Assembly: GCA_963797555.1 (NCBI GenBank) | Contig: CAWCPV010000018.1 | Location: 1 to 64,000 of the forward strand | Reading direction: 5' to 3' | From: an uncultured Gammaproteobacteria bacterium | Lineage (GTDB): Bacteria; Pseudomonadota; Gammaproteobacteria; CAWCPV01 | Length of the DNA stretch: 64,000 nucleotides | Part shown: positions 1-64,000 of the stretch, piece by piece | Position numbering within the stretch: the first letter of the stretch is position 1 | Layout: each line of letters begins with the position of its first letter | Translations under genes and position numbers: made by a program | The notes under the pieces: generated by a model | What the model was told of the DNA's origin: nothing | Database searches by the model: none | The model's input: the letters and a program-made list of their open reading frames with translations, nothing else

Positions 1-307
1 CAGGAGGTCGTCGCGATAGTAGCTATTGCCGCCGTCGATGATGATGTCACCGGCATCCATGCACGCGGCCAGCTCCTCGACCGTCTTGCCGGCCACCGGG
101 CAGGAACCATCACCCAGACCGCGCGTGGTTTGGCCAGCTTCGTGATCAGCTCGTCGATCGAGGCGGCACCCCTCGGACGCCGCTACCCGCGATCTTTTCC
201 ACCGCGGTGGGGTTCACGTCGTAGACGACGCACTGGTGGCCATCCTTCGTCAAGCGCCGCACCAGATTTGCGCCCATACGTCCTAATCCGATCATGCCGA
301 GATGCAT
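1..307 (-). pseudogene. gnd: 6-phosphogluconate dehydrogenase (decarboxylating), N-terminal part, frameshifted, runs off window
   Basis: Manual translation from ATG 307: [32 protein letters not shown]; after a frameshift near 170 it continues [22 protein letters not shown]. Confidence 0.85.
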
Positions 308-2278
308 CGTGAATCTCCTTTCTTACGTTGGCCTGTGTCTAATGCGACTGCCGACCCCGCGTGTACCCAATTGCTTCGGTGGGCTCCCGCGGTTTCATAA
401 CAGGGCGTTAGAGCAGTATTGGATGCGCGGCGTCCGTCCGGCAAAGCAGTCCACTGAATCAAGATGAAGTCTCCAAGAGGGCCACGGCCCGGCGGCATAC
501 GTTGTCGACGGTGAATCCATACTCGCGCATCACAACCTCGCCGGGGGCTGATGCGCCAAAGTGATCCACGGCGAGCACGTCGCCGCGGCTGCCGACATAG
601 CGATACCAACCCTGCGACACACCGGCTTCGACCGCGAGCCTGGCGCCAACCGCCGGCGGCAGCACCGAGTGACGGTATTCCAGAGGCTGGGCATCGAACA
701 GTTCCCAACTCGGCATCGAGACGATGCGCACCTGGATTTTTTCCTCCAGCAATTTCTGTCGCGCCGCCACGATCAGTGCGACCTCGGAGCCGCTGGCGAT
801 GAGAATCAGACGAGGATCGCCGTTCGGTGCATCGGCCAGGATGTATCCGCCGCGCTGTAAGCCATCGGCGGCGCCAAACTGTGCGCGGTCGAGCGTCGGC
901 ACGTCTTGCCGCGTCAACACCAGCGCCACCGGCCGTTCGCGCGTTGCCAGGGCAACGCGCCAGGCGACAGCGGTCTCATTGGCGTCGCCCGGGCGAATGA
1001 CGATCAGGCGTGGAATCGCGCGCAGGTTGGCGAGTTGTTCCACCGGCTGATGCGTGGAACCGTCCTCGCCCAGGGCAATGCTGTCGTGAGTGAACACGTA
1101 GATCACGTGCAATCCCATCAAAGCGGCGAGGCGGATTGGCGGCCGCATGTAATCAGAAAACACCAGAAAGTCGCGCCGAATGGCACGGTCCCCCCGTGCG
1201 CGGCCAGGCCGTTAATGATCGAACCCATCGCATGCTCGCGCACGCCGAAATGCAGATTGCGGCCGGCGTAGGACCAACCGCCGCCGTCGGAACCCTGTTT
1301 GTCGCGGGCAGCCGCGCCGGACGGCTCGAAGTCTCCCAATCCCTTCAGCGCGGTGTGGGTCGACGGATCCAGATCGGCCGAGCCACCGATCAGTGCCGGC
1401 AGCTGCGGCGCAACGGCGTTCATGATCTTGCCCGAGGCGACACGCGTGGCCATGCCTTTGACATCCGCTGAGAACTCGGGGATATCCGCATCCCAGCCGG
1501 CAGGCAATTCGCCGCGCACGAGCTGTTGCAACTCCTGGGCAAGTTCGGGAAAGGCTTGTGCATACGCGGAAAAGTCTGTCGTTCCACGCTGCCTCGGCCC
1601 GCGCGCCGCGCCCGACCGCCTGGAGAAAATGCGCGCGCACCGGTTCCGGAATGTAGAAACGGCGGCTCCGTCGGCCAGCCCAGGTTCTCTTTGGTCAACC
1701 GCACCTCTTCCACGCCCAGCGGTGAACCGTGCGCTTCGAACGTGTCCTGTTTGTGCGGTGAGCCAAACCCAAGGTGGGTACGCAACAGAATCAGGGACGG
1801 TCGCTGCGTTTCAGCGCGTGCGCCTTCCAGCGCGCTGCTCGATCGCTGCCAGGTCGTTTCCGTCCGTCACCGCCTGCGTATGCCAGCCATACGCCTCGAA
1901 GCGACGCGCGCAGTCCTCGGTGAAGGTGATGGCGGTGCCGGCGGAGAGCGTGACGTGATTGTTGTCGTAGAGATAGATCAGTTTACCGAGCTGCAAGTGA
2001 CCGGCGAGCGAGGCCGCCTCCGACGCGATGCCTTCCATGAGGTCGCCGTCGCTGACGATACCGTAGGTATGATGATCGACGACCTTGAAGCCGGGGCGGT
2101 TGTAGCGCGCCGCCAGGTGCGCCTCCGCGATCGCCATGCCCACGCCATTGCCAAAGCCCTGGCCCAGGGGCCCGGTGGTGGTCTCGACACCTGGCGTGAG
2201 GCCGCGCTCCGGGTGTCCCGGAGTCATGCTGCCCCATTGGCGGAACTGCTTGATCTGGTCCAGCGGCAAGGCATAACC

Positions 2279-3693
2279 CATCCCATTACACACAACTTGA
2301 TGACAATCGTGTAACATCCTGACATAACGTCACAAGATGGGGTGTCGGGATGAGCTGGGCGGCGGAGGAATTTAGGGGCATCGATTTGGGCGACAAGCGG
2401 CTGGGCAAGCGGGCCGTGTTGCTTGCCGAGCGGCTGGCGGAGAAGCCGAGCGCGAGCATTCCCGGAGCGTGTGGGGGCTGGGCCGAGACCCAGGGAGCTT
2501 ACCGGTTTTTTGCCCACGACGAGATGGACTGGCGGGACATCCTGGAGCCGCACTGGCAGTGTTCTGCGGCCCGGATGCGGGAGCACGAAATCGTGCTGTG
2601 CATCCAAGACACCACGGAGGTGGACTTCAACGGGCAGGACATCGCTGGCCTGGGGCCGTTGAGCTATGAGGCGCAACGCGGTATGTACCTGCATCCGACG
2701 TATGCCGTGACGCTCGCGCGCGAGCCCTTGGGCGTGCTGGATGCGTGGATGTGGGCACGCGAGCCGAAGGACGCCGAAGGCCCTCGGGGAGGTGTTCTGG
2801 AAAGCACCCGCTGGGTGGAGGGCTATGAGCGCATGGCAGAGCTGGCGTCCGAACTTCCACAGACCCGCCTGGTGTATGTAGCCGACCGGGAGGCTGACAT
2901 CGTAGCCCTGATGGCCAAAGCGCGCGACCTGGGGCAGCCGGCCGACTGGTTGGTCCGCTCCCGGCACAACCGTGCGCTGCCCGAGGGCGGCAAGCTGTGG
3001 GAGGAGGTGACCCGAGGCGAATGCCTGGGCGGGATACGCTTCACGATGCCGTCGCGCCACGGACAAAAAGCGCGGCAAGTCTGCCAACAGGTGTGGGCGA
3101 GGCGTGTGAAGCTCTCCGACGGCAAGGGGGGTCGGTTGGAGGCCACCTGCATCGTGGCCCGGGAAGTGGACGCGCCAGCAGGCGTGAAGCCCGTCGAATG
3201 GCGCCTGCTCACCAACCGTGAGGCCGCCAGCTTGGAGGCGGCGGCCGAGCTCATCGACTGGTATCGCGCCCGCTGGGAGATTGAACTCTTCTTCCACGTG
3301 CTGAAGAACGCCTGCCGCGTGGAGGCGTTGCAGCTCAGCACCATGGAACGCCTGGAACGGGCGCTGGCGCTATTCATGGTGGTCGCCTGGCGCATCGCCC
3401 GGCTGATGCGCCTGGGGCGCACCTGTCCGGACTTGGAGGCCGAGTGGTTGTTCGAGCGCGAGGAGTGGGAGGCAGCCTTCCTCCTGAACAAGAAACGCCC
3501 ACCGAAGACGCCACCCCGACTGAACCAAGTGGTGCATCTCATCGCCAGGCTCGGCGGCTTCCTGGGGCGCAAGGGCGACGGCGAGCCCGGCGTGAAAACC
3601 CTCTGGCAAGGGCTCACGCGCGTCATGGACTTCGCGGCAGGACTGCACTACGCGCGTGAGGCTCAAGTCCTTTGAGTTGTGTGTAATGGGATG
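2279..3693 (+). mobile_element. IS4-family (IS50/Tn5-like) insertion sequence inside tkt
   Basis: IRs CATCCCATTACACACAACT / AGTTGTGTGTAATGGGATG; 9-bp TSD GGCATAACC at 2270-2278 and 3694-3702. Confidence 0.95.
2350..3675 (+). CDS. IS4-family DDE transposase (intact)
   Basis: [47 protein letters not shown] motifs. Confidence 0.95.
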
Positions 3694-4129
3694 GGCATAA
3701 CCGGTAACGTGGAGCAGGCTGTAAAGCAGCATCGATCCGTGCCCGGCGGAAAGAACAAAACGATCACGATCGAACCAGTCGGGGTTGCCCGGATGGTGTT
3801 TGAAAAAGCGCATCCACAACACATAGGCCATCGCCGCGGCGCCTAGCGGCAAGCCCGGATGCCCGCTGTTCGCTTTTTGCACGGCATCAACCGAGAGGAA
3901 ACGCAGGGTGTTGATGCAGAGCTCGTCCAAAGAAGTAGCAGGGATTGCGGTCGAAGGCTCGGGACTCATCAGAGATTTCCTTGTCTTATCAGCACGAAGC
4001 CGATTGTCTGCGCAGTTGCAATCAACATTTGAGACCGTGCTGCGAGCCGACAGTTCCACCGGCGATGATGCGCAATGCCTGTATAGCGATCGCATCAATC
4101 CACTTCAAAGTAGTGAGCCGCGCCGCCGA

Positions 4130-4290
4130 ATCATACGGCGGAGCGTCTTTCACTGCTTGCCGAGTCGAATTGATCGAGAGAGTGGCGCCGGGGCGGCGCT
4201 CGTCCTGGATCCATTGCCGCCGGATGAGCACTTGGTGACCGATCCACCAGTTGCTCGTGTCCACAATATATTTGGCATCACGCATTCTTG
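4130..4290 (-). pseudogene. PRC-barrel domain protein remnant
   Basis: YIVDTSNWWIGHQVLI...STRQAVKDAPPYD fragment. Confidence 0.5.
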
Positions 4291-4617
4291 ATTTCCGACG
4301 ATCGAGAACCGGACGCGGAATAATCAGGAATAATTCAACCACAAGCAGATGCGCCTGTATGTACGATGACGAACACAGAGTGCAAGTGGCGCCGGTTCAA
4401 TGCCATTGCGATTGAGCACATCGGAAGCAACCGAGCCGCGCCCCACCTTATGGCAGCCTTATGGCCAAGGTCAAGCAGCGCACTTTGAGTCCCCGCAAGT
4501 CACAGCCCCAATTGTCCAGCGCCATGCGCACGACCAACTTCGAGATCTCGCGCATTATCCCTGGCGGCCTCGCCCGCGTTCTGCGCATCGATAACTGCGC
4601 ATGCGGCGTCGTATAGG

Positions 4618-5175
4618 TTACTTCTGACCCGCCCCGTTCACGGATGCCTCCGGCCAATTCCGGACTTGCTGCCAAGTCTGCTGTACTGCAGGTGGTAGCT
4701 TGTTCATGTGCTTCAGGAACAGCGCGAGCGTCCAGATCTCCCGGTCGCTGAGGGTGTATCCGAACGAAGGCATGCCGGTCAGGCGAATACCGTGCTTGAT
4801 CTTCCAGAACGAATCACCCTCCGGGTCGTCCTCAACCCCCTCGGTCGCCAATTGCGGCGGCTTTTGATAAAGGCCTTTCGCAATTGGCGATGACGACGCA
4901 TCCCCCTTCGCGGAACCATGGCAAACCGCGCAGTTCTGCGCGAAAAGATGAACGCCTTCGAGGAGGTTCTGCTCGGTCAGCGCCACCGGATTTTGGCCCG
5001 TTGGGGCGTCGCGACCTAGTGTCGCATCCAGCGAAGTACGGGCCATCCAGGTTTCCAGCCAACCGGGTTTCGCATCGGCGTTGGCGGGAATAAGCCCGCT
5101 TCGCACCAGCGCGTACGCGCCGATCAGCGCAACGGCAAGCGTCAATGCGACTCCCGCAACTATACCTTTCAACAT
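4618..5175 (-). CDS. c-type cytochrome, membrane-anchored
   Basis: N-terminal TM helix, CAVCH heme motif, WKIKHGIRLTGMPSF. Confidence 0.9.
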   Translation of the reverse strand: MLKGIVAGVALTLAVALIGAYALVRSGLIPANADAKPGWLETWMARTSLDATLGRDAPTGQNPVALTEQNLLEGVHLFAQNCAVCHGSAKGDASSSPIAKGLYQKPPQLATEGVEDDPEGDSFWKIKHGIRLTGMPSFGYTLSDREIWTLALFLKHMNKLPPAVQQTWQQVRNWPEASVNGAGQK

Positions 5176-5298
5176 AACACCTCCTCATTCCGCGGCAGCA
5201 CACCGCCGATATCCATAAACAACGTCGTGTTCCCCATCGCTCTTTTCATTCGGTTTCGGTCAACGCTTTCTGCCACCTTTGACAGTTCGCTTATCGAA

Positions 5299-6813
5299 GG
5301 TTCTTACCGGAATCGTGTGGGTAGATATGCTTACGCTGCGGCAGCCTCTGCCTGAGGTCTGACACAAGATCGTGTGTTGAACGGCAAGGCCGGCAAGTGG
5401 GCCAGGTTGCCCGCGATGAGGTAGGCGATGGTGATGAGCGAGCGCGTGGTGCGGTAGCCTCGGGCGCGGGCTTTGGCAGCCTGGATGAGGGAGTTGATGC
5501 CCTCGGCGCGGCCGTTGGTGAGGCCGGAGTGGAATGCGGCGAGCACGCCGTCCCAGTGCTCTTTCAGGGTAGTGGCGAGGCGTTTCATGGGCTGCAGGCG
5601 GCTACGCCGTGCCCAGCTATACCAGCGCCCGAGGGCGCTCTCGGCCTGCTCGAGGGTGCTGGCCGTGGCGTAGATATCGCGCAGCGCCTCCTTGAGGCGC
5701 CAGGCACGGGCGGTCTTGAGCCGGGCGCGGGAGAGCCAGTGGAAGTCGGTGAGCTGCTCCCAGGTCCAGTCGTGGGCGTCTTTGAGCCAGGTCCAGCGGG
5801 TGCCCCTGAGGGCGGGCTCGGTCTTGACCTCCTCGCGGCGCACTGTATCGACGGCCTGGTTGGCGAGCTGGATGACATGGAAGGCATCGAAGCTCACCGT
5901 GGCTTTAGGCAGATGCTTGGTCACCCCGGCGAGATAAGCGGCGGACAGGTCGATGCACACCTGCTCGATGGCCTGCGGGTCGCCCCCGTGCGCCTGGAGG
6001 TCGGCGGCAAAGGCCGCCACGGTGCTCTGGTCGCGGCCCTCGCAGGCGAACAGCAGGCGTTTGCCCGTGAGGTCATGGAACAGGCTGATGTAGTGCTGCC
6101 CACGCCGGGCGGCGGTCTCGTCCAGGCCCACGGCGCGCACCGGGGAGTGGTCCTCCTGGGCGCGGGCCGCCTCCACGTAGTGCTCGAGCACCCCCCACAG
6201 GCGCTCATCGCCCACGCCCAGGTGCCGGGCGACGGTCGCCACCGGCATCGCCTGGCACAGCGTCACCACCAGTGCCTCCATCAGCGCGGTGAAGCCACTG
6301 TGTGCGCGCGCCCACGGCGGCTCGACCTGAGTCGTCTTGCCGCAGCTCTCACAGCGCACTCGCGGCAGATGCGCGTGCAGGTCTGCCCGTGACTTAAAGA
6401 AGCTCAGGTGCTGCCAGCTGCGCTTGCGGGTATCATGCACCGGCTGGCCTGGCACTCCGCACGCCGGGCAGGCGAAGCGGCTCCCCTTGGCAAAGGCCAC
6501 CTCGAGGTCGATGCGCCCAGCCTCGGGGTCAAAGCGTACGCCGGTGACTTCCCAAGGCGCCGTGAGGCCCAGTGCCGTCGTGAATAGATGCGTTGGCTCC
6601 ATGGCGCTCCCCCCTTGATGGCCTGTGGATTTGTGGACGAGTCCTGCGGAGCGGCCCGCGTCCCAAGGACCGTGTGGACAACCTCCCGGTTGCCCACACT
6701 CGCGGGCCTCTCGCCCACAACCCCACAGGCCCAACCACAAGATGTTGTGATAGACGATTGCTCAGAACGGATGCTACTCGACCACCACGATCCACACAAT
6801 TACCGAAAGAGCC
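5299..6813 (-). mobile_element. ISL3-family insertion sequence, copy 1
   Basis: Ends GGTTCTTACCGGAATCGTGTGG / CCACACAATTACCGAAAGAGCC; 8-bp TSD TTATCGAA at 5291-5298 and 6814-6821. Confidence 0.93.
5331..6602 (-). CDS. ISL3 transposase (intact)
   Basis: CPAC and CESC zinc finger, GLDET, IDLS, FDAFHV, TNGRAEGINS, ARGYR. Confidence 0.93.
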   Translation of the reverse strand: MEPTHLFTTALGLTAPWEVTGVRFDPEAGRIDLEVAFAKGSRFACPACGVPGQPVHDTRKRSWQHLSFFKSRADLHAHLPRVRCESCGKTTQVEPPWARAHSGFTALMEALVVTLCQAMPVATVARHLGVGDERLWGVLEHYVEAARAQEDHSPVRAVGLDETAARRGQHYISLFHDLTGKRLLFACEGRDQSTVAAFAADLQAHGGDPQAIEQVCIDLSAAYLAGVTKHLPKATVSFDAFHVIQLANQAVDTVRREEVKTEPALRGTRWTWLKDAHDWTWEQLTDFHWLSRARLKTARAWRLKEALRDIYATASTLEQAESALGRWYSWARRSRLQPMKRLATTLKEHWDGVLAAFHSGLTNGRAEGINSLIQAAKARARGYRTTRSLITIAYLIAGNLAHLPALPFNTRSCVRPQAEAAAA

Positions 6814-6848
6814 TTATCGAACCAGCAGTATGACGCTGGATCGTGGAC

Positions 6849-8922
<2,074 letters not shown>

Positions 8923-8959
8923 GGTGCGGGTGTTCAGGCGTCTTCATGCTCGTATTGAA

Positions 8960-11506
8960 TCATCGCTGCCACAGGATTCGCGCATCTTCGAGGGGAACCG
9001 CCACGCCGTCGCGGTGCGGTACGAGTCGCACCGTATAGTCTGTCGCCGGGCGGGCCGCAGGCACAGCTGCACGATAGGCGTAACCGTTTATGGCGCCCAC
9101 CAGTTGCCGAATGCGCTTCATCTCCACCCGCTCCGGCGCGGCACCGTTAACGCCATTGGCATACAGCTCGATCCGCACCACCACCGGGTCAAGGTCATCC
9201 AGGTACACCTGCACTTCAAATACGTGTTGCCCGCCATCGGTTTCCAGCTTCAATTCGCCGAAACGTAATGCAGTCCATTGTTGATCCAGCGCATGCCGCC
9301 AGTTAACCAACTCCACGCCGATCGCACCTTTGTCGACAGCCCGCGCAAGGCACGCGGAGGCCGCCGGGAGGTAGTGTTGCTCAGTGTATTCGCACACCGC
9401 GCGGTTGGTGGAGAAATGCGGTGTCAATCGCGCCATGCTTTCGCGCATTCGGGCCACCCAGGCCGTGGGAACGCCTTGCTCGTCGCGCGTATAGAATTCG
9501 GGAATCACTTCGCGTTCGAGCAGGTCATAGAGGGCTTGCGCTTCGGCTGCGTCCCAGGCGGGATCGTGATCATGCTCCAGACCATCCCCCAACGCCCAGC
9601 CGACTTCCGGCGTGTAGGCTTCCGCCCACCACCCGTCCAATTCCGACAGATTGATGCCGCCATTGACCAGCACCTTCATGCCGCTGGTTCCACACGCTTC
9701 CCAGGGACGTTCGGGCGTGTTGATCCAGACATCCACTCCCTGCACCAACTGCTCGGTCAAATGCATGTCGTAATCACTGAGGAAGATCGCATGGGGGCGC
9801 ACCTCGGGCCGCCGAATGAAATGCGTCCACTGCTGAATCAGGGCCTGCCCTGCCAGGTCTGCGGGATGGGCCTTGCCGGCCATGATGAGCTGTACCGGGC
9901 GTTGCGGATTAGACAACAGGCGCAGCAGTCGTTCCGGGTCGTGGAGCAGCAGATTCGGTCTCTTGTAGCTTGCAAAGCGGCGGGCAAAGCCCAGCGTCAA
10001 CGTATTGCAATCAAACAGATGCTTCGCAGCATCGACCGCCTCGGGGGACGCGCCGGCGGCAGCCAGTTGCCCGGACAATCGTTCACGAATGTAGTCAACG
10101 AACGTCCGGCTGGCAGCGGTGCGAAATTGCCAGAGCTTGGTGTCGGAGACGCGGCGCATGTCCTGTTCCAGGGTTTCTGTTGCACCCAGCCAACGATCCT
10201 TGCCGCAGGTCTCCGTCCAAAGATCGTCGGCCGCCGCCGAATCCCAGGTCGGCATATGGACGCCGTTGGTCACGTGTCCGACGGGCACTTCGTCCGCCGG
10301 CCAGTGCGGAAAGAGATGCTCAAAGAGATGCCGGCTGACCTTCCCATGCAGGCGACTCACGCCGTTCACTGCGCCGCTGCCCCGGATCGCCAGATAGGCC
10401 ATGTTGAAAGGTTCCGACGAATCGTTCGGGTTCTGGCGGCCCAAGGCCAGCAAGTCGGGGACGGTTATGCCGAGCTTCCGTTCGGCATAACCACCGAGGT
10501 ATTGCTCGATGAGCGCCGGAGCGAAACGGTCGAATCCGGCGGCCACCGCCGTGTGGGTGGTGAAGAGGTTCCCCGCCCGGGTGACGGCCAGTGCGACCTC
10601 AAAGGGCTGCCCGTTCTCTTGCATGAAACTGCGGGCGCGTTCCAACACCGCGAACGCCGCATGCCCTTCGTTCAAGTGGCAGACTTCCGGCTGGATGCCG
10701 AGTGCGGCGAGCAATCGCCATCCGCCGATTCCGAGCAGCAGTTCCTGCTCGAGGCGCAGCTCCGGCCCACCTCCATAAAGCTCGCTGGTAATGCCTCGAT
10801 GCGCGGGGTAATTCGCTGCGTCATTGCTGTCCAGCAGGTACAGCTTCACGCGGCCGACCTGAACCTGCCAGGCGCGCAGCCAGACCGAGTAACCGGGCAA
10901 GGCGATCTCCAACCGCAACCATTCGCCGTTCGATTGGCGCAAAGGCGTGATCGGCAACTGTCCGGGGTCGTTGTAGGGGAAGAGGGCCTGTTGCGCGCCA
11001 TTCTTGTCGATCACCTGGCGAAAATAGCCCTGCTGGTAGAGCAGCCCCACGCCGATGACCGGAACGCCCAAATCGCTGGCGGCCTTGAGTTGATCGCCGG
11101 CCACGTTCCCGAGCCCGCCCGAGTATATGGGCAAGGCTTCGCTCAACATGAATTCCATACTGAAATACGCGACACAGCTTAGCTGCGATTGCGGGTAGGT
11201 TTGCTGAAACCACGCGGGCGCCTCCGCAGCATCCCGCCTGGCTTGCACCAGGTCGTCAACGTTCTGGCGGAAAGCGGGTTGCGCTAAAACACGCTGGAGT
11301 TTCTCCCGCGAGACCGTCTGCAGGACGACCCAGGGGTTATGCGTGAGCTCCCACAGCACGGTATCCAGCTGCCGCCACACCTGGTCGGTGGCATGATTCC
11401 ATGTCCAGCGCATATCGAGGGCAAGCTCGGCCAGGGAATCGAATCCCTCTACGTCCCTGGGTAAGAGAAGCTCCTTCGGGTGGCTATTTCGTGTTTGTTC
11501 GCCCAT
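8960..11506 (-). CDS. glgP: Alpha-glucan (glycogen/starch) phosphorylase
   Basis: 848 aa; YFSMEF, YSGGLG, HLNEGH, FARRFASYKR, EACGTSGMK PLP motif. Confidence 0.95.
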   Translation of the reverse strand: MGEQTRNSHPKELLLPRDVEGFDSLAELALDMRWTWNHATDQVWRQLDTVLWELTHNPWVVLQTVSREKLQRVLAQPAFRQNVDDLVQARRDAAEAPAWFQQTYPQSQLSCVAYFSMEFMLSEALPIYSGGLGNVAGDQLKAASDLGVPVIGVGLLYQQGYFRQVIDKNGAQQALFPYNDPGQLPITPLRQSNGEWLRLEIALPGYSVWLRAWQVQVGRVKLYLLDSNDAANYPAHRGITSELYGGGPELRLEQELLLGIGGWRLLAALGIQPEVCHLNEGHAAFAVLERARSFMQENGQPFEVALAVTRAGNLFTTHTAVAAGFDRFAPALIEQYLGGYAERKLGITVPDLLALGRQNPNDSSEPFNMAYLAIRGSGAVNGVSRLHGKVSRHLFEHLFPHWPADEVPVGHVTNGVHMPTWDSAAADDLWTETCGKDRWLGATETLEQDMRRVSDTKLWQFRTAASRTFVDYIRERLSGQLAAAGASPEAVDAAKHLFDCNTLTLGFARRFASYKRPNLLLHDPERLLRLLSNPQRPVQLIMAGKAHPADLAGQALIQQWTHFIRRPEVRPHAIFLSDYDMHLTEQLVQGVDVWINTPERPWEACGTSGMKVLVNGGINLSELDGWWAEAYTPEVGWALGDGLEHDHDPAWDAAEAQALYDLLEREVIPEFYTRDEQGVPTAWVARMRESMARLTPHFSTNRAVCEYTEQHYLPAASACLARAVDKGAIGVELVNWRHALDQQWTALRFGELKLETDGGQHVFEVQVYLDDLDPVVVRIELYANGVNGAAPERVEMKRIRQLVGAINGYAYRAAVPAARPATDYTVRLVPHRDGVAVPLEDARILWQR

Positions 11507-11544
11507 TGCCTCTCCTTCAAATTTGTCGTGGACACAGTCTCCGA

Positions 11545-13196
11545 CTAATGTGTGGGCGCCGCCAGCGCAGCGCCGACGATGGTCTGTGCTTCCTCCAGGA
11601 TGCGGCGCAGATGATTCGCTCCACGGAAGCTCTCCGCATAGATCTTGTAGATGTCTTCAGGGCCGGACGGGCGCGCCGCAAACCATCCGCTCTCGGTAAT
11701 CACCTTCAACCCGCCGATGGGCGCGTCGTTGCCCGGCGAGTGGGTGAGGATGGTCTGGATTGTTTCGCCAGCCAGCTCCGCGGACGGTATCTGCTGGGGT
11801 GTAAGTTGCGCCAGCCTTTGTTTTTGCTCCGGAGTCGCGGGCGCCTCAACCCGATCGTAAACGGGTTCGCTGAACTCGCGCGCAAGCTCACGATAGATTT
11901 CGCCCGGATCGCGGCCCATGCGCGCGGTAATCTCCGCCGACAGCAAAGCCGGGGCAATGCCGTCCTTGTCTGTCGTCCAGACGCTGCCATCCAGACGGAC
12001 AAAAGCCGCACCCGCACTCTCTTCCCCGCAAAGCCGAGCGAGCCGTCGAGCAGGCCGTCGACGAACCACTTGAAACCGACCGGCACTTCGTAGAGCTTGC
12101 GGCCGAGCTTCGCGGTGACGCGATCGATCATCTGGCTGCTAACCACCGTCTTGGCGGCCGCTGCCGACTTGATCCACTTCGGCCGATGCTGGAAGAGGTA
12201 GAAAATGGCGACCGCAAGGTAATGGTTGGGCGGCAGCAGGCCCGCCTTCCCGGTGACGATCCCGTGCCGGTCGTGGTCGGTGTCGCAGGCGAACGCGATG
12301 TCGAAGCGGTCCTTGAGGTCGATCAGGCTCTGCATGGCGTAGGGCGAGGACGGATCCATGCGAATCTGACCGTCCCAATCGACCGTCATGAAGCGGAAGG
12401 TCGGATCGACGACGTCGTTCACGACCGTGAGATTCAAGCCATAGCGCTCGGCAATCGGGCCCCAATAGTGAACGCCAGCGCCGCCGAGCGGATCCACGCC
12501 CATGCGGATGTTCGCGCCGCGAATTGCCTCCATATCGAGCACGCTGCCGAGATCGCTCACGTAAGCATCGAGAAAGTCGTGCCGATGCGTGGTGGGGGCG
12601 CGCAGTGCCTTCTCGTGAGGAATTCTATTCACGCCCTGGAGGCCGGTTTCCAGAAGCGCATTGGCCCTGGCTTCGATCCACTTCGTGACGTCGTTATCCG
12701 CCGGCCCGCCGCTGGGCGGGTTGTACTTGAAGCCGCCGTTGTCGGGCGGATTGTGCGAAGGCGTGATGACGATGCCGTCCGCAATGCCTGCAGTGCGCCC
12801 GCGGTTGTAAGTGAGTATTGCGTGAGAAACCGCGGGAGTGGGCGTGTATTCGTCGTGCTCCGCGAGCATGACATCCACGCCGTTGGCCGCCAGCACTTCG
12901 AGCGCGCTGGCACAAGCCGGCACGGACAGCGCGTGCGTGTCGATACCGAGGAACAGCGGGCCGCCTACGCCCTGCGGCTTGCGGTAATCGCAGATGGCCT
13001 GACTGATGGCCAGGACGTGCCATTCGTTGAAAGTGCGTTCGAAGGAGGAACCACGATGTCCCGAGGTGCCAAATGCGACCCTTTGTCCGGGCACGGAAGT
13101 GTCGGGCGTATTGCTGTAGTAGGCTGTGACGAGTCTGGGCACATTGACCAGCATCGCCGGCTGGGCGGGCTTACCCGCAAATGGACTTATCTTCAT
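11545..13196 (-). pseudogene. pgm: Phosphoglucomutase, one frameshift near 12025
   Basis: [29 protein letters not shown]; C-terminus GEESAGA...WFAARPSG is in another frame. Confidence 0.92.
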
Positions 13197-13489
13197 TTCC
13201 ACATTACGTTAGCGTCTGCCTTCGCTGCGGCAGCAAGAAGATTAATGAGAGGCAGCGCCCGATTACTCATGCTTACCACTGTCTCATCCGCACCCTTGTC
13301 CACAACTGGAGACGAGGCTTTTTCTGCCTCGATAACGGCTGTTAACCGACTCAGGGCTGCAGGAACATCTGCCGCCAGAATCGCGCCGGGTACGGTGGCG
13401 CTGTGTCCCATCATTTTCAGAATGGCAAGCGCGACATTCCCAAACATGGCGATGTCGGCATAGGCTTCGGTAGTAAAAGTCACCAGCAT
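13193..13489 (-). CDS. DUF1840-family small protein
   Basis: [31 protein letters not shown]...RALPLI.LL..A...VMW pattern; ATGA overlap with pgm. Confidence 0.8.
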
Positions 13490-13771
13490 GCAGTTCTCCT
13501 CATTGCGCAAGTCAGTCAATGCCATATTGCGTACGGCGATTAACCTTACAGATAAATCTGGCCGACCGACAGATAATTGGCGGGGCGCCAGCAGGCATCC
13601 ATCTTGTGGAGCAATTCCGGTGAGAGTGTTCTGGTTCCCATAGTCTAAGTCCCTCGAATTGAGCCGAGATTGAGAACGCGGGTGACGGACCTATTCACGC
13701 AATCTGAATCTTTCGTTCCGTCAGCCGGTAACTGCCCTCGGTCGTCACCGCCAACGCGACCATCCCTGCTA

Positions 13772-14922
13772 GTGCAGTGTCTCACAAATAGCTATGCACA
13801 GATCTGCTCCATCCGGTTTCGGGCCGCGACGATCTTGCGCAGGATGTCCTCGCCCTTGGCGTTCCAAACATAGCGCTTGGGGTGGGCGTTACGCTCAGCG
13901 AGAAAGGCGATGATAGCCTCGGCGAGCGCCTTGACGGAGCCAAAGCTGCCTTCGGCGAGAAAATCGCCCAGATCGCGGAAGAACCGCTCGACCAGATTCA
14001 TCCAGGACGAAGAGGTGGGGGTGAAGTGCAGGTGCATGCGCGGGTGCTTCGCGAGCCACGCCTTGACCGCCTGATGCTTGTGGGTGGCGTAATTGTCGAG
14101 GATAAGATGGAGGTCGAGGTCCTGGGGGGTTTCCCGGTCGATGCGGCGCAGAAACGCGAGCCACTCCTGATGGCGGTGCTTGCGCGCCAGGGCGGTGGTG
14201 AGCTTGCCCTCCAAGTAGTTGAGCGCCGCGAACAGGGTGAGCGTGCCGTGACGGATGTAGTCGTGGGTGCGCGTCCTGGGCAGCCCTGGCTGGGTGCGCT
14301 CCAGCGCCTGCATCTGGGTCTTCTCGTCGCAGCAGAGCACGACCGCCTTGTCCGGGGGCGCCAGATACAGCCCGATCACGTCCCAGAATTTCGCCTCAAA
14401 GTGCTTGTCCTTGGACAGCTTGAACTGGCGGTTCAGGTGCGGCTTGATGTCATTGGCCGCCCACAGCCGCTGCACACTCGCCTTCGAGATGCCCGCGGCG
14501 GCAGCCATGGTGCGGCAGCTCCAGCGCCCCAGATGCGCCGGCGGCTTACCGACCGTCTCCAGCACCCGCCTCACCTTCGTCTGCGAGAGCCTGGGCTTGC
14601 GCCCTCGTCCGGGCGCATCCGCCAGCCCCGCCAAGCTCCGCTGCCGATAGCGCCGGCACCACTGCCCGACGCTCGCCCGCGTGGTGCCCAGCTTCGCGGC
14701 GATGGCCTTCTGATCCAGTCCTTCAACAGCCAGCAGAATGATTCTGGCGCGCTGCCGATCCCGAACTGCCACCGTGTGCGAACGCACTCGACGCTGCAGC
14801 TCTTGCGCCTCTTCTGGCAATACCTCCAGGGACATCCTCCTCATGGCTCCCGCCTCCCAGTGCCCGTACTTCCAGTATGGCACCAGTCCGGCATAAGTAA
14901 AGGCATTTGTGAGACACTGCAC
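13772..14922 (-). mobile_element. IS630-family element A
   Basis: IRs GTGCAGTGTCTCACAAAT / ATTTGTGAGACACTGCAC, flanking TA duplication. Confidence 0.92.
13792..14844 (-). CDS. IS630 transposase
   Basis: HTH, CCDEK, THDYIRHGT, ILDNYATHK, TPTSSSWMNLVERFF. Confidence 0.9.
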   Translation of the reverse strand: MRRMSLEVLPEEAQELQRRVRSHTVAVRDRQRARIILLAVEGLDQKAIAAKLGTTRASVGQWCRRYRQRSLAGLADAPGRGRKPRLSQTKVRRVLETVGKPPAHLGRWSCRTMAAAAGISKASVQRLWAANDIKPHLNRQFKLSKDKHFEAKFWDVIGLYLAPPDKAVVLCCDEKTQMQALERTQPGLPRTRTHDYIRHGTLTLFAALNYLEGKLTTALARKHRHQEWLAFLRRIDRETPQDLDLHLILDNYATHKHQAVKAWLAKHPRMHLHFTPTSSSWMNLVERFFRDLGDFLAEGSFGSVKALAEAIIAFLAERNAHPKRYVWNAKGEDILRKIVAARNRMEQICA

Positions 14923-16359
14923 TAGGACCCACAACTTCGCGGGCGTCGTCATTGTAGTCTGACAAACCAACGCGCCCAATGCAACCAGGCACGCGACCGC
15001 CCCGGCCGCCGAAATCCAGCCGCGGCTGTTGTTATGACGCGCGCGCCGCACGTTGGCGGCGTTCACTGCGGCGAAGATCAGCAAGAACCCGGCGCTGCCC
15101 AGGGCGGCAATGCTCGTCAGGTCAAAAGCGTTGGCCACGAGCAGGGTCAACCCGGCGGTAATCAACAATCCTTCCACCGCCTCACCCCACACTTTCCGCT
15201 CCAGCATCGCCGGTAACTCGCCGTCGCGCGCCATGCTGTAACTCAAGCGCGCTGCCCCGTAGAGCGTGGCGTTGATAGCGGAAGCGGTCGACAACATGGC
15301 TGCGACGGCGATCAGCGTGAAGCCGGTCTGCCCGAGAAACGGCCGAGCCGCTTCTGCCAGGGCGTAATCCTTGGCCGCCACGATCCTGTCCACCGAAAGA
15401 TTGCCCACGGTGACGAGCGAGACCAGCACGTACAAAGCGATGACAGACCCGGCCGCGCGCGGCAGCGTCTGCGCCACGTCGCGCACGTCGCGCGCCGTGT
15501 TGGCGACCAGCTCGAACCCTTCGTACGCCAAAAAGATGATCATCCCGCCTGCGACCAACTGCAGCGGTGGGGACCAGGAGCCTGGCGCGATCTGGGACGT
15601 GTGCACACCGGCAAGACCGGCGCCGACGAACAACAGCAGGACCGCCAATTTCAGTCCCACGATCCAGTTCTCTTGCCTTGCCATGTTTAGTGCCCCCATC
15701 GCGGTTGCGATCGGCGAGCCGTAGGGAACCAGATTCTGGCGACGCATCGCACGCTGGCGCGCCACATCGAAGAGGCCCTCGCCCAGTGTCCCCCCTCGAC
15801 GCTGGGGCGGTGGTGCGGTTCCGCAGCCCCGCTTACAGTCCCGACACCGGAGGCTTCCACCCGGTGAAGGTCTGCCGTGAGGGCCGGCGGCCGGCTGCTG
15901 TATGTGACCGACTTCGCCTACGCCCGTCAACCCCCTTATGCCGAGCTCGTCAAGGAGCTCGACTTCGACTTCGGCCTGGGGCTGTTCCAGCACTTGGGGC
16001 GGGACTCCCCGTTGGCTCGAGGCCGGGATCTCTTCCATGACCACCCGACGGACGCCGGGAAGACGTTGCTGCGCCAATGACGTAGTGACGCCATACAATA
16101 GTTGCAGTAGCGTCCTGCGAATGGCTAAGCCGCCGGTTTGGACGGTACCCCCATGATGCGCGAAGGCCGCATGGCTATTACGTTTGACCGCGCGGCACCC
16201 AAAATAACCGTCAGTTGGTTGCCGCTGCTCCTTGGTCTTGCTGGCCGCCCTCGTCAGGGTCGCCTTGGCCCGAGCGGAATGATGGTCCATGAGCCATGGA
16301 CCTGGACCGGGCCGCCGTCCTTGCCGGTGCGCTCCTGGCGCTCCCGATGACCCCAGGCG

Positions 16360-16663
16360 GAGGATTGCCTGCTGGGCGGGCCGGTTCCTCGACGCCTGGT
16401 GTACGCGGACCCTGCGCTCGAAGATTGAGCCGACGAAGAAGCTGGCCAGGATGGCGCGCGGTCACAGGGCGCTTTTGCTCAACTGCTTCCGGGCCAAAGG
16501 ACAGCTTTCCAGCGGTGTCGTGGAGGGCTTCAACACCACAGCAAAACTGCCCTCCAGAAAATCCTTCGGTTTTCGGACCTATCATGGTGCTGAAATCGCC
16601 TTGCATCATGCACTCGGCGCTCTACCCGAGCCGGAGTTCACCCACAGATTCTGCTGACGAGCC
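16360..16663 (+). pseudogene. ISL3-family transposase C-terminal remnant with IS end
   Basis: SSGVVEGFN...RKSFGFRT...LPEPEFTHRFC followed by terminal GAGCC. Confidence 0.75.
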
Positions 16664-16722
16664 AAAACTCGAATGGATGGAATGCCCGTATCGCCGGCCT
16701 GTAGCACCGGTCCGATGCGCCG

Positions 16723-17220
16723 CTAGAAGATCGGCACCAGCTTGTAGCCCTGGGTTTGCCAGCCGATCAGCGAAACGAAGCCGTCCTCCACGATTTTCAC
16801 TTCAGGCAGTACGGTATCGTTGGCCACGTTGAACCCCTGGGTGGACAGGGCGCATACCTCCAGCCGAACGCCCAGCTTGTGCAGGGCGCGTATGGCATCG
16901 GCGATCGATTTCAGGCTTTCCTCGTGCTCCATCGCCAGCGCCGGCTCGGGCTTGGTGGTCAGGAAACGGACCGTGGGGCCGATGAATACAATCACCATAT
17001 CCGGCTTCACCTGCTGGCGTACCAGCCTTTCGTGCGTGTCATGGATGACGCGGAGGTAGAGGGCAGTTTTCTTGGGACTGTCGAGAGCGACCAGAAAGAC
17101 GGCCTTGGCTTCCTTGACTCCTTTCAATGCGTCGGCATTGCCGATTTCCTCCGCGAGGACGACTGAATGGAAAAGAAGGCCGGCGAACAGCAGGGCTAGA
17201 AGTCTGAAGGTGGCAAGCAT
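16723..17220 (-). CDS. DsrE/DsrF-like exported protein
   Basis: Signal peptide; [30 protein letters not shown]. Confidence 0.75.
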
Positions 17221-17280
17221 TTCGGCTTCCTCATCGTCTGGGGTGGTGACTGCCAAATTGCGGGTTTACTGGAAAACCGC

Positions 17281-17465
17281 ATGCCGAGTGTGTTCATCAC
17301 GGGTGCCAACCGGGGCCTGGGGCTGGAATGGGCGCGGCAATATACCGTGGCAGGGTGGCGGGTCCATGCCAGCTGCAGTTATCCCGAAGCAGCACACGGA
17401 CTGCGAGCGCTTGCCGCCGGGCACGCTTCGCTCACGCTGCATCGTCCGGATGTCACCGATGTCCA
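17281..17465 (+). pseudogene. SDR oxidoreductase N-terminal remnant
   Basis: [21 protein letters not shown] Rossmann motif, then breaks off. Confidence 0.7.
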
Positions 17466-17539
17466 TCAACAAAGACGCCCTTCCGGCGTCCTGCGGACGA
17501 CCCGTCTCGTTTCCGACCAGACGGTTGCCCCCGATACGG

Positions 17540-17810
17540 CCGGTTATCCCATCGCCTCGGGGGTCATTGAAGGGGCCTGGCGCTGTGTGGTCAACGACCG
17601 CATGGAGCGCTCCGGCATGCGTTGGGTCCTCGAGGGCGCCCACGCCACGCTCGGGCTGCGCAGGATTTCCCTCAGCAGCCTGTAGGACGAGTTGATGACC
17701 TTTCGCATCACGCAAGAATCCCAGCGCCTATACCCCTATCGTGCGGCGAACGACCCGGACATGAACTTCCCGTGTGCCGCTTAAGAGCCGCGGGAGGCGG
17801 ATTGCACCCC
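17540..17810 (+). pseudogene. Transposase C-terminal remnant (ISKra4/ISLre2-like)
   Basis: [27 protein letters not shown] motif. Confidence 0.65.
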
Positions 17811-17857
17811 AGCACCCCCGCATGGAGAGGTGAGGCTTTTTGAATAAGCTCTCACTT

Positions 17858-18088
17858 CTAGTTGCGGGGTGAAGGCACCGGCGCAGTGGCCGGGTCCTTG
17901 CCCTTCTCGGACTGCCCAAAGTTATGCATCTTCTCCTTGGCCTTGTTCTCGTCCTGCTTCATCTTGTCCTTGTCTACCGTGAACGTGACGTTGGATTTGT
18001 CCGACGAGACGTGGAACCACTTCAGGTAAAAGCCCACGCCAACCGCGGCGACCACGACGAGAATCAGCACCATCAGCAAGCGGCTCAT
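17858..18088 (-). CDS. Small single-pass membrane protein
   Basis: Good RBS (AAGGAGAG), N-terminal TM helix, Lys/Glu-rich tail. Confidence 0.7.
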   Translation of the reverse strand: MSRLLMVLILVVVAAVGVGFYLKWFHVSSDKSNVTFTVDKDKMKQDENKAKEKMHNFGQSEKGKDPATAPVPSPRN

Positions 18089-18171
18089 CGATCTCTCCTT
18101 GAAAGGTGGGGGAATGGTTTGAACGGCGTTCGGAGACGGTTGTTCATTAAGCCGTGTGGAATCCAGTGCGA

Positions 18172-18323
18172 TTAGATCTTGCCCATAAGCACGAGCACGG
18201 CCACGAGCACCAGCCCTAGGGCGCCGCTGGGACCATACCCCACTGACGGCTGTGACCCCACAGCGGCAGAACGCCCAAAAGCAGCAGGACCAGAACCATC
18301 AGAAGGATCAAACCGATTGACAT
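18172..18323 (-). pseudogene. DUF3309-family small membrane protein, frameshifted
   Basis: MSIGLILLMVLVLLLLGVLPLWGHSRQWG then YGPSGALGLVLV..LMGKI in a shifted frame. Confidence 0.75.
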
Positions 18324-18414
18324 GAGAGACCCCTTTCGATGGTCTGGGATTTGGCGCCGACCGCCGCCGTGAACGTCACGGCGGGCGCCTGAGCGGTTGG
18401 TCTGACTGCCCGCA

Positions 18415-18485
18415 CCCGCCAAAGGGCATGCGGTGCGAGCACCCCGTGATAGCGATGGCGGTGGAGGCGCGGCGGCGTGAGGCGG
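18415..18485 (-). pseudogene. IS91/ISCR transposase micro-remnant
   Basis: PPRLHRHRYHGVLAPHALWR motif. Confidence 0.6.
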
Positions 18486-18732
18486 GGCTGTCTTGTCCCA
18501 TCGGGCGGAGCTTTGGGCAAGCGGGTAGATTCGGGGCCTGTCCCTACGCCTGCGCTAAGCGCTCCAGGGCAAACCGCGGTCGGGTGCAATAGCGCAGCCG
18601 CCGCTCCAGCCCCGCACGGTCGTGGGCCTCCACTCGGATGGAGGCATTCACCGAGAAGCCGCCGCCAACGATCCTCCTGCGCCAGTGGAGCTACGCCCAT
18701 GCCAAGGTGAAATAGGTGAAGTATAAGGAGTA

Positions 18733-18890
18733 AAGGATAGGAAATTGAACGGCCTTAGCACGGGAGAAGTTTAGAGGGCGGGCGCGGAGCGGTCAAGGCT
18801 CCGCGGGAGCGGTGAACGTCGCAAGGGCGGTTTGGAGTGCCCGAGGTCGGCCAAGCCGACCCAAGGGGGGTAGGTTTGGGGTTGCGGTTG
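18733..18890 (-). mobile_element. IS91/ISCR oriIS-like end remnant
   Basis: Minus strand ends ...GTTCAATTTCCTATCC; similar to 23097-23260 in inverted orientation. Confidence 0.55.
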
Positions 18891-19133
18891 GGGGGCTCCC
18901 GGCGAACGCTGCCCTGCCCCTTGGGGACAGGCTGCGCGGCGATCATCAGCGCCACCGTGGGTGCGCTGGTACTCCTAACCCGACTTCGCGGATTCGCACG
19001 GCGATTGGCCCGCTGGCCAGGGGTAAGTGATTGTTTGTGGGGACCGTGGTGAGCCAAAAAGGGTTGAAACGCGCTGTAGTGAAGACCTTGCTTGTTTTCA
19101 AGGGGAAAAATCTGCGGATAATGATGTTCCATC

Positions 19134-22100
19134 ATGTTTCTACGGGCCACGACTCGGAAGAAAGACGGCAAGGAGCACCGTTACTGGAGTATTGTCGAGA
19201 ATAGGCGCCTGAGCGGTGGGCGCGTGCTGCAACGGCATGTGCTGTATTTGGGTGAGATCAACCTGGATCCGTGACTTGAATCTCCGAGCGCCCGGGGCGC
19301 GAGAGAATGGGAGCTATTCTCAGTTGAGTTGGTTAGTTTTTAGCCAACCGGTGACGCCGGCTATGTACAGCGGGCGTAGACCCTCGTCGGCGCAGGAGTG
19401 ACGGCGGGGCTTTGAGGCTTGGACGCTGAATTTCGGGCGTAGGTTTACACCGGGGTCTGGTGAGGCCCGGGTCGAGTTTCTATGGAGGTCGTCCTAGCTA
19501 CCCGAAGGCGAGTTGGTAATACACCTGCTCGAAGGCGCGGAAGCCGGGACAGAGCCGGCTGAAGCGCAGCTTCAGTCTGCGGGCGGTGGCGACCAACCGG
19601 GCGGCGAGGTACATCAGTTCCTGGAGGACGGTCTTGATCCGCCGGCGCTTGGCCGGATGGCGCAGGGGAGCCGACTCGCCGGTCAGCCCGATGAGCCCGA
19701 TGAAGCGCAGGATGTTGTAGGCGAACACGGCAAAGGCGAGCACCAGGTCATTGGTGTCGAATTTCCCGGAGGGCAGCCGTTCGATATCGAGGTCGGTCTT
19801 GAACTCGCTGTGGAACTGCTCGGAGGTCCCGGTACAGGGCGACGATCTCCGCGTCCGGATAGGCGAGCGAGGTCCACCAGCCATCGAGCTCCAGCTCCGG
19901 TACCAACAGCGCCTGGCCCTTCTTGTCGATGGTGCGCTCGGTCACCCGCATCACCCGGCGAACGTGGTAGGTGTGCTCCCGATGGGGGTGCTCCTCGACG
20001 ACGCTGAACAGCGCCACGCGCTTGCCGGGTCGGGGTGTCTCCCATGCCCCTTGGCGCTCGGCGCGCTCCAGCCAATGGGCAGGGTCCTCGCCCCGAGGGT
20101 TCCACTGGATAATGAAGTCCACCTCCTCTTCGAGGTAGCGCAGCCGGTTCTCCAAGGCGTCGTGGGCGCTGTCCTGGCGCACCAGCAGCGGCAGTTTGGT
20201 CAGGCGCCTGGCCCGCGGCAGGATGCGCTCCCAGACCTAGCCGAATTCCTTCTGACTGTGCTGCTTGCCTTCTCGCAGCTCACAGCCGACGCACCACCCT
20301 TCGGTTCCCACGTAGGTCGCGATCGGCGCATAACCGTCATAGCCGTGGTAGGTGCGCGAGACTCCTTCTTGCTTGGTCCCGGAGTTGTCCATGGGAAAGA
20401 CATCGATGTCCACCGGCACATGACCGGTCTTGAGCGCACTGACCGGTGCCTTGGCGTTGACCATGAACTCGATATCGGCCTCGTCAATGACCTTACCCGC
20501 AGGACCGCTGCGTGCTCGTCGAGACGCTGCCTCAGCGTTTCTGGCGAGGGTACCCGCTCCAGCCCCAACGCCTGGCGGAAGAAATCGTCCTCTCGGACGT
20601 TGGAGACCGCTTCGAAGTCGCTCTTGCCCAAACACATCAACCCCAGATAGCTCTTGGCTACGTCTTCATGGGAGATGCCGTGGCGTAGCGGGATCGCCTG
20701 CTTCAGCGCCTTGCCCAACCCGCTAAAGCGGTTGACGCAAAGACCGACCAAGGCCAGACCAGAATGGGAGGTGTAAAATTCCTCATCGGACTGCTCCAAG
20801 ATGAACCGCTTCATCGTTCACCTGCCGGGTGAGCTGGAGTGCGGCCCGATTTTAGCTGAACTGCAATGATAAATCAGCAGGTTGCGGCCATCCGCTGAGA
20901 CGCGAAGTCACGGAATCAGGATCAACTCCTCGCAGGAGTTGGCGTGGCGCAAATCCATTGAGGTGTTCGAAGACGGGGCGCTGACACCGCGCACGATGTC
21001 GTTGTTTCCCGAGGAGCGATCTGAAGAGCTGTCGAGGGATGCTTCGGTGGTACGTTTGCGGCTGAAAGAATTGCGGCTGTGCCGACCGCGGCAGTGGGGT
21101 GCGTGTTGGCTGGCGCTGCAACTGTGGGAGGAATTGCAGTTAGATCGCTTCTGGTGGGAACGGTTAACGCCGAGTCGCAAGGGCACTCGGTGGGATCAGG
21201 TGTTATTCGTGCTCGTGGCCTATCGGTTGCTGGCACCGGGCAGCGAGTGGCGGTTGCACCGGGAGTGGTTTGGCCGTACGGCCTTGACGGATTTGCTCGG
21301 AGCGGATGCGGCGCTCTCCGACAGCCACCGGCTGTATGTCTGTCACGACCGCTTGCTGGAGCACAAGGCGGCGGTCTTTGACCATCTGGTGCGGCGGTGG
21401 CGGGATCTGTTCAATGCCACCTTCGAGGTGCTGCTCTACGACCTCACGAGCACCTACTTTGAGTGTGAGCCCCCGCAGTCGGAGCAGGACAAACGACGAT
21501 TCGGCCACTCGCGCGATAAGCGCAGGGACTGTGTGCAGGTGGTGATCGCCTGGGTGGTGACCCCGGAAGGCTTGCCCTTGGCCTATGAAGTGTTGGCGGG
21601 CAATACGGCCGACAAGACGACGTTGAAGGAGTTCCTCGCGCGCATTGAGCGTCAGTACGGAAGAGCGCAGCGGATTTGGGTGATGGACCGCGGCATTCCG
21701 ACCGAAGCGGTGCTGGAAGAGATGCGCGCAAGTCGCCCGCCAGTGCACTGACCTGGTGGGCACGCCCAAGGGGCGGCTCAGCAAATTGGAGAGCGCGCTG
21801 CTGCTCAAGCCGTGGCGGGAAGCGCGCCCCGGCGTAGCCGTGAAACTGTTGGCGCAGGATGGGGAGCTGTATGTGTACGCGCAAAGTGAACAGCGCGTGG
21901 CGAAGGAGCGTGCGATACGACGGCGCAAGCTGAAGTGGTTATGGGCGCGGTTGAAGAAACTCGCGACCATGCAGCTCACCCGCGAGCAACTGCTGATGAA
22001 GCTCGGTGCGGCGCGCCAACACGGCCCGGCGGTATGGCGCTTGGTTCAACTGGAGGTCGACCCCAAGGACGCCACGTTTAGCTACCGCCTGCGCCGCGAT

Positions 22101-22574
22101 AAGCTGCGTGAAGTGCGCCGGCGCGAAGGACGGTATCTGCTGCGCACCAATCTCACCGACACCGATCCCGCCAAGCTATGGGGGTTTTACCTGCAACTGG
22201 TGGCGGTGGAAGAAGCATTCAAGAATCTCAAGGGGGATTTGGCCATTCGGCCAATCTTTCATCAACACATCGAGCGTATCGAAGCCCATATCTTCATTGC
22301 CTTTCTTGCCTATTGTCTGCATGTCACGCTCGGGCGACGTTTGCATGCGCTCGCGCCTGGATTAACCACGCGCAGCGTGCTGGAGAAATTCGCCGCCGTG
22401 CAGATGGTCGACGCACAGGTGCCGACCACCGATGGGCGCGAATTGACGTTCACCCGCTACACCCAACCTGAGCCAGAACTGCAACTGCTCCTCGCGCAGT
22501 TGAAGCTCGAACTGCCCGCACCACCAGCTCCGAAAATCAGCACCGCCCACACTGCCTCAGCCGCCGCGATGTAG
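19134..22574 (+). pseudogene. IS1634 transposase, interrupted and frameshifted
   Basis: MFLRATTRKKDGKEHRYWSIVENRR...LYLGEIN | SSQELAW..., LLYDLTSTYFE, VMDRGI, VEEAFKNLK. Confidence 0.88.
19262..20920 (-). mobile_element. IS1380-family element, copy 1 (defective transposase)
   Basis: Ends CCTGGATCCGTGAC / GTCACGGAATCAGG; 5-bp TSD ATCAA; DIDVFPMDNS, SEQFHSEFKTDLDIERLPSGKF motifs in broken frames. Confidence 0.92.
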
Positions 22575-22699
22575 TGCAGACCTTGCCAGGCGCCCTCTCG
22601 CAATTTCAACCACTTACGCTATCCCTACCCCGCGAATCCGCGAAGTCGGGCTAATTTTCTTATCAGGCTCGTTCGTGACGGAGGCGGATGGCGAGGGCG

Positions 22700-23095
22700 T
22701 TCGGGAGGAAGTTGGTGGAGACGCCAAGGTGGTCAATGCCCGCCATGTCAAGCAGGTCCCGGGACACAAGACCGACACCGGTGATGCCCAGTGGCTGGCC
22801 ATGCTGGCTTGGGCCGGTTTGTCGCACGGCTCTTTCGCCCCCCGGCCAAACTGCGCGAGTTGCGCCTGATCTCCCGGCAGCGCCAGAAGCTGGTCGGGCT
22901 TGCCTCGGAGAAGAACCGGCTGCACAAGGTGCGAACCTTCGGCGGCATCCGTCTGGGGGTAGTGGTCAGCGATGTTCACGGCCAATCGGCCCGCGCCATG
23001 GTGAAGGCTCTGATTCAGGAGGCCGCTCCCAACGAGGTCCTGCCGTTGGCCAGCCGCCGCCTGAAGGCCGGCCGGGAGGCACTGTTCAACGCCCT
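22700..23095 (+). pseudogene. IS110-family transposase remnant
   Basis: VVNARHVKQVPGHKTDTGDAQWLA; LRELRLISRQR..EKNRLHKV. Confidence 0.75.
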
Positions 23096-23096
23096 G

Positions 23097-23260
23097 CAAC
23101 CCCCAGCCACCCCCTTGGGCACGTGCGGTCGGCCTCGGGCAGTCAAATCCGCCCCGCGGACCTGCGCCGAGCCCCCCGAAGCTCGCCTGGGGTTGACAGG
23201 TCCGCGCCCCAAGACTACCCTTCTCCTCCGAAGTAACTTGGTTGAATTTCTTCCTATCCT
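23097..23260 (+). mobile_element. IS91/ISCR oriIS-like end remnant
   Basis: Ends GGTTGAATTTCTTCCTATCC; related to 18733-18890. Confidence 0.55.
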
Positions 23261-23275
23261 ATCGGGAGATAGATC

Positions 23276-23440
23276 ATGTCGCTCGGACTCATACTCATCA
23301 TCCTCCTCGTCATCTTCTTGCTTGGTGGCTTCAGTGGCCGTTTCGGCGGCTACGGCTACGGCTACGGTAACGGCGGCATCGGCATCATCGGCATCATCCT
23401 GATCATCCTCGTCGTACTGGTTCTCACGGGTCGGCTTTGA
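23276..23440 (+). CDS. DUF3309-family small membrane protein (54 aa, below ORF track cutoff)
   Basis: GGAG RBS; MSLGLILIILLVIFLLGGFSGRFGGYGYGYGNGGIGIIGIILIILVVLVLTGRL*. Confidence 0.85.
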   Translation: MSLGLILIILLVIFLLGGFSGRFGGYGYGYGNGGIGIIGIILIILVVLVLTGRL

Positions 23441-23613
23441 TCTGGCAGGCGGAATGTCGAACGCTGCAGCTTGAAGAAGTGTCACCTCGGCGCCAGTGAA
23501 GATAGAACTTGCCCCCTTCTTCGCGGGACTCGATCAACTGGTTTCAGGCGGGGGCGGAACCGGTACGCGGGGCTCGCGTTAATGTATCCGAGACCAGGAA
23601 GGAGGAGTGATTC

Positions 23614-23814
23614 ATGAACTGGGATCAAATCGAAGGAAACTGGAAGCAGTTCAAAGGCAAGGTTAGGTCGCAGTGGGGCAAGCTGACTGATGACGATGTT
23701 GATCTCGTCAACGGCAAGCGCAGCGAACTGCTCGGTCTTCTTCAGACGCATTACGGCCACGCCAAGGAGCAGGCCGAGCGCGAAATCGATCTGTGGACCA
23801 ATCAGTTCAAGTAG
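23614..23814 (+). CDS. CsbD-family stress protein
   Basis: MNWDQIEGNWKQFKGKV..WGKLTDDD signature; strong RBS. Confidence 0.93.
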   Translation: MNWDQIEGNWKQFKGKVRSQWGKLTDDDVDLVNGKRSELLGLLQTHYGHAKEQAEREIDLWTNQFK

Positions 23815-24156
23815 ATAGAGGTAAGGCCGGTCCGCTTGCCTCGCGCGTCATGCCGTAGCCGCGGTGCTCCGTTATGTAGCCATTTTCGGTCCTGGCTGCG
23901 AACGCTGCATCGCGACGGCCGAGACGGTTCAGACGGAAGCGACAATCTCGGCGTTCCGGTCACCATCGAAAAGGTGACCGACTGCGCGGCCATTGCCGGC
24001 CAGGGCATCGCCTCGACGCCCGGGATCGTCATCGACCGGAAGGTGGTGCGGGCGGGCGGTTGCCGACGTCGGAAGACCTCGCCCCATGGCTGGCAGCTTA
24101 GGATAGTCTGCAAACCAATGACTCGGAATCCCGGTCATCGAACTGGAGGACAAAAG

Positions 24157-25263
24157 ATGCGCTATGGATTGATCGCGCTGTGGATGCTCCTGTGCTCGGT
24201 GACCTCGGCTGTCGCTCAACTGAGCATCAACTTCGGGCTTCCCGGCGTGAACATCGGGATCGACCTGCCGGTGTACCCACAACTGGAGCGGGTTCCGGGT
24301 TACCCCGTCTACTATGCTCCGGAAGTGGATTCGAACTATTTCTTCTACGACGGCCTGTACTGGGTCTACGAAGGAGACAACTGGTACGCGAGCTCCTGGT
24401 ACGACGGGCCGTGGACGATCGTGGACCGGGTGGATGTGCCGCTCTATCTCCTGCGAGTCCCGGTGCGCTACTACCGGCATGCTCCGGTGTACTTCCGCAG
24501 TTGGCGCGCGGATGATCCGCCACGCTGGGGGGAGCACTGGGGCCATTCATGGGAGCAGCGTCGAAGGGGATGGGACCGATGGAACCGCAGTTCCGCTCCG
24601 GCGCCCGCACCGCTGCCGACCTACCAGCGGCAATACTCGAGGAACCGGTATCCCCAACCGTCGCAGCAGGCTGACATTCAAACCCAGAATTACCGTTACC
24701 AGCCGAGAGATCCCATAGCGCAGCAGCTCTTTCAGCACCAGAGAGCGCACGCCCAGTCTGCGCAGCCACAGCGAGCGGCACCCCAGCAAAAGGCGCAGCA
24801 GGCGCCGAGGCAACCGCAGCCGCAATGGCAGCAGCCGCAGCAGATGGGGCAGCCACAGCAGATCGAACGTCGCCAGAGAGAGCAGGCACCGCCGCAGCAA
24901 GTCGAGCGTCAAAGACCACAACCGCAACAAGCGAAGCAGCCGCAGCAAACGGCAAACCCACTCCAGCAGGCGCCGAGGCAACGGCAGCCGCAATGGCAGC
25001 AGCCACAGCCGCAGCAGATGGGGCAGCCACAGCAGATCGAACGTCGCCAGAGAGAGCAGGCTCAGCCGCAGCAAACGGCAAACCCGCTGCAGCAGGCGCC
25101 GAAACAGCAGCCACGGCAAGTCGAACGGCAGCCTCAGCGAGCTTCAGCCCCGCGTCAGCAGCCGCCGCAGCCGAAAGCGCAGGAAAGGGCACGGCAGGGC
25201 AAGGAGCAAAACAAGGGGAAAGGCCAGGAGAAAGACAACAAGGAGAAAGGCCAGGAGCGCTAG
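24157..25263 (+). CDS. Secreted protein with aromatic/Pro-rich N-domain and Gln/Pro-rich repeat tail
   Basis: RBS GGAGG, signal peptide MRYGLIALWMLLCSVTSAVA, internal duplicated QQAPRQ..QQIERRQREQA blocks. Confidence 0.8.
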   Translation: MRYGLIALWMLLCSVTSAVAQLSINFGLPGVNIGIDLPVYPQLERVPGYPVYYAPEVDSNYFFYDGLYWVYEGDNWYASSWYDGPWTIVDRVDVPLYLLRVPVRYYRHAPVYFRSWRADDPPRWGEHWGHSWEQRRRGWDRWNRSSAPAPAPLPTYQRQYSRNRYPQPSQQADIQTQNYRYQPRDPIAQQLFQHQRAHAQSAQPQRAAPQQKAQQAPRQPQPQWQQPQQMGQPQQIERRQREQAPPQQVERQRPQPQQAKQPQQTANPLQQAPRQRQPQWQQPQPQQMGQPQQIERRQREQAQPQQTANPLQQAPKQQPRQVERQPQRASAPRQQPPQPKAQERARQGKEQNKGKGQEKDNKEKGQER

Positions 25264-25283
25264 CGACAACTCGCGCTGCAAAC

Positions 25284-25313
25284 GAAAGCCCCGCGACGCG
25301 GGGCTTTTCATTT
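25284..25313 (+). terminator. Rho-independent terminator
   Basis: AAAGCCCCGCG-A-CGCGGGGCTTTT hairpin with T-tract, 20 nt after the stop. Confidence 0.8.
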
Positions 25314-25496
25314 CTCCCTCTCCCTTCGGAGAGGGCCAGACTGCTCCAGTCAAGAGCACAGGGTACATGCACGTTTTCTTCATGAGTTCCATTTTGGCCA
25401 TGCTCATGAGAAACACCCAATCCAACTAGAATCCCGGGATTTCGAACAGGCATCGAAATTCAAGAGACATCTGAATTCGGTCCGGAGACTCTATTT

Positions 25497-26940
25497 GGCT
25501 CTTTCGGCAATTGTGTGGGTCGTGGTAGTCAAGTAGCATCTGCTTTCGCTTATCACAACACATCTTGTGGTTGGGGTGGTGGGCGAGAGGCCCTCGCGTG
25601 GGGCCGCTCCGCAGGACTCGTCCACAAATCCACAGGTCGTCATCCAAGGGGGGAGCACCGTGCGGCCCACGCATCTGTTTACCACGGCACTGGGCCTGAC
25701 GGTGCCTTGGGAGGTCACCGACGTGCGCTTCGACCCCGAGGCTGGGCGCATCGACCTCGATGTGGCGTTTGCCAAGGGCAGCCGCTTTGCCTGCCCGGCC
25801 TGCGGAGTGCAAGGCCAGCCGGTGCACGACACCCGGGAGCGCAGTTGGCAGCACCTGAGCTTCTTTAAGTCACGGGCGTACCTGCACGCGCATCTGCCGC
25901 GAGTGCGCTGCGAGGCCTGCGGCAAGACGACCCAGGTCGAAGCGCCGTGGGCGCGCGCACACAGTGGCTTCACGGCGCTGATGGAGGCGCTGGTGGTCAC
26001 GCTGTGCCAGGCCATGCCGGTGGCGACCGTGGCTCGGCACCTGGGTGTGGGCGATGAGCGCCTGTGGGGGGTGCTCGATCACTACGTAGGCAGTGCCCGC
26101 GCTCAGGAGGACCACTCGCAGGTGAGCGCTGTGGGCCTGGACGAGACCGCTGCCCGGCGTGAACAGCACTACATCAGCCTGTTCCATGACCTCACGGGAA
26201 AACGCCTGCTGTTCGCCTGCGAGGGCCGCGACCAGAGCACCGTGGCGGCCTTCGCCGCCGACCTCAAGGCGCACGGCGGCGACCCGCAGGCCATCGAGCA
26301 GGTGTGCATCGACATGTCCGCCGCCTACCGCGCCGGGGTGGCCAAGCATCTGCCTCAGGCTACGGTGAGCTTCGATGCCTTCCACGTGATCAAGCTCGCC
26401 AACGAGGCGGTCGACGCGGTGCGCCGCCAGGAGATCAAGACCGAGCCCGCCCTCAGAGGCACCCGCTGGACCTGGCTGGGACCAACTCACCGACTTCCAC
26501 TGGCTCTCCCGCGCCCGCCTCAAGACCGCCCGCGCCTGGCGCCTCAAGGAGGCGCTGCGCGATATCTACGCCACGGCCAGCACCCTCGAGCAGGCCGAGA
26601 GCGCCCTCGGGCGCTGGTATAGCTGGGCACGGCGTAGCCGCCTGCAGCCCATGAAACGCCTCGCCACTACCCTGAAAGAGCACTGGAACGGCATCCTCGC
26701 CGCGTTCCACTCGGGCCTCACCAACGGCCGCGCCGAGGGCATCAACTCCCTCATCCAGGCCGCCAAGGCCCGCGCCCGGGGCTACCGCACCACGCACTCG
26801 CTCATCACCATCGCCTACCTCATCGCCGGCAATCTCGCCCACCTGCCCGCCTCGCCGCTCAACACACCCGCTGGTGTCAGAGATCAGGCAGATACCCCCG
26901 CGCCATAGGCATTGCTGCCCACACGATTCCGGAAAGAGCC
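25497..26940 (+). mobile_element. ISL3-family element, copy 2 (transposase 25660-26908 broken by a small deletion near 26480)
   Basis: Ends GGCTCTTTCGGCAATTGTGTGG / CCACACGATTCCGGAAAGAGCC; 8-bp TSD CTCTATTT; close homolog of copy 1. Confidence 0.92.
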
Positions 26941-27408
26941 CTCTATTTGTCTCCCGAGGCAGTGCTGATTCTGCCGCCGTCATATGGTACCCGCACTCTG
27001 AACGTGGGCGCTCGTGCAACGCAAGAGCGGAAGATCGGGCGGCCACCAATTGGCGGCGAGAAGGGCCACCCTGGCGCCACGCTGGGGCTGGTGGACAAAC
27101 CCGACTGCACGGTGATCCTGGCGCACGTTGCTGTTCTGATCCACCGGCTGTCCTCGCCCAGCCGGGCTTCCAGTTGCTGCACCCGTCTTTGCCCTGGACC
27201 CTATCCCGAGCCCAGTCGAAGGAGCGCTTAGCGCAAGCCGAGGGACAGGCATTGGTCTCCTGGTTGCCCAGCCTCACCCAAGCCCGAGCGCTAGTGAAGC
27301 GGGCCATGCGCCAGGAAAGACCGGAGCCGATCCGGAGCTGCTGGCGGAGGCGCTGCAGAGCGCTGGCCTCGGCCGGCTGCTGCGCGGGTCAGGGCAGCCT
27401 GGCTGCTA

Positions 27409-28569
27409 GTGTAGTGCTTGGTAATTAACGGAACATATATGATCTATCGCTGTCCAGGGCTATGAAGCCAAGACAGGAGAGCACTGATGCGAGTAGCCCC
27501 GATGGTCCGACTGAGCGCGGAAGAACAGCGGAGCCTGAGGCGTGTGTCGCGTTCGAACACCACGAGTGTGAGGCTGGCCCGCCGAGCGCGCATTGTGCTG
27601 TTGGCGGCGGTGGGCATGGAGAACAAGGCCATCGCGGCGGAACTCAAGATTGGGCGTGTGCAGGTTGGGCGTTGGCGGGAGCGCTATGCGCAAGGCGGGC
27701 TGGCGGCCATCGAGTGTGACCTGCCGCGCGGAGGTCGTCAGCCCAAGGTGGATGCCGCCGAGATCGTGCGACGCACGACTCAGACCCAGCCCTTAGCAGC
27801 GACACAGTGGAGTACGCGGACCCTGGCTAAGGAAATGGGAGTGAGCGACACCACGGTGCTGCGCGTGTGGCATGCCCATGGGCTGAAGCCGCATCGTGTC
27901 GAATCCTTCAAGGTATCGCGCGACCCGAAATTCACCGAGAAGTTGGAGGACATCGTCGGGCTGTATCTGTCCCCCCCGGAGCATGCTTTGGTGTTGTGCT
28001 GCGACGAGAAGAGTCAGGTTCAGGCGCTGGATCGTACCCAACCTGGCCTGCCGCTGAAGAAGGGGCGGGCTGCGACCATGACCCATGACTACAAGCGCCA
28101 TGGCACCACGACACTGTTTGCTGCCCTGAACACCTTGGAGGGTTCCGTGATTGCCCGCTGCGAGCCGCACCATCGCCACACGGAGTGGCTCACCTTCCTG
28201 CGCCAAATCGACCGCGAGACGCCCAAGGACAAGGAACTGCACTTGGTCTGCGACAACTACGCCACCCACAAACATCCCAACGTTCAGAAATGGCTGGGAA
28301 AACACCCGCGTTTCCACATCCATTTCACGCCCACCTCAGCATCCTGGTTGAACATGGTCGAGCGATTCTTCCGCGACCTGACTGTGGATCGGTTGCGCCG
28401 TGGCGTGTTTCGAAGCGTCCCCGAGTTGATCCCTGCCATCAACCGCTATGTCGATGCCCACAACGCCAATCCCAAACCCTTCATCTGGACCGCCAAGGCT
28501 AAGGACATCCTGCAGAAGGTCATCCGCGCCAACGCACGTTTAAGTTCTAAACAGAATGAAGCACTACAC
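27409..28569 (+). mobile_element. IS630-family element B
   Basis: IRs GTGTAGTGCTT / AAGCACTACAC with TA duplication. Confidence 0.9.
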
Positions 28570-28572
28570 TAG
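27487..28572 (+). CDS. IS630 transposase (intact)
   Basis: CCDEKSQVQALDRTQP, THDYKRHGTT, CDNYATHK, SWLNMVERFF. Confidence 0.93.
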   Translation: MRVAPMVRLSAEEQRSLRRVSRSNTTSVRLARRARIVLLAAVGMENKAIAAELKIGRVQVGRWRERYAQGGLAAIECDLPRGGRQPKVDAAEIVRRTTQTQPLAATQWSTRTLAKEMGVSDTTVLRVWHAHGLKPHRVESFKVSRDPKFTEKLEDIVGLYLSPPEHALVLCCDEKSQVQALDRTQPGLPLKKGRAATMTHDYKRHGTTTLFAALNTLEGSVIARCEPHHRHTEWLTFLRQIDRETPKDKELHLVCDNYATHKHPNVQKWLGKHPRFHIHFTPTSASWLNMVERFFRDLTVDRLRRGVFRSVPELIPAINRYVDAHNANPKPFIWTAKAKDILQKVIRANARLSSKQNEALH

Positions 28573-28633
28573 AGTCCCTAGAGCGGTTTTCGCTTGCGCT
28601 TGTGGCGAGCGGGGGGAGGCACCAACGGGGCTA

Positions 28634-31600
28634 TTAGCCCACCTCTATCTCGGCCGAGTGCTCCCGGCGATCATCGACGAGCGCAACGACCAAGTCGGAC
28701 CGCTCAACCCCGTCGGCGGTCACGCGCGTCACGCGCCGGCCGCTGCCCGTACGCGTGAATGTGATGTGGTAGACGGTCTCCCGATAGCGATAGTGCAGCT
28801 TGAACGAGTTCCATTCGTCGGGGAGGCAAGGCGCAAAACGCAGCCTGTCCACTTCTAGCCTGAGCCCCAGCAGCGATTCCACGAGCAGCCGGTACATCCA
28901 GCCGGCCGAGCCTGTATACCAGGTCCAGCCGCCCTGCCCGGTATGCGGCGGGACGGCATACACGTCGGCGGCCATGACGTAGGGTTCCACCCGGTAGCGC
29001 GCCATTCCCTTGGGGGTCGAGCCGTGGCTCAACGGGCTGAGCAGGGAAGCCAATTCCCACGCGCGCCGGCTGTCGCCCATCGCCGCAAACGCCATCGCCG
29101 CCCATATCGCGGCGTGGGTGTACTGTCCGCCGTTCTCCCGGACGCCGGGGACATACCCCTTGATGTAGCCGGGCTCCAAGTGCGATTTGTCGAACGGCGG
29201 GTCGAAGAGCTGGACGAGACTCTGGTCCCGGCGCACCAGGCGCCCGTCCACCGCGTCCATCGCCGAGCGCGAGCGCAGCGGGTCGCCCGCGCCCGACAGC
29301 ACGGACCAGCTCTGCGGGATCGAGTCGATTTGGCATTCGGGACTGCGTGCCGAGCCGAGCGCCTCTCCGTTATCGAAATAGGCGCGCAGGTACCACTGTC
29401 CATCCCAGGCCGTTTGCTCGATGTTGTAACGCAGCCTCTCGGCCTCGCTGGTGCAAGTTTCAGCGAAGGTCGTATCGCCGCGCCGGTGCCCCAGCTCGGC
29501 AAACTGCACCAGCACCTGGTAAAGGAAAAACGCGAGCCACACGCTCTCCCCCTCACCCTTGCTCGCCGACCCGGTTCATGCCGTCGTTCCAGTCGCCGCT
29601 GCCGATGAGCGGCAGGCCGTGTCGTCCGAATAATTTCAGACCCCTCTCGATGGCGCGCACGCAGTGTCCATAAAGGGTGCCGTCATCCTTGGACCGGGCG
29701 GGCAGGTCGTAATAGGCATCCTCATCCGGTTTCACCGGGCGGCCCTCGAGGAAGCCCACGCGCTCATCGAGCACACCGGTGTCCCCGCTGTGCATGACAT
29801 AGCGGCAGGTCGCGAGCGGCAGCCACAGGTAATCGTCCGAACAGTGGCTGCGCACGCCGCGGCCGGAGGGGGGATGCCACCAATGCTGTACATCGCCCTC
29901 CAGGAACTGATGGGCCGCGCAGCGCAGCAGGTGCTCGCGTATCAGGCCGGGCTCGGCGTGCAGCAGCGCCATCACGTCCTGTAATTGATCGCGGAAGCCG
30001 AACGCCCCGCCCGATTGGTAGTACCCGCTGCGCGCCCACACCCGGCAGGCCAGCGTCTGATACAGCAGCCAGCCGTTGGCCAGGATGTTCACGCCCCTAT
30101 CGGGCGTCTCCACGTTTACCGCGCCGAGGGTGCGGTTCCAGTACTCCCAGACCGCCTCCAGCGCGCGCTGTGCCGGACCCGATCCCCGGAAGCGCTGCAC
30201 CAGGCCGCGGGCATCGTCGGCGTCGCGGCCACAGCCCAGCGTGAAGATGATCTCGCGCTCCTGCCCGTGGGCCAGCTCGACCTGCACCTGCATCGCGGCA
30301 CAGGGGTCCACCGCGGCGCCCACCCTGCCCGAGAGGCGCGCGCGCGTCATGGCGGCGGGGTTTGCGGGCGTGCCGTTGCGTCCGAGGAATTCGGTCCGGT
30401 CACCGCTGACGCTGCGCAGCGCTTCGTTCACATCGAGGAAGGCGATCGCGCCCGGCGAACTCGGTATTGTAGGGATGGCTGGCGAACAGCGCGCCGCTCG
30501 CGAGGTCGATCTCGGTGATCACGTGCATCAGTGACTGGGGACGCTGCTCCGCCAAAACCCACTCGAAGTAGCCGGTCACGGAGAGCCGGCGCGCCCGGCC
30601 CGAGTCGTTGCGCACCTTGAGCCGCAGGAACTTCACCGGTGCGTCCGCGGCGACATACACCCACAGCTCCGACGTGATGCCGCTCTCGGTATACTCGAAC
30701 ACGCTGTAGCCGAACCCGTGCCGGGTCACATAAGGTCTTGCGCCACGAGCGGGCAGCGGCGTGGGGGACCAGAAGCGGCCGCTCTCCTCGTCACGCAGGT
30801 ACAGGGCCTCACCGCTCACATCGCTCACCGGGTCGTTATACCATGGGGTGAGGCGAAACTCGTGGGCGTTCTCACTCCAGGTGTAGGCCGCACCGCTCTC
30901 GGAAACGACCGTCCCGAAGTACGGATTCGCCAGCACGTTCACCCACGGTGCTGGCGTCACTTGGCCCGGGGCGGTGGTGATGACATACTCGCGGCCGTCC
31001 TGGGTGAACCCTCCCAGCCCATTGAAGAAGATCAGGTCGCGGCGAGGCCGCTCGGCGGAGGTGACGGGCTCGATGCGGCGTAGGCGGGTCGGCGTGAAGC
31101 CCGGGACGCTCGGCCGCACGCGCCCGCGCCGCTCCATCTGTTCAGCGAGCGGACCGGCGTCGTCGGTGAGGATGGCGCGGGCGACCGTTTGCATCAAAAT
31201 ACGGTCTTCGTCCGACATTTGCTCCGCGCGGCTGACGAAGATACCGCCGGGCCGGTCCACGGCGTAGGCCTCGGTGCCCGCGGCGATGAGGCCCATGATG
31301 CGCTCGTGCAGCAATTGCCGGTAGCCTGAGTGGTCGTCGTTCCAGATCACCAAGTCCACCACCAGACCTTTGATGCGCCAGTAGGCATGGGCCTGTACGA
31401 GCTGGCGCACCAGATCGATATTGGACTCCTCGGCGATGCGCAACAGCACGATCGGCAGGTCGCCGGAGATGCCGTAGCCCCAGAGGCCGGATTGCCCACG
31501 CCGGTTCTTCCTCAGAATGCCTGGGTCGGCGCGCCGCGAGGGATTGGCGTAGATCAGCGAGCTCGCGAGGTGTCCGTACAACTGTGCGTCGGCCTCGGTT

Positions 31601-34600
31601 GCGTTGAGCTGGCGCAGGACCACCTGGCCGTGAGTCCAGGCGAGGTCAAAAACCCGATCCGCGAGGCGCCGGTCGCGGTATTTCTCGATGAGCGCCAGCG
31701 CCGCCTCGCGCGTCTCCGCCATGCCGGAGACGATGTCGACCGCGACAGTTTCTTCCGGGTCGATCATGACCCGGCGCCGGATCGCGACGATGGGATCGAG
31801 CACCGAGCCCTCGCTGTCGGAGAGCGCGGAGGCACTGCTCATCGCCTGCGGGTCAGCGACGCTTCGGGTGCGGCCGATGAATTTCAGGCGATCGGTCTCA
31901 AAAGAGGCTTCCTCCGGCGCCGTCCCGTGCACTGCCATCAGGTGAAGCATCCAGGGGGTGCGCTCGGAGGCCGAGCGTGGCCGGCGCGTGCACAGGATCG
32001 CCTGTTGGGGGCGCACGATCTCCGTCTGCACGAATAGGCCGCTGAACGCCGGATGTGCCGTGTCTGCCGCGGGGGGTGCCAGCACGACCTCCGCGTAGCT
32101 GGTCAATTCGATGCTGCGCCGCGTCCGCGAGCGGTTGGTGATGCTGATGCGGCGTAGCTCGATGTCATCCTCCGGCGAAACGGCGATCTCCGTGTGCGTG
32201 TCCAGGTCGTGGTCGCGGCGGCGGAACTCCGCCCGCGCCTGCGAGAAGATCGCCTCATAGCGGCCCGATGCCTTGAGCATCGGCTGATATCCGGTGGACC
32301 AGACTTCGCCGCTTGCCATATCGCGCAGGTAGCAGAAGGTGCCCCAGGGGTCGCGGGTGGGGTCTTCGCGCCAGCGGGTGACCGCGATGTCCTTCCAGCG
32401 GCTGTAGCCGCCGCCCACATGGGTGACCATCACGTGGTAGCGGCCGTTGGACAGCAGATGCACCTCCGGGGACGGGGTGTCGGGGTTGCGGAACACCCGT
32501 ATCAGCGCCTCCTCTTCGGCGGACCGGCGCGGCCCCGTCACCTCGGCCGCGTGCGGATAGAACGGTGCCGCATTCGGAACTCGCTCCTGGAGCAACAGCT
32601 CGGTCGCCTGGAACAGCGGGTCCGACTCGAACCGTCGCTGCATCGGCCGGTCGAGCAGCAGATGGGCCAGGGACAAGAAGATCATCCCCTGATGGTGGGT
32701 CATGAACGAGCGCACCACCGCGAAAGACTGCCCGCGCGCGAGCCGCGACGGCGTGTAGTCGATGGCCTCGTAAAAGCCGTACCGCCCCTCGAAGCCCTCG
32801 GCCGCCATGCGCTGCAGGTTCGCACACGCCTCCTCGGGCGCCACCATCAGCGCCATCACCGAGGCGTAGGGCGCGATCACCAGGTCATCGACCAGCCCGC
32901 GCTTGAAGCCCAGGCCGGGTACACCGAACGCGCGATACTGGTAGTTCAGGTGCACGTCGGTGGCGTTATAGCCGGATTCCGAGATCCCCCAGGGCACACC
33001 GCGCTGAACCCCATACTCGATCTGGCGCTGAACGGCTCCGCGGTAGGTCTGGTCGAGCAGCGTGTTGTCGTACGTGGGCATCACCAGGAGCGGCATCAGG
33101 TACTCGAACATCGAGCCGCTCCACGAGAGCAGCACCGGTTGTCCCTCGGAGGTGGTAAGCAGGCGCCCCAGCGCGAACCAGTGCTCCTGCTGCAGACGGC
33201 CCTGCGCGATCGCGACGAAACTGCATAACCGCGCCTCCGACGCCAACAGATCGTAGAAGCTCGCATCGCGCCGGCGCTCACTCAGGTTATAGCCGATGGC
33301 GAGCAGACGCCGGGAGCGGTCGAACAAGAAATCATAGTCCAGCTCCGCCAGCTCGCCGCACTGCGCCGCCAGCTCTTGGAGAGCGCCTATCCTCGCTCTG
33401 GCGCGGGTGCTTGCCTGGACGATGGTCTGCTGCAGGGCGATGAGCCAATCCGATTGCATGGGCGCATTGGCGTCGGGAGCCTCATGGAGCACCCGCTCGA
33501 TCAGCGGCAGCAGATCCAGATCGATCCGCGCCAAGTCGCGCAGCGTCGGGGCCTCGTCGAGCCGGCGCAACGCATCGCGCAGCTCGGCCAAGGGACCTGT
33601 CTGCCCGACAGGCAGGCCCGCATGTTCCAGGAGCCCGCTGCGCCGGATAGGCTCGGCCGGAGGCGGGGACAACAGCCACGGCGCCAGAAAGCTCAGGTCA
33701 TCCAGGCAGTCGCGGCATTGTCGCTCAAACGCCTGCGCCCACCACCTCAGTTCTTCGTCAGCGCTGGCGTCCAGACTCCGGTCGGCACTCGGATCAAGAC
33801 TGCCGACCAGCTTCGCCGTTGTCGCCAGTCTCTGTAACAGGATGTAGGTGCCCGTGAGGGTGCGCGGCACGGTCTTGAGCTCGCTGGCGAGCGCCTGCGT
33901 GCGCACGCGCACGCCGCGCGCTGCGTCGCTGCTACGTCCACCTGTTGCACCGTCGTCCGCGCTCGCTACATGGCTGAGAACGTGCAGCGTGTCGGTCAGT
34001 CCGTCGAGCAGCCGCGCCGGGACGGGCGTGCGGTCGGGCAGCTCGAGCAGGCCGGCGCGCAAGGTCAGCAGCAGGCCAGCGAGATTCCCGCTGTCCACGG
34101 TCGAGACGTAGCGCGGGTGCAGCGGCTGCAGCGAGCGCGTGTCATACCAGTTGTAGAGGTGGCCTCGGTAGCGCTCCAAGCCCTGCACCGTCTGCAGCGT
34201 CTGGGCAGTGCGCTCGAGCGACCGTCCCATCGAGAGGTAGCCGAAATCGTACGCCGCCAGATTCCCCAACAGCACGAGCCCGATGTTAGTGGGTGAGGTG
34301 CGATGCGCCACCACGGCAACGGGATGCTCTTGATAATTGTCCGGCGGCAGCCAGTGATCCTCTGGCCCGACAAAGGTCTCGAAGAACCGCCAGGTCTTGC
34401 GCGCCAATATCTGCGCGCAGACCACCCGATCGGACGCGAGCCTTACCCTGCGCCGGGTGAGTGGGCGGCTGATCCACCACGCGATGGCGGGGGAGACCAG
34501 CCACAACCCTAGAAAGGGGCTCGCGCTAGGCAGTGCGCCGCGGCCGCCAGTGCGCCAGATAGAGCATCATGGAGCTGCCGAGGACGGGGGCGATCCACAT

Positions 34601-37466
34601 CGACCGGTAAAAACCGGCAAGACCGGTGTGCGCTTTGCGCTCGGAGTCGCTCGATGTCGTCCATTCCAGCAAGCGCCGGTGCGTGACCAGCAGGCGTATG
34701 CCGGTACGCACGATGGCGTCCAGGCTGAAGAAGGCGTCGTACGGCAGGACCGCGAGCGTGAACCCTGCCTGCGCGGAGTGCCGACCCATGGAACGCAGTA
34801 GGGTGCGCAGGTGCATCTCGAGCGGCAGGTCCGTCGGCTTTTGGAATAGCTCTACCGCGGATGCCAGCAGCGGGGGGGCCAGGATGATGCCGACCACCAC
34901 CAGGGTCCAGAACCAGCTGCGGCCAGAGCACCGTCCACGCTAGCACGAGCAGCAGCGTGAGAGCGAAGGGCACCAGGCTGCGGCGCAGGTTATCGAGAAC
35001 CTTCCAGCGCGAGAGTCCCGAGAGCGGATTTTTCACACGCCGCGCATCCGCACCCGGGACGCGCGGCAGCAGCCACCACGCGATCTGCCAATCGCCGCGG
35101 ATCCAGCGATGCCGCCGGCTCACGTCCGCGTTGTAGCCTGGCGGATAGCCCTCATACAACTGGACATCGCTGACCAGCGCCGAGCGCGCATAGCCGCCCT
35201 CCAGCAGGTCGTGGCTCAGGATCAGGTTTTCCGGGAAACGCCCCTCCAGCGCTCTCTGGAACGCATCGACATCGTAGATCCCCTTGCCGATGAACGACCC
35301 TTCATGGAACAGGTCCTGATACACGTCCGAGACCACGCGCGTGTAGGGGTCGATGCCCGGCTCCCCGCCGAAGAGCTGCATGAACCACGAGCGGACCGTG
35401 CCTGGCAGACTCACCGCCACGCGCGGCTGGAGGATGCTGTAACCCTCGCAGACACGCTGCTTGGCTGCATCGTAGCGCGGGCGATTGAGCGGGTGCGCCA
35501 TCGTGCCCACGAGCTGCCGCGCCGCGTCACGCGGCAACAGCGTATCCGTATCCAGCGTGATCACGTACTTCACGCCCGTCAGGACCGATGTCTCCCCCAC
35601 GATCAGCGTGAAGCGATCCCCGGCTCCGCCCCGCAACAAGGCGTTCAGCTCCGCAAGCTTCCCGCGTTTGCGCTCGTAGCCCATCCAGACCCCTTCCTGC
35701 GGATTCCAGCGGCGCGGGCGATGGAACAGGAAGAAGGCGTCGGGTCTCTCGGCCTGGTACTTTTCGTTGAGCGCCTCGATGCCTTCCCGTAACAGTTGCA
35801 GCAACGGCTCGTCCTCCGACATCGCCTGCTGCGACGCATCGAACGGGTCGGTCAGCAGGCCGAAGTGCAGATGGCGGTCGCGGTTTGCCAGGTAGCGGAC
35901 TTCCAGCCCTTCCAGCAGCTCATTGATGCCCCTGGGGCTGGTAAGCAGCGTCGGGACCACCACCAGCGTGCGCGACTGGGGCGGGATTCCACTGGAAAAG
36001 TCCATGCGCGGCAAGGCGTGCGGCTTCACCAGTAGCATCGCCAGCCAGTTCACCAGGGCGACCGCAAGATGACCAGCACACAGCAACAACAGGACGGCGA
36101 GCAACGCCACAGCCCATACGCTAGCCCCGTCGGCGTGCGCCCGCGCGAGCAAGACCGTGGTGAGGAGTGCCGTTACCAAAGTGATCATGCCGAGATAGAA
36201 AAACAGCGGGAAGCGGTGTCCGAGCTTGTTAAGGACCTGACCAAGAGATCGGCGCATCTGCGCCGCCCGCTCGAGCTGCGGCAAGCCTTTATCGATGAGG
36301 TAATAGCCGACGTGCGCCGTCCGGTCCTCTGCGCCCGCCCCCGCCACACCCGTGCGTGCCAGGTCTATCGCCGCGCGCGCCACTTCACCCTCGGTCAATG
36401 GGCTGCGCTTTGCGATGCGCTCGATCTCGTGGCGGTAACGGTCCCGCGTGGCGAAATCCATATCGCCGTAGACATCCGCCGGGTCGTCGTGCAGCGCGTG
36501 GTCGACCACACTCATGGTCTCGACGAATTCGCGCCAGTCCATGGACTCCAGGAACCGGAGACTGCCGATGCTATTGCTGATCGAGACCTGTTCGGCCGCC
36601 TGACGCTGGCCCTCCAACCGAACCATTTGTGCGATGGTGAGGCTCTGCTCCGACAGGCGCTGCTCGATCCAGGTGAGCGGCAGGGCGAGTGCGGGATTCT
36701 GGCCCTGCAACCGGCGCGCAAGCTCCGCCACGAACGCGCTCGACAGCGACGGGTTGGAGCGCGCCATATCCGCCACTTCCAGGATCAGGCCCTGGGGGTC
36801 TTTCTCCGTGACCTCCGTCATCCGGTCCGTCCAGTAGTGGGCGCTGTCATGGTCTATCCTGCGGGCCGCGACGGGTGCCGCCACGCGCCGCAGGTTCTCG
36901 ATGAGCGCGAGGCGCAGCATGATCGGGATCGCCCATAGCTCGCCCAGCTTGAGCGGGGTATGCGTCTGGTAAGCGGCTATGAAGCTGCTGAGGTTCTCCG
37001 CATCCACCCTGCCATCGGCGTGTGCGATCAGCTCCAGGGCGATATCGTAGACACGCGGGTATCGCATCGACGCGCCGTTGCGCAGGCGCGGCAGCTCCCG
37101 GCTGTATCCTTTGGGCAGGTGACGGCGCGCCAGTCGGATCTGCTCTTCGATCAGGTAGAAGTTGTCGAGCAGCCATTCGGCCGCGGGCGTGATCCGGCGA
37201 TTCGCCTCGACCGCCGCCGACACCAACTCGTGGGCGTGCAGAAGAACGCCTTCATTCTCAGCCAGCCGCGGCAGCAGCCGGTCCGGGCCGCGCCTCGGAT
37301 CGATCTCGTGCCGCGCCGCCAGTGCCTTCGCATGCTGGTGGAATTGATCGACGCTGAACAGCTCCGCCCGCAACGCGTGCTCATCACTGTACTCTCGCGC
37401 CACGCTGTTTCTGTCGATGCGCGTCCTCAAGCGGTTAAGGCCATTGCGAATCGCCTGACTAGTCAT
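28634..37466 (-). pseudogene. Cyclic beta-1,2-glucan synthase (Cgs/NdvB/ChvB), at least 4 frameshifts
   Basis: EWLLDNFYLIEEQI, YERKRGKL, SHDLLEG, RRHRWIRGDWQ, PPDNYQE, YDLLASEARL, GH94 motifs GFRDQLQD, GDWNDGMN, ENGGQYTHAA. Confidence 0.92.
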
Positions 37467-37711
37467 CCATATCCACCATCCGTTCTGGAGCTGCCATTGT
37501 AAACGTGCGGTGAGGGGACGCGCAGCCGAGGCTGTCTCTCACACATAGCGCGAAATGGCGAGGGCGCACGGTCCGAAGCGCTGCTGCGGGTTTTCGATGC
37601 GCGCATTGAGGCGTTGAGCAGGGTACAGACCGCCGAGGAAGCTCGCCGGCTCGGACTGAACGCCTGTGACGTGCATTGGATTGCAGGTGGCCGCCTCCGG
37701 CCCAGGTTGCC

Positions 37712-38344
37712 TCAGACTTCAGTCTGCTCAGCCATCTCCAGAGCGTCGTCGACTTCGATGCCGAGGTGGCGAACGGTGCTCTCCAGCTTGGTGTGACCGA
37801 GGAGCAACTGGACCGCCCGCAGGTTCTTGGTCCGCCGATAAATCAGCATTGCCTTCGTGCGGCGCAGCGAGTGGGTGCCAAAGTCCTTGGGGTTGAGGCC
37901 GATCAGGGTCGCCCAAGCTTTGACGACCCTCGAATACTGCCGGGTGGACAAGTGGGGCGACTTGCAGTGGCGGCTAGGAAACAGGAACTGGTCGGACCTC
38001 GAGCCGACTGCCGCAATCCAGGCCCCGACCGCGTCTCGGGTCTGCTCCGTCAGCTCGAACCGGACTGGCTGACCGGTCTTGCGCTGAACGACGCTCGCTC
38101 GGGCGAGGACGCGACCACCGTGGGCCACATCCCCGACCTGGAGGTGCACGAGATCACAACCGCGCAGCTTGCTATCGATGGCGAGGTTGAACAGGGCGAG
38201 ATCCCGAATCCGCTTGGCGATCTGCAGCCGGATGCGGATGGTCCAGATCTCCTTGAGCTTGAAGGGAGGTTTCGGTCCGACCAGCCTGCCCTTGTGCCAG
38301 GGCCGCGGGCGGCCCGTCGCTTGGCGCGGGTGCTCAGCGCACAT
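37712..38344 (-). CDS. Small tyrosine recombinase (catalytic domain only), catalytic Tyr replaced by His
   Basis: LFNLAIDSKLRGCDLV, QRKTG, GTHSLRRTK, LLGHTKLESTVRHLG. Confidence 0.85.
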   Translation of the reverse strand: MCAEHPRQATGRPRPWHKGRLVGPKPPFKLKEIWTIRIRLQIAKRIRDLALFNLAIDSKLRGCDLVHLQVGDVAHGGRVLARASVVQRKTGQPVRFELTEQTRDAVGAWIAAVGSRSDQFLFPSRHCKSPHLSTRQYSRVVKAWATLIGLNPKDFGTHSLRRTKAMLIYRRTKNLRAVQLLLGHTKLESTVRHLGIEVDDALEMAEQTEV

Positions 38345-38474
38345 GGTAGGGTCCCCCAGGGTGGTCGAGGAACCATCAGTCTGCGCGACCACCCCAACGG
38401 TCGTTTAAACGACCCTGAACGGCCATTCGGATCGCGCATTTTGCGGCGGCCACTGACACCGGATACATCGGCGA

Positions 38475-38580
38475 GATGTTCGCTGTGCGGCCCCGATGCG
38501 GATCATCGCCTTCGGCACCGGTACGGCCTCGGTCACCCGCATGCTTCAGCCCCTCGGGGAACCAACTCGGCCGCCCACGC
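38475..38580 (+). pseudogene. IS91-type transposase C-terminal remnant
   Basis: CSLCG..MRIIAF...SVTRMLQPLGEP pattern. Confidence 0.5.
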
Positions 38581-38789
38581 GCCTACTGGTGGATTCTACC
38601 TCCGGCCGCCTGCTCGATGCGCTCGTTAGGCGCCGAAAGGCGGGCCAATGCGGCCTAGCCCCATTCTCTGGATTAGCTTTGGGCTGTGGACTTGTTCACG
38701 GCCACGGCGGCCCGATGAGAGCCTTCAGAGCCTCCTCGTCCAGCCGTTGACCCATCCTGCTCCCCATCCCGTCAGGTCACCGCCCAGGC

Positions 38790-39809
38790 GGTGCTCGAGC
38801 CCCATTACGCCTGCACCGAGCAGCGTATGCGCGAACACTCGGTGGTGCTGTGCATCCAAGACACCACGGAAGGGGACTATAGCGGCAAGAACGACATCGT
38901 CGGGCTGGACCCGCTCAACTACGAGACCCGCCGTGGATTGTACCTGCACCCCACCCTCGCCGTGACCCCCGAGCGGGTGCCCTTGGGGGCCCGCCGGCCC
39001 ATCGAGGAAAAAGAGAGCCTGCGTTGGCTGGAGGGTTATCGACGCGTCTCGGAGCTCATCGAGTCCCTGCCCGAGACCCGGTTGGTCTATGTCGCCGACC
39101 GCGAGGCCGACCTCTACGCCGGTGCTGGCCGAGGCCGAATTCGACCTGCCCGCCACCGCTAGGCGTCCGGCGCGGCGCATCCACCAGCAACTGCGCGTCG
39201 CACGCCTCACTTTCAAGGCCCCGCATCGCTCGGACCGCACCCTGGCGGACATCGAGGTGAGCGCCGTGCTGGCCCGCGAGGTGGACCCGCCCCAGGGCGA
39301 GGAGCCCATCGAGTGGCTGCTCCTCACCAGCCTCCCCGTCGAGACCGCCGAGCAGGCCCTGGAGAAGCTCCAATGGTACCTCTGCCGGTGGCAAATCGAG
39401 GTGTTCTTCAAGATCCTCAAAAGCGGCTGCCGCATCGAGAAGCTGCAGCTCGAGACCTTCGAACGCCTGGAGCCCGCGCTCGCCTTCTACCTCATCATCG
39501 CCTGGCGGGTGCTCTACCTCACCCTGCTCGGGCGCGACTGCCCGCAGATGCCCTGCAACGTGGTGTTCGCCGAGGAGGAATGGCGCGCGGTGTATATCGT
39601 CACCAAGCGCCAGCCCCCGCCTGAGACACCCCCCCCGCTCGATGCGATGGTGCGTATGGTGGCGAGCTTCGGCGGCCTCCTCAATCGCAAGGGCGACGGC
39701 TTCCCGGGTCCGCAAAGCCTGTGGATCGGGCTGCAGCGAACCCGCGACTTCGTGCTCGCCATGGACGCACAACGGGCCTCACAGAGCCCGAGATGTGTAT
39801 AAGGACATG
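38790..39809 (+). pseudogene. IS4-family (IS50-like) element remnant with right end
   Basis: CIQDTT, VADREAD, YLCRWQIEVFFKILKSGC; end AGATGTGTATAAGGACATG. Confidence 0.85.
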
Positions 39810-39925
39810 AGCTGTACCGCGTCGAGAAGGAAGCCAGGAATGCCAGGCAGGGGCTGTGGGGGCTGCCGGAGGCTCAGAGGGTGGCGCCCTGGGAGTGGAG
39901 GCATCATGCGCGTTCGGTGCAATGA
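39809..39925 (+). pseudogene. Thermonuclease (SNase) C-terminal remnant
   Basis: ELYRVEKEARNARQGLWGLPEAQRVAPWEWR matches the SNase C-terminal E..AR....GLW....PWEWR pattern. Confidence 0.65.
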
Positions 39926-39942
39926 AAAGCCGCCTCCTTTCA

Positions 39943-40013
39943 ACGCTGCCAGGTGCGGACCCGCATGCAGGGTCGTGTGGGGGCTGGAGGTTAAACACCC
40001 CCGGCTACCCGAT
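39943..40013 (+). ncRNA. Group IIC intron domain V-VI remnant inserted in an attC R'' box
   Basis: GGTGCGGACCCGCATGCAGGGTCGTGTGGGGG...CCCCCGGCTACCCGAT followed by TAGGC (GT|TAGGC site). Confidence 0.7.
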
Positions 40014-41960
40014 TAGGCACCCCTATCGTTCACCGGCTTGTAGGTCAGAATAGCCACCCCGTTGCCGCTTGTCTTCGAGTGAGCAAGCTGCAAGTGCTTG
40101 ATTGCCTTCCCGTCATGGAATAAACGTGCGCCGCGACCAGCGACCACAGGGTATATTTCAAGCCGCAACTCATCGAGCAGCTTTGATGCAGCAGACCTGA
40201 TTCCGTGACTTCGCGTCTCAGCGGATGGCCGCAACCTGCTGATTTATCATTGCAGTTCAGCTAAAATCGGGCCGCACTCCAGCTCACCCGGCAGGTGAAC
40301 GATGAAGCGGTTCATCTTGGAGCAGTCCGATGAGGAATTTTACACCTCCCATTCTGGTCTGGCCTTGGTCGGTCTTTGCGTCAACCGCTTTAGCGGGTTG
40401 GGCAAGGCGCTGAAGCAGGCGATCCCGCTACGCCACGGCATCTCCCATGAAGACGTAGCCAAGAGCTATCTGGGGTTGATGTGTTTGGGCAAGAGCGACT
40501 TCGAAGCGGTCTCCAACGTCCGAGAGGACGATTTCTTCCGCCAGGCGTTGGGGCTGGAGCGGGTACCCTCGCCAGAAACGCTGAGGCAGCGTCTCGACGA
40601 GCACGCAGCGGTCCTGCGGGTAAGGTCATTGACGAGGCCGATATCGAGTTCATGGTCAACGCCAAGGCACCGGTCAGTGCGCTCAAGACCGGTCATGTGC
40701 CGGTGGACATCGATGTCTTTCCCATGGACAACTCCGGGACCAAGCAAGAAGGAGTCTCGCGCACCTACCACGGCTATGACGGTTATGCGCCGATCGCGAC
40801 CTACGTGGGAACCGAAGGGTGGTGCGTCGGCTGTGAGCTGCGAGAAGGCAAGCAGCACAGTCAGAAGGAATTCGGCTAGGTCTGGGAGCGCATCCTGCCG
40901 CGGGCCAGGCGCCTGACCAAACTGCCGCTGCTGGTGCGCCAGGACAGCGCCCACGACGCCTTGGAGAACCGGCTGCGCTACCTCGAAGAGGAGGTGGACT
41001 TCATTATCCAGTGGAACCCTCGGGGCGAGGACCCTGCCCATTGGCTGGAGCGCGCCGAGCGCCAAGGGGCATGGGAGACACCCCGACCCGGCAAGCGCGT
41101 GGCGCTGTTCAGCGTCGTCGAGGAGCACCCCCATCGGGAGCACACCTACCACGTTCGCCGGGTGATGCGGGTGACCGAGCGCACCATCGACAAGAAGGGC
41201 CAGGCGCTGTTGGTACCGGAGCTGGAGCTCGATGGCTGGTGGACCTCGCTCGCCTATCCGGACGCGGAGATCGTCGCCCTGTACCGGGACCTCCGAGCAG
41301 TTCCACAGCGAGTTCAAGACCGACCTCGATATCGAACGGCTGCCCTCCGGGAAATTCGACACCAATGACCTGGTGCTCGCCTTTGCCGTGTTCGCCTACA
41401 ACATCCTGCGCTTCATCGGGCTCATCGGGCTGACCGGCGAGTCGGCTCCCCTGCGCCATCCGGCCAAGCGCCGGCGGATCAAGACCGTCCTCCAGGAACT
41501 GATGTACCTCGCCGCCCGGTTGGTCGCCACCGCCCGCAGACTGAAGCTGCGCTTCAGCCGGCTCTGTCCCGGCTTCCGCGCCTTCGAGCAGCTGTATTAC
41601 CAACTCGCCTTCGGGTAGCTAGGACGACCTCCATAGAAACTCGACCCGGGCCTCACCAGACCCCGGTGTAAACCTACGCCCGAAATTCAGCGTCCAAGCC
41701 TCAAAGCCCCGCCGTCACTCCTGCGCCGACGAGGGTCTACGCCCGCTGTACATAGCCGGCGTCACCGGTTGGCTAAAAACTAACCAACTCAACTGAGAAT
41801 AGCTCCCATTCTCTCGCGCCCCGGGCGCTCGGAGATTCAAGTCACGGATCCAGGGCAGAGATTCAACCAATGTACCGCTGCCATGCACGCCGATGTTCTT
41901 CCCAGGGCGCTGCTTCAAGGTCGTGATCGAATCGGCGAGGTTGCCTTTGAGGAGCGTCAC
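40013..41960 (-). pseudogene. Dihydrofolate reductase/RibD C-terminal family cassette gene, 5'-deleted and split by IS1380
   Basis: LKQRPGKNIGVHGSGTLVESL | LLDELRLEIYPVVAGRGARLF...GVAILTY; stop coincides with R''-like GCCTA(A). Confidence 0.82.
40196..41854 (+). mobile_element. IS1380-family element, copy 2 (defective transposase)
   Basis: Same ends and length (1659 bp) as copy 1; 5-bp TSD GCAGA. Confidence 0.92.
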
Positions 41961-41961
41961 A

Positions 41962-42022
41962 TTCCCGCTCGCTCCACGGAGCGAGTTTCGAGGCCGCGGT
42001 CTGCTGTAGCGCCGGGTTAGGT
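41962..42022 (-). other. Truncated attC site of the hydrolase cassette
   Basis: Minus strand ACCTAAC-CCGGC-GCTACAGC-AGACCGCGGC; gene stop lies inside R''; distal arm deleted. Confidence 0.7.
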
Positions 42023-42919
42023 GGTCGATTGGGTTCCAAGCATCAGGTCCTGCTGGCTCCCTGCACCTGGCATTGACAGAATTAACCGCCCCACCTGTTC
42101 AGGCTCATCCAATTGGACGAAGTGTCGAGCGCCCGGGATAAGGAATAGTTCAGACTGTGGAAGAAACTCATGGAACGTCCGGGCGACACCGCTATTCAGG
42201 GTATAATCGGCGTCGCCGAAGATGATCCGGACCGGGCGCCTGAACTCCCGCAGCCTGGGGATCTTTTCTGTGTGCGCCCTGACCATGGGCAATAGATCTT
42301 CGTTCAGGCGAAAGAAGGCAGGACGGGCACTCGGCGTGGCGTCGAACTGTTGATACAGCAGCGGCACGAATTCACGTCTGACATCCGCGTCTCGGATAAA
42401 CCTCCCGACCTGCCACCAGTACATCCGGCGGAAGATCCAATTCCCGAACATCTGCGACACATGCCTCGCGATGCTTCTGATCACCGGCGTGGAGAAGAGC
42501 CAGATCGCCTCCGGCCGCCGGAGCGTCGGCATTTCGCAGTAGTACGTGTTCAACAGCACCAACCGGGCCACCCGCTCGGGGTGGTCGAGCGCCCAGTCAA
42601 TGGCCGGCGGGCCCGAGGCGTCGTGCGCGACGAGGGTGACTTGCTCAAGCCCCAGTTGGGTGATGACCGCATCCAGGTCACCGACTTGATTGGCGGTGGT
42701 ATAAGGGTAGCCGGACGGCTTATCCGAACTGCCCCACCCGAGAAAATCAAATGTGACGACTCGGCGCGGCGGCGAAAGGTGAGGGAGCAGACGGTCGTAG
42801 AGGTGCATATTGTCCGGGAACCCGTGCATCAGAATGATCGGCGGTTCCGCCCCCGGATGGTCGCGGACGTAGATCCGGTGTCCGTTCCGCTGCACAAGAG
42901 TCTCTTGGTAGACCATCAT
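42017..42919 (-). CDS. Alpha/beta fold hydrolase (haloalkane dehalogenase/epoxide hydrolase-like), first cassette of the left array
   Basis: LMHGFPD, DFLGWGSSDKP, VAHDASG, ARHFVQLDEPE. Confidence 0.9.
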   Translation of the reverse strand: MMVYQETLVQRNGHRIYVRDHPGAEPPIILMHGFPDNMHLYDRLLPHLSPPRRVVTFDFLGWGSSDKPSGYPYTTANQVGDLDAVITQLGLEQVTLVAHDASGPPAIDWALDHPERVARLVLLNTYYCEMPTLRRPEAIWLFSTPVIRSIARHVSQMFGNWIFRRMYWWQVGRFIRDADVRREFVPLLYQQFDATPSARPAFFRLNEDLLPMVRAHTEKIPRLREFRRPVRIIFGDADYTLNSGVARTFHEFLPQSELFLIPGARHFVQLDEPEQVGRLILSMPGAGSQQDLMLGTQSTT

Positions 42920-42948
42920 TCCCTCTGGAAGCAATGTCGCCTACCGAA

Positions 42949-43005
42949 TAGCATTTTATCCGTCGTGCGGCAGCATGATGGATAAAATGTGTTGAACTGA
43001 ACCGC
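42949..43005 (-). repeat. Left 57-bp terminal inverted repeat / putative recombination site
   Basis: Exact reverse complement of 45333-45389; internal hairpin CATTTTATCC..GGATAAAATG; GGTAGGC box at 42945-42939. Confidence 0.92.
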
Positions 43006-43252
43006 CGGATTCAGGCGGCCGGCCTATGGGGATGGTATGGGGGCAGTCCCGGGTTGGGGCCGCTTGGGGTGTGGCTGGTCGGGTGGTTATGTGGTGCATG
43101 GACCGCTCTCGCGGTCTCGGTCGGGTGTGATGTCCCCCGCCAGGCACTATGGCAAAGGTGCCGTGTACGGGTCAAGGGCTGGGGAAGACCAAAGGGGACT
43201 GTGGCCGGCTTGCAGGGAAGCGGTCGAGGGAGGCTTGGGCGGGTGAGGGTCG

Positions 43253-44470
43253 TCATGAGAGCCGTGGGGGTCCGGTCGCTTTCGGGGTGGGGGGTGTAGC
43301 CCTGAGCGGTGCCCCGAGGACTACCCGCGTGAGCCGCCCTTCTGCGCAGTAGGGGCAGCGCTGGATATCGATGCCGGTGAGGCGCAGCATGGTTTCCTGC
43401 GCCGACTCCGGTTCCCGCGGTTGCGGCGCTGGCTGGCCGAGAGCCGCCCGGCACCCGTCCAGGCGCTCGGCGCGGCATCGGTTCGCCAGCAGTCCGTAAT
43501 GGCGGATACGCATGAAGCCGGGGGGGAGTACGTGGAGCAGGAAGCGGCGGATGAACTCCTCGGCCCCAAGACGCATCACCTTCACCCGATTGCCCCGGGC
43601 GTAGTCGCGGTAGCGGAAACGCACCGTGTCGTCTTCGAGATCGAGGAGCCGCTCGTGGCTGATCGCGATGCGGTGGGTATAGCGCCCGAGGTAGGCCAGC
43701 ACCTGCTCGGGACCGGCGAACGGAGGCTTGGAGTAGACCACCCAGTCCTGGGAGCGCAGCTCGGTAAGAAAACGGGCAAAGCCCGGGGGCTCGACGAGCC
43801 CCGCCAGCTCGCCGGTGAAGCGCAGCTCGCCTCGCCCGTGGGCCGCCTGCAACGCTTCCAGGTACTTGCCCCGGAACACCCGGGAGAGCGCCCGGACCGG
43901 AAACAGGAAGCCTCGCTTGGCGGGAATCCAGCGGGCGTCGACGGAGAGCGCCCCGCCGGTCACGACACAATGCACGTGGAGGTGTTGGCCGAGGTTCTGG
44001 CCCCAGGTGTGCAGCACCAGGGTCGCTCCGAGATCCCCGCCGAGCCACCGGGGATTTCTGCCGAAGCTGAGCAGCGTCTCGGAGGCGGCCTGAAACAGCA
44101 GCCCGTAAACCACCCGTGGGTTGCCCTGTGCCAGCGGGTTGAGGGTATGCGGCAAGGTGAACACCACGTGGAAGTACTCCACCGGCAAGAGTTCCGCACA
44201 GCGCGCCTGCAGCCAGTGCTCCTTGGCCAGCGTCTGGCCCTTGGGGCAGTGGCGGTTACGGCAGGAGTGGTAACGCAGCTCGATGCGCCCGCAGCGGTCG
44301 CACTGCACCGCTTGAGCGCCCAGGAGCGGCGTGCGGCAGGCCACGATGGCCCGCATCACCCGGTGCTGCTGAGCGCACAGCCGATGGGTCGCCCGGAAGC
44401 GCTCCCCGTGGGCGCGGAAGATATCCGCCACCTCCAGCCGCCGCCCCGCCGGCGCGGGACGGGTGCACAC
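43253..44470 (-). CDS. IS91-family HUH/Y2 rolling-circle transposase with N-terminal Zn-binding domain
   Basis: CRT..LG...CDRC...SCRNRHCPK, YFHVVFTLPH, LHTWGQNLGQHLHVH, YLGRYTHR, RIRHYG, CPYC. Confidence 0.93.
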   Translation of the reverse strand: MCTRPAPAGRRLEVADIFRAHGERFRATHRLCAQQHRVMRAIVACRTPLLGAQAVQCDRCGRIELRYHSCRNRHCPKGQTLAKEHWLQARCAELLPVEYFHVVFTLPHTLNPLAQGNPRVVYGLLFQAASETLLSFGRNPRWLGGDLGATLVLHTWGQNLGQHLHVHCVVTGGALSVDARWIPAKRGFLFPVRALSRVFRGKYLEALQAAHGRGELRFTGELAGLVEPPGFARFLTELRSQDWVVYSKPPFAGPEQVLAYLGRYTHRIAISHERLLDLEDDTVRFRYRDYARGNRVKVMRLGAEEFIRRFLLHVLPPGFMRIRHYGLLANRCRAERLDGCRAALGQPAPQPREPESAQETMLRLTGIDIQRCPYCAEGRLTRVVLGAPLRATPPTPKATGPPRLS

Positions 44471-44473
44471 TGC

Positions 44474-45142
44474 CTAGAACTGCGTGGGGCTCTCGGGGAT
44501 CTCCAGCAGATCGAGCGGCGAGGCGGTGCCGGTGAGATGCGGCCTTGCCAGGTGAAAGTAGCGCAGGGTAGTGCTGAGGTGCCCGTGGCCCAACAGGCGC
44601 TGGATAGTGTGCAGATCCACTCCCGCCTCCAGCAAGTGGGTGGCGAAGGCATGCCTCAGCCCGTGGATGCCGCAGCGCTTGGTGATGCCCGCCTTGCGCT
44701 TGGCTGCATAGTAAATCTTCTGGGCCGAACGCGGATCGATGGGATGCACCCCATCTCGCAGGGGAAAGAGCCAGTGCTTGGGCCGATAAGCCATCCAGTA
44801 GCGGCGAACAGCCGCTTGATCTCCTCGCGGCTCAGGATCTCGGGAAGCCTGGAGGGCTGTCGGGGGCTCGGCAGACAGAGGCTCGGCCTCGGAGCGCCCC
44901 AGGCTGACTCGGTAGAAGAACTTCAGGCCATTGGCGACGATGTTGCAGGTGCTGCTGGAAAGTCCCCGCTCCGGAAGCCCGTGCAGCAGGTAGCTCTGTA
45001 CCTCGGGCTCGGAGATCTCATCGGGGCGGCGTCGGTAGAACCTGGCCAGACCCCGGACCGCATTGAGATAAGCCTCGCGGGTGCGCACCGCCATCCCCCG
45101 CAGCACCACGTCGTTGTCCATCTTCGTGCGTAGCTCGCTCAT
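44474..45142 (-). pseudogene. Tyrosine recombinase with SAM-like N-domain (non-IntI), internal deletion plus frameshift
   Basis: [12 protein letters not shown]..., [36 protein letters not shown]; [16 protein letters not shown] is in a shifted frame and box I (GLR) is missing. Confidence 0.88.
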
Positions 45143-45332
45143 GACCGCCTCCTTTCAAGCAGTGAGTGGGAAAGACCCACGCAAAGCTTGGCAGAGCGCT
45201 CATGAGACCTCGCAAAACGTCAGGCGAAGATGGCGATCCGGCCAATGGCCGGCCGCATTACAGCGCCAAAATAGCGGAGCAGTTCAGCCAGAAACAATGC
45301 GAAAACGTCAGGGAAACGAAACCACCGCGTAA

Positions 45333-45389
45333 GCGGTTCAGTTCAACACATTTTATCCATCATGCTGCCGCACGACGGATAAAATGCTA
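45333..45389 (+). repeat. Right 57-bp terminal inverted repeat / putative attI-equivalent
   Basis: GCGGTTCAGTTCAACACATTTTATCCATCATGCTGCCGCACGACGGATAAAATGCTA, followed by GTC-GTTAGCT (45393-45399). Confidence 0.92.
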
Positions 45390-45423
45390 GTCGTTAGCTG
45401 CAGAAAGTATATCGAGGTAACAC

Positions 45424-46122
45424 ATGACGCACCATGAAGTACATAGATCACATCGCGTAGGTTGGCTGCGCGCCGCTGTTTTGGGTGCAAATGACGGCAT
45501 TGTGTCTACAGCGAGTCTTATTATTGGTGTTGCCGCTGCAAGTACCACACAAGCAAGCATTCTTCTTGCCGGCGTTGCTGGATTGGTAGCAGGAGCCATG
45601 TCTATGGCGGCTGGTGAGTATGTGTCCGTCAGTTCTCAGTCCGATACAGAGAATGCGGATCTGGCACTCGAAACGACGTCATTAGAGAACGATATAGAAT
45701 TCGAAAAAGATGAGCTCGCAAAAATATACCAAAACAGGGGCCTTGAGCTTGTTTTAGCAAAACAAGTTGCTGAACAGCTAATGGCTAACGACGCGTTAGG
45801 GGCGCACGCTCGAGATGAAATTGGTATATCGGAGAGTGTCAGTGCCCGGCCAGTTCAAGCAGCTTTTTATTCAGCCGGTACATTTACAGTCGGTGCCGCA
45901 CTACCTTTAATAGTGGCATGGGCCACACCAGGTAACTATTTAATATCAGCAGTTGCAGCTTCGTCTCTTGTATTTCTAGCACTACTTGGTGGGGTTGCTG
46001 CACGTGTGGGTGGCGCTCCAATTACTGTCGGCGCAATCAGAGTGACTTTTTGGGGTGCGCTAGCTATGGGTTTAACCGGTTTAACCGCAGTAGTAGGTCG
46101 TATATTTGATGCGGTTGCATGA
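45424..46122 (+). CDS. VIT1/CCC1-family Fe/Mn transporter, first cassette of the right array
   Basis: LRAAVLGANDGIVS, AGAMSMAAGEYVSVSSQ; visibly AT-richer than the flanks. Confidence 0.95.
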   Translation: MTHHEVHRSHRVGWLRAAVLGANDGIVSTASLIIGVAAASTTQASILLAGVAGLVAGAMSMAAGEYVSVSSQSDTENADLALETTSLENDIEFEKDELAKIYQNRGLELVLAKQVAEQLMANDALGAHARDEIGISESVSARPVQAAFYSAGTFTVGAALPLIVAWATPGNYLISAVAASSLVFLALLGGVAARVGGAPITVGAIRVTFWGALAMGLTGLTAVVGRIFDAVA

Positions 46123-46159
46123 TGAGGCATTTATCGATTGTGCGCACGTCATTAAATAC

Positions 46160-46219
46160 AGCTAACAATTGGGTAAAGTTGGCGCCAAAAACCGGCCCGA
46201 CTTACCCAGAACGTTAGAG
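46160..46219 (+). other. attC site (complete)
   Basis: R'' AGCTAAC, arms TGGGTAAAGTTGG / CCGACTTACCCA with one extra base, R' GTTAGAG. Confidence 0.9.
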
Positions 46220-46246
46220 CGCACCAATCCTCCCTATTTGCAAACT

Positions 46247-46882
46247 ATGAGCGACGAATACCAACACCCCGCTTTTCAACCACCGCCCCACCCGGATGTT
46301 GTTCTATGGCGATACATGGGTTTCGAGAAGTTCGACTGGCCAGTGAAGAATCAAAGATTGTTTATGCCATCTGCCCAGTTCTTAGGTGATCCACTCGAAG
46401 GGGTGGCACCAGCCGGCCATATAGAATGGTGGATGGATCTTGCCGAAAATGCTGAGTCCGAGGTAAAGCGTGAAATTATCGAAAACAATCGTAAAAAGCT
46501 ATCCGCGTTTGCAGAGGCCTTTCGTCCCAATTATTACGTGAGCTGTTGGCATATGAATGCCGTTGAGAGTTCGAAGATGTGGTGTGCTTACACTGAATCA
46601 TCCGAGGCAGTTGCAGTAACAACCACCTATCGTGTGCTGCGGGAAGCTCTTCCGAAATATGTTGAAATTGGCATGGTCCGTTATATAGATTACGCAAATG
46701 AGAAACTTCCGTCATTGAATATGTTCGAGTACATCACGCATAAGAACATCAACTTTTGCTTTGAGCGCGAATTGCGCGCTGTTGCCTTTCCTCCCGCCAT
46801 TGAAGAGCTAGGTGCAGGGCATTTCCAAGAACATCACTTTGAAGGGGCTAAAAGGGGCCAGGGTCGAATTATTTTGCTATGA
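46247..46882 (+). CDS. DUF2971-like cassette protein, 3' end disrupted by the RAYT element
   Basis: LWRYM..EKF, DPLEG, YVSCWHMN..ES..MW..Y, FERELRA; starts 27 nt after the attC. Confidence 0.7.
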   Translation: MSDEYQHPAFQPPPHPDVVLWRYMGFEKFDWPVKNQRLFMPSAQFLGDPLEGVAPAGHIEWWMDLAENAESEVKREIIENNRKKLSAFAEAFRPNYYVSCWHMNAVESSKMWCAYTESSEAVAVTTTYRVLREALPKYVEIGMVRYIDYANEKLPSLNMFEYITHKNINFCFERELRAVAFPPAIEELGAGHFQEHHFEGAKRGQGRIILL

Positions 46883-46898
46883 TACTAATCCTTTCTTA

Positions 46899-47972
46899 AG
46901 TAAGGCCATATCAGACAGCGTAGCAGCAATGCGGATGCATGAAAAAGCCTTTGACGATTTCTGGCAGCTTCTGGAGCCGGCGCAAAGCACCGAGGAGTTT
47001 GCTCTTGAGATCCTCTTTGCTTTCCACCCGGCGCTTGGCGACGCGGGCTTTCACATGCCCCCAAACCTGTTCGTCGGGATTGAGTTGGGGCGAGTACGGG
47101 GGGAGGAAGAACAGCTTAAGGCGCCCGTTCTGTTCGCCGATGAAGTCCTGGATCAATCGTGCCTTGTGGATGGGATGGCCATCGACGATGAGGAAGACCG
47201 GCCGGGTGGCGCCCACCAGCAGGCGCTTGAGGAATTCCTTGAACACCGCGGCGGTCACCGTCCCCTCGTGCACCATGAAGCGCAAGCCCCCGCGGGCGCT
47301 CACCGCCGAGAGCATGGCGAGCGAGAACCGCGCCCCGGTCACCGCGACCACCGGGGTCTTGCCCATCGGCGCCCAAGTGGTGCCGGCGTGGTAGTCGGAG
47401 CGCATCCCCGACTCATCCCCAAAGTAGATGGTCGCCCCCACGCGCTTGGCCTCGGCCTGGATGGCGGGAAATTGCTCTTTCTGCCAGCGCTCGACCAGCA
47501 CCGGATCGCGCTGCCAGGCACGGTAGAGCGGCTTCTGGGCAGTGAATCCCAGCACCCGCATCACCCGCCTGACGGCGGAGTCCGAAAGGCGCTTGTTGAA
47601 CCGCCGCTCGATCAACCTGCCGATGAGCGGCAGGGTCCACAGCGCAAACTCGAATCGGAACTGCTGCGGCGTGTGCTCGCGCACCGCCCCCGCCAGCCAG
47701 CGCATCTCCTCGGCGCCAAGCAGCGGCGGGCGGCCCGGGATCGGCTTGGCCAACAGCGCGTTCTGTCCCCCCGAGGCAAATGCCGAGAGCCAGCGAAACA
47801 CGGTGCGAATGTTCAACCCGAAGGCCTGCGCTACGCTCTGTACCGTCTGTCCGTGACGCACCGCTTTCACGGCTTGCTGGCGCAGCACCTGCAGGCTCCT
47901 ATGATCGAGCTTGCGCCCGTCCGATTCGCGCTTGCATTTCATGCCCCCATTGTACCAACATATGGCTTTACT
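46899..47972 (-). mobile_element. IS630-family element C (transposase 46911-47942, intact)
   Basis: IRs AGTAAGGCCATAT / ATATGGCTTTACT with TA duplication; FGDESG, IVDGHPIH, LPPYSPQLNPDEQVW. Confidence 0.92.
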
Positions 47973-47976
47973 TAAA

Positions 47977-48739
47977 ATGGACTTAGTAAGTCCATTGCCC
48001 CGCCGCCCCCGCATCCATCTTGATCGCGTACCGCTGCACATCGTGCAACGCGGGCACAACCGCCAACCGTGCTTCTTTGGCGAAGAAGATTATCAGGCAT
48101 ACCTCCACTGGTTGGGCGAAGCGTTGAAGAAAGAGCAATGCGCGCTTCACGCCTACGCGTTGATGACCAACCACGTCCACCTGCTTCTGACGCCGGAACA
48201 TGCCCAAGCGGTTCCCCGGCTAATCATTGCCTTGGGGCGGCGCTACGTGCAGTATATCAACACCACCTACCGCCGGACCGGCACCTTGTGGGATAGCCTG
48301 GGATAGCCGTTACAAATCCTCGCTGATCCAAGCCGAAACCTACTTGCTTGCCTGCCAGCGATACATCGAGCTCAACCCCGTACGGGCGGCCATGGTGGAT
48401 GATCCTGCGCATTACCGCTGGACGAGCTACCGTCACAACGCCCTGGGGCAGGTCAACCCTTGCCTTACCCCCCATCCTCTGTATCTGTCGCTGGGCAGGG
48501 ATGCGAAGGAAAGGCAAGCTGCCTACCGGAGCCTGTTCCGGGCGCAACTGGACCAAGAAGCGGTCAACGACCTACGGCTGGCGCTCAATCAGAATCAGCC
48601 TTTGGGCAATGCACGGTTTTATGCCAACATTGAGGCAGCGACCGGCCAACGGCGGGAGCCGAAGCCGCGAGGCAGGCCACGTGCCAGGCGAGACGACTCC
48701 GCCGCGCATGACCCAGGTCAGGGAGAGCTGGCGGTATGA
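47977..48739 (+). pseudogene. RAYT / IS200-like Y1 HUH transposase, frameshifted by a 10-bp duplication
   Basis: PRRPR..HIVQRGHNRQPCF, YALMTNHVHLL, GTLWDS|RYKS, YIELNPVRA, YRWTSY. Confidence 0.9.
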
Positions 48740-48812
48740 ATCCAGCTTTATGCAGCAGAAATATGCGAGCCTGGCCCCTTTAATCGCTGTTCACATCACC
48801 TTGGAGATCGTC

Positions 48813-49190
48813 ATGAAATATCTGCTTGTTCTCGCAACTCTTGTGGCAAGCGGTACGGCATCAGCTGCGAGGCTGCCGTGCTCAATCCACGCCAAGACGG
48901 GCGCTTCCGCAGCCACGCTCCAGAGCCTTAGCAAAATATCGATCGAACAAGCACGGGCAACTGCTCTCTCCGCCGTCGGTGCACAATCGACGGCGGTGGC
49001 CGAGGGGGAGCTTGAAGCCGAGCACGGTTGTCTTGTCTACTCGTTCGACATCCGTCTCTCTCCTCAGGCTACTGGGGTAGAGGAGGTCATGGTCGATGCT
49101 GGTAACGGCAAGGTGTTGTCGCATAAGCATGAAACACCGCAGCAAGAAGCCACTGAGAAAGCTAAGGATGCAGCTGCTAGTCACAAGTAG
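48813..49190 (+). CDS. PepSY-domain secreted protein (cassette gene)
   Basis: Signal peptide; ISIEQARATAL, ELEAEHGCLVYSFDI, EVMVDAGNGKVL; attC follows. Confidence 0.85.
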   Translation: MKYLLVLATLVASGTASAARLPCSIHAKTGASAATLQSLSKISIEQARATALSAVGAQSTAVAEGELEAEHGCLVYSFDIRLSPQATGVEEVMVDAGNGKVLSHKHETPQQEATEKAKDAAASHK

Positions 49191-49218
49191 TCACTGCAAT
49201 TAGGTAAGCGACGTTGCC

Positions 49219-49314
49219 GCCCAACCCTGCGCTCCAGCCGACGGGCACGCCTTCGGCGTGCATTCCCTCACAACGCTGCGCGTTGTTCGGCGCGGCTGAG
49301 CTTGATCGTTCGGC
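49219..49314 (+). other. attC site (complete)
   Basis: R'' GCCCAAC, L'' GCTCCAGC, L' GCTGAGC, R' GTTCGGC. Confidence 0.85.
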
Positions 49315-49577
49315 GGGAATGGCTCGTCGACGTTTCGCACGGGCGTGGGGCCCTGTTTTATTCATCCAGGAGGTTCGGGACCATGCGTCAAATAAATTGA
49401 TTGCGACCTGCCTTGCGACAATCCTTTTCGTGGGCCAGCAGGCGATTGCGGCTGACCAGGCACAGAAGGCGGACGCTGCTGATACATGCGGAATGGGGTC
49501 AGACACGATTGGGTAGTCAACGACACTGCCGGTTTTCCAAGTCCTAGTCGAAAACGTCAATGACGGAGGTCTACCAA

Positions 49578-50015
49578 ATGTCACGGGTAAGCACCTATCT
49601 GAACTTTTCTCGCTCCACGGAACAAGCGTTCGTCTTCTACCGATCCATCTTCGGAGGCGAGTTCACTGGTCCCGTTCACCGATTCAGCGAAGTCCCCGCA
49701 GCGCCCGGGCAGCCACCGTTGGCCGAGTCGGACAAGAACCTCGTAGTGCACGTCGAACTTCCAATCCTGGGCGGCCACGTACTGATGGGAACTGACGCCC
49801 CAGAGTCCATGGGCTTCTCGTTGACACCGGGCAACAACGTCTACATCAACCTCGAGCCCGATACCCGCGTAGAGACCGACAGACTCTTCAATGCCCTATC
49901 GGTCAACGGGAAAGTCGAGATGCCCCTGCAGGACATGTTCTGGGGCGCCTACTTCGGCAGCCTTACCGATCAGTTCGGGATCCGCTGGATGTTTAACTGC
50001 AGCGCCAAGACCTGA
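49578..50015 (+). CDS. VOC/PhnB-family glyoxalase-like protein (cassette gene)
   Basis: YLNF..TEQAF.FY..IFGG, MPLQDMFWGAYFGSLTDQFGIRWM. Confidence 0.9.
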   Translation: MSRVSTYLNFSRSTEQAFVFYRSIFGGEFTGPVHRFSEVPAAPGQPPLAESDKNLVVHVELPILGGHVLMGTDAPESMGFSLTPGNNVYINLEPDTRVETDRLFNALSVNGKVEMPLQDMFWGAYFGSLTDQFGIRWMFNCSAKT

Positions 50016-50037
50016 GTATCCCGCATCCCGAATGACG

Positions 50038-50060
50038 GCCTAACCCCCTCGGTCAAGCCC
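50038..50060 (+). other. attC 5' half (truncated)
   Basis: GCCTAAC-CCCCTC-GGTCAAGC 22 nt after the VOC stop, cut off by a REP-like sequence. Confidence 0.6.
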
Positions 50061-50062
50061 AC

Positions 50063-50093
50063 GTAGGATGCGGTGAACGAAGTGAACTGCATC
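50063..50093 (+). repeat. GTAG-type REP-like sequence
   Basis: GTAG-GATGCGGT...ACTGCATC imperfect palindrome. Confidence 0.65.
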
Positions 50094-50335
50094 GCTCGCG
50101 GAAAGAGCCGGACGAGAGAAGGTGATCGCGAACCGGATACCGCCGTACATGGCTTTCCTGGAGCCACACGGCAACCCGACACCGTCCTTCTGCAGGAGGG
50201 GGAGCGACTCCGAGATGGTAGAGGGTCGCGTCGTCCTCGTGGTCCAACGGCCGGCCGGTGTACGCGGCGCTCTTGCAGTGAAGCGCGAACTGTCCCGCTT
50301 GTGCCTCGGGGGGCCGACAAGAGGATATACGATCG

Positions 50336-50842
50336 TTACGGCGGGGGTTCTAGGGCGAGGATATACTCCCAATGGGCATCGCTCACTGGCATCACCGACA
50401 GCCGGTTGCCGCGGCGCACCAGTGAAAGCTCGGCAAACTCGGGCCGGTTTTTCAGTTCGACAAGCGGGATGAGCCGCGCTAGTCGGCGCACGAAGCGCAT
50501 GTCGACCACGACCCAGCGGGGGTTGTCGGGGCCGCTCTTGGGATCGTAGTAGCGGTGTTCCGGGTCGGAGGCGGTGGGGTCTGGGTAGGCCTCGCGTGCT
50601 ACCTCCATGATGCCGACGATGCCAGGGGTCTCGCAGTTGGAGTGATAAAAGAAAGACTGGTCTCCCCGCCTCATGGCGCGCAGGTAATTGCGCGCCTGGT
50701 AGTTGCGTACGCCGTCCCACGGGGTGGTCTGCCTCGGCTGGCGTTCGAGGTCGTCGATTCCGAATACGGTGGGCTCCGACTTCGTCAGCCAGTGGTGCAA
50801 CTCTGCGTCTCCGTCCGTCCAGCGCGGTGCCGCCGGGACCAC
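50336..50842 (-). CDS. EVE domain protein (start uncertain)
   Basis: WLTKSEP, WDGVRNYQARN, FFYHSNC, YYDPKS, RLSVMPV. Confidence 0.92.
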   Translation of the reverse strand: MVPAAPRWTDGDAELHHWLTKSEPTVFGIDDLERQPRQTTPWDGVRNYQARNYLRAMRRGDQSFFYHSNCETPGIVGIMEVAREAYPDPTASDPEHRYYDPKSGPDNPRWVVVDMRFVRRLARLIPLVELKNRPEFAELSLVRRGNRLSVMPVSDAHWEYILALEPPP

Positions 50843-50845
50843 GCC

Positions 50846-51439
50846 CTAGGTGCCGGGTTGGTGAAAACGCTCCTCGGTGATCACCCCTTGCAAGGCGATG
50901 TCCCAAGGCCGCACAGGCAGACTCGGGACCTCCTGGAAGGCGTAGGCCAGGCCGATTACGCGGGGGCGCCGCCAGTGCCTGCGCCGAGCCAGGAAGGCCA
51001 GCGTCCGGTCGTAGAATCCTCCGCCACTGCCCAGACGATTACCACATGAGTCAAAAGCCAGCAGCGGGGCCATGATGAGGTCCAGTTGCGATGCCCGCCG
51101 CATCAGGCGCAGCGGCCTGTCGGGCTCCGGGATGCCAAAGCGGTTGGGACGGAGCCGCTCTCCTGGTTCATAGGGGGCGAACCATAGGTGGTAGCTGTCC
51201 AACGAGTGCAGCACTGGCAGGTAAACGGCCTTGCCCATCCGCCAGGCACGGCGCACCACGGGCGTCGGGTCCATCTCCCCTCGATGTGAGATGTAACAGC
51301 CGATAGCCTTGCTGCGGCGGAACAGGGCGGTGCGAACGAACACCCACGCCGCGCGCTCGGCCAGTCGGGCGCGTTGCCAAGGGGGCAGGTGACTACGTCT
51401 GGCCCGAATCTGCGCCCGGAGCCGGGGGCGTGGATCCAT
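50846..51439 (-). CDS. fau: 5-formyltetrahydrofolate cyclo-ligase
   Basis: NRFGIPEP, PLLAFDSCGNRLGSGGGFYDR, PWDIAL; lies directly downstream of 6S RNA. Confidence 0.93.
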   Translation of the reverse strand: MDPRPRLRAQIRARRSHLPPWQRARLAERAAWVFVRTALFRRSKAIGCYISHRGEMDPTPVVRRAWRMGKAVYLPVLHSLDSYHLWFAPYEPGERLRPNRFGIPEPDRPLRLMRRASQLDLIMAPLLAFDSCGNRLGSGGGFYDRTLAFLARRRHWRRPRVIGLAYAFQEVPSLPVRPWDIALQGVITEERFHQPGT

Positions 51440-51449
51440 TTACGGGTGA

Positions 51450-51633
51450 GGCATCCCCCGCCTGTGCCGTGACGCACCTTCGCCCTTGAACCAGAGGTTC
51501 AGGTGGGGACCACAGCAACGTCTAAGGCTTCCCGCAACGCGGACATGCACACTAACGTCAGCATCAGGCCCCCAAGGCGCAGAGTTAGGCTCAAGAACAC
51601 TCGTGATGCGTCTCGAACACCGCAGGGGACACC
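51450..51633 (-). ncRNA. ssrS: 6S RNA
   Basis: About 184 nt between zapA and fau; complementary ends TCCCCTGCGGTG / CACAGGCGGGGGA; CTTGAGCC and CTGAACC..GGTTCAAGGG motifs. Confidence 0.88.
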
Positions 51634-51954
51634 TCATAGTATATTCTCTGTCGGGCGCTCGTGACTGAGCGCTGCATCGATTTTTTCTTGCAGGACCTGG
51701 ATCTGCCGGCTGACCAACTTTGCCTGATCCTCGCTCTGAATCTTGAAGCGCAACAGGTCATGGGCGATGTTCAGGGCCGCCATGATGGCAATGCGCTCAG
51801 CGCCGATGACCTTGCCGCGATCACGAATCTCGCGCATCTTGGCGTCCAGATAATTGGCAGCGCCAAGCAGGTTCTGCCGCTCGCTCGGCGCGCACGAGAC
51901 CCCATACTCCTTGCCGAGCAGAAGGATGCTCACGACATCAACGTCCTGTTCCAC
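51634..51954 (-). CDS. zapA: Cell division protein ZapA
   Basis: ILLLGKEYGVSC..ER..L..AA.YLD.KMREIR...ERIAIMAALNIAHDLL. Confidence 0.92.
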   Translation of the reverse strand: MEQDVDVVSILLLGKEYGVSCAPSERQNLLGAANYLDAKMREIRDRGKVIGAERIAIMAALNIAHDLLRFKIQSEDQAKLVSRQIQVLQEKIDAALSHERPTENIL

Positions 51955-51959
51955 GCCGC

Positions 51960-52181
51960 TTACTCCATGGCCTTGAGACGGGAGATCATGGCTTCTACCC
52001 GAGACTGCACCTGGGCATTCTTCTCGAACAAGGTAGCTCGCTCCGCCGCCAGAGCCGTAAGCTGCTTGCGCAGCAGGCGATTCTCCTCGCATACCTGCTC
52101 CCAGGATCGCACCAGTTCGTCCAAGCCGACCGAGAGCGTTTGAAGCCTATTCACCGCATTGTCTACATTTTCCCCGGGCAT
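51960..52181 (-). CDS. TIGR02449/ZapB-like coiled-coil protein
   Basis: EENRLLR....AERATL.EKN....SRVEAMISRLKAME; lies upstream of zapA. Confidence 0.85.
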   Translation of the reverse strand: MPGENVDNAVNRLQTLSVGLDELVRSWEQVCEENRLLRKQLTALAAERATLFEKNAQVQSRVEAMISRLKAME

Positions 52182-52539
52182 CGCGACTCCCAAGGTGCTC
52201 AGCCCCGTTCACGGGCAAACCGAAGATCCGCGTTCCAGCGCATTTGCGAAGAATGATAGCATAGGTTCTCGGAGCGCAGACAGAATGGCACAACCGTGCC
52301 AGGCGGCTGCTCTGCTGGCAGGACACCCTGGGGGAGGGTCATGAGAGATTAAGCTTGGCGCCAGGCGCGCTCCGGAGCGTTTTATGACACACTGCTTGCC
52401 GAATTCCAACGTGTGGGACGCTGCGGAGGTGATGCCGATGTCTGTGTCAGGCCGCGCCGATCGCGCTCGTCCGGTTCCGCCGGCCGGCGGCTCCTGGCGA
52501 GCGCGTGACCCATCAGCGACTCCGGGGGAGCGGATGTGA

Positions 52540-52680
52540 GAGCTTGTGAATAAATCTGCTGCGCGTCCCGATAGCCGCGTTGCGCGGTGCTCGCTCCTCG
52601 CCTATCTACTTGATATGTCTCGTCGCTGCGCTCCGTGCGCCTTGCTCTCGGGCCGCTCGCGACGATTTCTTCACAAGCTC
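52540..52680. mobile_element. 141-bp MITE-like element
   Basis: TIRs GAGCTTGTGAA / TTCACAAGCTC, TGA duplicated on both sides, internally palindromic. Confidence 0.8.
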
Positions 52681-52692
52681 TGAGTCCCGCAG

Positions 52693-54087
52693 ATGAGTGT
52701 TCCCCACCCTGTGCCGTCCGAGAATCCTTCGATGGATAAGAGAGAGTTTGCGAGGCGCCGACGACGCCTCATGCAATCGATGCGCAGCGGCATTGCTGTC
52801 CTGCCCAGCGCGCCGGTGTGTATGCGCAATCGCGATATCGAGTACCCGTATCGCCAGGACAGCGACTTCCACTACCTGACCGGGTTCCCCGAGCCGGAAG
52901 CGCTCATGGTGCTGATCCCCGGGCGCCCGGAGGGCGAATTTCTGCTCTTCTGCCGCGAGCGGGACTCGGAAAAGGAAGTCTGGACAGGGCGTCGGGCCGG
53001 CCTCGAGGGGGCTCGCAAGCTCTACGGGGCCGACGACGCATTCCCCATCGACGCCCTCGACGACATCCTTCCCGGACTTCTGGAAGATCGGGAGCGGGTC
53101 TACTACACCCTGGGCCGTCACGCCGACATCGACCAGCGCTTGATCGGCTGGGTGAATCAGGTACGGGCCAAGATTCGCGCGGGCATCCAGGCACCCGTGG
53201 AATTCATCTCCGTGGACCCGTTTCTGCACGAGCTGCGTCTGTTCAAGAGTCCGGCAGAGATCAAGGCCATGCGTTACGCCGCGCAGGTCTCCGCCGGGGC
53301 GCACCGGCGGGCGATGGTGGTCTGCCGTCCCGGGATGACTGAGGCCGACCTGGAGGCCGTGCTGCTTCATGAGTTTATAACCCACGGCTGCCGGTTCCCG
53401 GCCTATCCTCCGATCGTCGGCAGCGGCGGCAACGGCTGCATCCTGCATTACACCGATAACAGCGACCGGCTGCGGGCGGGGGACTTGGTGCTAATCGATG
53501 CGGGTGCCGAGTTCGAGCACTACGCAGCGGACATCACCCGGACGTACCCTGTCAGTGGCTGCTTCTCCCGGGCCCAGCGCGCCATCTACGCGGTCGTCCT
53601 GGCGGCTCAGCTTGCGGCCATGGACAAAGTGCGGCCAGGGAACCACTGGAACGAGCCCCATGACGCCGCGGTGCGCGTGCTCACCGAGGGGATGGCCGAG
53701 TTGGGCCTACTGAAAGGTAAGGCCGAGAAGCTCGTCGCCGAGGAGGCATATCGCCGTTTCTACATGCATCGCACGGGCCATTGGCTCGGCATGGATGTTC
53801 ATGACGTCGGTGACTACAAAGTAGGCGGCCAATGGCGGCTGCTCGAGCCTGGCATGGTGCTGACCGTGGAGCCTGGCCTCTACGTGCCCTCCGGGTCTGA
53901 AGGCGTGGCGCGAAAGTGGTGGAATATCGGCGTGCGCATCGAGGACGACGTGCTCGTGACCGAGCAGGGTCACGAGGTGCTATCGGCCGCCGTGCCCAAG
54001 GACGCCGACGAGATCGAGGCGCTGATGGCGCGGGCGGGTTCGTCGCCCGAGACGCGGGAGCGCCGAAGGGCCGGAGTCCATGCCTGA
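52693..54087 (+). CDS. pepP: Xaa-Pro aminopeptidase
   Basis: YRQDSDFHYLTGFPEP, LIDAGAE..YAADITRT, HRTGHWLGMDVHD, TVEPGLY, GVRIEDD. Confidence 0.96.
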   Translation: MSVPHPVPSENPSMDKREFARRRRRLMQSMRSGIAVLPSAPVCMRNRDIEYPYRQDSDFHYLTGFPEPEALMVLIPGRPEGEFLLFCRERDSEKEVWTGRRAGLEGARKLYGADDAFPIDALDDILPGLLEDRERVYYTLGRHADIDQRLIGWVNQVRAKIRAGIQAPVEFISVDPFLHELRLFKSPAEIKAMRYAAQVSAGAHRRAMVVCRPGMTEADLEAVLLHEFITHGCRFPAYPPIVGSGGNGCILHYTDNSDRLRAGDLVLIDAGAEFEHYAADITRTYPVSGCFSRAQRAIYAVVLAAQLAAMDKVRPGNHWNEPHDAAVRVLTEGMAELGLLKGKAEKLVAEEAYRRFYMHRTGHWLGMDVHDVGDYKVGGQWRLLEPGMVLTVEPGLYVPSGSEGVARKWWNIGVRIEDDVLVTEQGHEVLSAAVPKDADEIEALMARAGSSPETRERRRAGVHA

Positions 54088-55339
54088 CCCCTACGACGTG
54101 GCGATTGTCGGCGGCGGTCTGACCGGCGCCGCACTGGCCTGCGCCCTGCGCGGCCATCACCGACGCATCGCGCTCGTGGATGCATCTGTGCCCCGCAGCA
54201 CAGCGGTTAGCGCGCCGGGGGGGTCGTTCGCACCCATCGATCAATCCGCCTTCGATGCGCGCACCATTTCTTTGGCTTACGGGTCCCGGCGCATATTGGA
54301 AGGTATGGGCCTGTGGAATGCGCTAGCGGACCATGCAACCCCCATCCGCCACGTGCATGTCTCGGACCGCGAAGGGTTCGGCTTCACGCGTATGGACGCT
54401 CGCGCGAGCGGCGTGCAGGCCCTCGGATACGTTGCGGAGGCCGAGTTCCTGGGGGCGGTTATGGCCCGAGCCGTGGCCGAGAGTCCTGACATCGAATGGA
54501 TCCCAGGTGCGCGCGTCGTCACCTTCGTGGCTGGACCTCAGGCCGCCGAGATCGAGGTGGAACGGGCCGGAGCCCGTCATCGTCTTTGCGCGCGTTTAGT
54601 GGTGGGCGCGGACGGGGGCGACTCCACAGTACGAGAATGCGCTGGCATACGGACGGTGCGCCGCGAATACGGTCAGACCGCCGTCGTGACCACCGTCACC
54701 CCGCAGCGTGCCCACCACGGCTGGGCGTTCGAGCGCTTCACCCCCACGGGTCCGCTGGCGCTCCTGCCCCTGTCACATGACCGCTGCGCGGTCGTGTGGT
54801 GTGCCCGCAACGATGAAACGGAGGGGCTGCTGGCTCTGAGCGATGCCGAGTTCCTGGATGCGTTGGGGGAACGCTTCGGTGGGCGTCTTGGGCGCTTTCT
54901 GCGCGTGGGAGCACGCCAGAGCTACCCCCTCGTTCTTATTTGGGCGACGGAGCAGGTACGCCCTCGGTTGGTGCTCCTGGGGAACGCCGCGCACACCGTC
55001 CACCCCGTAGGCGCCCAGGGATTCAACTTGGCGTTGCGGGACGTCGCCGCGTTGGCGGAGTCGGTGCACGAGGCTGTTCGGCGAGGGGAGGACCCGGGGG
55101 AGGAGTCTCGCCTGCACCTCTATGAGCAGCAGCGCCATCGCGACCAGCGCCAGGTTGTGGCCTTTACGGAGGGAGTGGCCCGATTGTTCTCCAGCGATTT
55201 CGGCCCGTTGCGGATCGCCCGCAACCTAGGCTTGGTGGCCCTCGACCTGTTGCCGACTGTCAAACGCCGAGTCGTGCGCCGTGCGATGGGCCTGAATGGC
55301 CGCCAACCTCGGCTGGCCCGGGGTTTACCTCTCGCATGA
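54080..55339 (+). CDS. ubiH: 2-octaprenyl-6-methoxyphenol hydroxylase
   Basis: GGGLTG, AFERFTPTGPLALLP, LLGNAAHTVHPVGAQGFNL; follows pepP. Confidence 0.9.
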   Translation: MPDPYDVAIVGGGLTGAALACALRGHHRRIALVDASVPRSTAVSAPGGSFAPIDQSAFDARTISLAYGSRRILEGMGLWNALADHATPIRHVHVSDREGFGFTRMDARASGVQALGYVAEAEFLGAVMARAVAESPDIEWIPGARVVTFVAGPQAAEIEVERAGARHRLCARLVVGADGGDSTVRECAGIRTVRREYGQTAVVTTVTPQRAHHGWAFERFTPTGPLALLPLSHDRCAVVWCARNDETEGLLALSDAEFLDALGERFGGRLGRFLRVGARQSYPLVLIWATEQVRPRLVLLGNAAHTVHPVGAQGFNLALRDVAALAESVHEAVRRGEDPGEESRLHLYEQQRHRDQRQVVAFTEGVARLFSSDFGPLRIARNLGLVALDLLPTVKRRVVRRAMGLNGRQPRLARGLPLA

Positions 55340-55419
55340 TGATATGGGTGCTAGCGTGAACATGAAACCCCCCAGAACTCCTCTGCGTGCAGTGGATTTG
55401 ACTATCGTTCCACGGCTTC

Positions 55420-56661
55420 TTGGGGAGTAGCTTGACCGCCGCCGACCACGACATCGTCATCGTGGGCGCAGGCCTGGTCGGTCTGACGCTCGCCTGTGCT
55501 CTGCAAGAAGGCCCCTGGGACATCGCAATCGTCGAAGCCGGCGAAGCCGAAGAAGCCGACGAAGACGGCTCCGAGGCGCCGTTTGACGTCCGCGTCTCAG
55601 CCGTGAGCCGCGCGTCCGAGCGCGTGTTCGCTGCGCTGGGTGTCTGGCGGGAGATGGAGGCTCTGCGCGTGACGCCATTTCGGGAAATGCACGTCTGGGA
55701 TGCCAACGGGCGGGGCTCCATCCACTTCGATAGCGCGGATATCGGGGAAGAGAGGCTGGGGTGCATTGTGGAGAACCGGGTCATGCGTGGGGCGCTATCG
55801 AGGCGTCTGTCTTCAGGACGCCGGCTGACCTGGTACCGGCCTGCGCAGGTGCACGCGCTGGAGCTGCGGGACAACCACTGGGATGTGTCGCTCGATACCG
55901 GGGAAACCATCCGAGGCCGGCTGGTGGTGGGGGCGGACGGGGTCGATTCCCGCGTACGCCTCCTGGCGGGCCTGCGGGCTACCGGCTGGCGCTACGAACA
56001 GCGGGCGCTGGTTGCGAACGTTCAAACCTCCCGATCTCATGGAGACACCGCCTGGCAGGTGTTCCTCCCCACGGGTCCACTCGCCTTTCTGCCCATGCCG
56101 GAGAATTACAGCGCCATCGTGTGGAGCACCACGCCTGCAGAGGCGCAGCGTTTGGCGTCCCTGGACGCGGATGCATTCCTGGCCGATTTGCAACTGGCCT
56201 TCGGCGCACGCCTCGGCCGTATGCTGAGCACGGGTCCCCGTGCCACGTTCCCGCTGCGCATGCTCCACGCCAAGAGCTACGTCGCACCACGCGCCGCCTT
56301 GGTCGGCGACGCGGCTCACACCATCCATCCACTGGCCGGGCAGGGCCTGAATCTGGGTCTCCTGGACGCAGCGGTCCTGGCCGAGCTGTTGCTCGGGGAA
56401 GGGTCGGAGGGTCGGGATCCCGGTGCCCTGCACACCCTTCGGCGATACGAGCGCTGGCGAAAGGGCGACAACATGGTCATGCTCGCGGCGCTGGAGGGCT
56501 TCCACCGGCTGTTCGGGAGCCGCACCTTGCTGGTGACCCATCTGCGCAACTGGGGGCTGACGCTGACAGACCTTGCCGGCCCGCTCAAGAACATGATCAT
56601 GCGTCATGCGACCGGGCTGACGGGGGACCTTCCGCGGCTGGCCCGCGCATCCAACGTGTAA
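55420..56661 (+). CDS. ubiI: FAD-dependent ubiquinone biosynthesis hydroxylase (UbiI/VisC or UbiF)
   Basis: GAGLVG, RVSAVS, GDAAHTIHPLAGQGLNLG, YERWRKGDN; follows ubiH. Confidence 0.82.
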   Translation: MGSSLTAADHDIVIVGAGLVGLTLACALQEGPWDIAIVEAGEAEEADEDGSEAPFDVRVSAVSRASERVFAALGVWREMEALRVTPFREMHVWDANGRGSIHFDSADIGEERLGCIVENRVMRGALSRRLSSGRRLTWYRPAQVHALELRDNHWDVSLDTGETIRGRLVVGADGVDSRVRLLAGLRATGWRYEQRALVANVQTSRSHGDTAWQVFLPTGPLAFLPMPENYSAIVWSTTPAEAQRLASLDADAFLADLQLAFGARLGRMLSTGPRATFPLRMLHAKSYVAPRAALVGDAAHTIHPLAGQGLNLGLLDAAVLAELLLGEGSEGRDPGALHTLRRYERWRKGDNMVMLAALEGFHRLFGSRTLLVTHLRNWGLTLTDLAGPLKNMIMRHATGLTGDLPRLARASNV

Positions 56662-56794
56662 CAGGCGCCGGGTCCAGCTTCACTTTCTTTGTCCTGCACG
56701 CTGCGTCCGATCGTGTTTCACGACGTGTTTATGGTTCACGGGAATGATCGAGTGTGGGCTCGGGGTGGCGTATGAGCCGATGAAAGAGCTTAGA

Positions 56795-57020
56795 CCTGAA
56801 TCCGTGACTCCAGGCCCTCCGGCAGGCGAGACGAGGGAGAAGGGCAGGTATTCTCAGCTAGGTTGGTCAGTTTTCAGCCAACTGGTGATCCTGACTGCGC
56901 AGAGCGGGCTTGAATCCTCGGTGGCGAAGGGGGTTCTTGGCGGAGTCGGGGCCCATGGCGCTGAATTGCGGGCATCGGAGGTCGTAGGCCAATACCGCAA
57001 AGGCGAGCACCAAATCGTTG
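56795..57020 (-). mobile_element. Degenerate IS1380 end remnant
   Basis: CCTGAATCCGTGAC end and TNDLVLAFAVLAY fragment homologous to the two full copies. Confidence 0.7.
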
Positions 57021-57200
57021 GTGCCTGTCTCACTCGGACGTGGTACGCAGGTAGTAGCCAACCCTGAGCATGATCGGCGGCTGCGTGGGCGCTTTTCGGC
57101 CGAGGACAAGCGACGTGTCTTGGCCGAGGCTTCCAGTGAGCATGGGAGCACTGGCGGCGCTGCTGCGCCGGGAGCGCAGTATCATTCCAGTGTTCCTGCG

Positions 57201-57922
57201 CTAATTATTCTGCCCGTGATCCCCGTGTCCCTGATCCCCGTGTCCCTGATCCCCGTGTCCTGAGCCCCATGTCCCTGAGCCCCATGTCCCTGAGCCCCGT
57301 GTCCCTGAGCCCCGTGTCCCTGAGCCCCATGTCCCTGAGCCCCATGTCCCTGAGGTCCGTAAATCTGAGATCCGTGCCCCTGAGATCCGTAACTCTGCTG
57401 ATCCCCGTGCCCGTGATCCCCGTGCCCGTGATCCCCGTGCCCCTGAGACCTGTAACCCTGAGATCCATGCCCCTGAGCCCGGTAACTCTGAGATCCGTGC
57501 CCGTAATGCCCGTGATCCCCTCTTCTGCGGTAATCCTTGTCCCATTGCCCATAAGGGATGTGCCGTTCTTTCCCGTAGCGGGTCCGGTAATCCCTCGGAA
57601 CGCGGAACACTGGGGCGGGTACGTAACGGCGCTCCACGGTCCCCCACGGCCCGTTGTACGCGCGCGCACGGTACCACCGGTCCCCGCGCGGAGACCACCA
57701 CCAGCCGTTGTAGAAGAAGACGTCGAAGTTCAATTGCGGCACGAAATAGACCTGGGAATTGGGGACCAGGACTACCGCCGGCGGTTCGGCGACCATGATC
57801 GGCGGGGGGCCGAGGTTGATGCTGATGCTCACTTGCGCCTCCGCCTCCCGAGTCCCGCCACAGACGAACAGCGCGCAGAGAATCGCAGCCGATACCGATA
57901 CGCCGTACCTATGTCCTCGCAT
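57201..57922 (-). CDS. Secreted protein with His/Gly-rich pentapeptide repeat tail (apparent frameshift near 57260)
   Basis: RBS GGGAG, signal peptide, VSISINLGPPP..FFYNGWWW..WY..YNGPW; GHG(A/S/D)(Q/H) repeats. Confidence 0.78.
57215..57520. repeat. 15-bp coding tandem repeat
   Basis: CCCTGAGCCCC(A/G)TGT and CCC(T/G)TGATCCCCGTG-like units repeated many times. Confidence 0.9.
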
Positions 57923-58510
57923 CTCAATCTCCCTGGTGACCCTGGGCCGCACTGGCAGAATCTTGCCGAGCGGTCGATTGAAGCACGCCGCGCCGGCACC
58001 GTCAACGGCCGCGTGCATCAGGTATCCGAGCGCCTCTCTGGACTCCGTTGAGGCGAGTCCCCGTTCGGCCAGCCCCAGCCTTGACTCCGCGTCTGGTCTA
58101 GGCAAGGATACCGTCCCATCGTGCCGGCTGGGACGGCCATCCGCTGGGCATAAGGTTCTGTGCGCAACTCGGGGGTGAGTTGCGGGCCCGTTCGAAGTCG
58201 AGAGCACCCAACCCGAAGCCGGCGTTGGGAGGGCCTGACCCTCTTCGATATCCGCGGCGAGGGGGTGGGAGAAGACGCGGACGGGGAACGCCCTGGAAGA
58301 GACCACGCCAGAGATTGCTCCACGGGCCGTGCAGCTCGGGAGCAGGCTTGCTGGGCCGACTGCCGACGCGGTGAGGGCCGGGCGACACGGATGAGTGAAC
58401 CGCCTTGGGGCGCGCCGGCGTCTCGGAAGTCGAGGTCAGAGACGAAAGGATGGCCCGCAGAGGGGCTGGTGGAACAGCGACAAGGCGCATGCGGTCAACG
58501 GAGGGGAGCC

Positions 58511-58783
58511 ATGAGTTTCATGGACAAGGTGCAAACAGTCCTGAGCAAGACCAAGAACGGCATCCGGGACTTTGTGGAGACCGCCAAGGTCAAACACGAG
58601 GTCCGCAAGCTGAACGATCGCAAGACGGCGCTGCTCAGCGAAATCGGGCGCCGCGTGTACGCCTTGTATGGCCAGCCCAATGCCGTGGCCGAGGTGGACG
58701 CACAATGCAAGGAGATCAAGGACATCGACGAGCAGATTACGGGGAAAGGGAACGAGATCGCGCGCATCAACACGCGGACTTGA
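58511..58783 (+). CDS. Small coiled-coil hypothetical protein
   Basis: RBS GGAGGGGAG; MSFMDKV...ETAKVK.EV..L......L.EIGR.VY. Confidence 0.7.
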   Translation: MSFMDKVQTVLSKTKNGIRDFVETAKVKHEVRKLNDRKTALLSEIGRRVYALYGQPNAVAEVDAQCKEIKDIDEQITGKGNEIARINTRT

Positions 58784-59097
58784 AACGTGGCGATGTCAAA
58801 TCCGTGGGACATGGCTCAGGTCTTGTCAACAAATCACCGCCGCCGTCGGATGGTCGGCTGGACACTTGGGTTGCACGGGACTCCCCGGGGCGCGCGGCCT
58901 TCCTGGTGCGGCTGCGGAACGCGGCTGCAGTGGCTGCGCTCACCGTGGCTCGGGTTTCCGAGAGGCGGAGCCACGGTGGGCGGTCTCCATCCATGGAATG
59001 AAGGCTGATACGTGACCCCCAGCCCCTTTCCGGCGAGGGGGAACGTGGGCTAGCTACCCCGCTGGCGCTCTTGCGTCGATGCGGGAGGACCTGGGGG

Positions 59098-60273
59098 TCA
59101 GTGGCCGATTCGCCCCTGGAGGTCGGCCGGCGTAAACGGACCGGGCTGCGCGATCAGCTCGCGGGCGGCATCCACCTTCCCCCAGACGTCCCAGAGCAGG
59201 ACCCCACGGACCCTGCCGTCGCGGAGGTAGTACAGGATGCCCTTGCGGAACGGCTCCTGCCAGTCGGTCACCACGTCGAGGCGGGAGTCCACCTCGCCCA
59301 CGGCCTCGTAACCCAGCTCGAACAGGTCGGAATAGAAGAAGGGCAGGTGATCGTATTCGACCTTCTCACCCACCAAGGCCCGACCAGCAGCGTCGCCCAT
59401 GGTGTTGGCGTTGTCCTCGTGCTCCACGCGCAGGCGCTTCTCCAGGGCGGGGTTGTAAAAGGCCGCCACATCTCCCGCGGCGAAGATGTCCTCGTGACTG
59501 GTGCGCAGCCCTCGATCGACGACGATGCCGTTGTCGACATCCAGGCCTGCCCGCTCGGCAAGCTCCGTGTTGGGGCGGATCCCCAGGCCCGCCACCACCG
59601 CATCCACGGTGAAACGTCCCGATCCCGTGCGCAGCGACACCCGTCGCTCTTGCCGCTCCAAACCCTCCACGCTCGCCCCGGGACGAACGTCGACGCCCTT
59701 CTCACGGTAATAGTCGTTGAGGAAGCGGGTCAGGTCCGGGGGAAACGTACGAGCGCCGATGCCCTCTTCAGGAAACAGCATGGTCACGCGCTTGCCGTTC
59801 ATGGCAAGAGCGGCGGCAATCTCGGAGCCGATGAAACCACCTCCCACGACACCGAAGTGCTCCCTGCCGTCCGCCAGCTCGCGCAGCTTGCGATAATCCT
59901 GAAGAGTGCGGAAGTATATGATGGAGTCGCCGCCGAACGGCAGCTCGCGGGGAGTGCCACCCGTGGCCAGGAGCAGGCGGTCGTAGGTGTACGTGTCACC
60001 CTGGCCGTCCGTGACCCGCCTGGAGGCCGGGTCGAGGTCGGCGGCGGTGCGACGGAGATGCAATACCGCGTCCAGATCCTCGACAGGCCGCCAGATCTTC
60101 TCCAGGGGTTTGCCCTTCCACAGGCCCTTGCTGAGGGGAGGGCGGTTGTAGGGCGGATCGGGCTCTGCGCCGATGATGCCGATGGACGCTCCCCGGTCGG
60201 TCCGGCGAATGCTGGTTGCGGCCGCGTGGGCGGTCATGCCGCCGCCGATGATGAGGTATCGGTAGTGCGTCAT
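59098..60273 (-). CDS. NAD(P)/FAD-dependent oxidoreductase (ferredoxin reductase-like)
   Basis: IIGGGMTA, PYNRPPLSK, LLLATG, GGGFIGSE, IFAAGDVA, PFFYSD. Confidence 0.93.
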   Translation of the reverse strand: MTHYRYLIIGGGMTAHAAATSIRRTDRGASIGIIGAEPDPPYNRPPLSKGLWKGKPLEKIWRPVEDLDAVLHLRRTAADLDPASRRVTDGQGDTYTYDRLLLATGGTPRELPFGGDSIIYFRTLQDYRKLRELADGREHFGVVGGGFIGSEIAAALAMNGKRVTMLFPEEGIGARTFPPDLTRFLNDYYREKGVDVRPGASVEGLERQERRVSLRTGSGRFTVDAVVAGLGIRPNTELAERAGLDVDNGIVVDRGLRTSHEDIFAAGDVAAFYNPALEKRLRVEHEDNANTMGDAAGRALVGEKVEYDHLPFFYSDLFELGYEAVGEVDSRLDVVTDWQEPFRKGILYYLRDGRVRGVLLWDVWGKVDAARELIAQPGPFTPADLQGRIGH

Positions 60274-61313
60274 GGCTCTCTCCTTGGTCTCTGGTTGGTG
60301 AGGCGTTACAAGAGCTTAGATGCCCTCAGTCGGCGAAGTATCCGGCGCCATGCGCTAGGCCTGCGTCGGCACGGTGTGGCGCGCGTGGTTGAAAACACAT
60401 GCCTGGCGGTGCCTTTGGCCCGGAATTGCCCGCCGCCGTGCGCCATGACCCAGGGCCAGGTGCGGTATCCGGCGAACGCAGGTCGGCACGAAGCTTCGCG
60501 TCTCCTCCGAGCGCACGAGCGAGAGTTAGACTGCAGCCTTGCGCGGCCGAAACGCAATAGTCCGCAGATCGCGCCACCGGCTCTCGGCTCGAATCAGAGC
60601 TTGCCAGGAAATGGGCGCGGGGGGCCGGTAAGCAAGCCGCACGGAGCGCAGCGCCGAGAAATAGCAAGTCCATAGGCGAGGAGCGACCGGATGGCAGAAC
60701 AGCCATTCGGCACGTGCGCAGGACGCCCCGAAGCGGTGGCGTACAGGGAGGTACGCCATGACCACCGCGCAACACCGCTGTCGGGACGCGGAGCACACCT
60801 ATTCGCAAGCTCTCGGCCTGGCGGCGAGATGCTCCCCGGCAGTGTAGGCGAACGCTGGGCCGCAGCCCGCAACACAGAGACAGGCGCCGTGGCAGGTCGA
60901 AATGCGGGAGTGCACGAGGGCGATGGTCGGACTCCACGCGGACCGGATCGTCCGAGGACCCGGCCGGGCGCTCCCAGCCGCCCGCGCATCCAGCGGGCTG
61001 GTGGTGAGACCGAGTCATCAAGGCTCCGGGTGTTCGCGGTACGCCAGGCACGGGCCGCCCTGTCACCGGCCGCACAAAGGCGCTACCGCAAGCGCGAAGC
61101 CGGGGTCCGACGCATCCCGTTGTGCCAACCCAGCCTACCTGTGGGGCCGTCGGACCAAGACCGTCGCACACCGAACGGCGTGTGACGCCCAGATTGTATC
61201 TGCCTTGCCTGTGGCCTATTCTCACCTCGCAGGTGAGGCACCTGCAGGCCGCCGGCTACGTCAGAGTTTCCACGGAGGGCCAATCCGGCCCACCTTTCAG
61301 AATAGGCGACGCG

Positions 61314-62321
61314 ATGAATGATAAGGCATGGGTTGCAAAGGCGGCGAAACAGCCGATGGTGCTGGAAACCGTTGATCTTGGACCGCTCGGGGTCGAGGAC
61401 ATTGAAGTCGCTGTCGAACACAGCGGTTTGTGTCACTCCGATCTCTCGGTCTTGAACAATGACTGGGGCATTTCGCAGTACCCCGCGATTCTCGGCCACG
61501 AGGTCATCGGTCGGGTCACGGCCATAGGTCCGAATGCCAAGGGTCTCAAGGTCGGACAGCGCGTCGGCGTCGGCTGGAACTCGGGGAGCTGCATGCACTG
61601 TCAGCAGTGCATGTCGGGAAGCCATCACCTTTGCCCGCAAGTGCAACCGACGATCGTCGGTCATCGCGGCGGGTTCGCGACCCACCTCCGCTCGCACTGG
61701 GCTTGGGCCTTCCCGCTCCCGGAAAAGCTGAACTTCGCCGAAGCCGGGCCGCTCTTGTGTGGGGGCATCACCGTCTTCGCGCCGCTGGCGATGTACGCCA
61801 AGCCGACCGACCGGGTGGGCATCATCGGCATCGGCGGGTTGGGCCACATGGCAGTCAAATTCGCGGCGGCCTATGGGTGCGAGGTGACCGCGTTCACCTC
61901 GAGCGAGAGCAAGTGCGATGAAGCCAAAGGTTTCGGGGCGAATCACGTCGTGTCGAGCAAGGACTCGGCGGCGATCAAGAAACTCGGCGGCAGCTTCGAC
62001 CTCCTGATCAGCACCGTCAACGTGAAGCTCGATTGGGACGCGATGATCGCCGCGCTCGCGCCCAACGGGCGGTTTCACGTCGTCGGTGCCGTGCTTGAAC
62101 CCATTCCGGTCGCGGCGTTCTCGCTCATCGTGCAGCAGCGCAGCGTCTCGGGTTCGCCGACTGGCTCGCCGGTGGCGATCCAGACGATGCTCGACTTTGC
62201 TTCACGGCACAATGTCGCACCGCAGACCGAGCACTTCCCGATGAGCCATATCAACGAGGCCTTCGCCCGACTTGAATCAGGCAAGGCCCGTTACCGCATC
62301 GTGCTGGACGCGGATTTCTGA
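61314..62321 (+). CDS. ahr: Zn-dependent NAD(P)H aldehyde reductase / alcohol dehydrogenase (Ahr/YjgB-like)
   Basis: GLCHSD, GHEVIG, C..C..C structural Zn site, PLLCGGIT, GIGGLGH, ARYRIVL. Confidence 0.85.
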   Translation: MNDKAWVAKAAKQPMVLETVDLGPLGVEDIEVAVEHSGLCHSDLSVLNNDWGISQYPAILGHEVIGRVTAIGPNAKGLKVGQRVGVGWNSGSCMHCQQCMSGSHHLCPQVQPTIVGHRGGFATHLRSHWAWAFPLPEKLNFAEAGPLLCGGITVFAPLAMYAKPTDRVGIIGIGGLGHMAVKFAAAYGCEVTAFTSSESKCDEAKGFGANHVVSSKDSAAIKKLGGSFDLLISTVNVKLDWDAMIAALAPNGRFHVVGAVLEPIPVAAFSLIVQQRSVSGSPTGSPVAIQTMLDFASRHNVAPQTEHFPMSHINEAFARLESGKARYRIVLDADF

Positions 62322-62564
62322 TCCGCTTGACCATCCAATTTTTTCCAGTGACAAGACGTTTTCGAGCCTCTGGGGGCCGCCTCGTTCTAGCCTTCTGAGA
62401 TTCACCGATCTCGCCGATGGGACCGACGTGTTCGGCCCCATAGAGGATGCTATCCAGAGCCGGGTGCCCAGCCGCGACGGCTTTTTGTACGATGGCCCCC
62501 GACACCGCAAGAACACCAGGAGGAGGGCGATCGATCGTCCATCCAGGGTCGCTGTGGGTTCGGT

Positions 62565-63428
62565 CTAGTCGTGCTGGTAGGCGGGCAAGCTGGCCCCACA
62601 GTTCTTGCAGAACTTCGCGTCGGCATCGTGGCCTTCGGAAAGACACACGGTGCAGGTGCGGGTCGTCGGGGGGCTCGGTCGCATCGCTTGTGCCGCGATC
62701 TCAGCGGTCACGATGCCGGTGGGTACGGCCAGTATGCTGTAGCCGAGGAGCATCACCAGGGACGCGATCCCCTGCCCCAGGGGCGTGCGCGGGGTCACGT
62801 CTCCGTAGCCGGTGGTCGTGACCGTAACGATGGCCCAGTAGATGCTCGTCGGAATGCTCGTGAAGCCGTTGGCCGGTCCCTCGATGACATACATCAGGGT
62901 GGCGAGAATCACCACCAACATCAGCACGGTGGTGGTGAACACGGCGATCTTGCGGCGGCTCGCAACCACAGCGCGCATCAGCAGCCGCGACTCCTCCAAG
63001 TACTGCACCATCTTGAAGACCCGGAACACCCGCAGCAAGCGCACGGTGCGGATGGTCATCAACGCCGGTGCGCCAGACAGAACAAGCGCTACATAGGTGG
63101 GGAGGACCGCCAGTAGATCGATGATCCCGTAGAGGCTCGTGGCGTAGCGCCAGGGGCGGCGCACGCTTGCCAGGCGCAGCAAGTACTCCACCGTGAAGAG
63201 CGCCGTGAAAAACCACTCCAGAGCAGCGAGCAGGGATCGGTGCGAGCTGGATATGCTGTCCACGCTGTCCAGCATAACGACCAGGACGCTGGCCAGGATC
63301 GCCAGGAGCAGTCCCGTGTCGAACGCGCGACCGGCGCGCGTATCCGCCTCGAAGATGATGACGTAGAGCCGGTGTTGCCAGCCCGTTTCCGGCTTGCCAA
63401 AGCTGGGCGCGTACATCGAGCCTCCCAT
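62565..63428 (-). CDS. Ion transporter / voltage-gated potassium channel
   Basis: Six TM helices, S4-like IRTVRLLRVFRVFK, filter TVTTTGYGD, C-terminal zinc ribbon. Confidence 0.92.
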   Translation of the reverse strand: MGGSMYAPSFGKPETGWQHRLYVIIFEADTRAGRAFDTGLLLAILASVLVVMLDSVDSISSSHRSLLAALEWFFTALFTVEYLLRLASVRRPWRYATSLYGIIDLLAVLPTYVALVLSGAPALMTIRTVRLLRVFRVFKMVQYLEESRLLMRAVVASRRKIAVFTTTVLMLVVILATLMYVIEGPANGFTSIPTSIYWAIVTVTTTGYGDVTPRTPLGQGIASLVMLLGYSILAVPTGIVTAEIAAQAMRPSPPTTRTCTVCLSEGHDADAKFCKNCGASLPAYQHD

Positions 63429-63539
63429 GTCTGCAGCGTGGCGGCGCTATCCTAGCATCCGCTGCCGCTCGAACCTGGAGGCTATCGGTTGTAGCTTCGC
63501 CGCCGGGTCTAAACCGGGATTTCGGAGAAACGGTAAGCC

Positions 63540-63680
63540 CCGCAAGTGGCGGCCTGGCTATTCATCCGAGGCGCAGAGAACTGCACCGTGGGAGTGGAGG
63601 CATCATGCGCGCTCACACTGAAGGCCGCCTGCTTTCTGCCCCGCCGGTCCGGAGAGAAACCCCCGGCAACCCGCTTAGCT
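63540..63680 (+). pseudogene. Second SNase-tail / group II intron 3'-end-like remnant
   Basis: EAQRTAPWEWRHHARS* then CCCCCGGCAACCCGCT|TAGC, homologous to 39870-40018. Confidence 0.55.
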
Positions 63681-64000
63681 CTCTATCTTTCGATGGCTGC
63701 TTCCGACCCACAACGGCCATTGGCGTCCGGCACGACATCGGCAGCAACGTGGCGGAGAGGGGACATGCGGATGCAGTGCACCCAAGTGCACCCAGCGGAG
63801 CGCAAAACGCGTTGCAGGCCGGACACTCAACGACGATAGCCCGCATGGGCCGGCCCATTCGACCGGACTACGAGCTGGTAAGCCTCGCCACGGAGCCTGT
63901 CCGCAAGGGCGACGGCAGCGTTCGCGCAACTCGCCGGGAAACCCCAACCGTATCCCTCAAGACTACCCTTCCCCCACAGTGACGCGGTTGAATTTCGTAT

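Follow-up and report, generated by a model that had tools for sequence, protein, structure and literature searches.

The window (the whole stretch of 64,000 nucleotides analysed here) contains a two-gene core, both genes of which are read on the minus strand. The open 405-aa frame at 43253-44470 had been read from the letters alone as an IS91-type Y2 transposase, and this was borne out by profile searches, where it matched Y2_Tnp, Zn_Tnp_IS91 and NF033538 (444 bits against a cut-off of 125); it presents the Y2 HUH transposase with zinc-binding domain that is a feature of the IS91 family. Upstream of it, at 44474-45142, lies the ORF of an IntI-related tyrosine recombinase. Since TIGR02249 gave only 99.6 bits, with a cut-off of 265, this is not an IntI, as the sequence-only reading had stated, but the gene is broken. 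Compared with the copy on contig C4 of the same genome, the ORF is frameshifted by one extra base near its nt 262 and lacks 190 nt internally, a deletion in which the catalytic Arg/Lys stretch was lost. Judged from these lesions, the recombinase of the window copy is dead.

The core is bracketed by a perfect 57-bp inverted repeat (42949-43005 / 45333-45389; 65 nt at 97%), with GTTAGCT at 45393 and GGTAGGC on the minus strand at 42945, all of them as first reported. The left arm (42949-43005, minus strand) corresponds, by comparison with homologues, to the normal downstream end of the element, with a 15-bp terminal repeat and a conserved hairpin. The hydrolase cassette starts at the adjoining junction GGTAGGC (42939-42945, minus strand), where GTT is found in 43 of 44 homologues of clade B. 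The upstream end (45325-45347, minus strand) is terIS-like: a short CCGC-GTAA-GCGG hairpin adjoins an antisense-strand GTTC, an arrangement comparable to that described in PMC13181058. The right arm (45333-45392, plus strand) matches the downstream hairpin of a sister copy, reversed and apparently serving as the target, with GGATAA-6 nt-TT geometry; the upstream junction reads GGATAA-AATGTG-TTGAAC, which is the target geometry of the family. The upstream and downstream ends have only 15 bp in common, and one base change is private to the right hairpin. A downstream-type C is present at the upstream end, which requires branch migration or a point change. A scan of 36000-52000 against Rfam gave 6S RNA and a single weak match by chance, neither of them at the element.

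Genes run away from the core on both sides. Of the six ORF+attC units originally described, however, only those of VIT1 and PepSY have a complete canonical attC. To the right, the VIT1 cassette (45393-46219, plus strand; attC at 46160-46219) begins with GTTAGCT, the exact complement of its own R'' box AGCTAAC. It is followed by a truncated cassette ORF (46247-46882, plus strand), called DUF2971-like in the first reading, for which no Pfam match at E<=0.05 and no attC were found in the window. This ORF is interrupted by a Y1 transposase element of the REP-associated type with inverted ends (46851-48781), which carries an IS630-family ORF (46911-48059). Further on, the PepSY gene (48813-49314, plus strand) has its attC at 49219-49314, and the VOC gene (49560-50060, plus strand) retains only the first half, cut by a dispersed repeat. 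To the left, an alpha/beta hydrolase gene (41960-42934, minus strand), also with the first half only, is followed by a RibD_C-like C-terminal fragment (40013-41960, minus strand) split by an IS1380-family remnant (about 40196-41855). Canonical attC near the element, called with a heuristic finder and not with IntegronFinder, are in sum two complete and two half. Many genes of the window are frameshifted.

The sequence-only reading had named a true intI as something to look for elsewhere in the genome, and one is present: on contig C7, a full-length intI is accompanied by attI and by four attC. Copies with an identical recombinase lesion occupy different sites in the genome (C17/C18; two C4 copies), which points either to movement assisted in trans or to duplication. 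A search for relatives gave matches in 4 of 60 genomes of the same class, and none closer than class level; public runs contain at most 0.38 of the words, in fragmented contigs.

The results on the family are independent of the symmetric junction in the window. It should be noted that the loci sampled are close relatives and not independent. The recombinase+IS91 element is widespread, measures about 2.4-2.6 kb, and intact copies occur in cultured soil bacteria; by a strict test, the recombinase is intact in 94 of 114 homologues. Intact homologues include those on Caballeronia sp. SBC1 pSBC1_3 and Sinorhizobium sojae pSJ05684a and those of clade B loci L029 and L048. The inverted terminal repeat expected of a symmetric element was absent: an inverted upstream copy of the hairpin was found in none of 78 testable homologues, nor at any of the four other upstream ends in the source genome. 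The hairpin is normally confined to the transposase-distal (downstream) end. At four plasmid loci the upstream end was found in three, the downstream hairpin in three, and both in two. The terIS-side tetranucleotide of the 114 upstream ends is GTTC in 105, GTCC in 6 and GTAC in 3, a result that is partly circular because the motif used required a GTTC-type word.

Across 45 sequences, 95.8% of cells in the terminal hairpin stem are paired and 10 of 16 pairs are compensatory, a value as high as which was reached in 0 of 500 shuffles. The stem is a continuous one of 16 bp with a 5-6 nt bulge; it lacks the canonical spacers of attC and its L boxes with their extrahelical bases, and the inner arm is TTATC/GATAA in clades A and B, again free of any extrahelical base of the attC type. 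When the element is integrated, the R boxes are unpaired in the minimum-energy fold of the hairpin. Circle junctions were rebuilt in silico (natural joints of the ends are the tandem joints in L008/L194), and all 64 distinct junctions contained R''/R' boxes and a fold biased to the antisense strand, which folded better than the sense strand in each. The sense-strand mismatches were A.C 95+86 times against 1+5 for G.T.

With respect to the targets, a GTTC, CTTG or GTCC tetranucleotide was found at 0 of 109 junctions at offsets 0 and 1 and at 4 of 109 at offset 3. The junction sequences point to a single crossover between the N and the TT of NTT instead of the GTTC/CTTG target of IS91. As expected of a single crossover, the 6-nt spacer is kept upstream whichever the orientation (L184/L188; L017). 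GTT is present at 59 of 60 upstream and 43 of 44 downstream junctions of clade B, and is variable in clade A. In this mostly alphaproteobacterial clade, a second arm is found 6 nt away, across the junction (A in 31 and T in 31 of 36 sites at -12 and -11); the clean 6-nt arm spacing motif was matched at only 17 of the 35 sites of clade A and 12 of the 48 of clade B. An examination of HUH excision, through a 2-nt carry-over from the downstream flank of the donor, gave 9 of 11 (p=0.11).

The targets appear to be core sites of other tyrosine recombinases: attI, RIT ends, sister hairpins and, less often, attC. In clade B, 17 of 40 distinct sites have a divergent intI no more than 400 nt away, and 2 of 43 have a canonical attC directly upstream; of the 23 clade B sites for which 1.3 kb or more of upstream sequence was available, 16 have no intI in cis. 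In clade A, 16 of 33 sites have a RIT-type recombinase within 350 nt (control windows, 0-1) and the other 17 have no such gene nearby. Direct-orientation insertions into sister hairpins recur (twice in L194; L185, L186, L191). The elements sit in attI sites of true intI genes and have no attI of their own. The claim that attC adjoin these elements held for part of the family: the heuristic finder detected a same-strand attC within 1.5 kb downstream at 8 of 20 GTT-type loci, against 0 of 20 shuffles, but at only 1 of 45 non-GTT loci. Sites of the form AA-N6-TT were not enriched around clade A elements (1/90 kb near, 9/226 kb far, 6/316 kb shuffled), and no cassette arrays were found beside elements of the clade whose hosts lack a detectable IntI.

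The IntI-specific insertion is absent from four intact homologues of the recombinase aligned to two IntI. The nearest solved relatives by sequence search are, nearly equal, the archaeal XerC-like 4a8e and IntI4 (2a3v). Clade A recombinases form one group with support of 100 in a quick tree. According to 10.1101/542381, recombinases of IS91-type pairs are the closest IntI homologues without that insertion. An IntI over the cut-off was absent from all five multi-copy clade A hosts and from four of five further hosts, and GTT-type copies are present in an Acidobacteriota genome without an IntI match.

We consider it highly probable that the asymmetric recombinase+IS91 element of the window is a dead copy, set among integron cassettes in decay, and that its upstream end was joined in reverse to a sister hairpin; the flanking cassettes were most likely assembled by IntI. 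Each side would present a hairpin and then ordinary cassettes because of this reversed joining, and the two-way symmetry of the locus seems, from the copies compared, a one-off accident and not a design. The sequence-only reading had proposed a symmetric platform in which both ends capture attC cassettes through the non-IntI recombinase, independently of IntI. The inverted repeat and the divergent genes do exist, a cassette starts after each hairpin (perfectly for VIT1), and the excess of downstream attC at GTT-type loci over shuffles is in the same direction. Nevertheless, this proposal is largely refuted and we regard it as very improbable: none of the 78 homologues is symmetric, attI insertion ahead of an existing array accounts for the downstream cassettes, these are nearly absent from non-GTT loci, target-like sites are not enriched, and a recombinase without the IntI insertion, dead in the window, coexists with a true intI, while arrays are missing from the clade with IntI-less hosts. 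It would be just as improbable that the assembly created the symmetric junction by fusing repeated copies into a chimera. Among the public contigs listed, none joins the recombinase start to the right hairpin, although one runs from part of that hairpin into VIT1, and the many frameshifted genes would agree with an assembly problem; on the other hand, only 15 bp are common to both ends, the junction follows the target geometry of the family, and the right hairpin has its private base change.

For the family as a whole, we favour, by a narrow degree, a mechanism in which the HUH transposase copies out a single-stranded circle and the IntI-related recombinase integrates its folded junction in the manner of CTX and attC. 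The transposase would copy the antisense strand, stopping at the terIS-like GTTC, and the joined ends would fold into a forked stem. The outer arm of this stem, 15 bp long, would form in the circle alone; its inner arm would be TTATC/GATAA, free of extrahelical bases, and its spacers would measure 5-6 and 11 nt. Through a single strand exchange, the recombinase of the element would then join this fold to a core site in double-stranded DNA (AA-6 nt-TT, in most cases with additional arm repeats) that another tyrosine-recombinase system provides. Replication would resolve the recombination junction, and the product would resemble a gene cassette with its own enzymes inside. The earlier idea that the HUH enzyme supplies single-stranded DNA for an attC-like fold survives here in altered form, the folding strand being presumably the circle junction of the element itself and not the arrays. 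Several observations weigh against this picture: the junction rules follow the recombinase of the neighbour, copies with one and the same recombinase lesion occupy different sites, the upstream end in the window has the downstream-type C, and the clean arm spacing was matched at only part of the sites. Taken as a whole, the account of the window locus together with this mechanism is the best explanation, and we hold it to be somewhat better than even.

A different division of labour, in which the HUH enzyme makes the folded circle, the resident recombinase of the target site (IntI, RitABC, possibly XerCD) integrates it, and the recombinase of the element has an assisting part or serves in multimer resolution, has a precedent in the XerCD-dependent integration of CTX phage. 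The junction rules do mirror the recombinase of the neighbour, strict GTT at attI and tolerant at RIT ends, insertion sites adjoin intI or RIT genes, and in a genome whose intI is intact, recombinase-dead copies are present at several places. However, unrelated enzymes would all have to accept one end design, with the same inner arm in both clades and no attC-type extrahelical base; furthermore, the clade B sites without intI in cis, the clade A sites without a RIT-type gene nearby and the GTT-type copies of the Acidobacteriota genome are against it, and we judge it unlikely. Still less probable is that the transposase alone inserts after a target such as YTAA/ATAA, the recombinase being an accessory resolvase. 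The terIS-like upstream end (partly by construction of the motif) and similar AA-containing words on the antisense strand at both junctions would fit, but the second arm 6 nt across the junction in clade A, the preference for recombinase core sites and the circle-only 15-bp stem are left unexplained.

If the favoured mechanism is true, terIS read-through could carry along adjoining sequence. With its two genes and its defined ends and targets, the family would also be a compact system for studying the origin of folded single-strand recombination. In practice, the elements flag attI sites and RIT ends in genomes, and their hairpins and recombinases are open to misreading as attC and intI.

The gene pair is the same as that of ISShvi3, an IS91-family element with an upstream tyrosine recombinase, and ISSod25, ISWz1 and ISAzo26 are further elements of this type. 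In the literature searched, we found no assigned role for the recombinase of common IS91 relatives, and no account of the conserved terminal fold and its preference for one strand, of junctions with a single crossover, or of attI and RIT ends as targets. PMC13181058 describes for IS91 bottom-strand single-stranded circles and a GTTC beside the terIS palindrome. Like canonical IS91, IS801, IS1294 and ISCR, the family has a Y2 HUH transposase, a terIS palindrome beside GTTC, no target duplication and bottom-strand circles, which we infer here; unlike them, it avoids the GTTC/CTTG target (0/109) and has a 15-bp terminal inverted repeat, a long covarying hairpin and an extra recombinase. With integrons it shares a cassette-like layout, the N-to-TT crossover, the antisense-strand fold and residence at attI or in arrays. 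It differs from them in that its recombinase lacks the IntI insertion, its stem has a 5-6 nt bulge without extrahelical bases, the enzymes travel within the "cassette", there is no sign of array building, and the element does not have its own attI with one unidirectional array.

Unequal spacers, as in the predicted fold, are also a feature of CTX attP. In CTX, an HUH-made single strand folds into a stem resembling double-stranded DNA, on which recombination is carried out by an enzyme that lacks the I2 helix (PMC4792948), as predicted here; however, CTX encodes no integrase and uses dif, whereas the present element has a recombinase gene and inserts at attI and RIT ends. Its own recombinase and dispersed targets also separate it from other Xer-exploiting elements (IMEX). 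SE, GInt, RIT and Tn554, as described in PMC10214605, use tyrosine recombinases, exchange one strand and keep a 6-bp spacer on one side; strand-biased circularizing elements (SE) have no HUH enzyme and form double-stranded circles, unlike this pair of recombinase and Y2 transposase, and RITs are its targets or neighbours. The attC-targeting IS1111 elements and group IIC-attC introns are likewise parasites of integron sites, but with other enzymes, and the present element is mostly at attI-like sites. Escudero et al. (2016) regarded CTX as the only reaction like cassette recombination, yet incomplete, with no integrase encoded. The recombinase+IS91 elements may, and here we are slightly short of even confidence, constitute a complete self-encoded system of single-strand integration, in which an HUH circle-maker and an IntI-related recombinase without I2 helix would act on a bulged fold free of extrahelical bases and directed to core sites that belong to other tyrosine recombinases: an intermediate between CTX-type systems and integrons, of a kind proposed but not found before.

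The perfect 57-bp inverted repeat (42949-43005 and 45333-45389) that the sequence-only reading described around a two-gene core is present, and so are the right-hand box GTTAGCT and the left-hand box GGTAGGC outside it. In the core, the IS91-family transposase (43253-44470) is intact; the tyrosine-recombinase ORF (44474-45142), which scores far under the IntI cut-off, is broken. Compared with a copy on contig C4 of the same genome, it has one extra base, absent from relatives in public contigs, and lacks 190 nt, including the catalytic Arg and Lys stretch. The cassette arrays are real, yet decayed. Of six ORF+attC units proposed, our own heuristic finder gave complete attC for VIT1 and PepSY and only half sites for the VOC and hydrolase genes; RibD_C is a fragment interrupted by IS1380, while neither a Pfam match nor an attC was found for the DUF2971-like ORF. 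A segment (39918-40012) that we take to resemble a group II intron 3' end adjoins the RibD_C fragment at its R''-like stop; this segment has dispersed relatives elsewhere in the genome and no match in Rfam.

The neighborhood contains other mobile features. An element with inverted ends that encodes a Y1 transposase of the REP-associated type and has an IS630 inserted in it (46851-48781) has near-identical copies on contigs C4 and C2, and a second, unrelated small tyrosine recombinase of 226 aa (37712-38392) is accompanied by an isolated attC-like half site around 38600-38635. Frameshifts are common across the window, and a very large gene, presumably cyclic beta-glucan synthase/phosphorylase-like (30400-37466), is broken into two frames. 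At 50336-56661 the mobile cluster adjoins an EVE gene and 6S RNA (51451-51631), among genes that we assume to be formyltetrahydrofolate cyclo-ligase-like and zapA/pepP/ubiH-like.

The proposal that this symmetry makes the element a bidirectional capture platform is not supported. The homologues sampled (the top 80 among 345 loci in genomes and the top 80 among at least 585 in metagenomes) are close relatives, in some cases several per genome, and their counts are not independent. The recombinase lies upstream of the transposase in 152/160 loci; a strict upstream end was found in 114, a downstream junction in 114 and both in 86. An inverted upstream hairpin was observed in none of the 78 homologues with enough flank, among which L008 is the sole tandem, a direct one; the design is asymmetric. 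In the source genome there are further copies on C17 (99.9% identical) and C4 (two, 88%), while C7, C8 and C13 carry remnants. The hairpin, or a diverged one, is present at all six other downstream ends and at none of the four other upstream ends, which have the 15-bp repeat alone in common and carry T in place of the downstream-type C of the window copy. On C7 (position 296345) a canonical same-strand attC precedes the upstream end, and the two C4 copies lie within one unidirectional array. This placement, together with the missing upstream hairpins, indicates that the other copies resemble ordinary cassettes and that the symmetry is peculiar to the window copy. Near 566330 on C4, one copy has its right terminal-hairpin arm duplicated in tandem, as if a hairpin had itself been the target of an entry at its own site. 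The search for a true intI was positive: C7 carries a full one (502 bits against a cut-off of 265), accompanied by four attC on the same strand and by an attI-like site.

How the symmetric locus arose can be approached from its upstream junction, where the element sense strand reads GGATAA-AATGTG-TTGAAC, the family target geometry. The window element probably entered the hairpin of a sister copy in reverse, with the hairpin inner arm and the spacer as target; the C-for-T change would require branch migration or mutation, and the body of the sister copy is absent from the window contig today. Ordinary cassettes would have been kept or gained at each hairpin, most simply via the C7 IntI. The same product would result from a one-off inversion combined with recombination between copies, and the symmetric junction could also be an assembly chimera. 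The C17 copy (48281) and the window copy (42945) present a common unusual GGT downstream junction and about 10 further bases, suggesting that they may represent a single insertion, later rearranged.

Across the family, the upstream end is NTT-GAACTRARCCGC with a short palindrome beside an antisense GTTC, a feature partly built into the search motif. The downstream end consists of the complementary 15-mer, a variable-length stem and CTATTC (77/114). In an alignment of 45 sequences (the window and 44 hand-picked from 72 distinct), 95.8% of stem cells were paired and 10/16 pairs were compensatory; shuffles were as high in 0/500 cases, and slid controls gave 30-49%. When the ends were joined in silico, the antisense strand folded better in 64/64 distinct junctions. 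Sense-strand mismatches were A.C (95 outer, 86 inner) and not G.T (1 and 5), so these positions are wobble pairs on the antisense strand only. Integrons recombine the bottom strand of attC. For IS91, bottom-strand single-stranded circles are reported in PMC13181058.

IS91 uses the word GTTC/CTTG/GTCC, whereas this family has other words beside its downstream end (0/109 at two offsets, 4/109 at a third). Clade B, with betaproteobacterial hosts where named, plus others, has GTT junctions upstream (59/60) and downstream (43/44). Of 40 distinct sites flanked by 250 nt or more, 17 have the start of a divergent intI no more than 400 nt away; where the flank is 1300 nt or longer, this holds for 7/23 (4 complete, 3 partial). 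The element is immediately preceded by a canonical attC at only 2/43 sites; by eye, many remaining sites resemble the same attI types. Same-strand attC occur within 1.5 kb downstream at 8/20 GTT loci, compared with 2 for the opposite strand and 0 for shuffles, and no cassette arrays were found beside clade A elements. Upstream of L044, L140, L157, L098 and L133, truncation of intI is frequent at attI sites that the element occupies, hinting that attI occupation may accompany integron decay.

Clade A, mostly alphaproteobacterial, with recombinases clustering together in a quick tree, has a CATAA-6 nt-TTATG-like target. Using queries derived from these same loci, a RIT-type recombinase gene was found 84-154 nt away at 16/33 sites, and the complete trio at 12 of these, whereas control windows gave 0-1; Pfam, independently of these queries, assigned 16/114 neighbor ORFs to phage integrases. 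The matching far RIT end was 3.4-3.7 kb distant in 9/11 cases. Opposite each RIT end, the flanks of L017, L023, L037, L041, L045 and L068 carry a 20-bp palindrome of two arms, which may define the RIT target site, given as untested in PMC10214605. Sister-copy hairpins are likewise used as targets. The 6-nt spacer is on the upstream side whichever the orientation of insertion, the product expected of one strand exchange at N|TT.

End anatomy, covariation, predicted-fold strand bias, junction geometry and target classes are thereby established at the sequence level. In the route we propose, the HUH enzyme would make a single-stranded circle, the joined-end junction would fold, the element's recombinase would perform one strand exchange, and replication would resolve the junction. 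In the main alternative, the exchange would be catalyzed by IntI, RIT or Xer enzymes; such help in trans fits the presence, at several sites of the source genome, of copies whose recombinase is dead. The element recombinase, without the IntI insertion, passed a strict test in 52/60, 27/38 and 15/16 homologues, most failures being full length. IntI above the cut-off was detected in 0/5 clade A hosts (possibly incomplete genomes, one with 119 of 389 candidates scored), was missing in 4/5 additional hosts, one of them represented by a complete Alicyclobacillus genome, and was found in 0/5 incomplete clade B MAGs, two of which have intI fragments. For a possible offset of 2 nt between excision and integration, the test gave p=0.11. 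One host genome, G062, has more than 100 near-identical copies of a different recombinase of about 360 aa.

The gene pair had already been catalogued, its recombinase being called the closest IntI homologue without the insertion in 10.1101/542381, and a single ISShvi3 copy was earlier noted beside attC. In our literature search, which covered few subscription papers, did not extend to ISfinder/TnPedia and included PMC9229058, PMC9345347, PMC5737581, PMC4792948 and PMC3414803, no description of the fold or targeting was found, so priority is uncertain. The integration route of the family is now open to direct testing. The family is a known gene pair whose integration route, which falls between IS91, CTX and integrons, appears to be undescribed.

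Follow-up and report, generated by a model that had tools for sequence, protein, structure and literature searches.

A VIT1 integron cassette joined base-exactly to an orphan inverted end of an IS91-family element

Introduction

Within a 64,000-nt window of gammaproteobacterial DNA (the whole stretch analysed, from contig CAWCPV010000018.1), an integron cassette with a gene for a VIT-family metal transporter begins at the base that follows a hairpin repeat of an insertion sequence (IS) of the IS91 family. The question that this locus raises is how the joint at 45393/45394 came about, that is, whether an integron integrase brought the cassette to the IS end or whether an IS arrived at a boundary where the cassette already lay. 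The first-pass annotation of the window had taken the joint as the signature of a circular cassette integrated at G|TT, with the terminal repeat of the element as the integration site, an interpretation that is partly supported by the analysis described here.

The VIT1 Cassette

The VIT1 cassette comprises 820 nt on the plus strand (45394–46213) and features a leader of 30 nt, a plus-strand ORF (45424–46122), and an attC site of 61 nt (46159–46219), the final 6 nt of which are part of the next cassette. The ORF encodes a VIT family Fe/Mn transporter of 232 aa (Pfam VIT1, 6.3e-63). The cassette starts after G|TT with bases that are complementary to its own R'' box: GTTAGCTG at 45393–45400 and CAGCTAAC at 46159–46166 form an inverted pair of 8-mers, 766 nt apart, around this one ORF. 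The 8-mer CAGCTAAC has two matches on both strands of the 64-kb window, where 0.93 would be expected by chance for the whole window, and the exact pair reported by the first-pass annotation accounts for both. The attC contains the R'', L'', L', and R' boxes, with R'' being AGCTAAC and R' being GTTAGAG, each of which agrees at 3 of the 4 degenerate positions. The bottom strand of the site folds canonically, with a CTAAC/GTTAG R box, unpaired spacers of 3 and 2 nt, a small loop, and an L box of 9 bp with one extrahelical (bulged) T. The GC content is 0.485 in the VIT1 cassette and 0.471 in the fragment of the next cassette, compared with 0.632 in the window and 0.661 in the IS, and the window is GC-rich except for a dip at 45.4–46.9 kb; the cassette is thus AT-richer than its surroundings, as had been remarked earlier. 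No second copy of the attC sequence was found in its own genome, which rules out that the site is a member of the host attC family.

The same unit with the same boundaries recurs in other arrays and contexts. Searches for relatives of the VIT protein gave 80 loci that were kept, and among the 10 closest, which were examined, the leader and boundary of the VIT1 cassette are common to two (L020 and L019), the other eight having unrelated flanks. The L020 locus, from a Halomonas sp. (83% aa identity), shares with the window cassette its start (...AAAACTG|TTAGCTG), the 30-nt leader, and the R'' CAGCTAAC. The locus is an array of three cassettes: behind the VIT cassette comes a GNAT cassette, with a start TTAAATTTT that agrees with the R'' of the same cassette, AAAATTTAAC, and a further cassette stands third. 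No intI adjoins this array, which has a panE-like gene upstream, and an intI is located elsewhere in that genome. The L019 locus (87% aa identity) starts with GTCAGCTG and is a decaying cassette with a homologous but decaying attC. The upstream DNA of L020 and L019 is unrelated to the window and the homology stops short of the IS repeat, and marine metagenome contigs match the VIT1 cassette from 45393 or 45397 on, with different DNA before it. Homologues that extend past 45393 into the repeat had been named as the observation that would speak against a cassette boundary, and there are none in L020, L019, or the marine metagenome contigs. A contig from a marsh metagenome bridges the joint of the tip and VIT1 (45370–45614) with 3 differences in 245 nt. 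A plasmid BLAST of 45333–46900 returned 154 records that match in the VIT coding part only, at 60–80% identity (73.1% for the best-ranked), and the cassette itself was not found among them; in the order-level genome collection this genome is the only one of its order. The canonical attC fold and the start shared by L020, L019, and the marine contigs confirm the VIT1 unit as a true cassette whose G|TT boundaries are exact. The segment 45394–46213 is therefore an ordinary mobile integron cassette with a VIT-family metal transporter, and it does not lie in an integron with intI and attI upstream, there being neither intI nor attI in the window.

The IS91-Family Element and its Ends

The IS encodes a full-length Y2 (HUH) transposase of the IS91 family on the minus strand (43253–44470; 405 aa), which features a Y2_Tnp domain (PF04986, 1.8e-63) and an N-terminal zinc-binding domain, Zn_Tnp_IS91 (PF14319, 1.7e-28), and which scores 444.5 bits against the NCBIfam profile NF033538 (transpos_IS91; cut-off 125). 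Its best plasmid relatives are 52–55% identical and one of these is named as ISAzo26 family. A gene for a tyrosine recombinase lies upstream on the minus strand (44474–45142; 222 aa; Pfam Phage_int_SAM_4 and Phage_integrase, profile positions 82–169 only). Relative to the C4 copies described below, this recombinase has an internal deletion of 186 nt and the first half of the catalytic domain is missing, and the protein of the window copy is probably inactive. The best NCBIfam match of the recombinase is the integron integrase profile, TIGR02249, at 99.6 bits, which is below the cut-off of 265. Alignment of the IS recombinases with the true IntI of the host gave 32–37% identity, with gaps at the extra segments of IntI, and the IS protein, being below the cut-off and lacking the IntI-specific additional domain, is not an IntI. 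The recombinase genes of the other copies are also damaged: in the C4 copies the C-terminal part is lost, and the C17 gene has been rearranged.

The gene order, with the tyrosine recombinase upstream, and the ends of the IS are those of the annotated ISAzo26 locus (NC_006824.1, PGAP 'IS91-like element ISAzo26 family transposase'), in which, likewise, a Y2/Zn-finger transposase gene comes after a recombinase gene, GTTGRACTAAACCGC forms the start end, and the other end consists of the inverted repeat GCGGTTCAGTYCAAC followed by a hairpin. The window IS differs from ISAzo26 in that protein identity is 52–55%, in that the window IS and its relatives sit at exact cassette boundaries, and in that the window copy has a second, inverted tip, which gives it terminal inverted repeats of 65 bp. 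Three further full copies are present in the genome (C17, C4a, and C4b). The C4a and C4b copies are 88–93% identical, and the IS body of the window is 99.8% identical to the C17 copy over the shared parts (3 substitutions and 1 gap in 2364 aligned nt), which indicates that the present IS body is recent.

The transposase-distal tip that belongs to the IS itself is located on the minus strand at 42941–42990 and forms a hairpin (CATTTTATCC...GGATAAAATG) that is extended by G-T pairs on one strand. This tip ends with ...GCTATTCG, is followed by GTAGGCGAC, and has the same end in copies C17, C4a, C4b, and C8. Next to it is a tip-proximal 15-nt inverted repeat at 42991–43005 (GCGGTTCAGTTCAAC on the minus strand), and the 15-nt repeat of the recombinase-proximal end is at 45333–45347 on the plus strand. 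The C17, C4a, and C4b copies end at ...GCGGTTyAGTTCAAC, which corresponds to 45347 in the window, have unrelated flanks beyond this point, and carry the tip solely downstream of the transposase gene. The 46 nt at 45348–45393 (plus strand) are therefore an extra inverted copy of the other IS end, an orphan tip with one mismatch to the other tips (GCTAGTCG vs GCTATTCG), which ends with G 45393, the base that provides the G of G|TT. The resulting inverted repeat of 65 nt (42941–43005 and 45333–45397) is 97% complementary with 2 mismatches, and it sets the window IS apart from the IS91 family, in which the ori and ter ends differ from each other and long terminal inverted repeats are absent. The window copy is read here as an IS plus an orphan tip and not as the normal form of the ISAzo26 group. 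The first-pass annotation had spoken of the terminal repeat of the element; the 65-nt inverted repeat is real, whereas its right arm is not a normal element end, since the IS copies end at 45347. That the upstream partner of the cassette is neither a canonical attC nor an intI-linked attI was seen correctly, the partner being the terminal hairpin repeat of the IS.

Position 45339 is a C, as in the tip-proximal repeats, whereas it is a T in the start ends of C17, C4a, C4b, the fragment at C7:296331, and L110. The tip-type base at this position places the fusion of the tip and the IS end within or left of GCGGTT and shows that the layout is not a simple insertion. Removing the IS (42945–45347) leaves ...GTCGCCTA(A/C)C-hairpin-G|TTAGCTG, which amounts to an orphan hairpin with a mirror-oriented pair of cassette-like genes, one leading away from either foot.

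Structure of the Tip and its Likeness to attC

The tip folds with −14.5 kcal/mol (z −4.85) on one strand and −10.2 kcal/mol on the opposite strand. The hairpin covaries, with compensatory changes in 5 of 17 pairs, a value that was reached by 0 of 500 shuffles. One stem pair is A-C on the top strand in 10 of 10 sequences, which is G-T on the other strand, and the better-folding strand (−14.5) is the one with the G-T pair. The tip hairpin is conserved as a structure. When the IS end was compared with attC sites, as the 61 nt at 45333–45393 plus the following TT at 45394–45395, it was found to feature an RYYYAAC sequence on the 5' side and GTT on the 3' side of an imperfect hairpin (GTTCAAC...G|TT), and this holds for all 10 aligned tips. 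The structure of an attC is lacking: there is only an 18-bp hairpin, with no bulged base and no paired R box, and the stem is separated from the boxes by 6 nt and 1 nt, respectively. A heuristic scan for attC sites picks up the VIT1 attC and misses the tip. In an alignment in IS orientation the tips are conserved as far as ...TTCG. The next two bases are TT (GT in the two identical copies), and variable sequence such as AGCTG, AGAGG, AGGCA, AGCCA, and AAAGT comes after them.

The Neighbouring Array and the Integron of the Host

A gene for an alpha/beta-hydrolase, probably a cassette, begins directly after the IS's own tip on the minus strand (42017–42934; Pfam Abhydrolase_1, 2.8e-28), its start being 10 nt from the last base of the tip. 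The stop of this gene overlaps both CACCTAAC and the 5' half of an attC that belongs to the host attC family. The sequence at the hydrolase-side start, GGTAGGCG, agrees with the reverse complement of CACCTAAC in 6 of 8 positions. On the other side of VIT1 is a second cassette on the plus strand (46214–46843; ORF start at 46247) that has no attC left and whose ORF has no match in Pfam or NCBIfam. Homologues of this ORF (183 found, of which 7 sequences were aligned) are mostly 253–263 aa long, and the homology of the window copy ends at residue ~199–200, at ~46843; as the end of a host repeat starts at 46844, the second cassette is truncated, without its attC. The host repeat is a multi-copy element (46844–48781, no strand assigned) with inverted repeats at 46851–46878 and 48754–48781. 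It carries a putative IS200-like gene remnant, named RAYT-type from its reading frame, and it is split by an IS630-like element (~46897–47975) with a DDE_3 transposase on the minus strand (46911–48059). This repeat forms the right border of the AT-rich cassette DNA, and its end is found at at least 7 other places in the genome. A direct repeat is seen around the host repeat element, ACATCACTTTGAAG vs ACATCACCTTGGAG, with 12 of 14 positions identical.

Further right, in the region 48816–49314 (plus strand), a PepSY-domain ORF (48816–49190, plus strand) is followed by an attC of the host's own family (49219–49314). The cassette array runs to about 50.1 kb, with a VOC-family ORF right of the PepSY ORF, and then come core genes from ~50846 on (5-formyl-THF cyclo-ligase, zapA, pepP, and a ubiH-like gene). 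The cassettes of the window are a decayed array without a local integrase. A true intI is found on another contig (C7:47556–48500; TIGR02249, 502.5 bits), and a truncated intI is present at C3:989422–989835. The window array resembles CALIN-type clusters in the promoterless single ORF, the attC with R''/L''/L'/R' boxes and an extrahelical base, the G|TT boundaries, and the occurrence of the same cassette in other arrays beside other neighbours. It differs from them in being decayed, with a truncated cassette 2 and insertions of IS630-like, repeat-element, and IS91-type DNA, and in that its first cassette is preceded by an IS end and not by an attC.

What Adjoins the Ends Across the ISAzo26-Type Group

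Among 401 genomes of the class, the motif GCGGTTCAGTYCAAC is present in 9, one of them being this genome, and a scan of metagenomes for the tip-loop pattern, a small sample, gave 2 loci. A set of 16 tips was examined, with 6 from this genome, 1 from a metagenome (L111), 4 from G250, 1 from G036, 3 from G041, and 1 from G142; left out were L110, as its contig stops 7 nt behind the tip, and five motif matches without a recognisable tip end (one in G041 and one in G309). A tip was scored as positive when the exact reverse complement of the 8 nt beginning with its last G is found no more than 1.4 kb further on, where an attC starts. An intact cassette begins right after the last G in 8 of the 16 tips, compared with 11 of 406 control GTT sites of the same loci, and the match in the 8 positive tips is located 60–880 nt downstream, at the head of an attC. 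Two of these 8 come from the unpublished genomes G041 and G142, and without the four tips of these genomes the count is 6 of 12. The other half of the tips (8/16) show no exact signature; two of them have a 7-nt match, and some loci have less than 1.2 kb of downstream sequence. In the marsh metagenome many tips end at 45394–45397 with different DNA behind them.

Eleven start ends (GTTGRACTAAACCGC) were examined. The start end at C7:296331 abuts a clear attC (C7:296216–296337; ACCTAAC ... GGC G|TTGAAC), and the preceding cassette has matching ends. Attached to the start ends of C4a and of L136 (G041, unpublished) are attC-like sites. An inverted tip is found at the start end in the window and at those of L138 and L140 (G142, unpublished), and nothing recognisable adjoins C4b, C17, L110, L137 (G250), and L139 (G309, unpublished). 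The annotated ISAzo26 has a perfect palindrome against its start end. The layout of cassette, inverted tip, and IS start is seen twice outside the window, in the unpublished G142 alone, and IS copies outside arrays are C17 and ISAzo26 on its plasmid.

Origin of the Joint

Neither the direction of the event nor the enzyme that made the joint can be read from the joint itself, and several explanations have to be weighed. A coincidence, with fortuitous complementarity over 8 bp and a fortuitous location beside the repeat, could appeal to the expectation of 0.93 occurrences of the 8-mer in the window; given independent homologous cassettes with the same boundary, the canonical attC, and the same joint at 8/16 tips vs 11/406 controls, its probability is negligible. 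The explanation given by the first-pass annotation is that an integron integrase used the terminal hairpin of the IS as a surrogate site of the attC, attI, or attG type, and integrated a circular VIT1 cassette or a two-cassette circle at G|TT. In favour of this, the joint has the canonical position, a full IntI is encoded in the genome (C7:47556–48500), and the cassette is foreign in composition and is an independent unit elsewhere, with other neighbours. The cassette-like genes at both tips in mirror orientation are more directly explained by capture, and the mirror geometry of cassette, inverted tip, and IS start recurs twice in another genome, the unpublished G142 only. Integration of cassettes at genomic sites other than attI is in print, with Loot et al. 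2024 being cited in PMC12614218 for integration at genomic attG sites. The likeness to such secondary-site integration by IntI is that a cassette is found at the G|TT of a site that is neither attI nor attC; the difference is that in the window an IS end is the partner, which is conserved and structured and is seen again beside many different cassettes, and that IntI is only a putative agent here. Against capture are the features of the tip, which has no extrahelical bases, no R-box pairing, and spacers of 6 nt vs 1 nt. Additionally, insertion of an IS at an attC yields the same geometry automatically, the start ends of the IS sit on real attCs, and the recurrence at 8/16 tips would demand capture at very many tips. 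Capture by IntI is a possible but rather unlikely origin of the joint. What stands of the earlier claim is the precise cassette joint at the tip; the use of the tip as an integration site does not follow from it, since the joint at 8/16 tips and the start ends that abut attCs fit IS insertion as well.

Two further explanations assign the joint to movements of the IS. The IS could itself move as a cassette, with a single-stranded circle produced by its rolling-circle transposase being integrated by a tyrosine recombinase, either its own or IntI, in a tip x attC reaction, so that the tip is the attC of the IS. This would follow cassette-type logic in that the IS start TTGAAC matches the RYYYAAC box of the tip, GTTCAA|C; the best NCBIfam match of the recombinase is, below threshold, the integron integrase, and the orientation of the IS is always that of the array. 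The recombinase, however, is without an IntI-specific domain and is defective in the copies of the window, C4, and C17, and the near-identity of the window and C17 copies indicates that they moved recently despite a broken recombinase. The start (TTGAAC) and the tip box (GTCCAAC) of the metagenome relative L110/L111 do not match exactly, and copies are found outside arrays (C17, and ISAzo26 on a plasmid), all of which makes movement as a cassette improbable. One-ended transposition is established for IS91 and ISCR, and the tip, VIT1, and the fragment of cassette 2 could be an IS passenger acquired by such ISCR-like read-through of the termination end, with the joint made in another genome. AT-rich DNA (45348–46843) is located exactly beyond the termination end of the IS and stops abruptly inside cassette 2. 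The locus thus has in common with ISCR/IS91 one-ended transposition a rolling-circle element with foreign DNA beyond its termination end, and it differs in that the far border is not termination-like and the first boundary of the adjoining array is base-exact. The right border, TTTGAA|GGGGCT at ~46843, has no cut sequence of the AAC/GTT type and coincides with the end of the host repeat (at least 7 copies), which is itself sufficient for the truncation, and host-type attCs continue further right. Read-through from the termination end is very improbable.

The explanation that is favoured, at a probability slightly above even, is that the joint is the footprint of an IS91-type element homing to the GTT foot of attC-type hairpins and that this footprint was left by an older IS end. 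An HUH single-strand transposase would insert the IS at the GTT/AAC foot of DNA hairpins, chiefly attC sites, so that the IS start (GTTGAAC...) would lie against the hairpin and the attC-like end of the IS (RYYYAAC, hairpin, ...G) would replace the attC before the next cassette. The geometry seen fits a transposase of this type that cuts beside hairpins at AAC/GTT, and IS91 itself requires a flanking GTTC/CTTG tetranucleotide. Insertion at an attC would leave the IS with the attC on one side and the following cassette on the other, the tip would mimic the lost attC boundary, and each insertion of this kind would recreate a perfect 'G|TT + cassette' joint. The joint of tip and cassette at 8 of 16 tips, together with start ends on the GTT foot of attCs, means that IS insertion at an existing boundary gives the same sequence as is seen in the window. 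The joint at 45393/45394 would then have been left by the older IS end, and the recent IS body would stand inverted against this older tip, a position that accounts for the 65-bp terminal inverted repeat, abnormal for the group. The joint of the tip and VIT1 appears to be older than the present IS body, as suggested by the 3 differences in 245 nt of the marsh contig vs 3 substitutions and 1 gap in 2364 nt of the IS body. With an intact transposase gene, a broken recombinase, and a tip that is without the features read by IntI, the event seems to have been driven by the transposase rather than by IntI.

There are some discrepancies between homing to attC hairpins and a simple insertion, as no IS copy in this genome has both flanks fitting one attC. 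The C4b copy has a cassette start at its tip, with its start end free of any attC; in C4a an attC-like site adjoins the start end, and the tip joins the middle of a gene; and C17 has neither a cassette start at the tip nor an attC at the start end. In the window, the IS's own tip adjoins a different, oppositely oriented cassette-like gene, and the cassettes diverge from both tips. The two identical copies (the left end of the window IS, and C17) have GGT and not GTT after the tip, the bases that follow being similar, which makes any exact cut position tentative.

Several routes to the double tip were considered and rejected. Inversion of the IS body between its repeats still needs tips on both sides, and homologous recombination of two complete inverted copies keeps one tip per copy and leaves the double tip unexplained. 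Insertion of the present IS in the end repeat of an older copy predicts the older repeat and body beyond the IS's own tip, where GTAGGCGAC and the hydrolase gene were found. Panhandle fill-in, in which the two repeats would anneal within single-stranded DNA and extension of the 3' end would copy the tip, was set aside as the tip differs from the supposed template at one base. As a speculation, such fill-in would also account for the C at 45339.

Relation to Known Systems and Implications

IS1111-attC elements and group IIC-attC introns insert in attC at a fixed position and orientation. They resemble the IS in being mobile elements with a fixed position and orientation in attC, and they differ from it in that their enzymes, a DEDD transposase and a reverse transcriptase, are unrelated to those of the IS. 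They are not known to carry an attC-like end that recreates a cassette boundary. Both are named in PMC9229058, which also mentions ISShvi3 in passing. A literature search for an attC target rule of IS91-type elements found none described beyond that passing ISShvi3 remark.

The cassette itself is ordinary; what makes the locus interesting is an IS end in the place of an attC, together with the orphan inverted copy of that end and the cassettes in mirror image. A base-exact cassette joint is to be expected beside such an IS end and alone is no evidence of cassette capture. It is distinctly unlikely that the hairpin ends of IS91-type elements are working recombination sites, even when orphaned, at which an integrase adds cassettes at G|TT. 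If the tips do recombine, the IS carries portable docking sites that seed cassette arrays outside integrons, and here two mirror-image arrays would be growing, one from each tip of the element. In many bacteria, mobile adaptive genes are stored mainly in integron arrays, and two kinds of parasite are known to specialise on attC; a rolling-circle IS that homes to attC would be a third. By replacing an attC with a look-alike, such an IS could split, invert, and move parts of arrays, and could found new arrays if its end is recombinogenic.

Repeated elements in the window and the source genome

The host element at window 46844–48781 is multi-copy; its ends (..AAAGGGGCCAGGGTCGAATTATTTTGCT..) are conserved, and it carries an IS200-like gene. 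Further copies of this element are located on contigs of the source bacterium's own genome, at C4:649957, C4:651414, C4:563875, C4:564675, C2:122716, C2:124798, and C14:57288. In the window copy the frame appears to be broken and an IS630-like element has inserted, and this copy is flanked on both sides by a 14-nt near-repeat in which 12 of 14 positions match. C4a is a full copy of an ISAzo26-group insertion sequence of the IS91 family, and the outer half of its tip, the transposase-distal hairpin end, is tandemly duplicated (26 nt; C4:566296–566327 of the source genome). The C4a tip abuts mid-gene sequence, not the start of a cassette.

A 1659-nt element is present in the window as two inverted copies that are 100% identical, at 19262–20920 and 40196–41854. 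Pfam searches with the ORFs of this element returned no match. The copy at 40196–41854 interrupts a gene, the 3′ part of which reads, from its reading frame alone, like a putative RibD_C/dihydrofolate-reductase-type C-terminus. The regions 5293–6617 and 25645–26946 share two inverted repeats, 833 and 471 nt long, with 91% complementarity and a spacing of ~19–21 kb, and additional diverged repeats lie at 13828–14424 and 27907–28524. Additionally, the window features a run of 15-nt tandem repeats at 57215–57528.

Integron loci and cassettes

The source genome contains a complete integron at C7:43755–48500, which features an intI (502.5 bits) preceded upstream by five or more attC-like sites. At a second locus, C3:989296–992462, the intI is truncated and is accompanied by two attC-like sites. 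The protein of cassette 2, the truncated cassette that follows the VIT1 cassette in the window, is encoded at 46247–46843 and has 183 relatives, for the most part on short metagenome contigs; family members are mostly 253–263 aa. Pfam and NCBIfam searches with this protein found no family.

In L020, the Halomonas sp. locus with a relative of the VIT1 cassette, the 500 nt upstream of that cassette (1974–2474) contain AACGCGCATGCGCAT twice. The pre-cassette ends are alike in this locus and in the marine metagenome contigs that match the VIT1 cassette (..ATTAAACT|G vs ..ATAAAACT|G). This similarity may reflect a common upstream attC or attI-like end.
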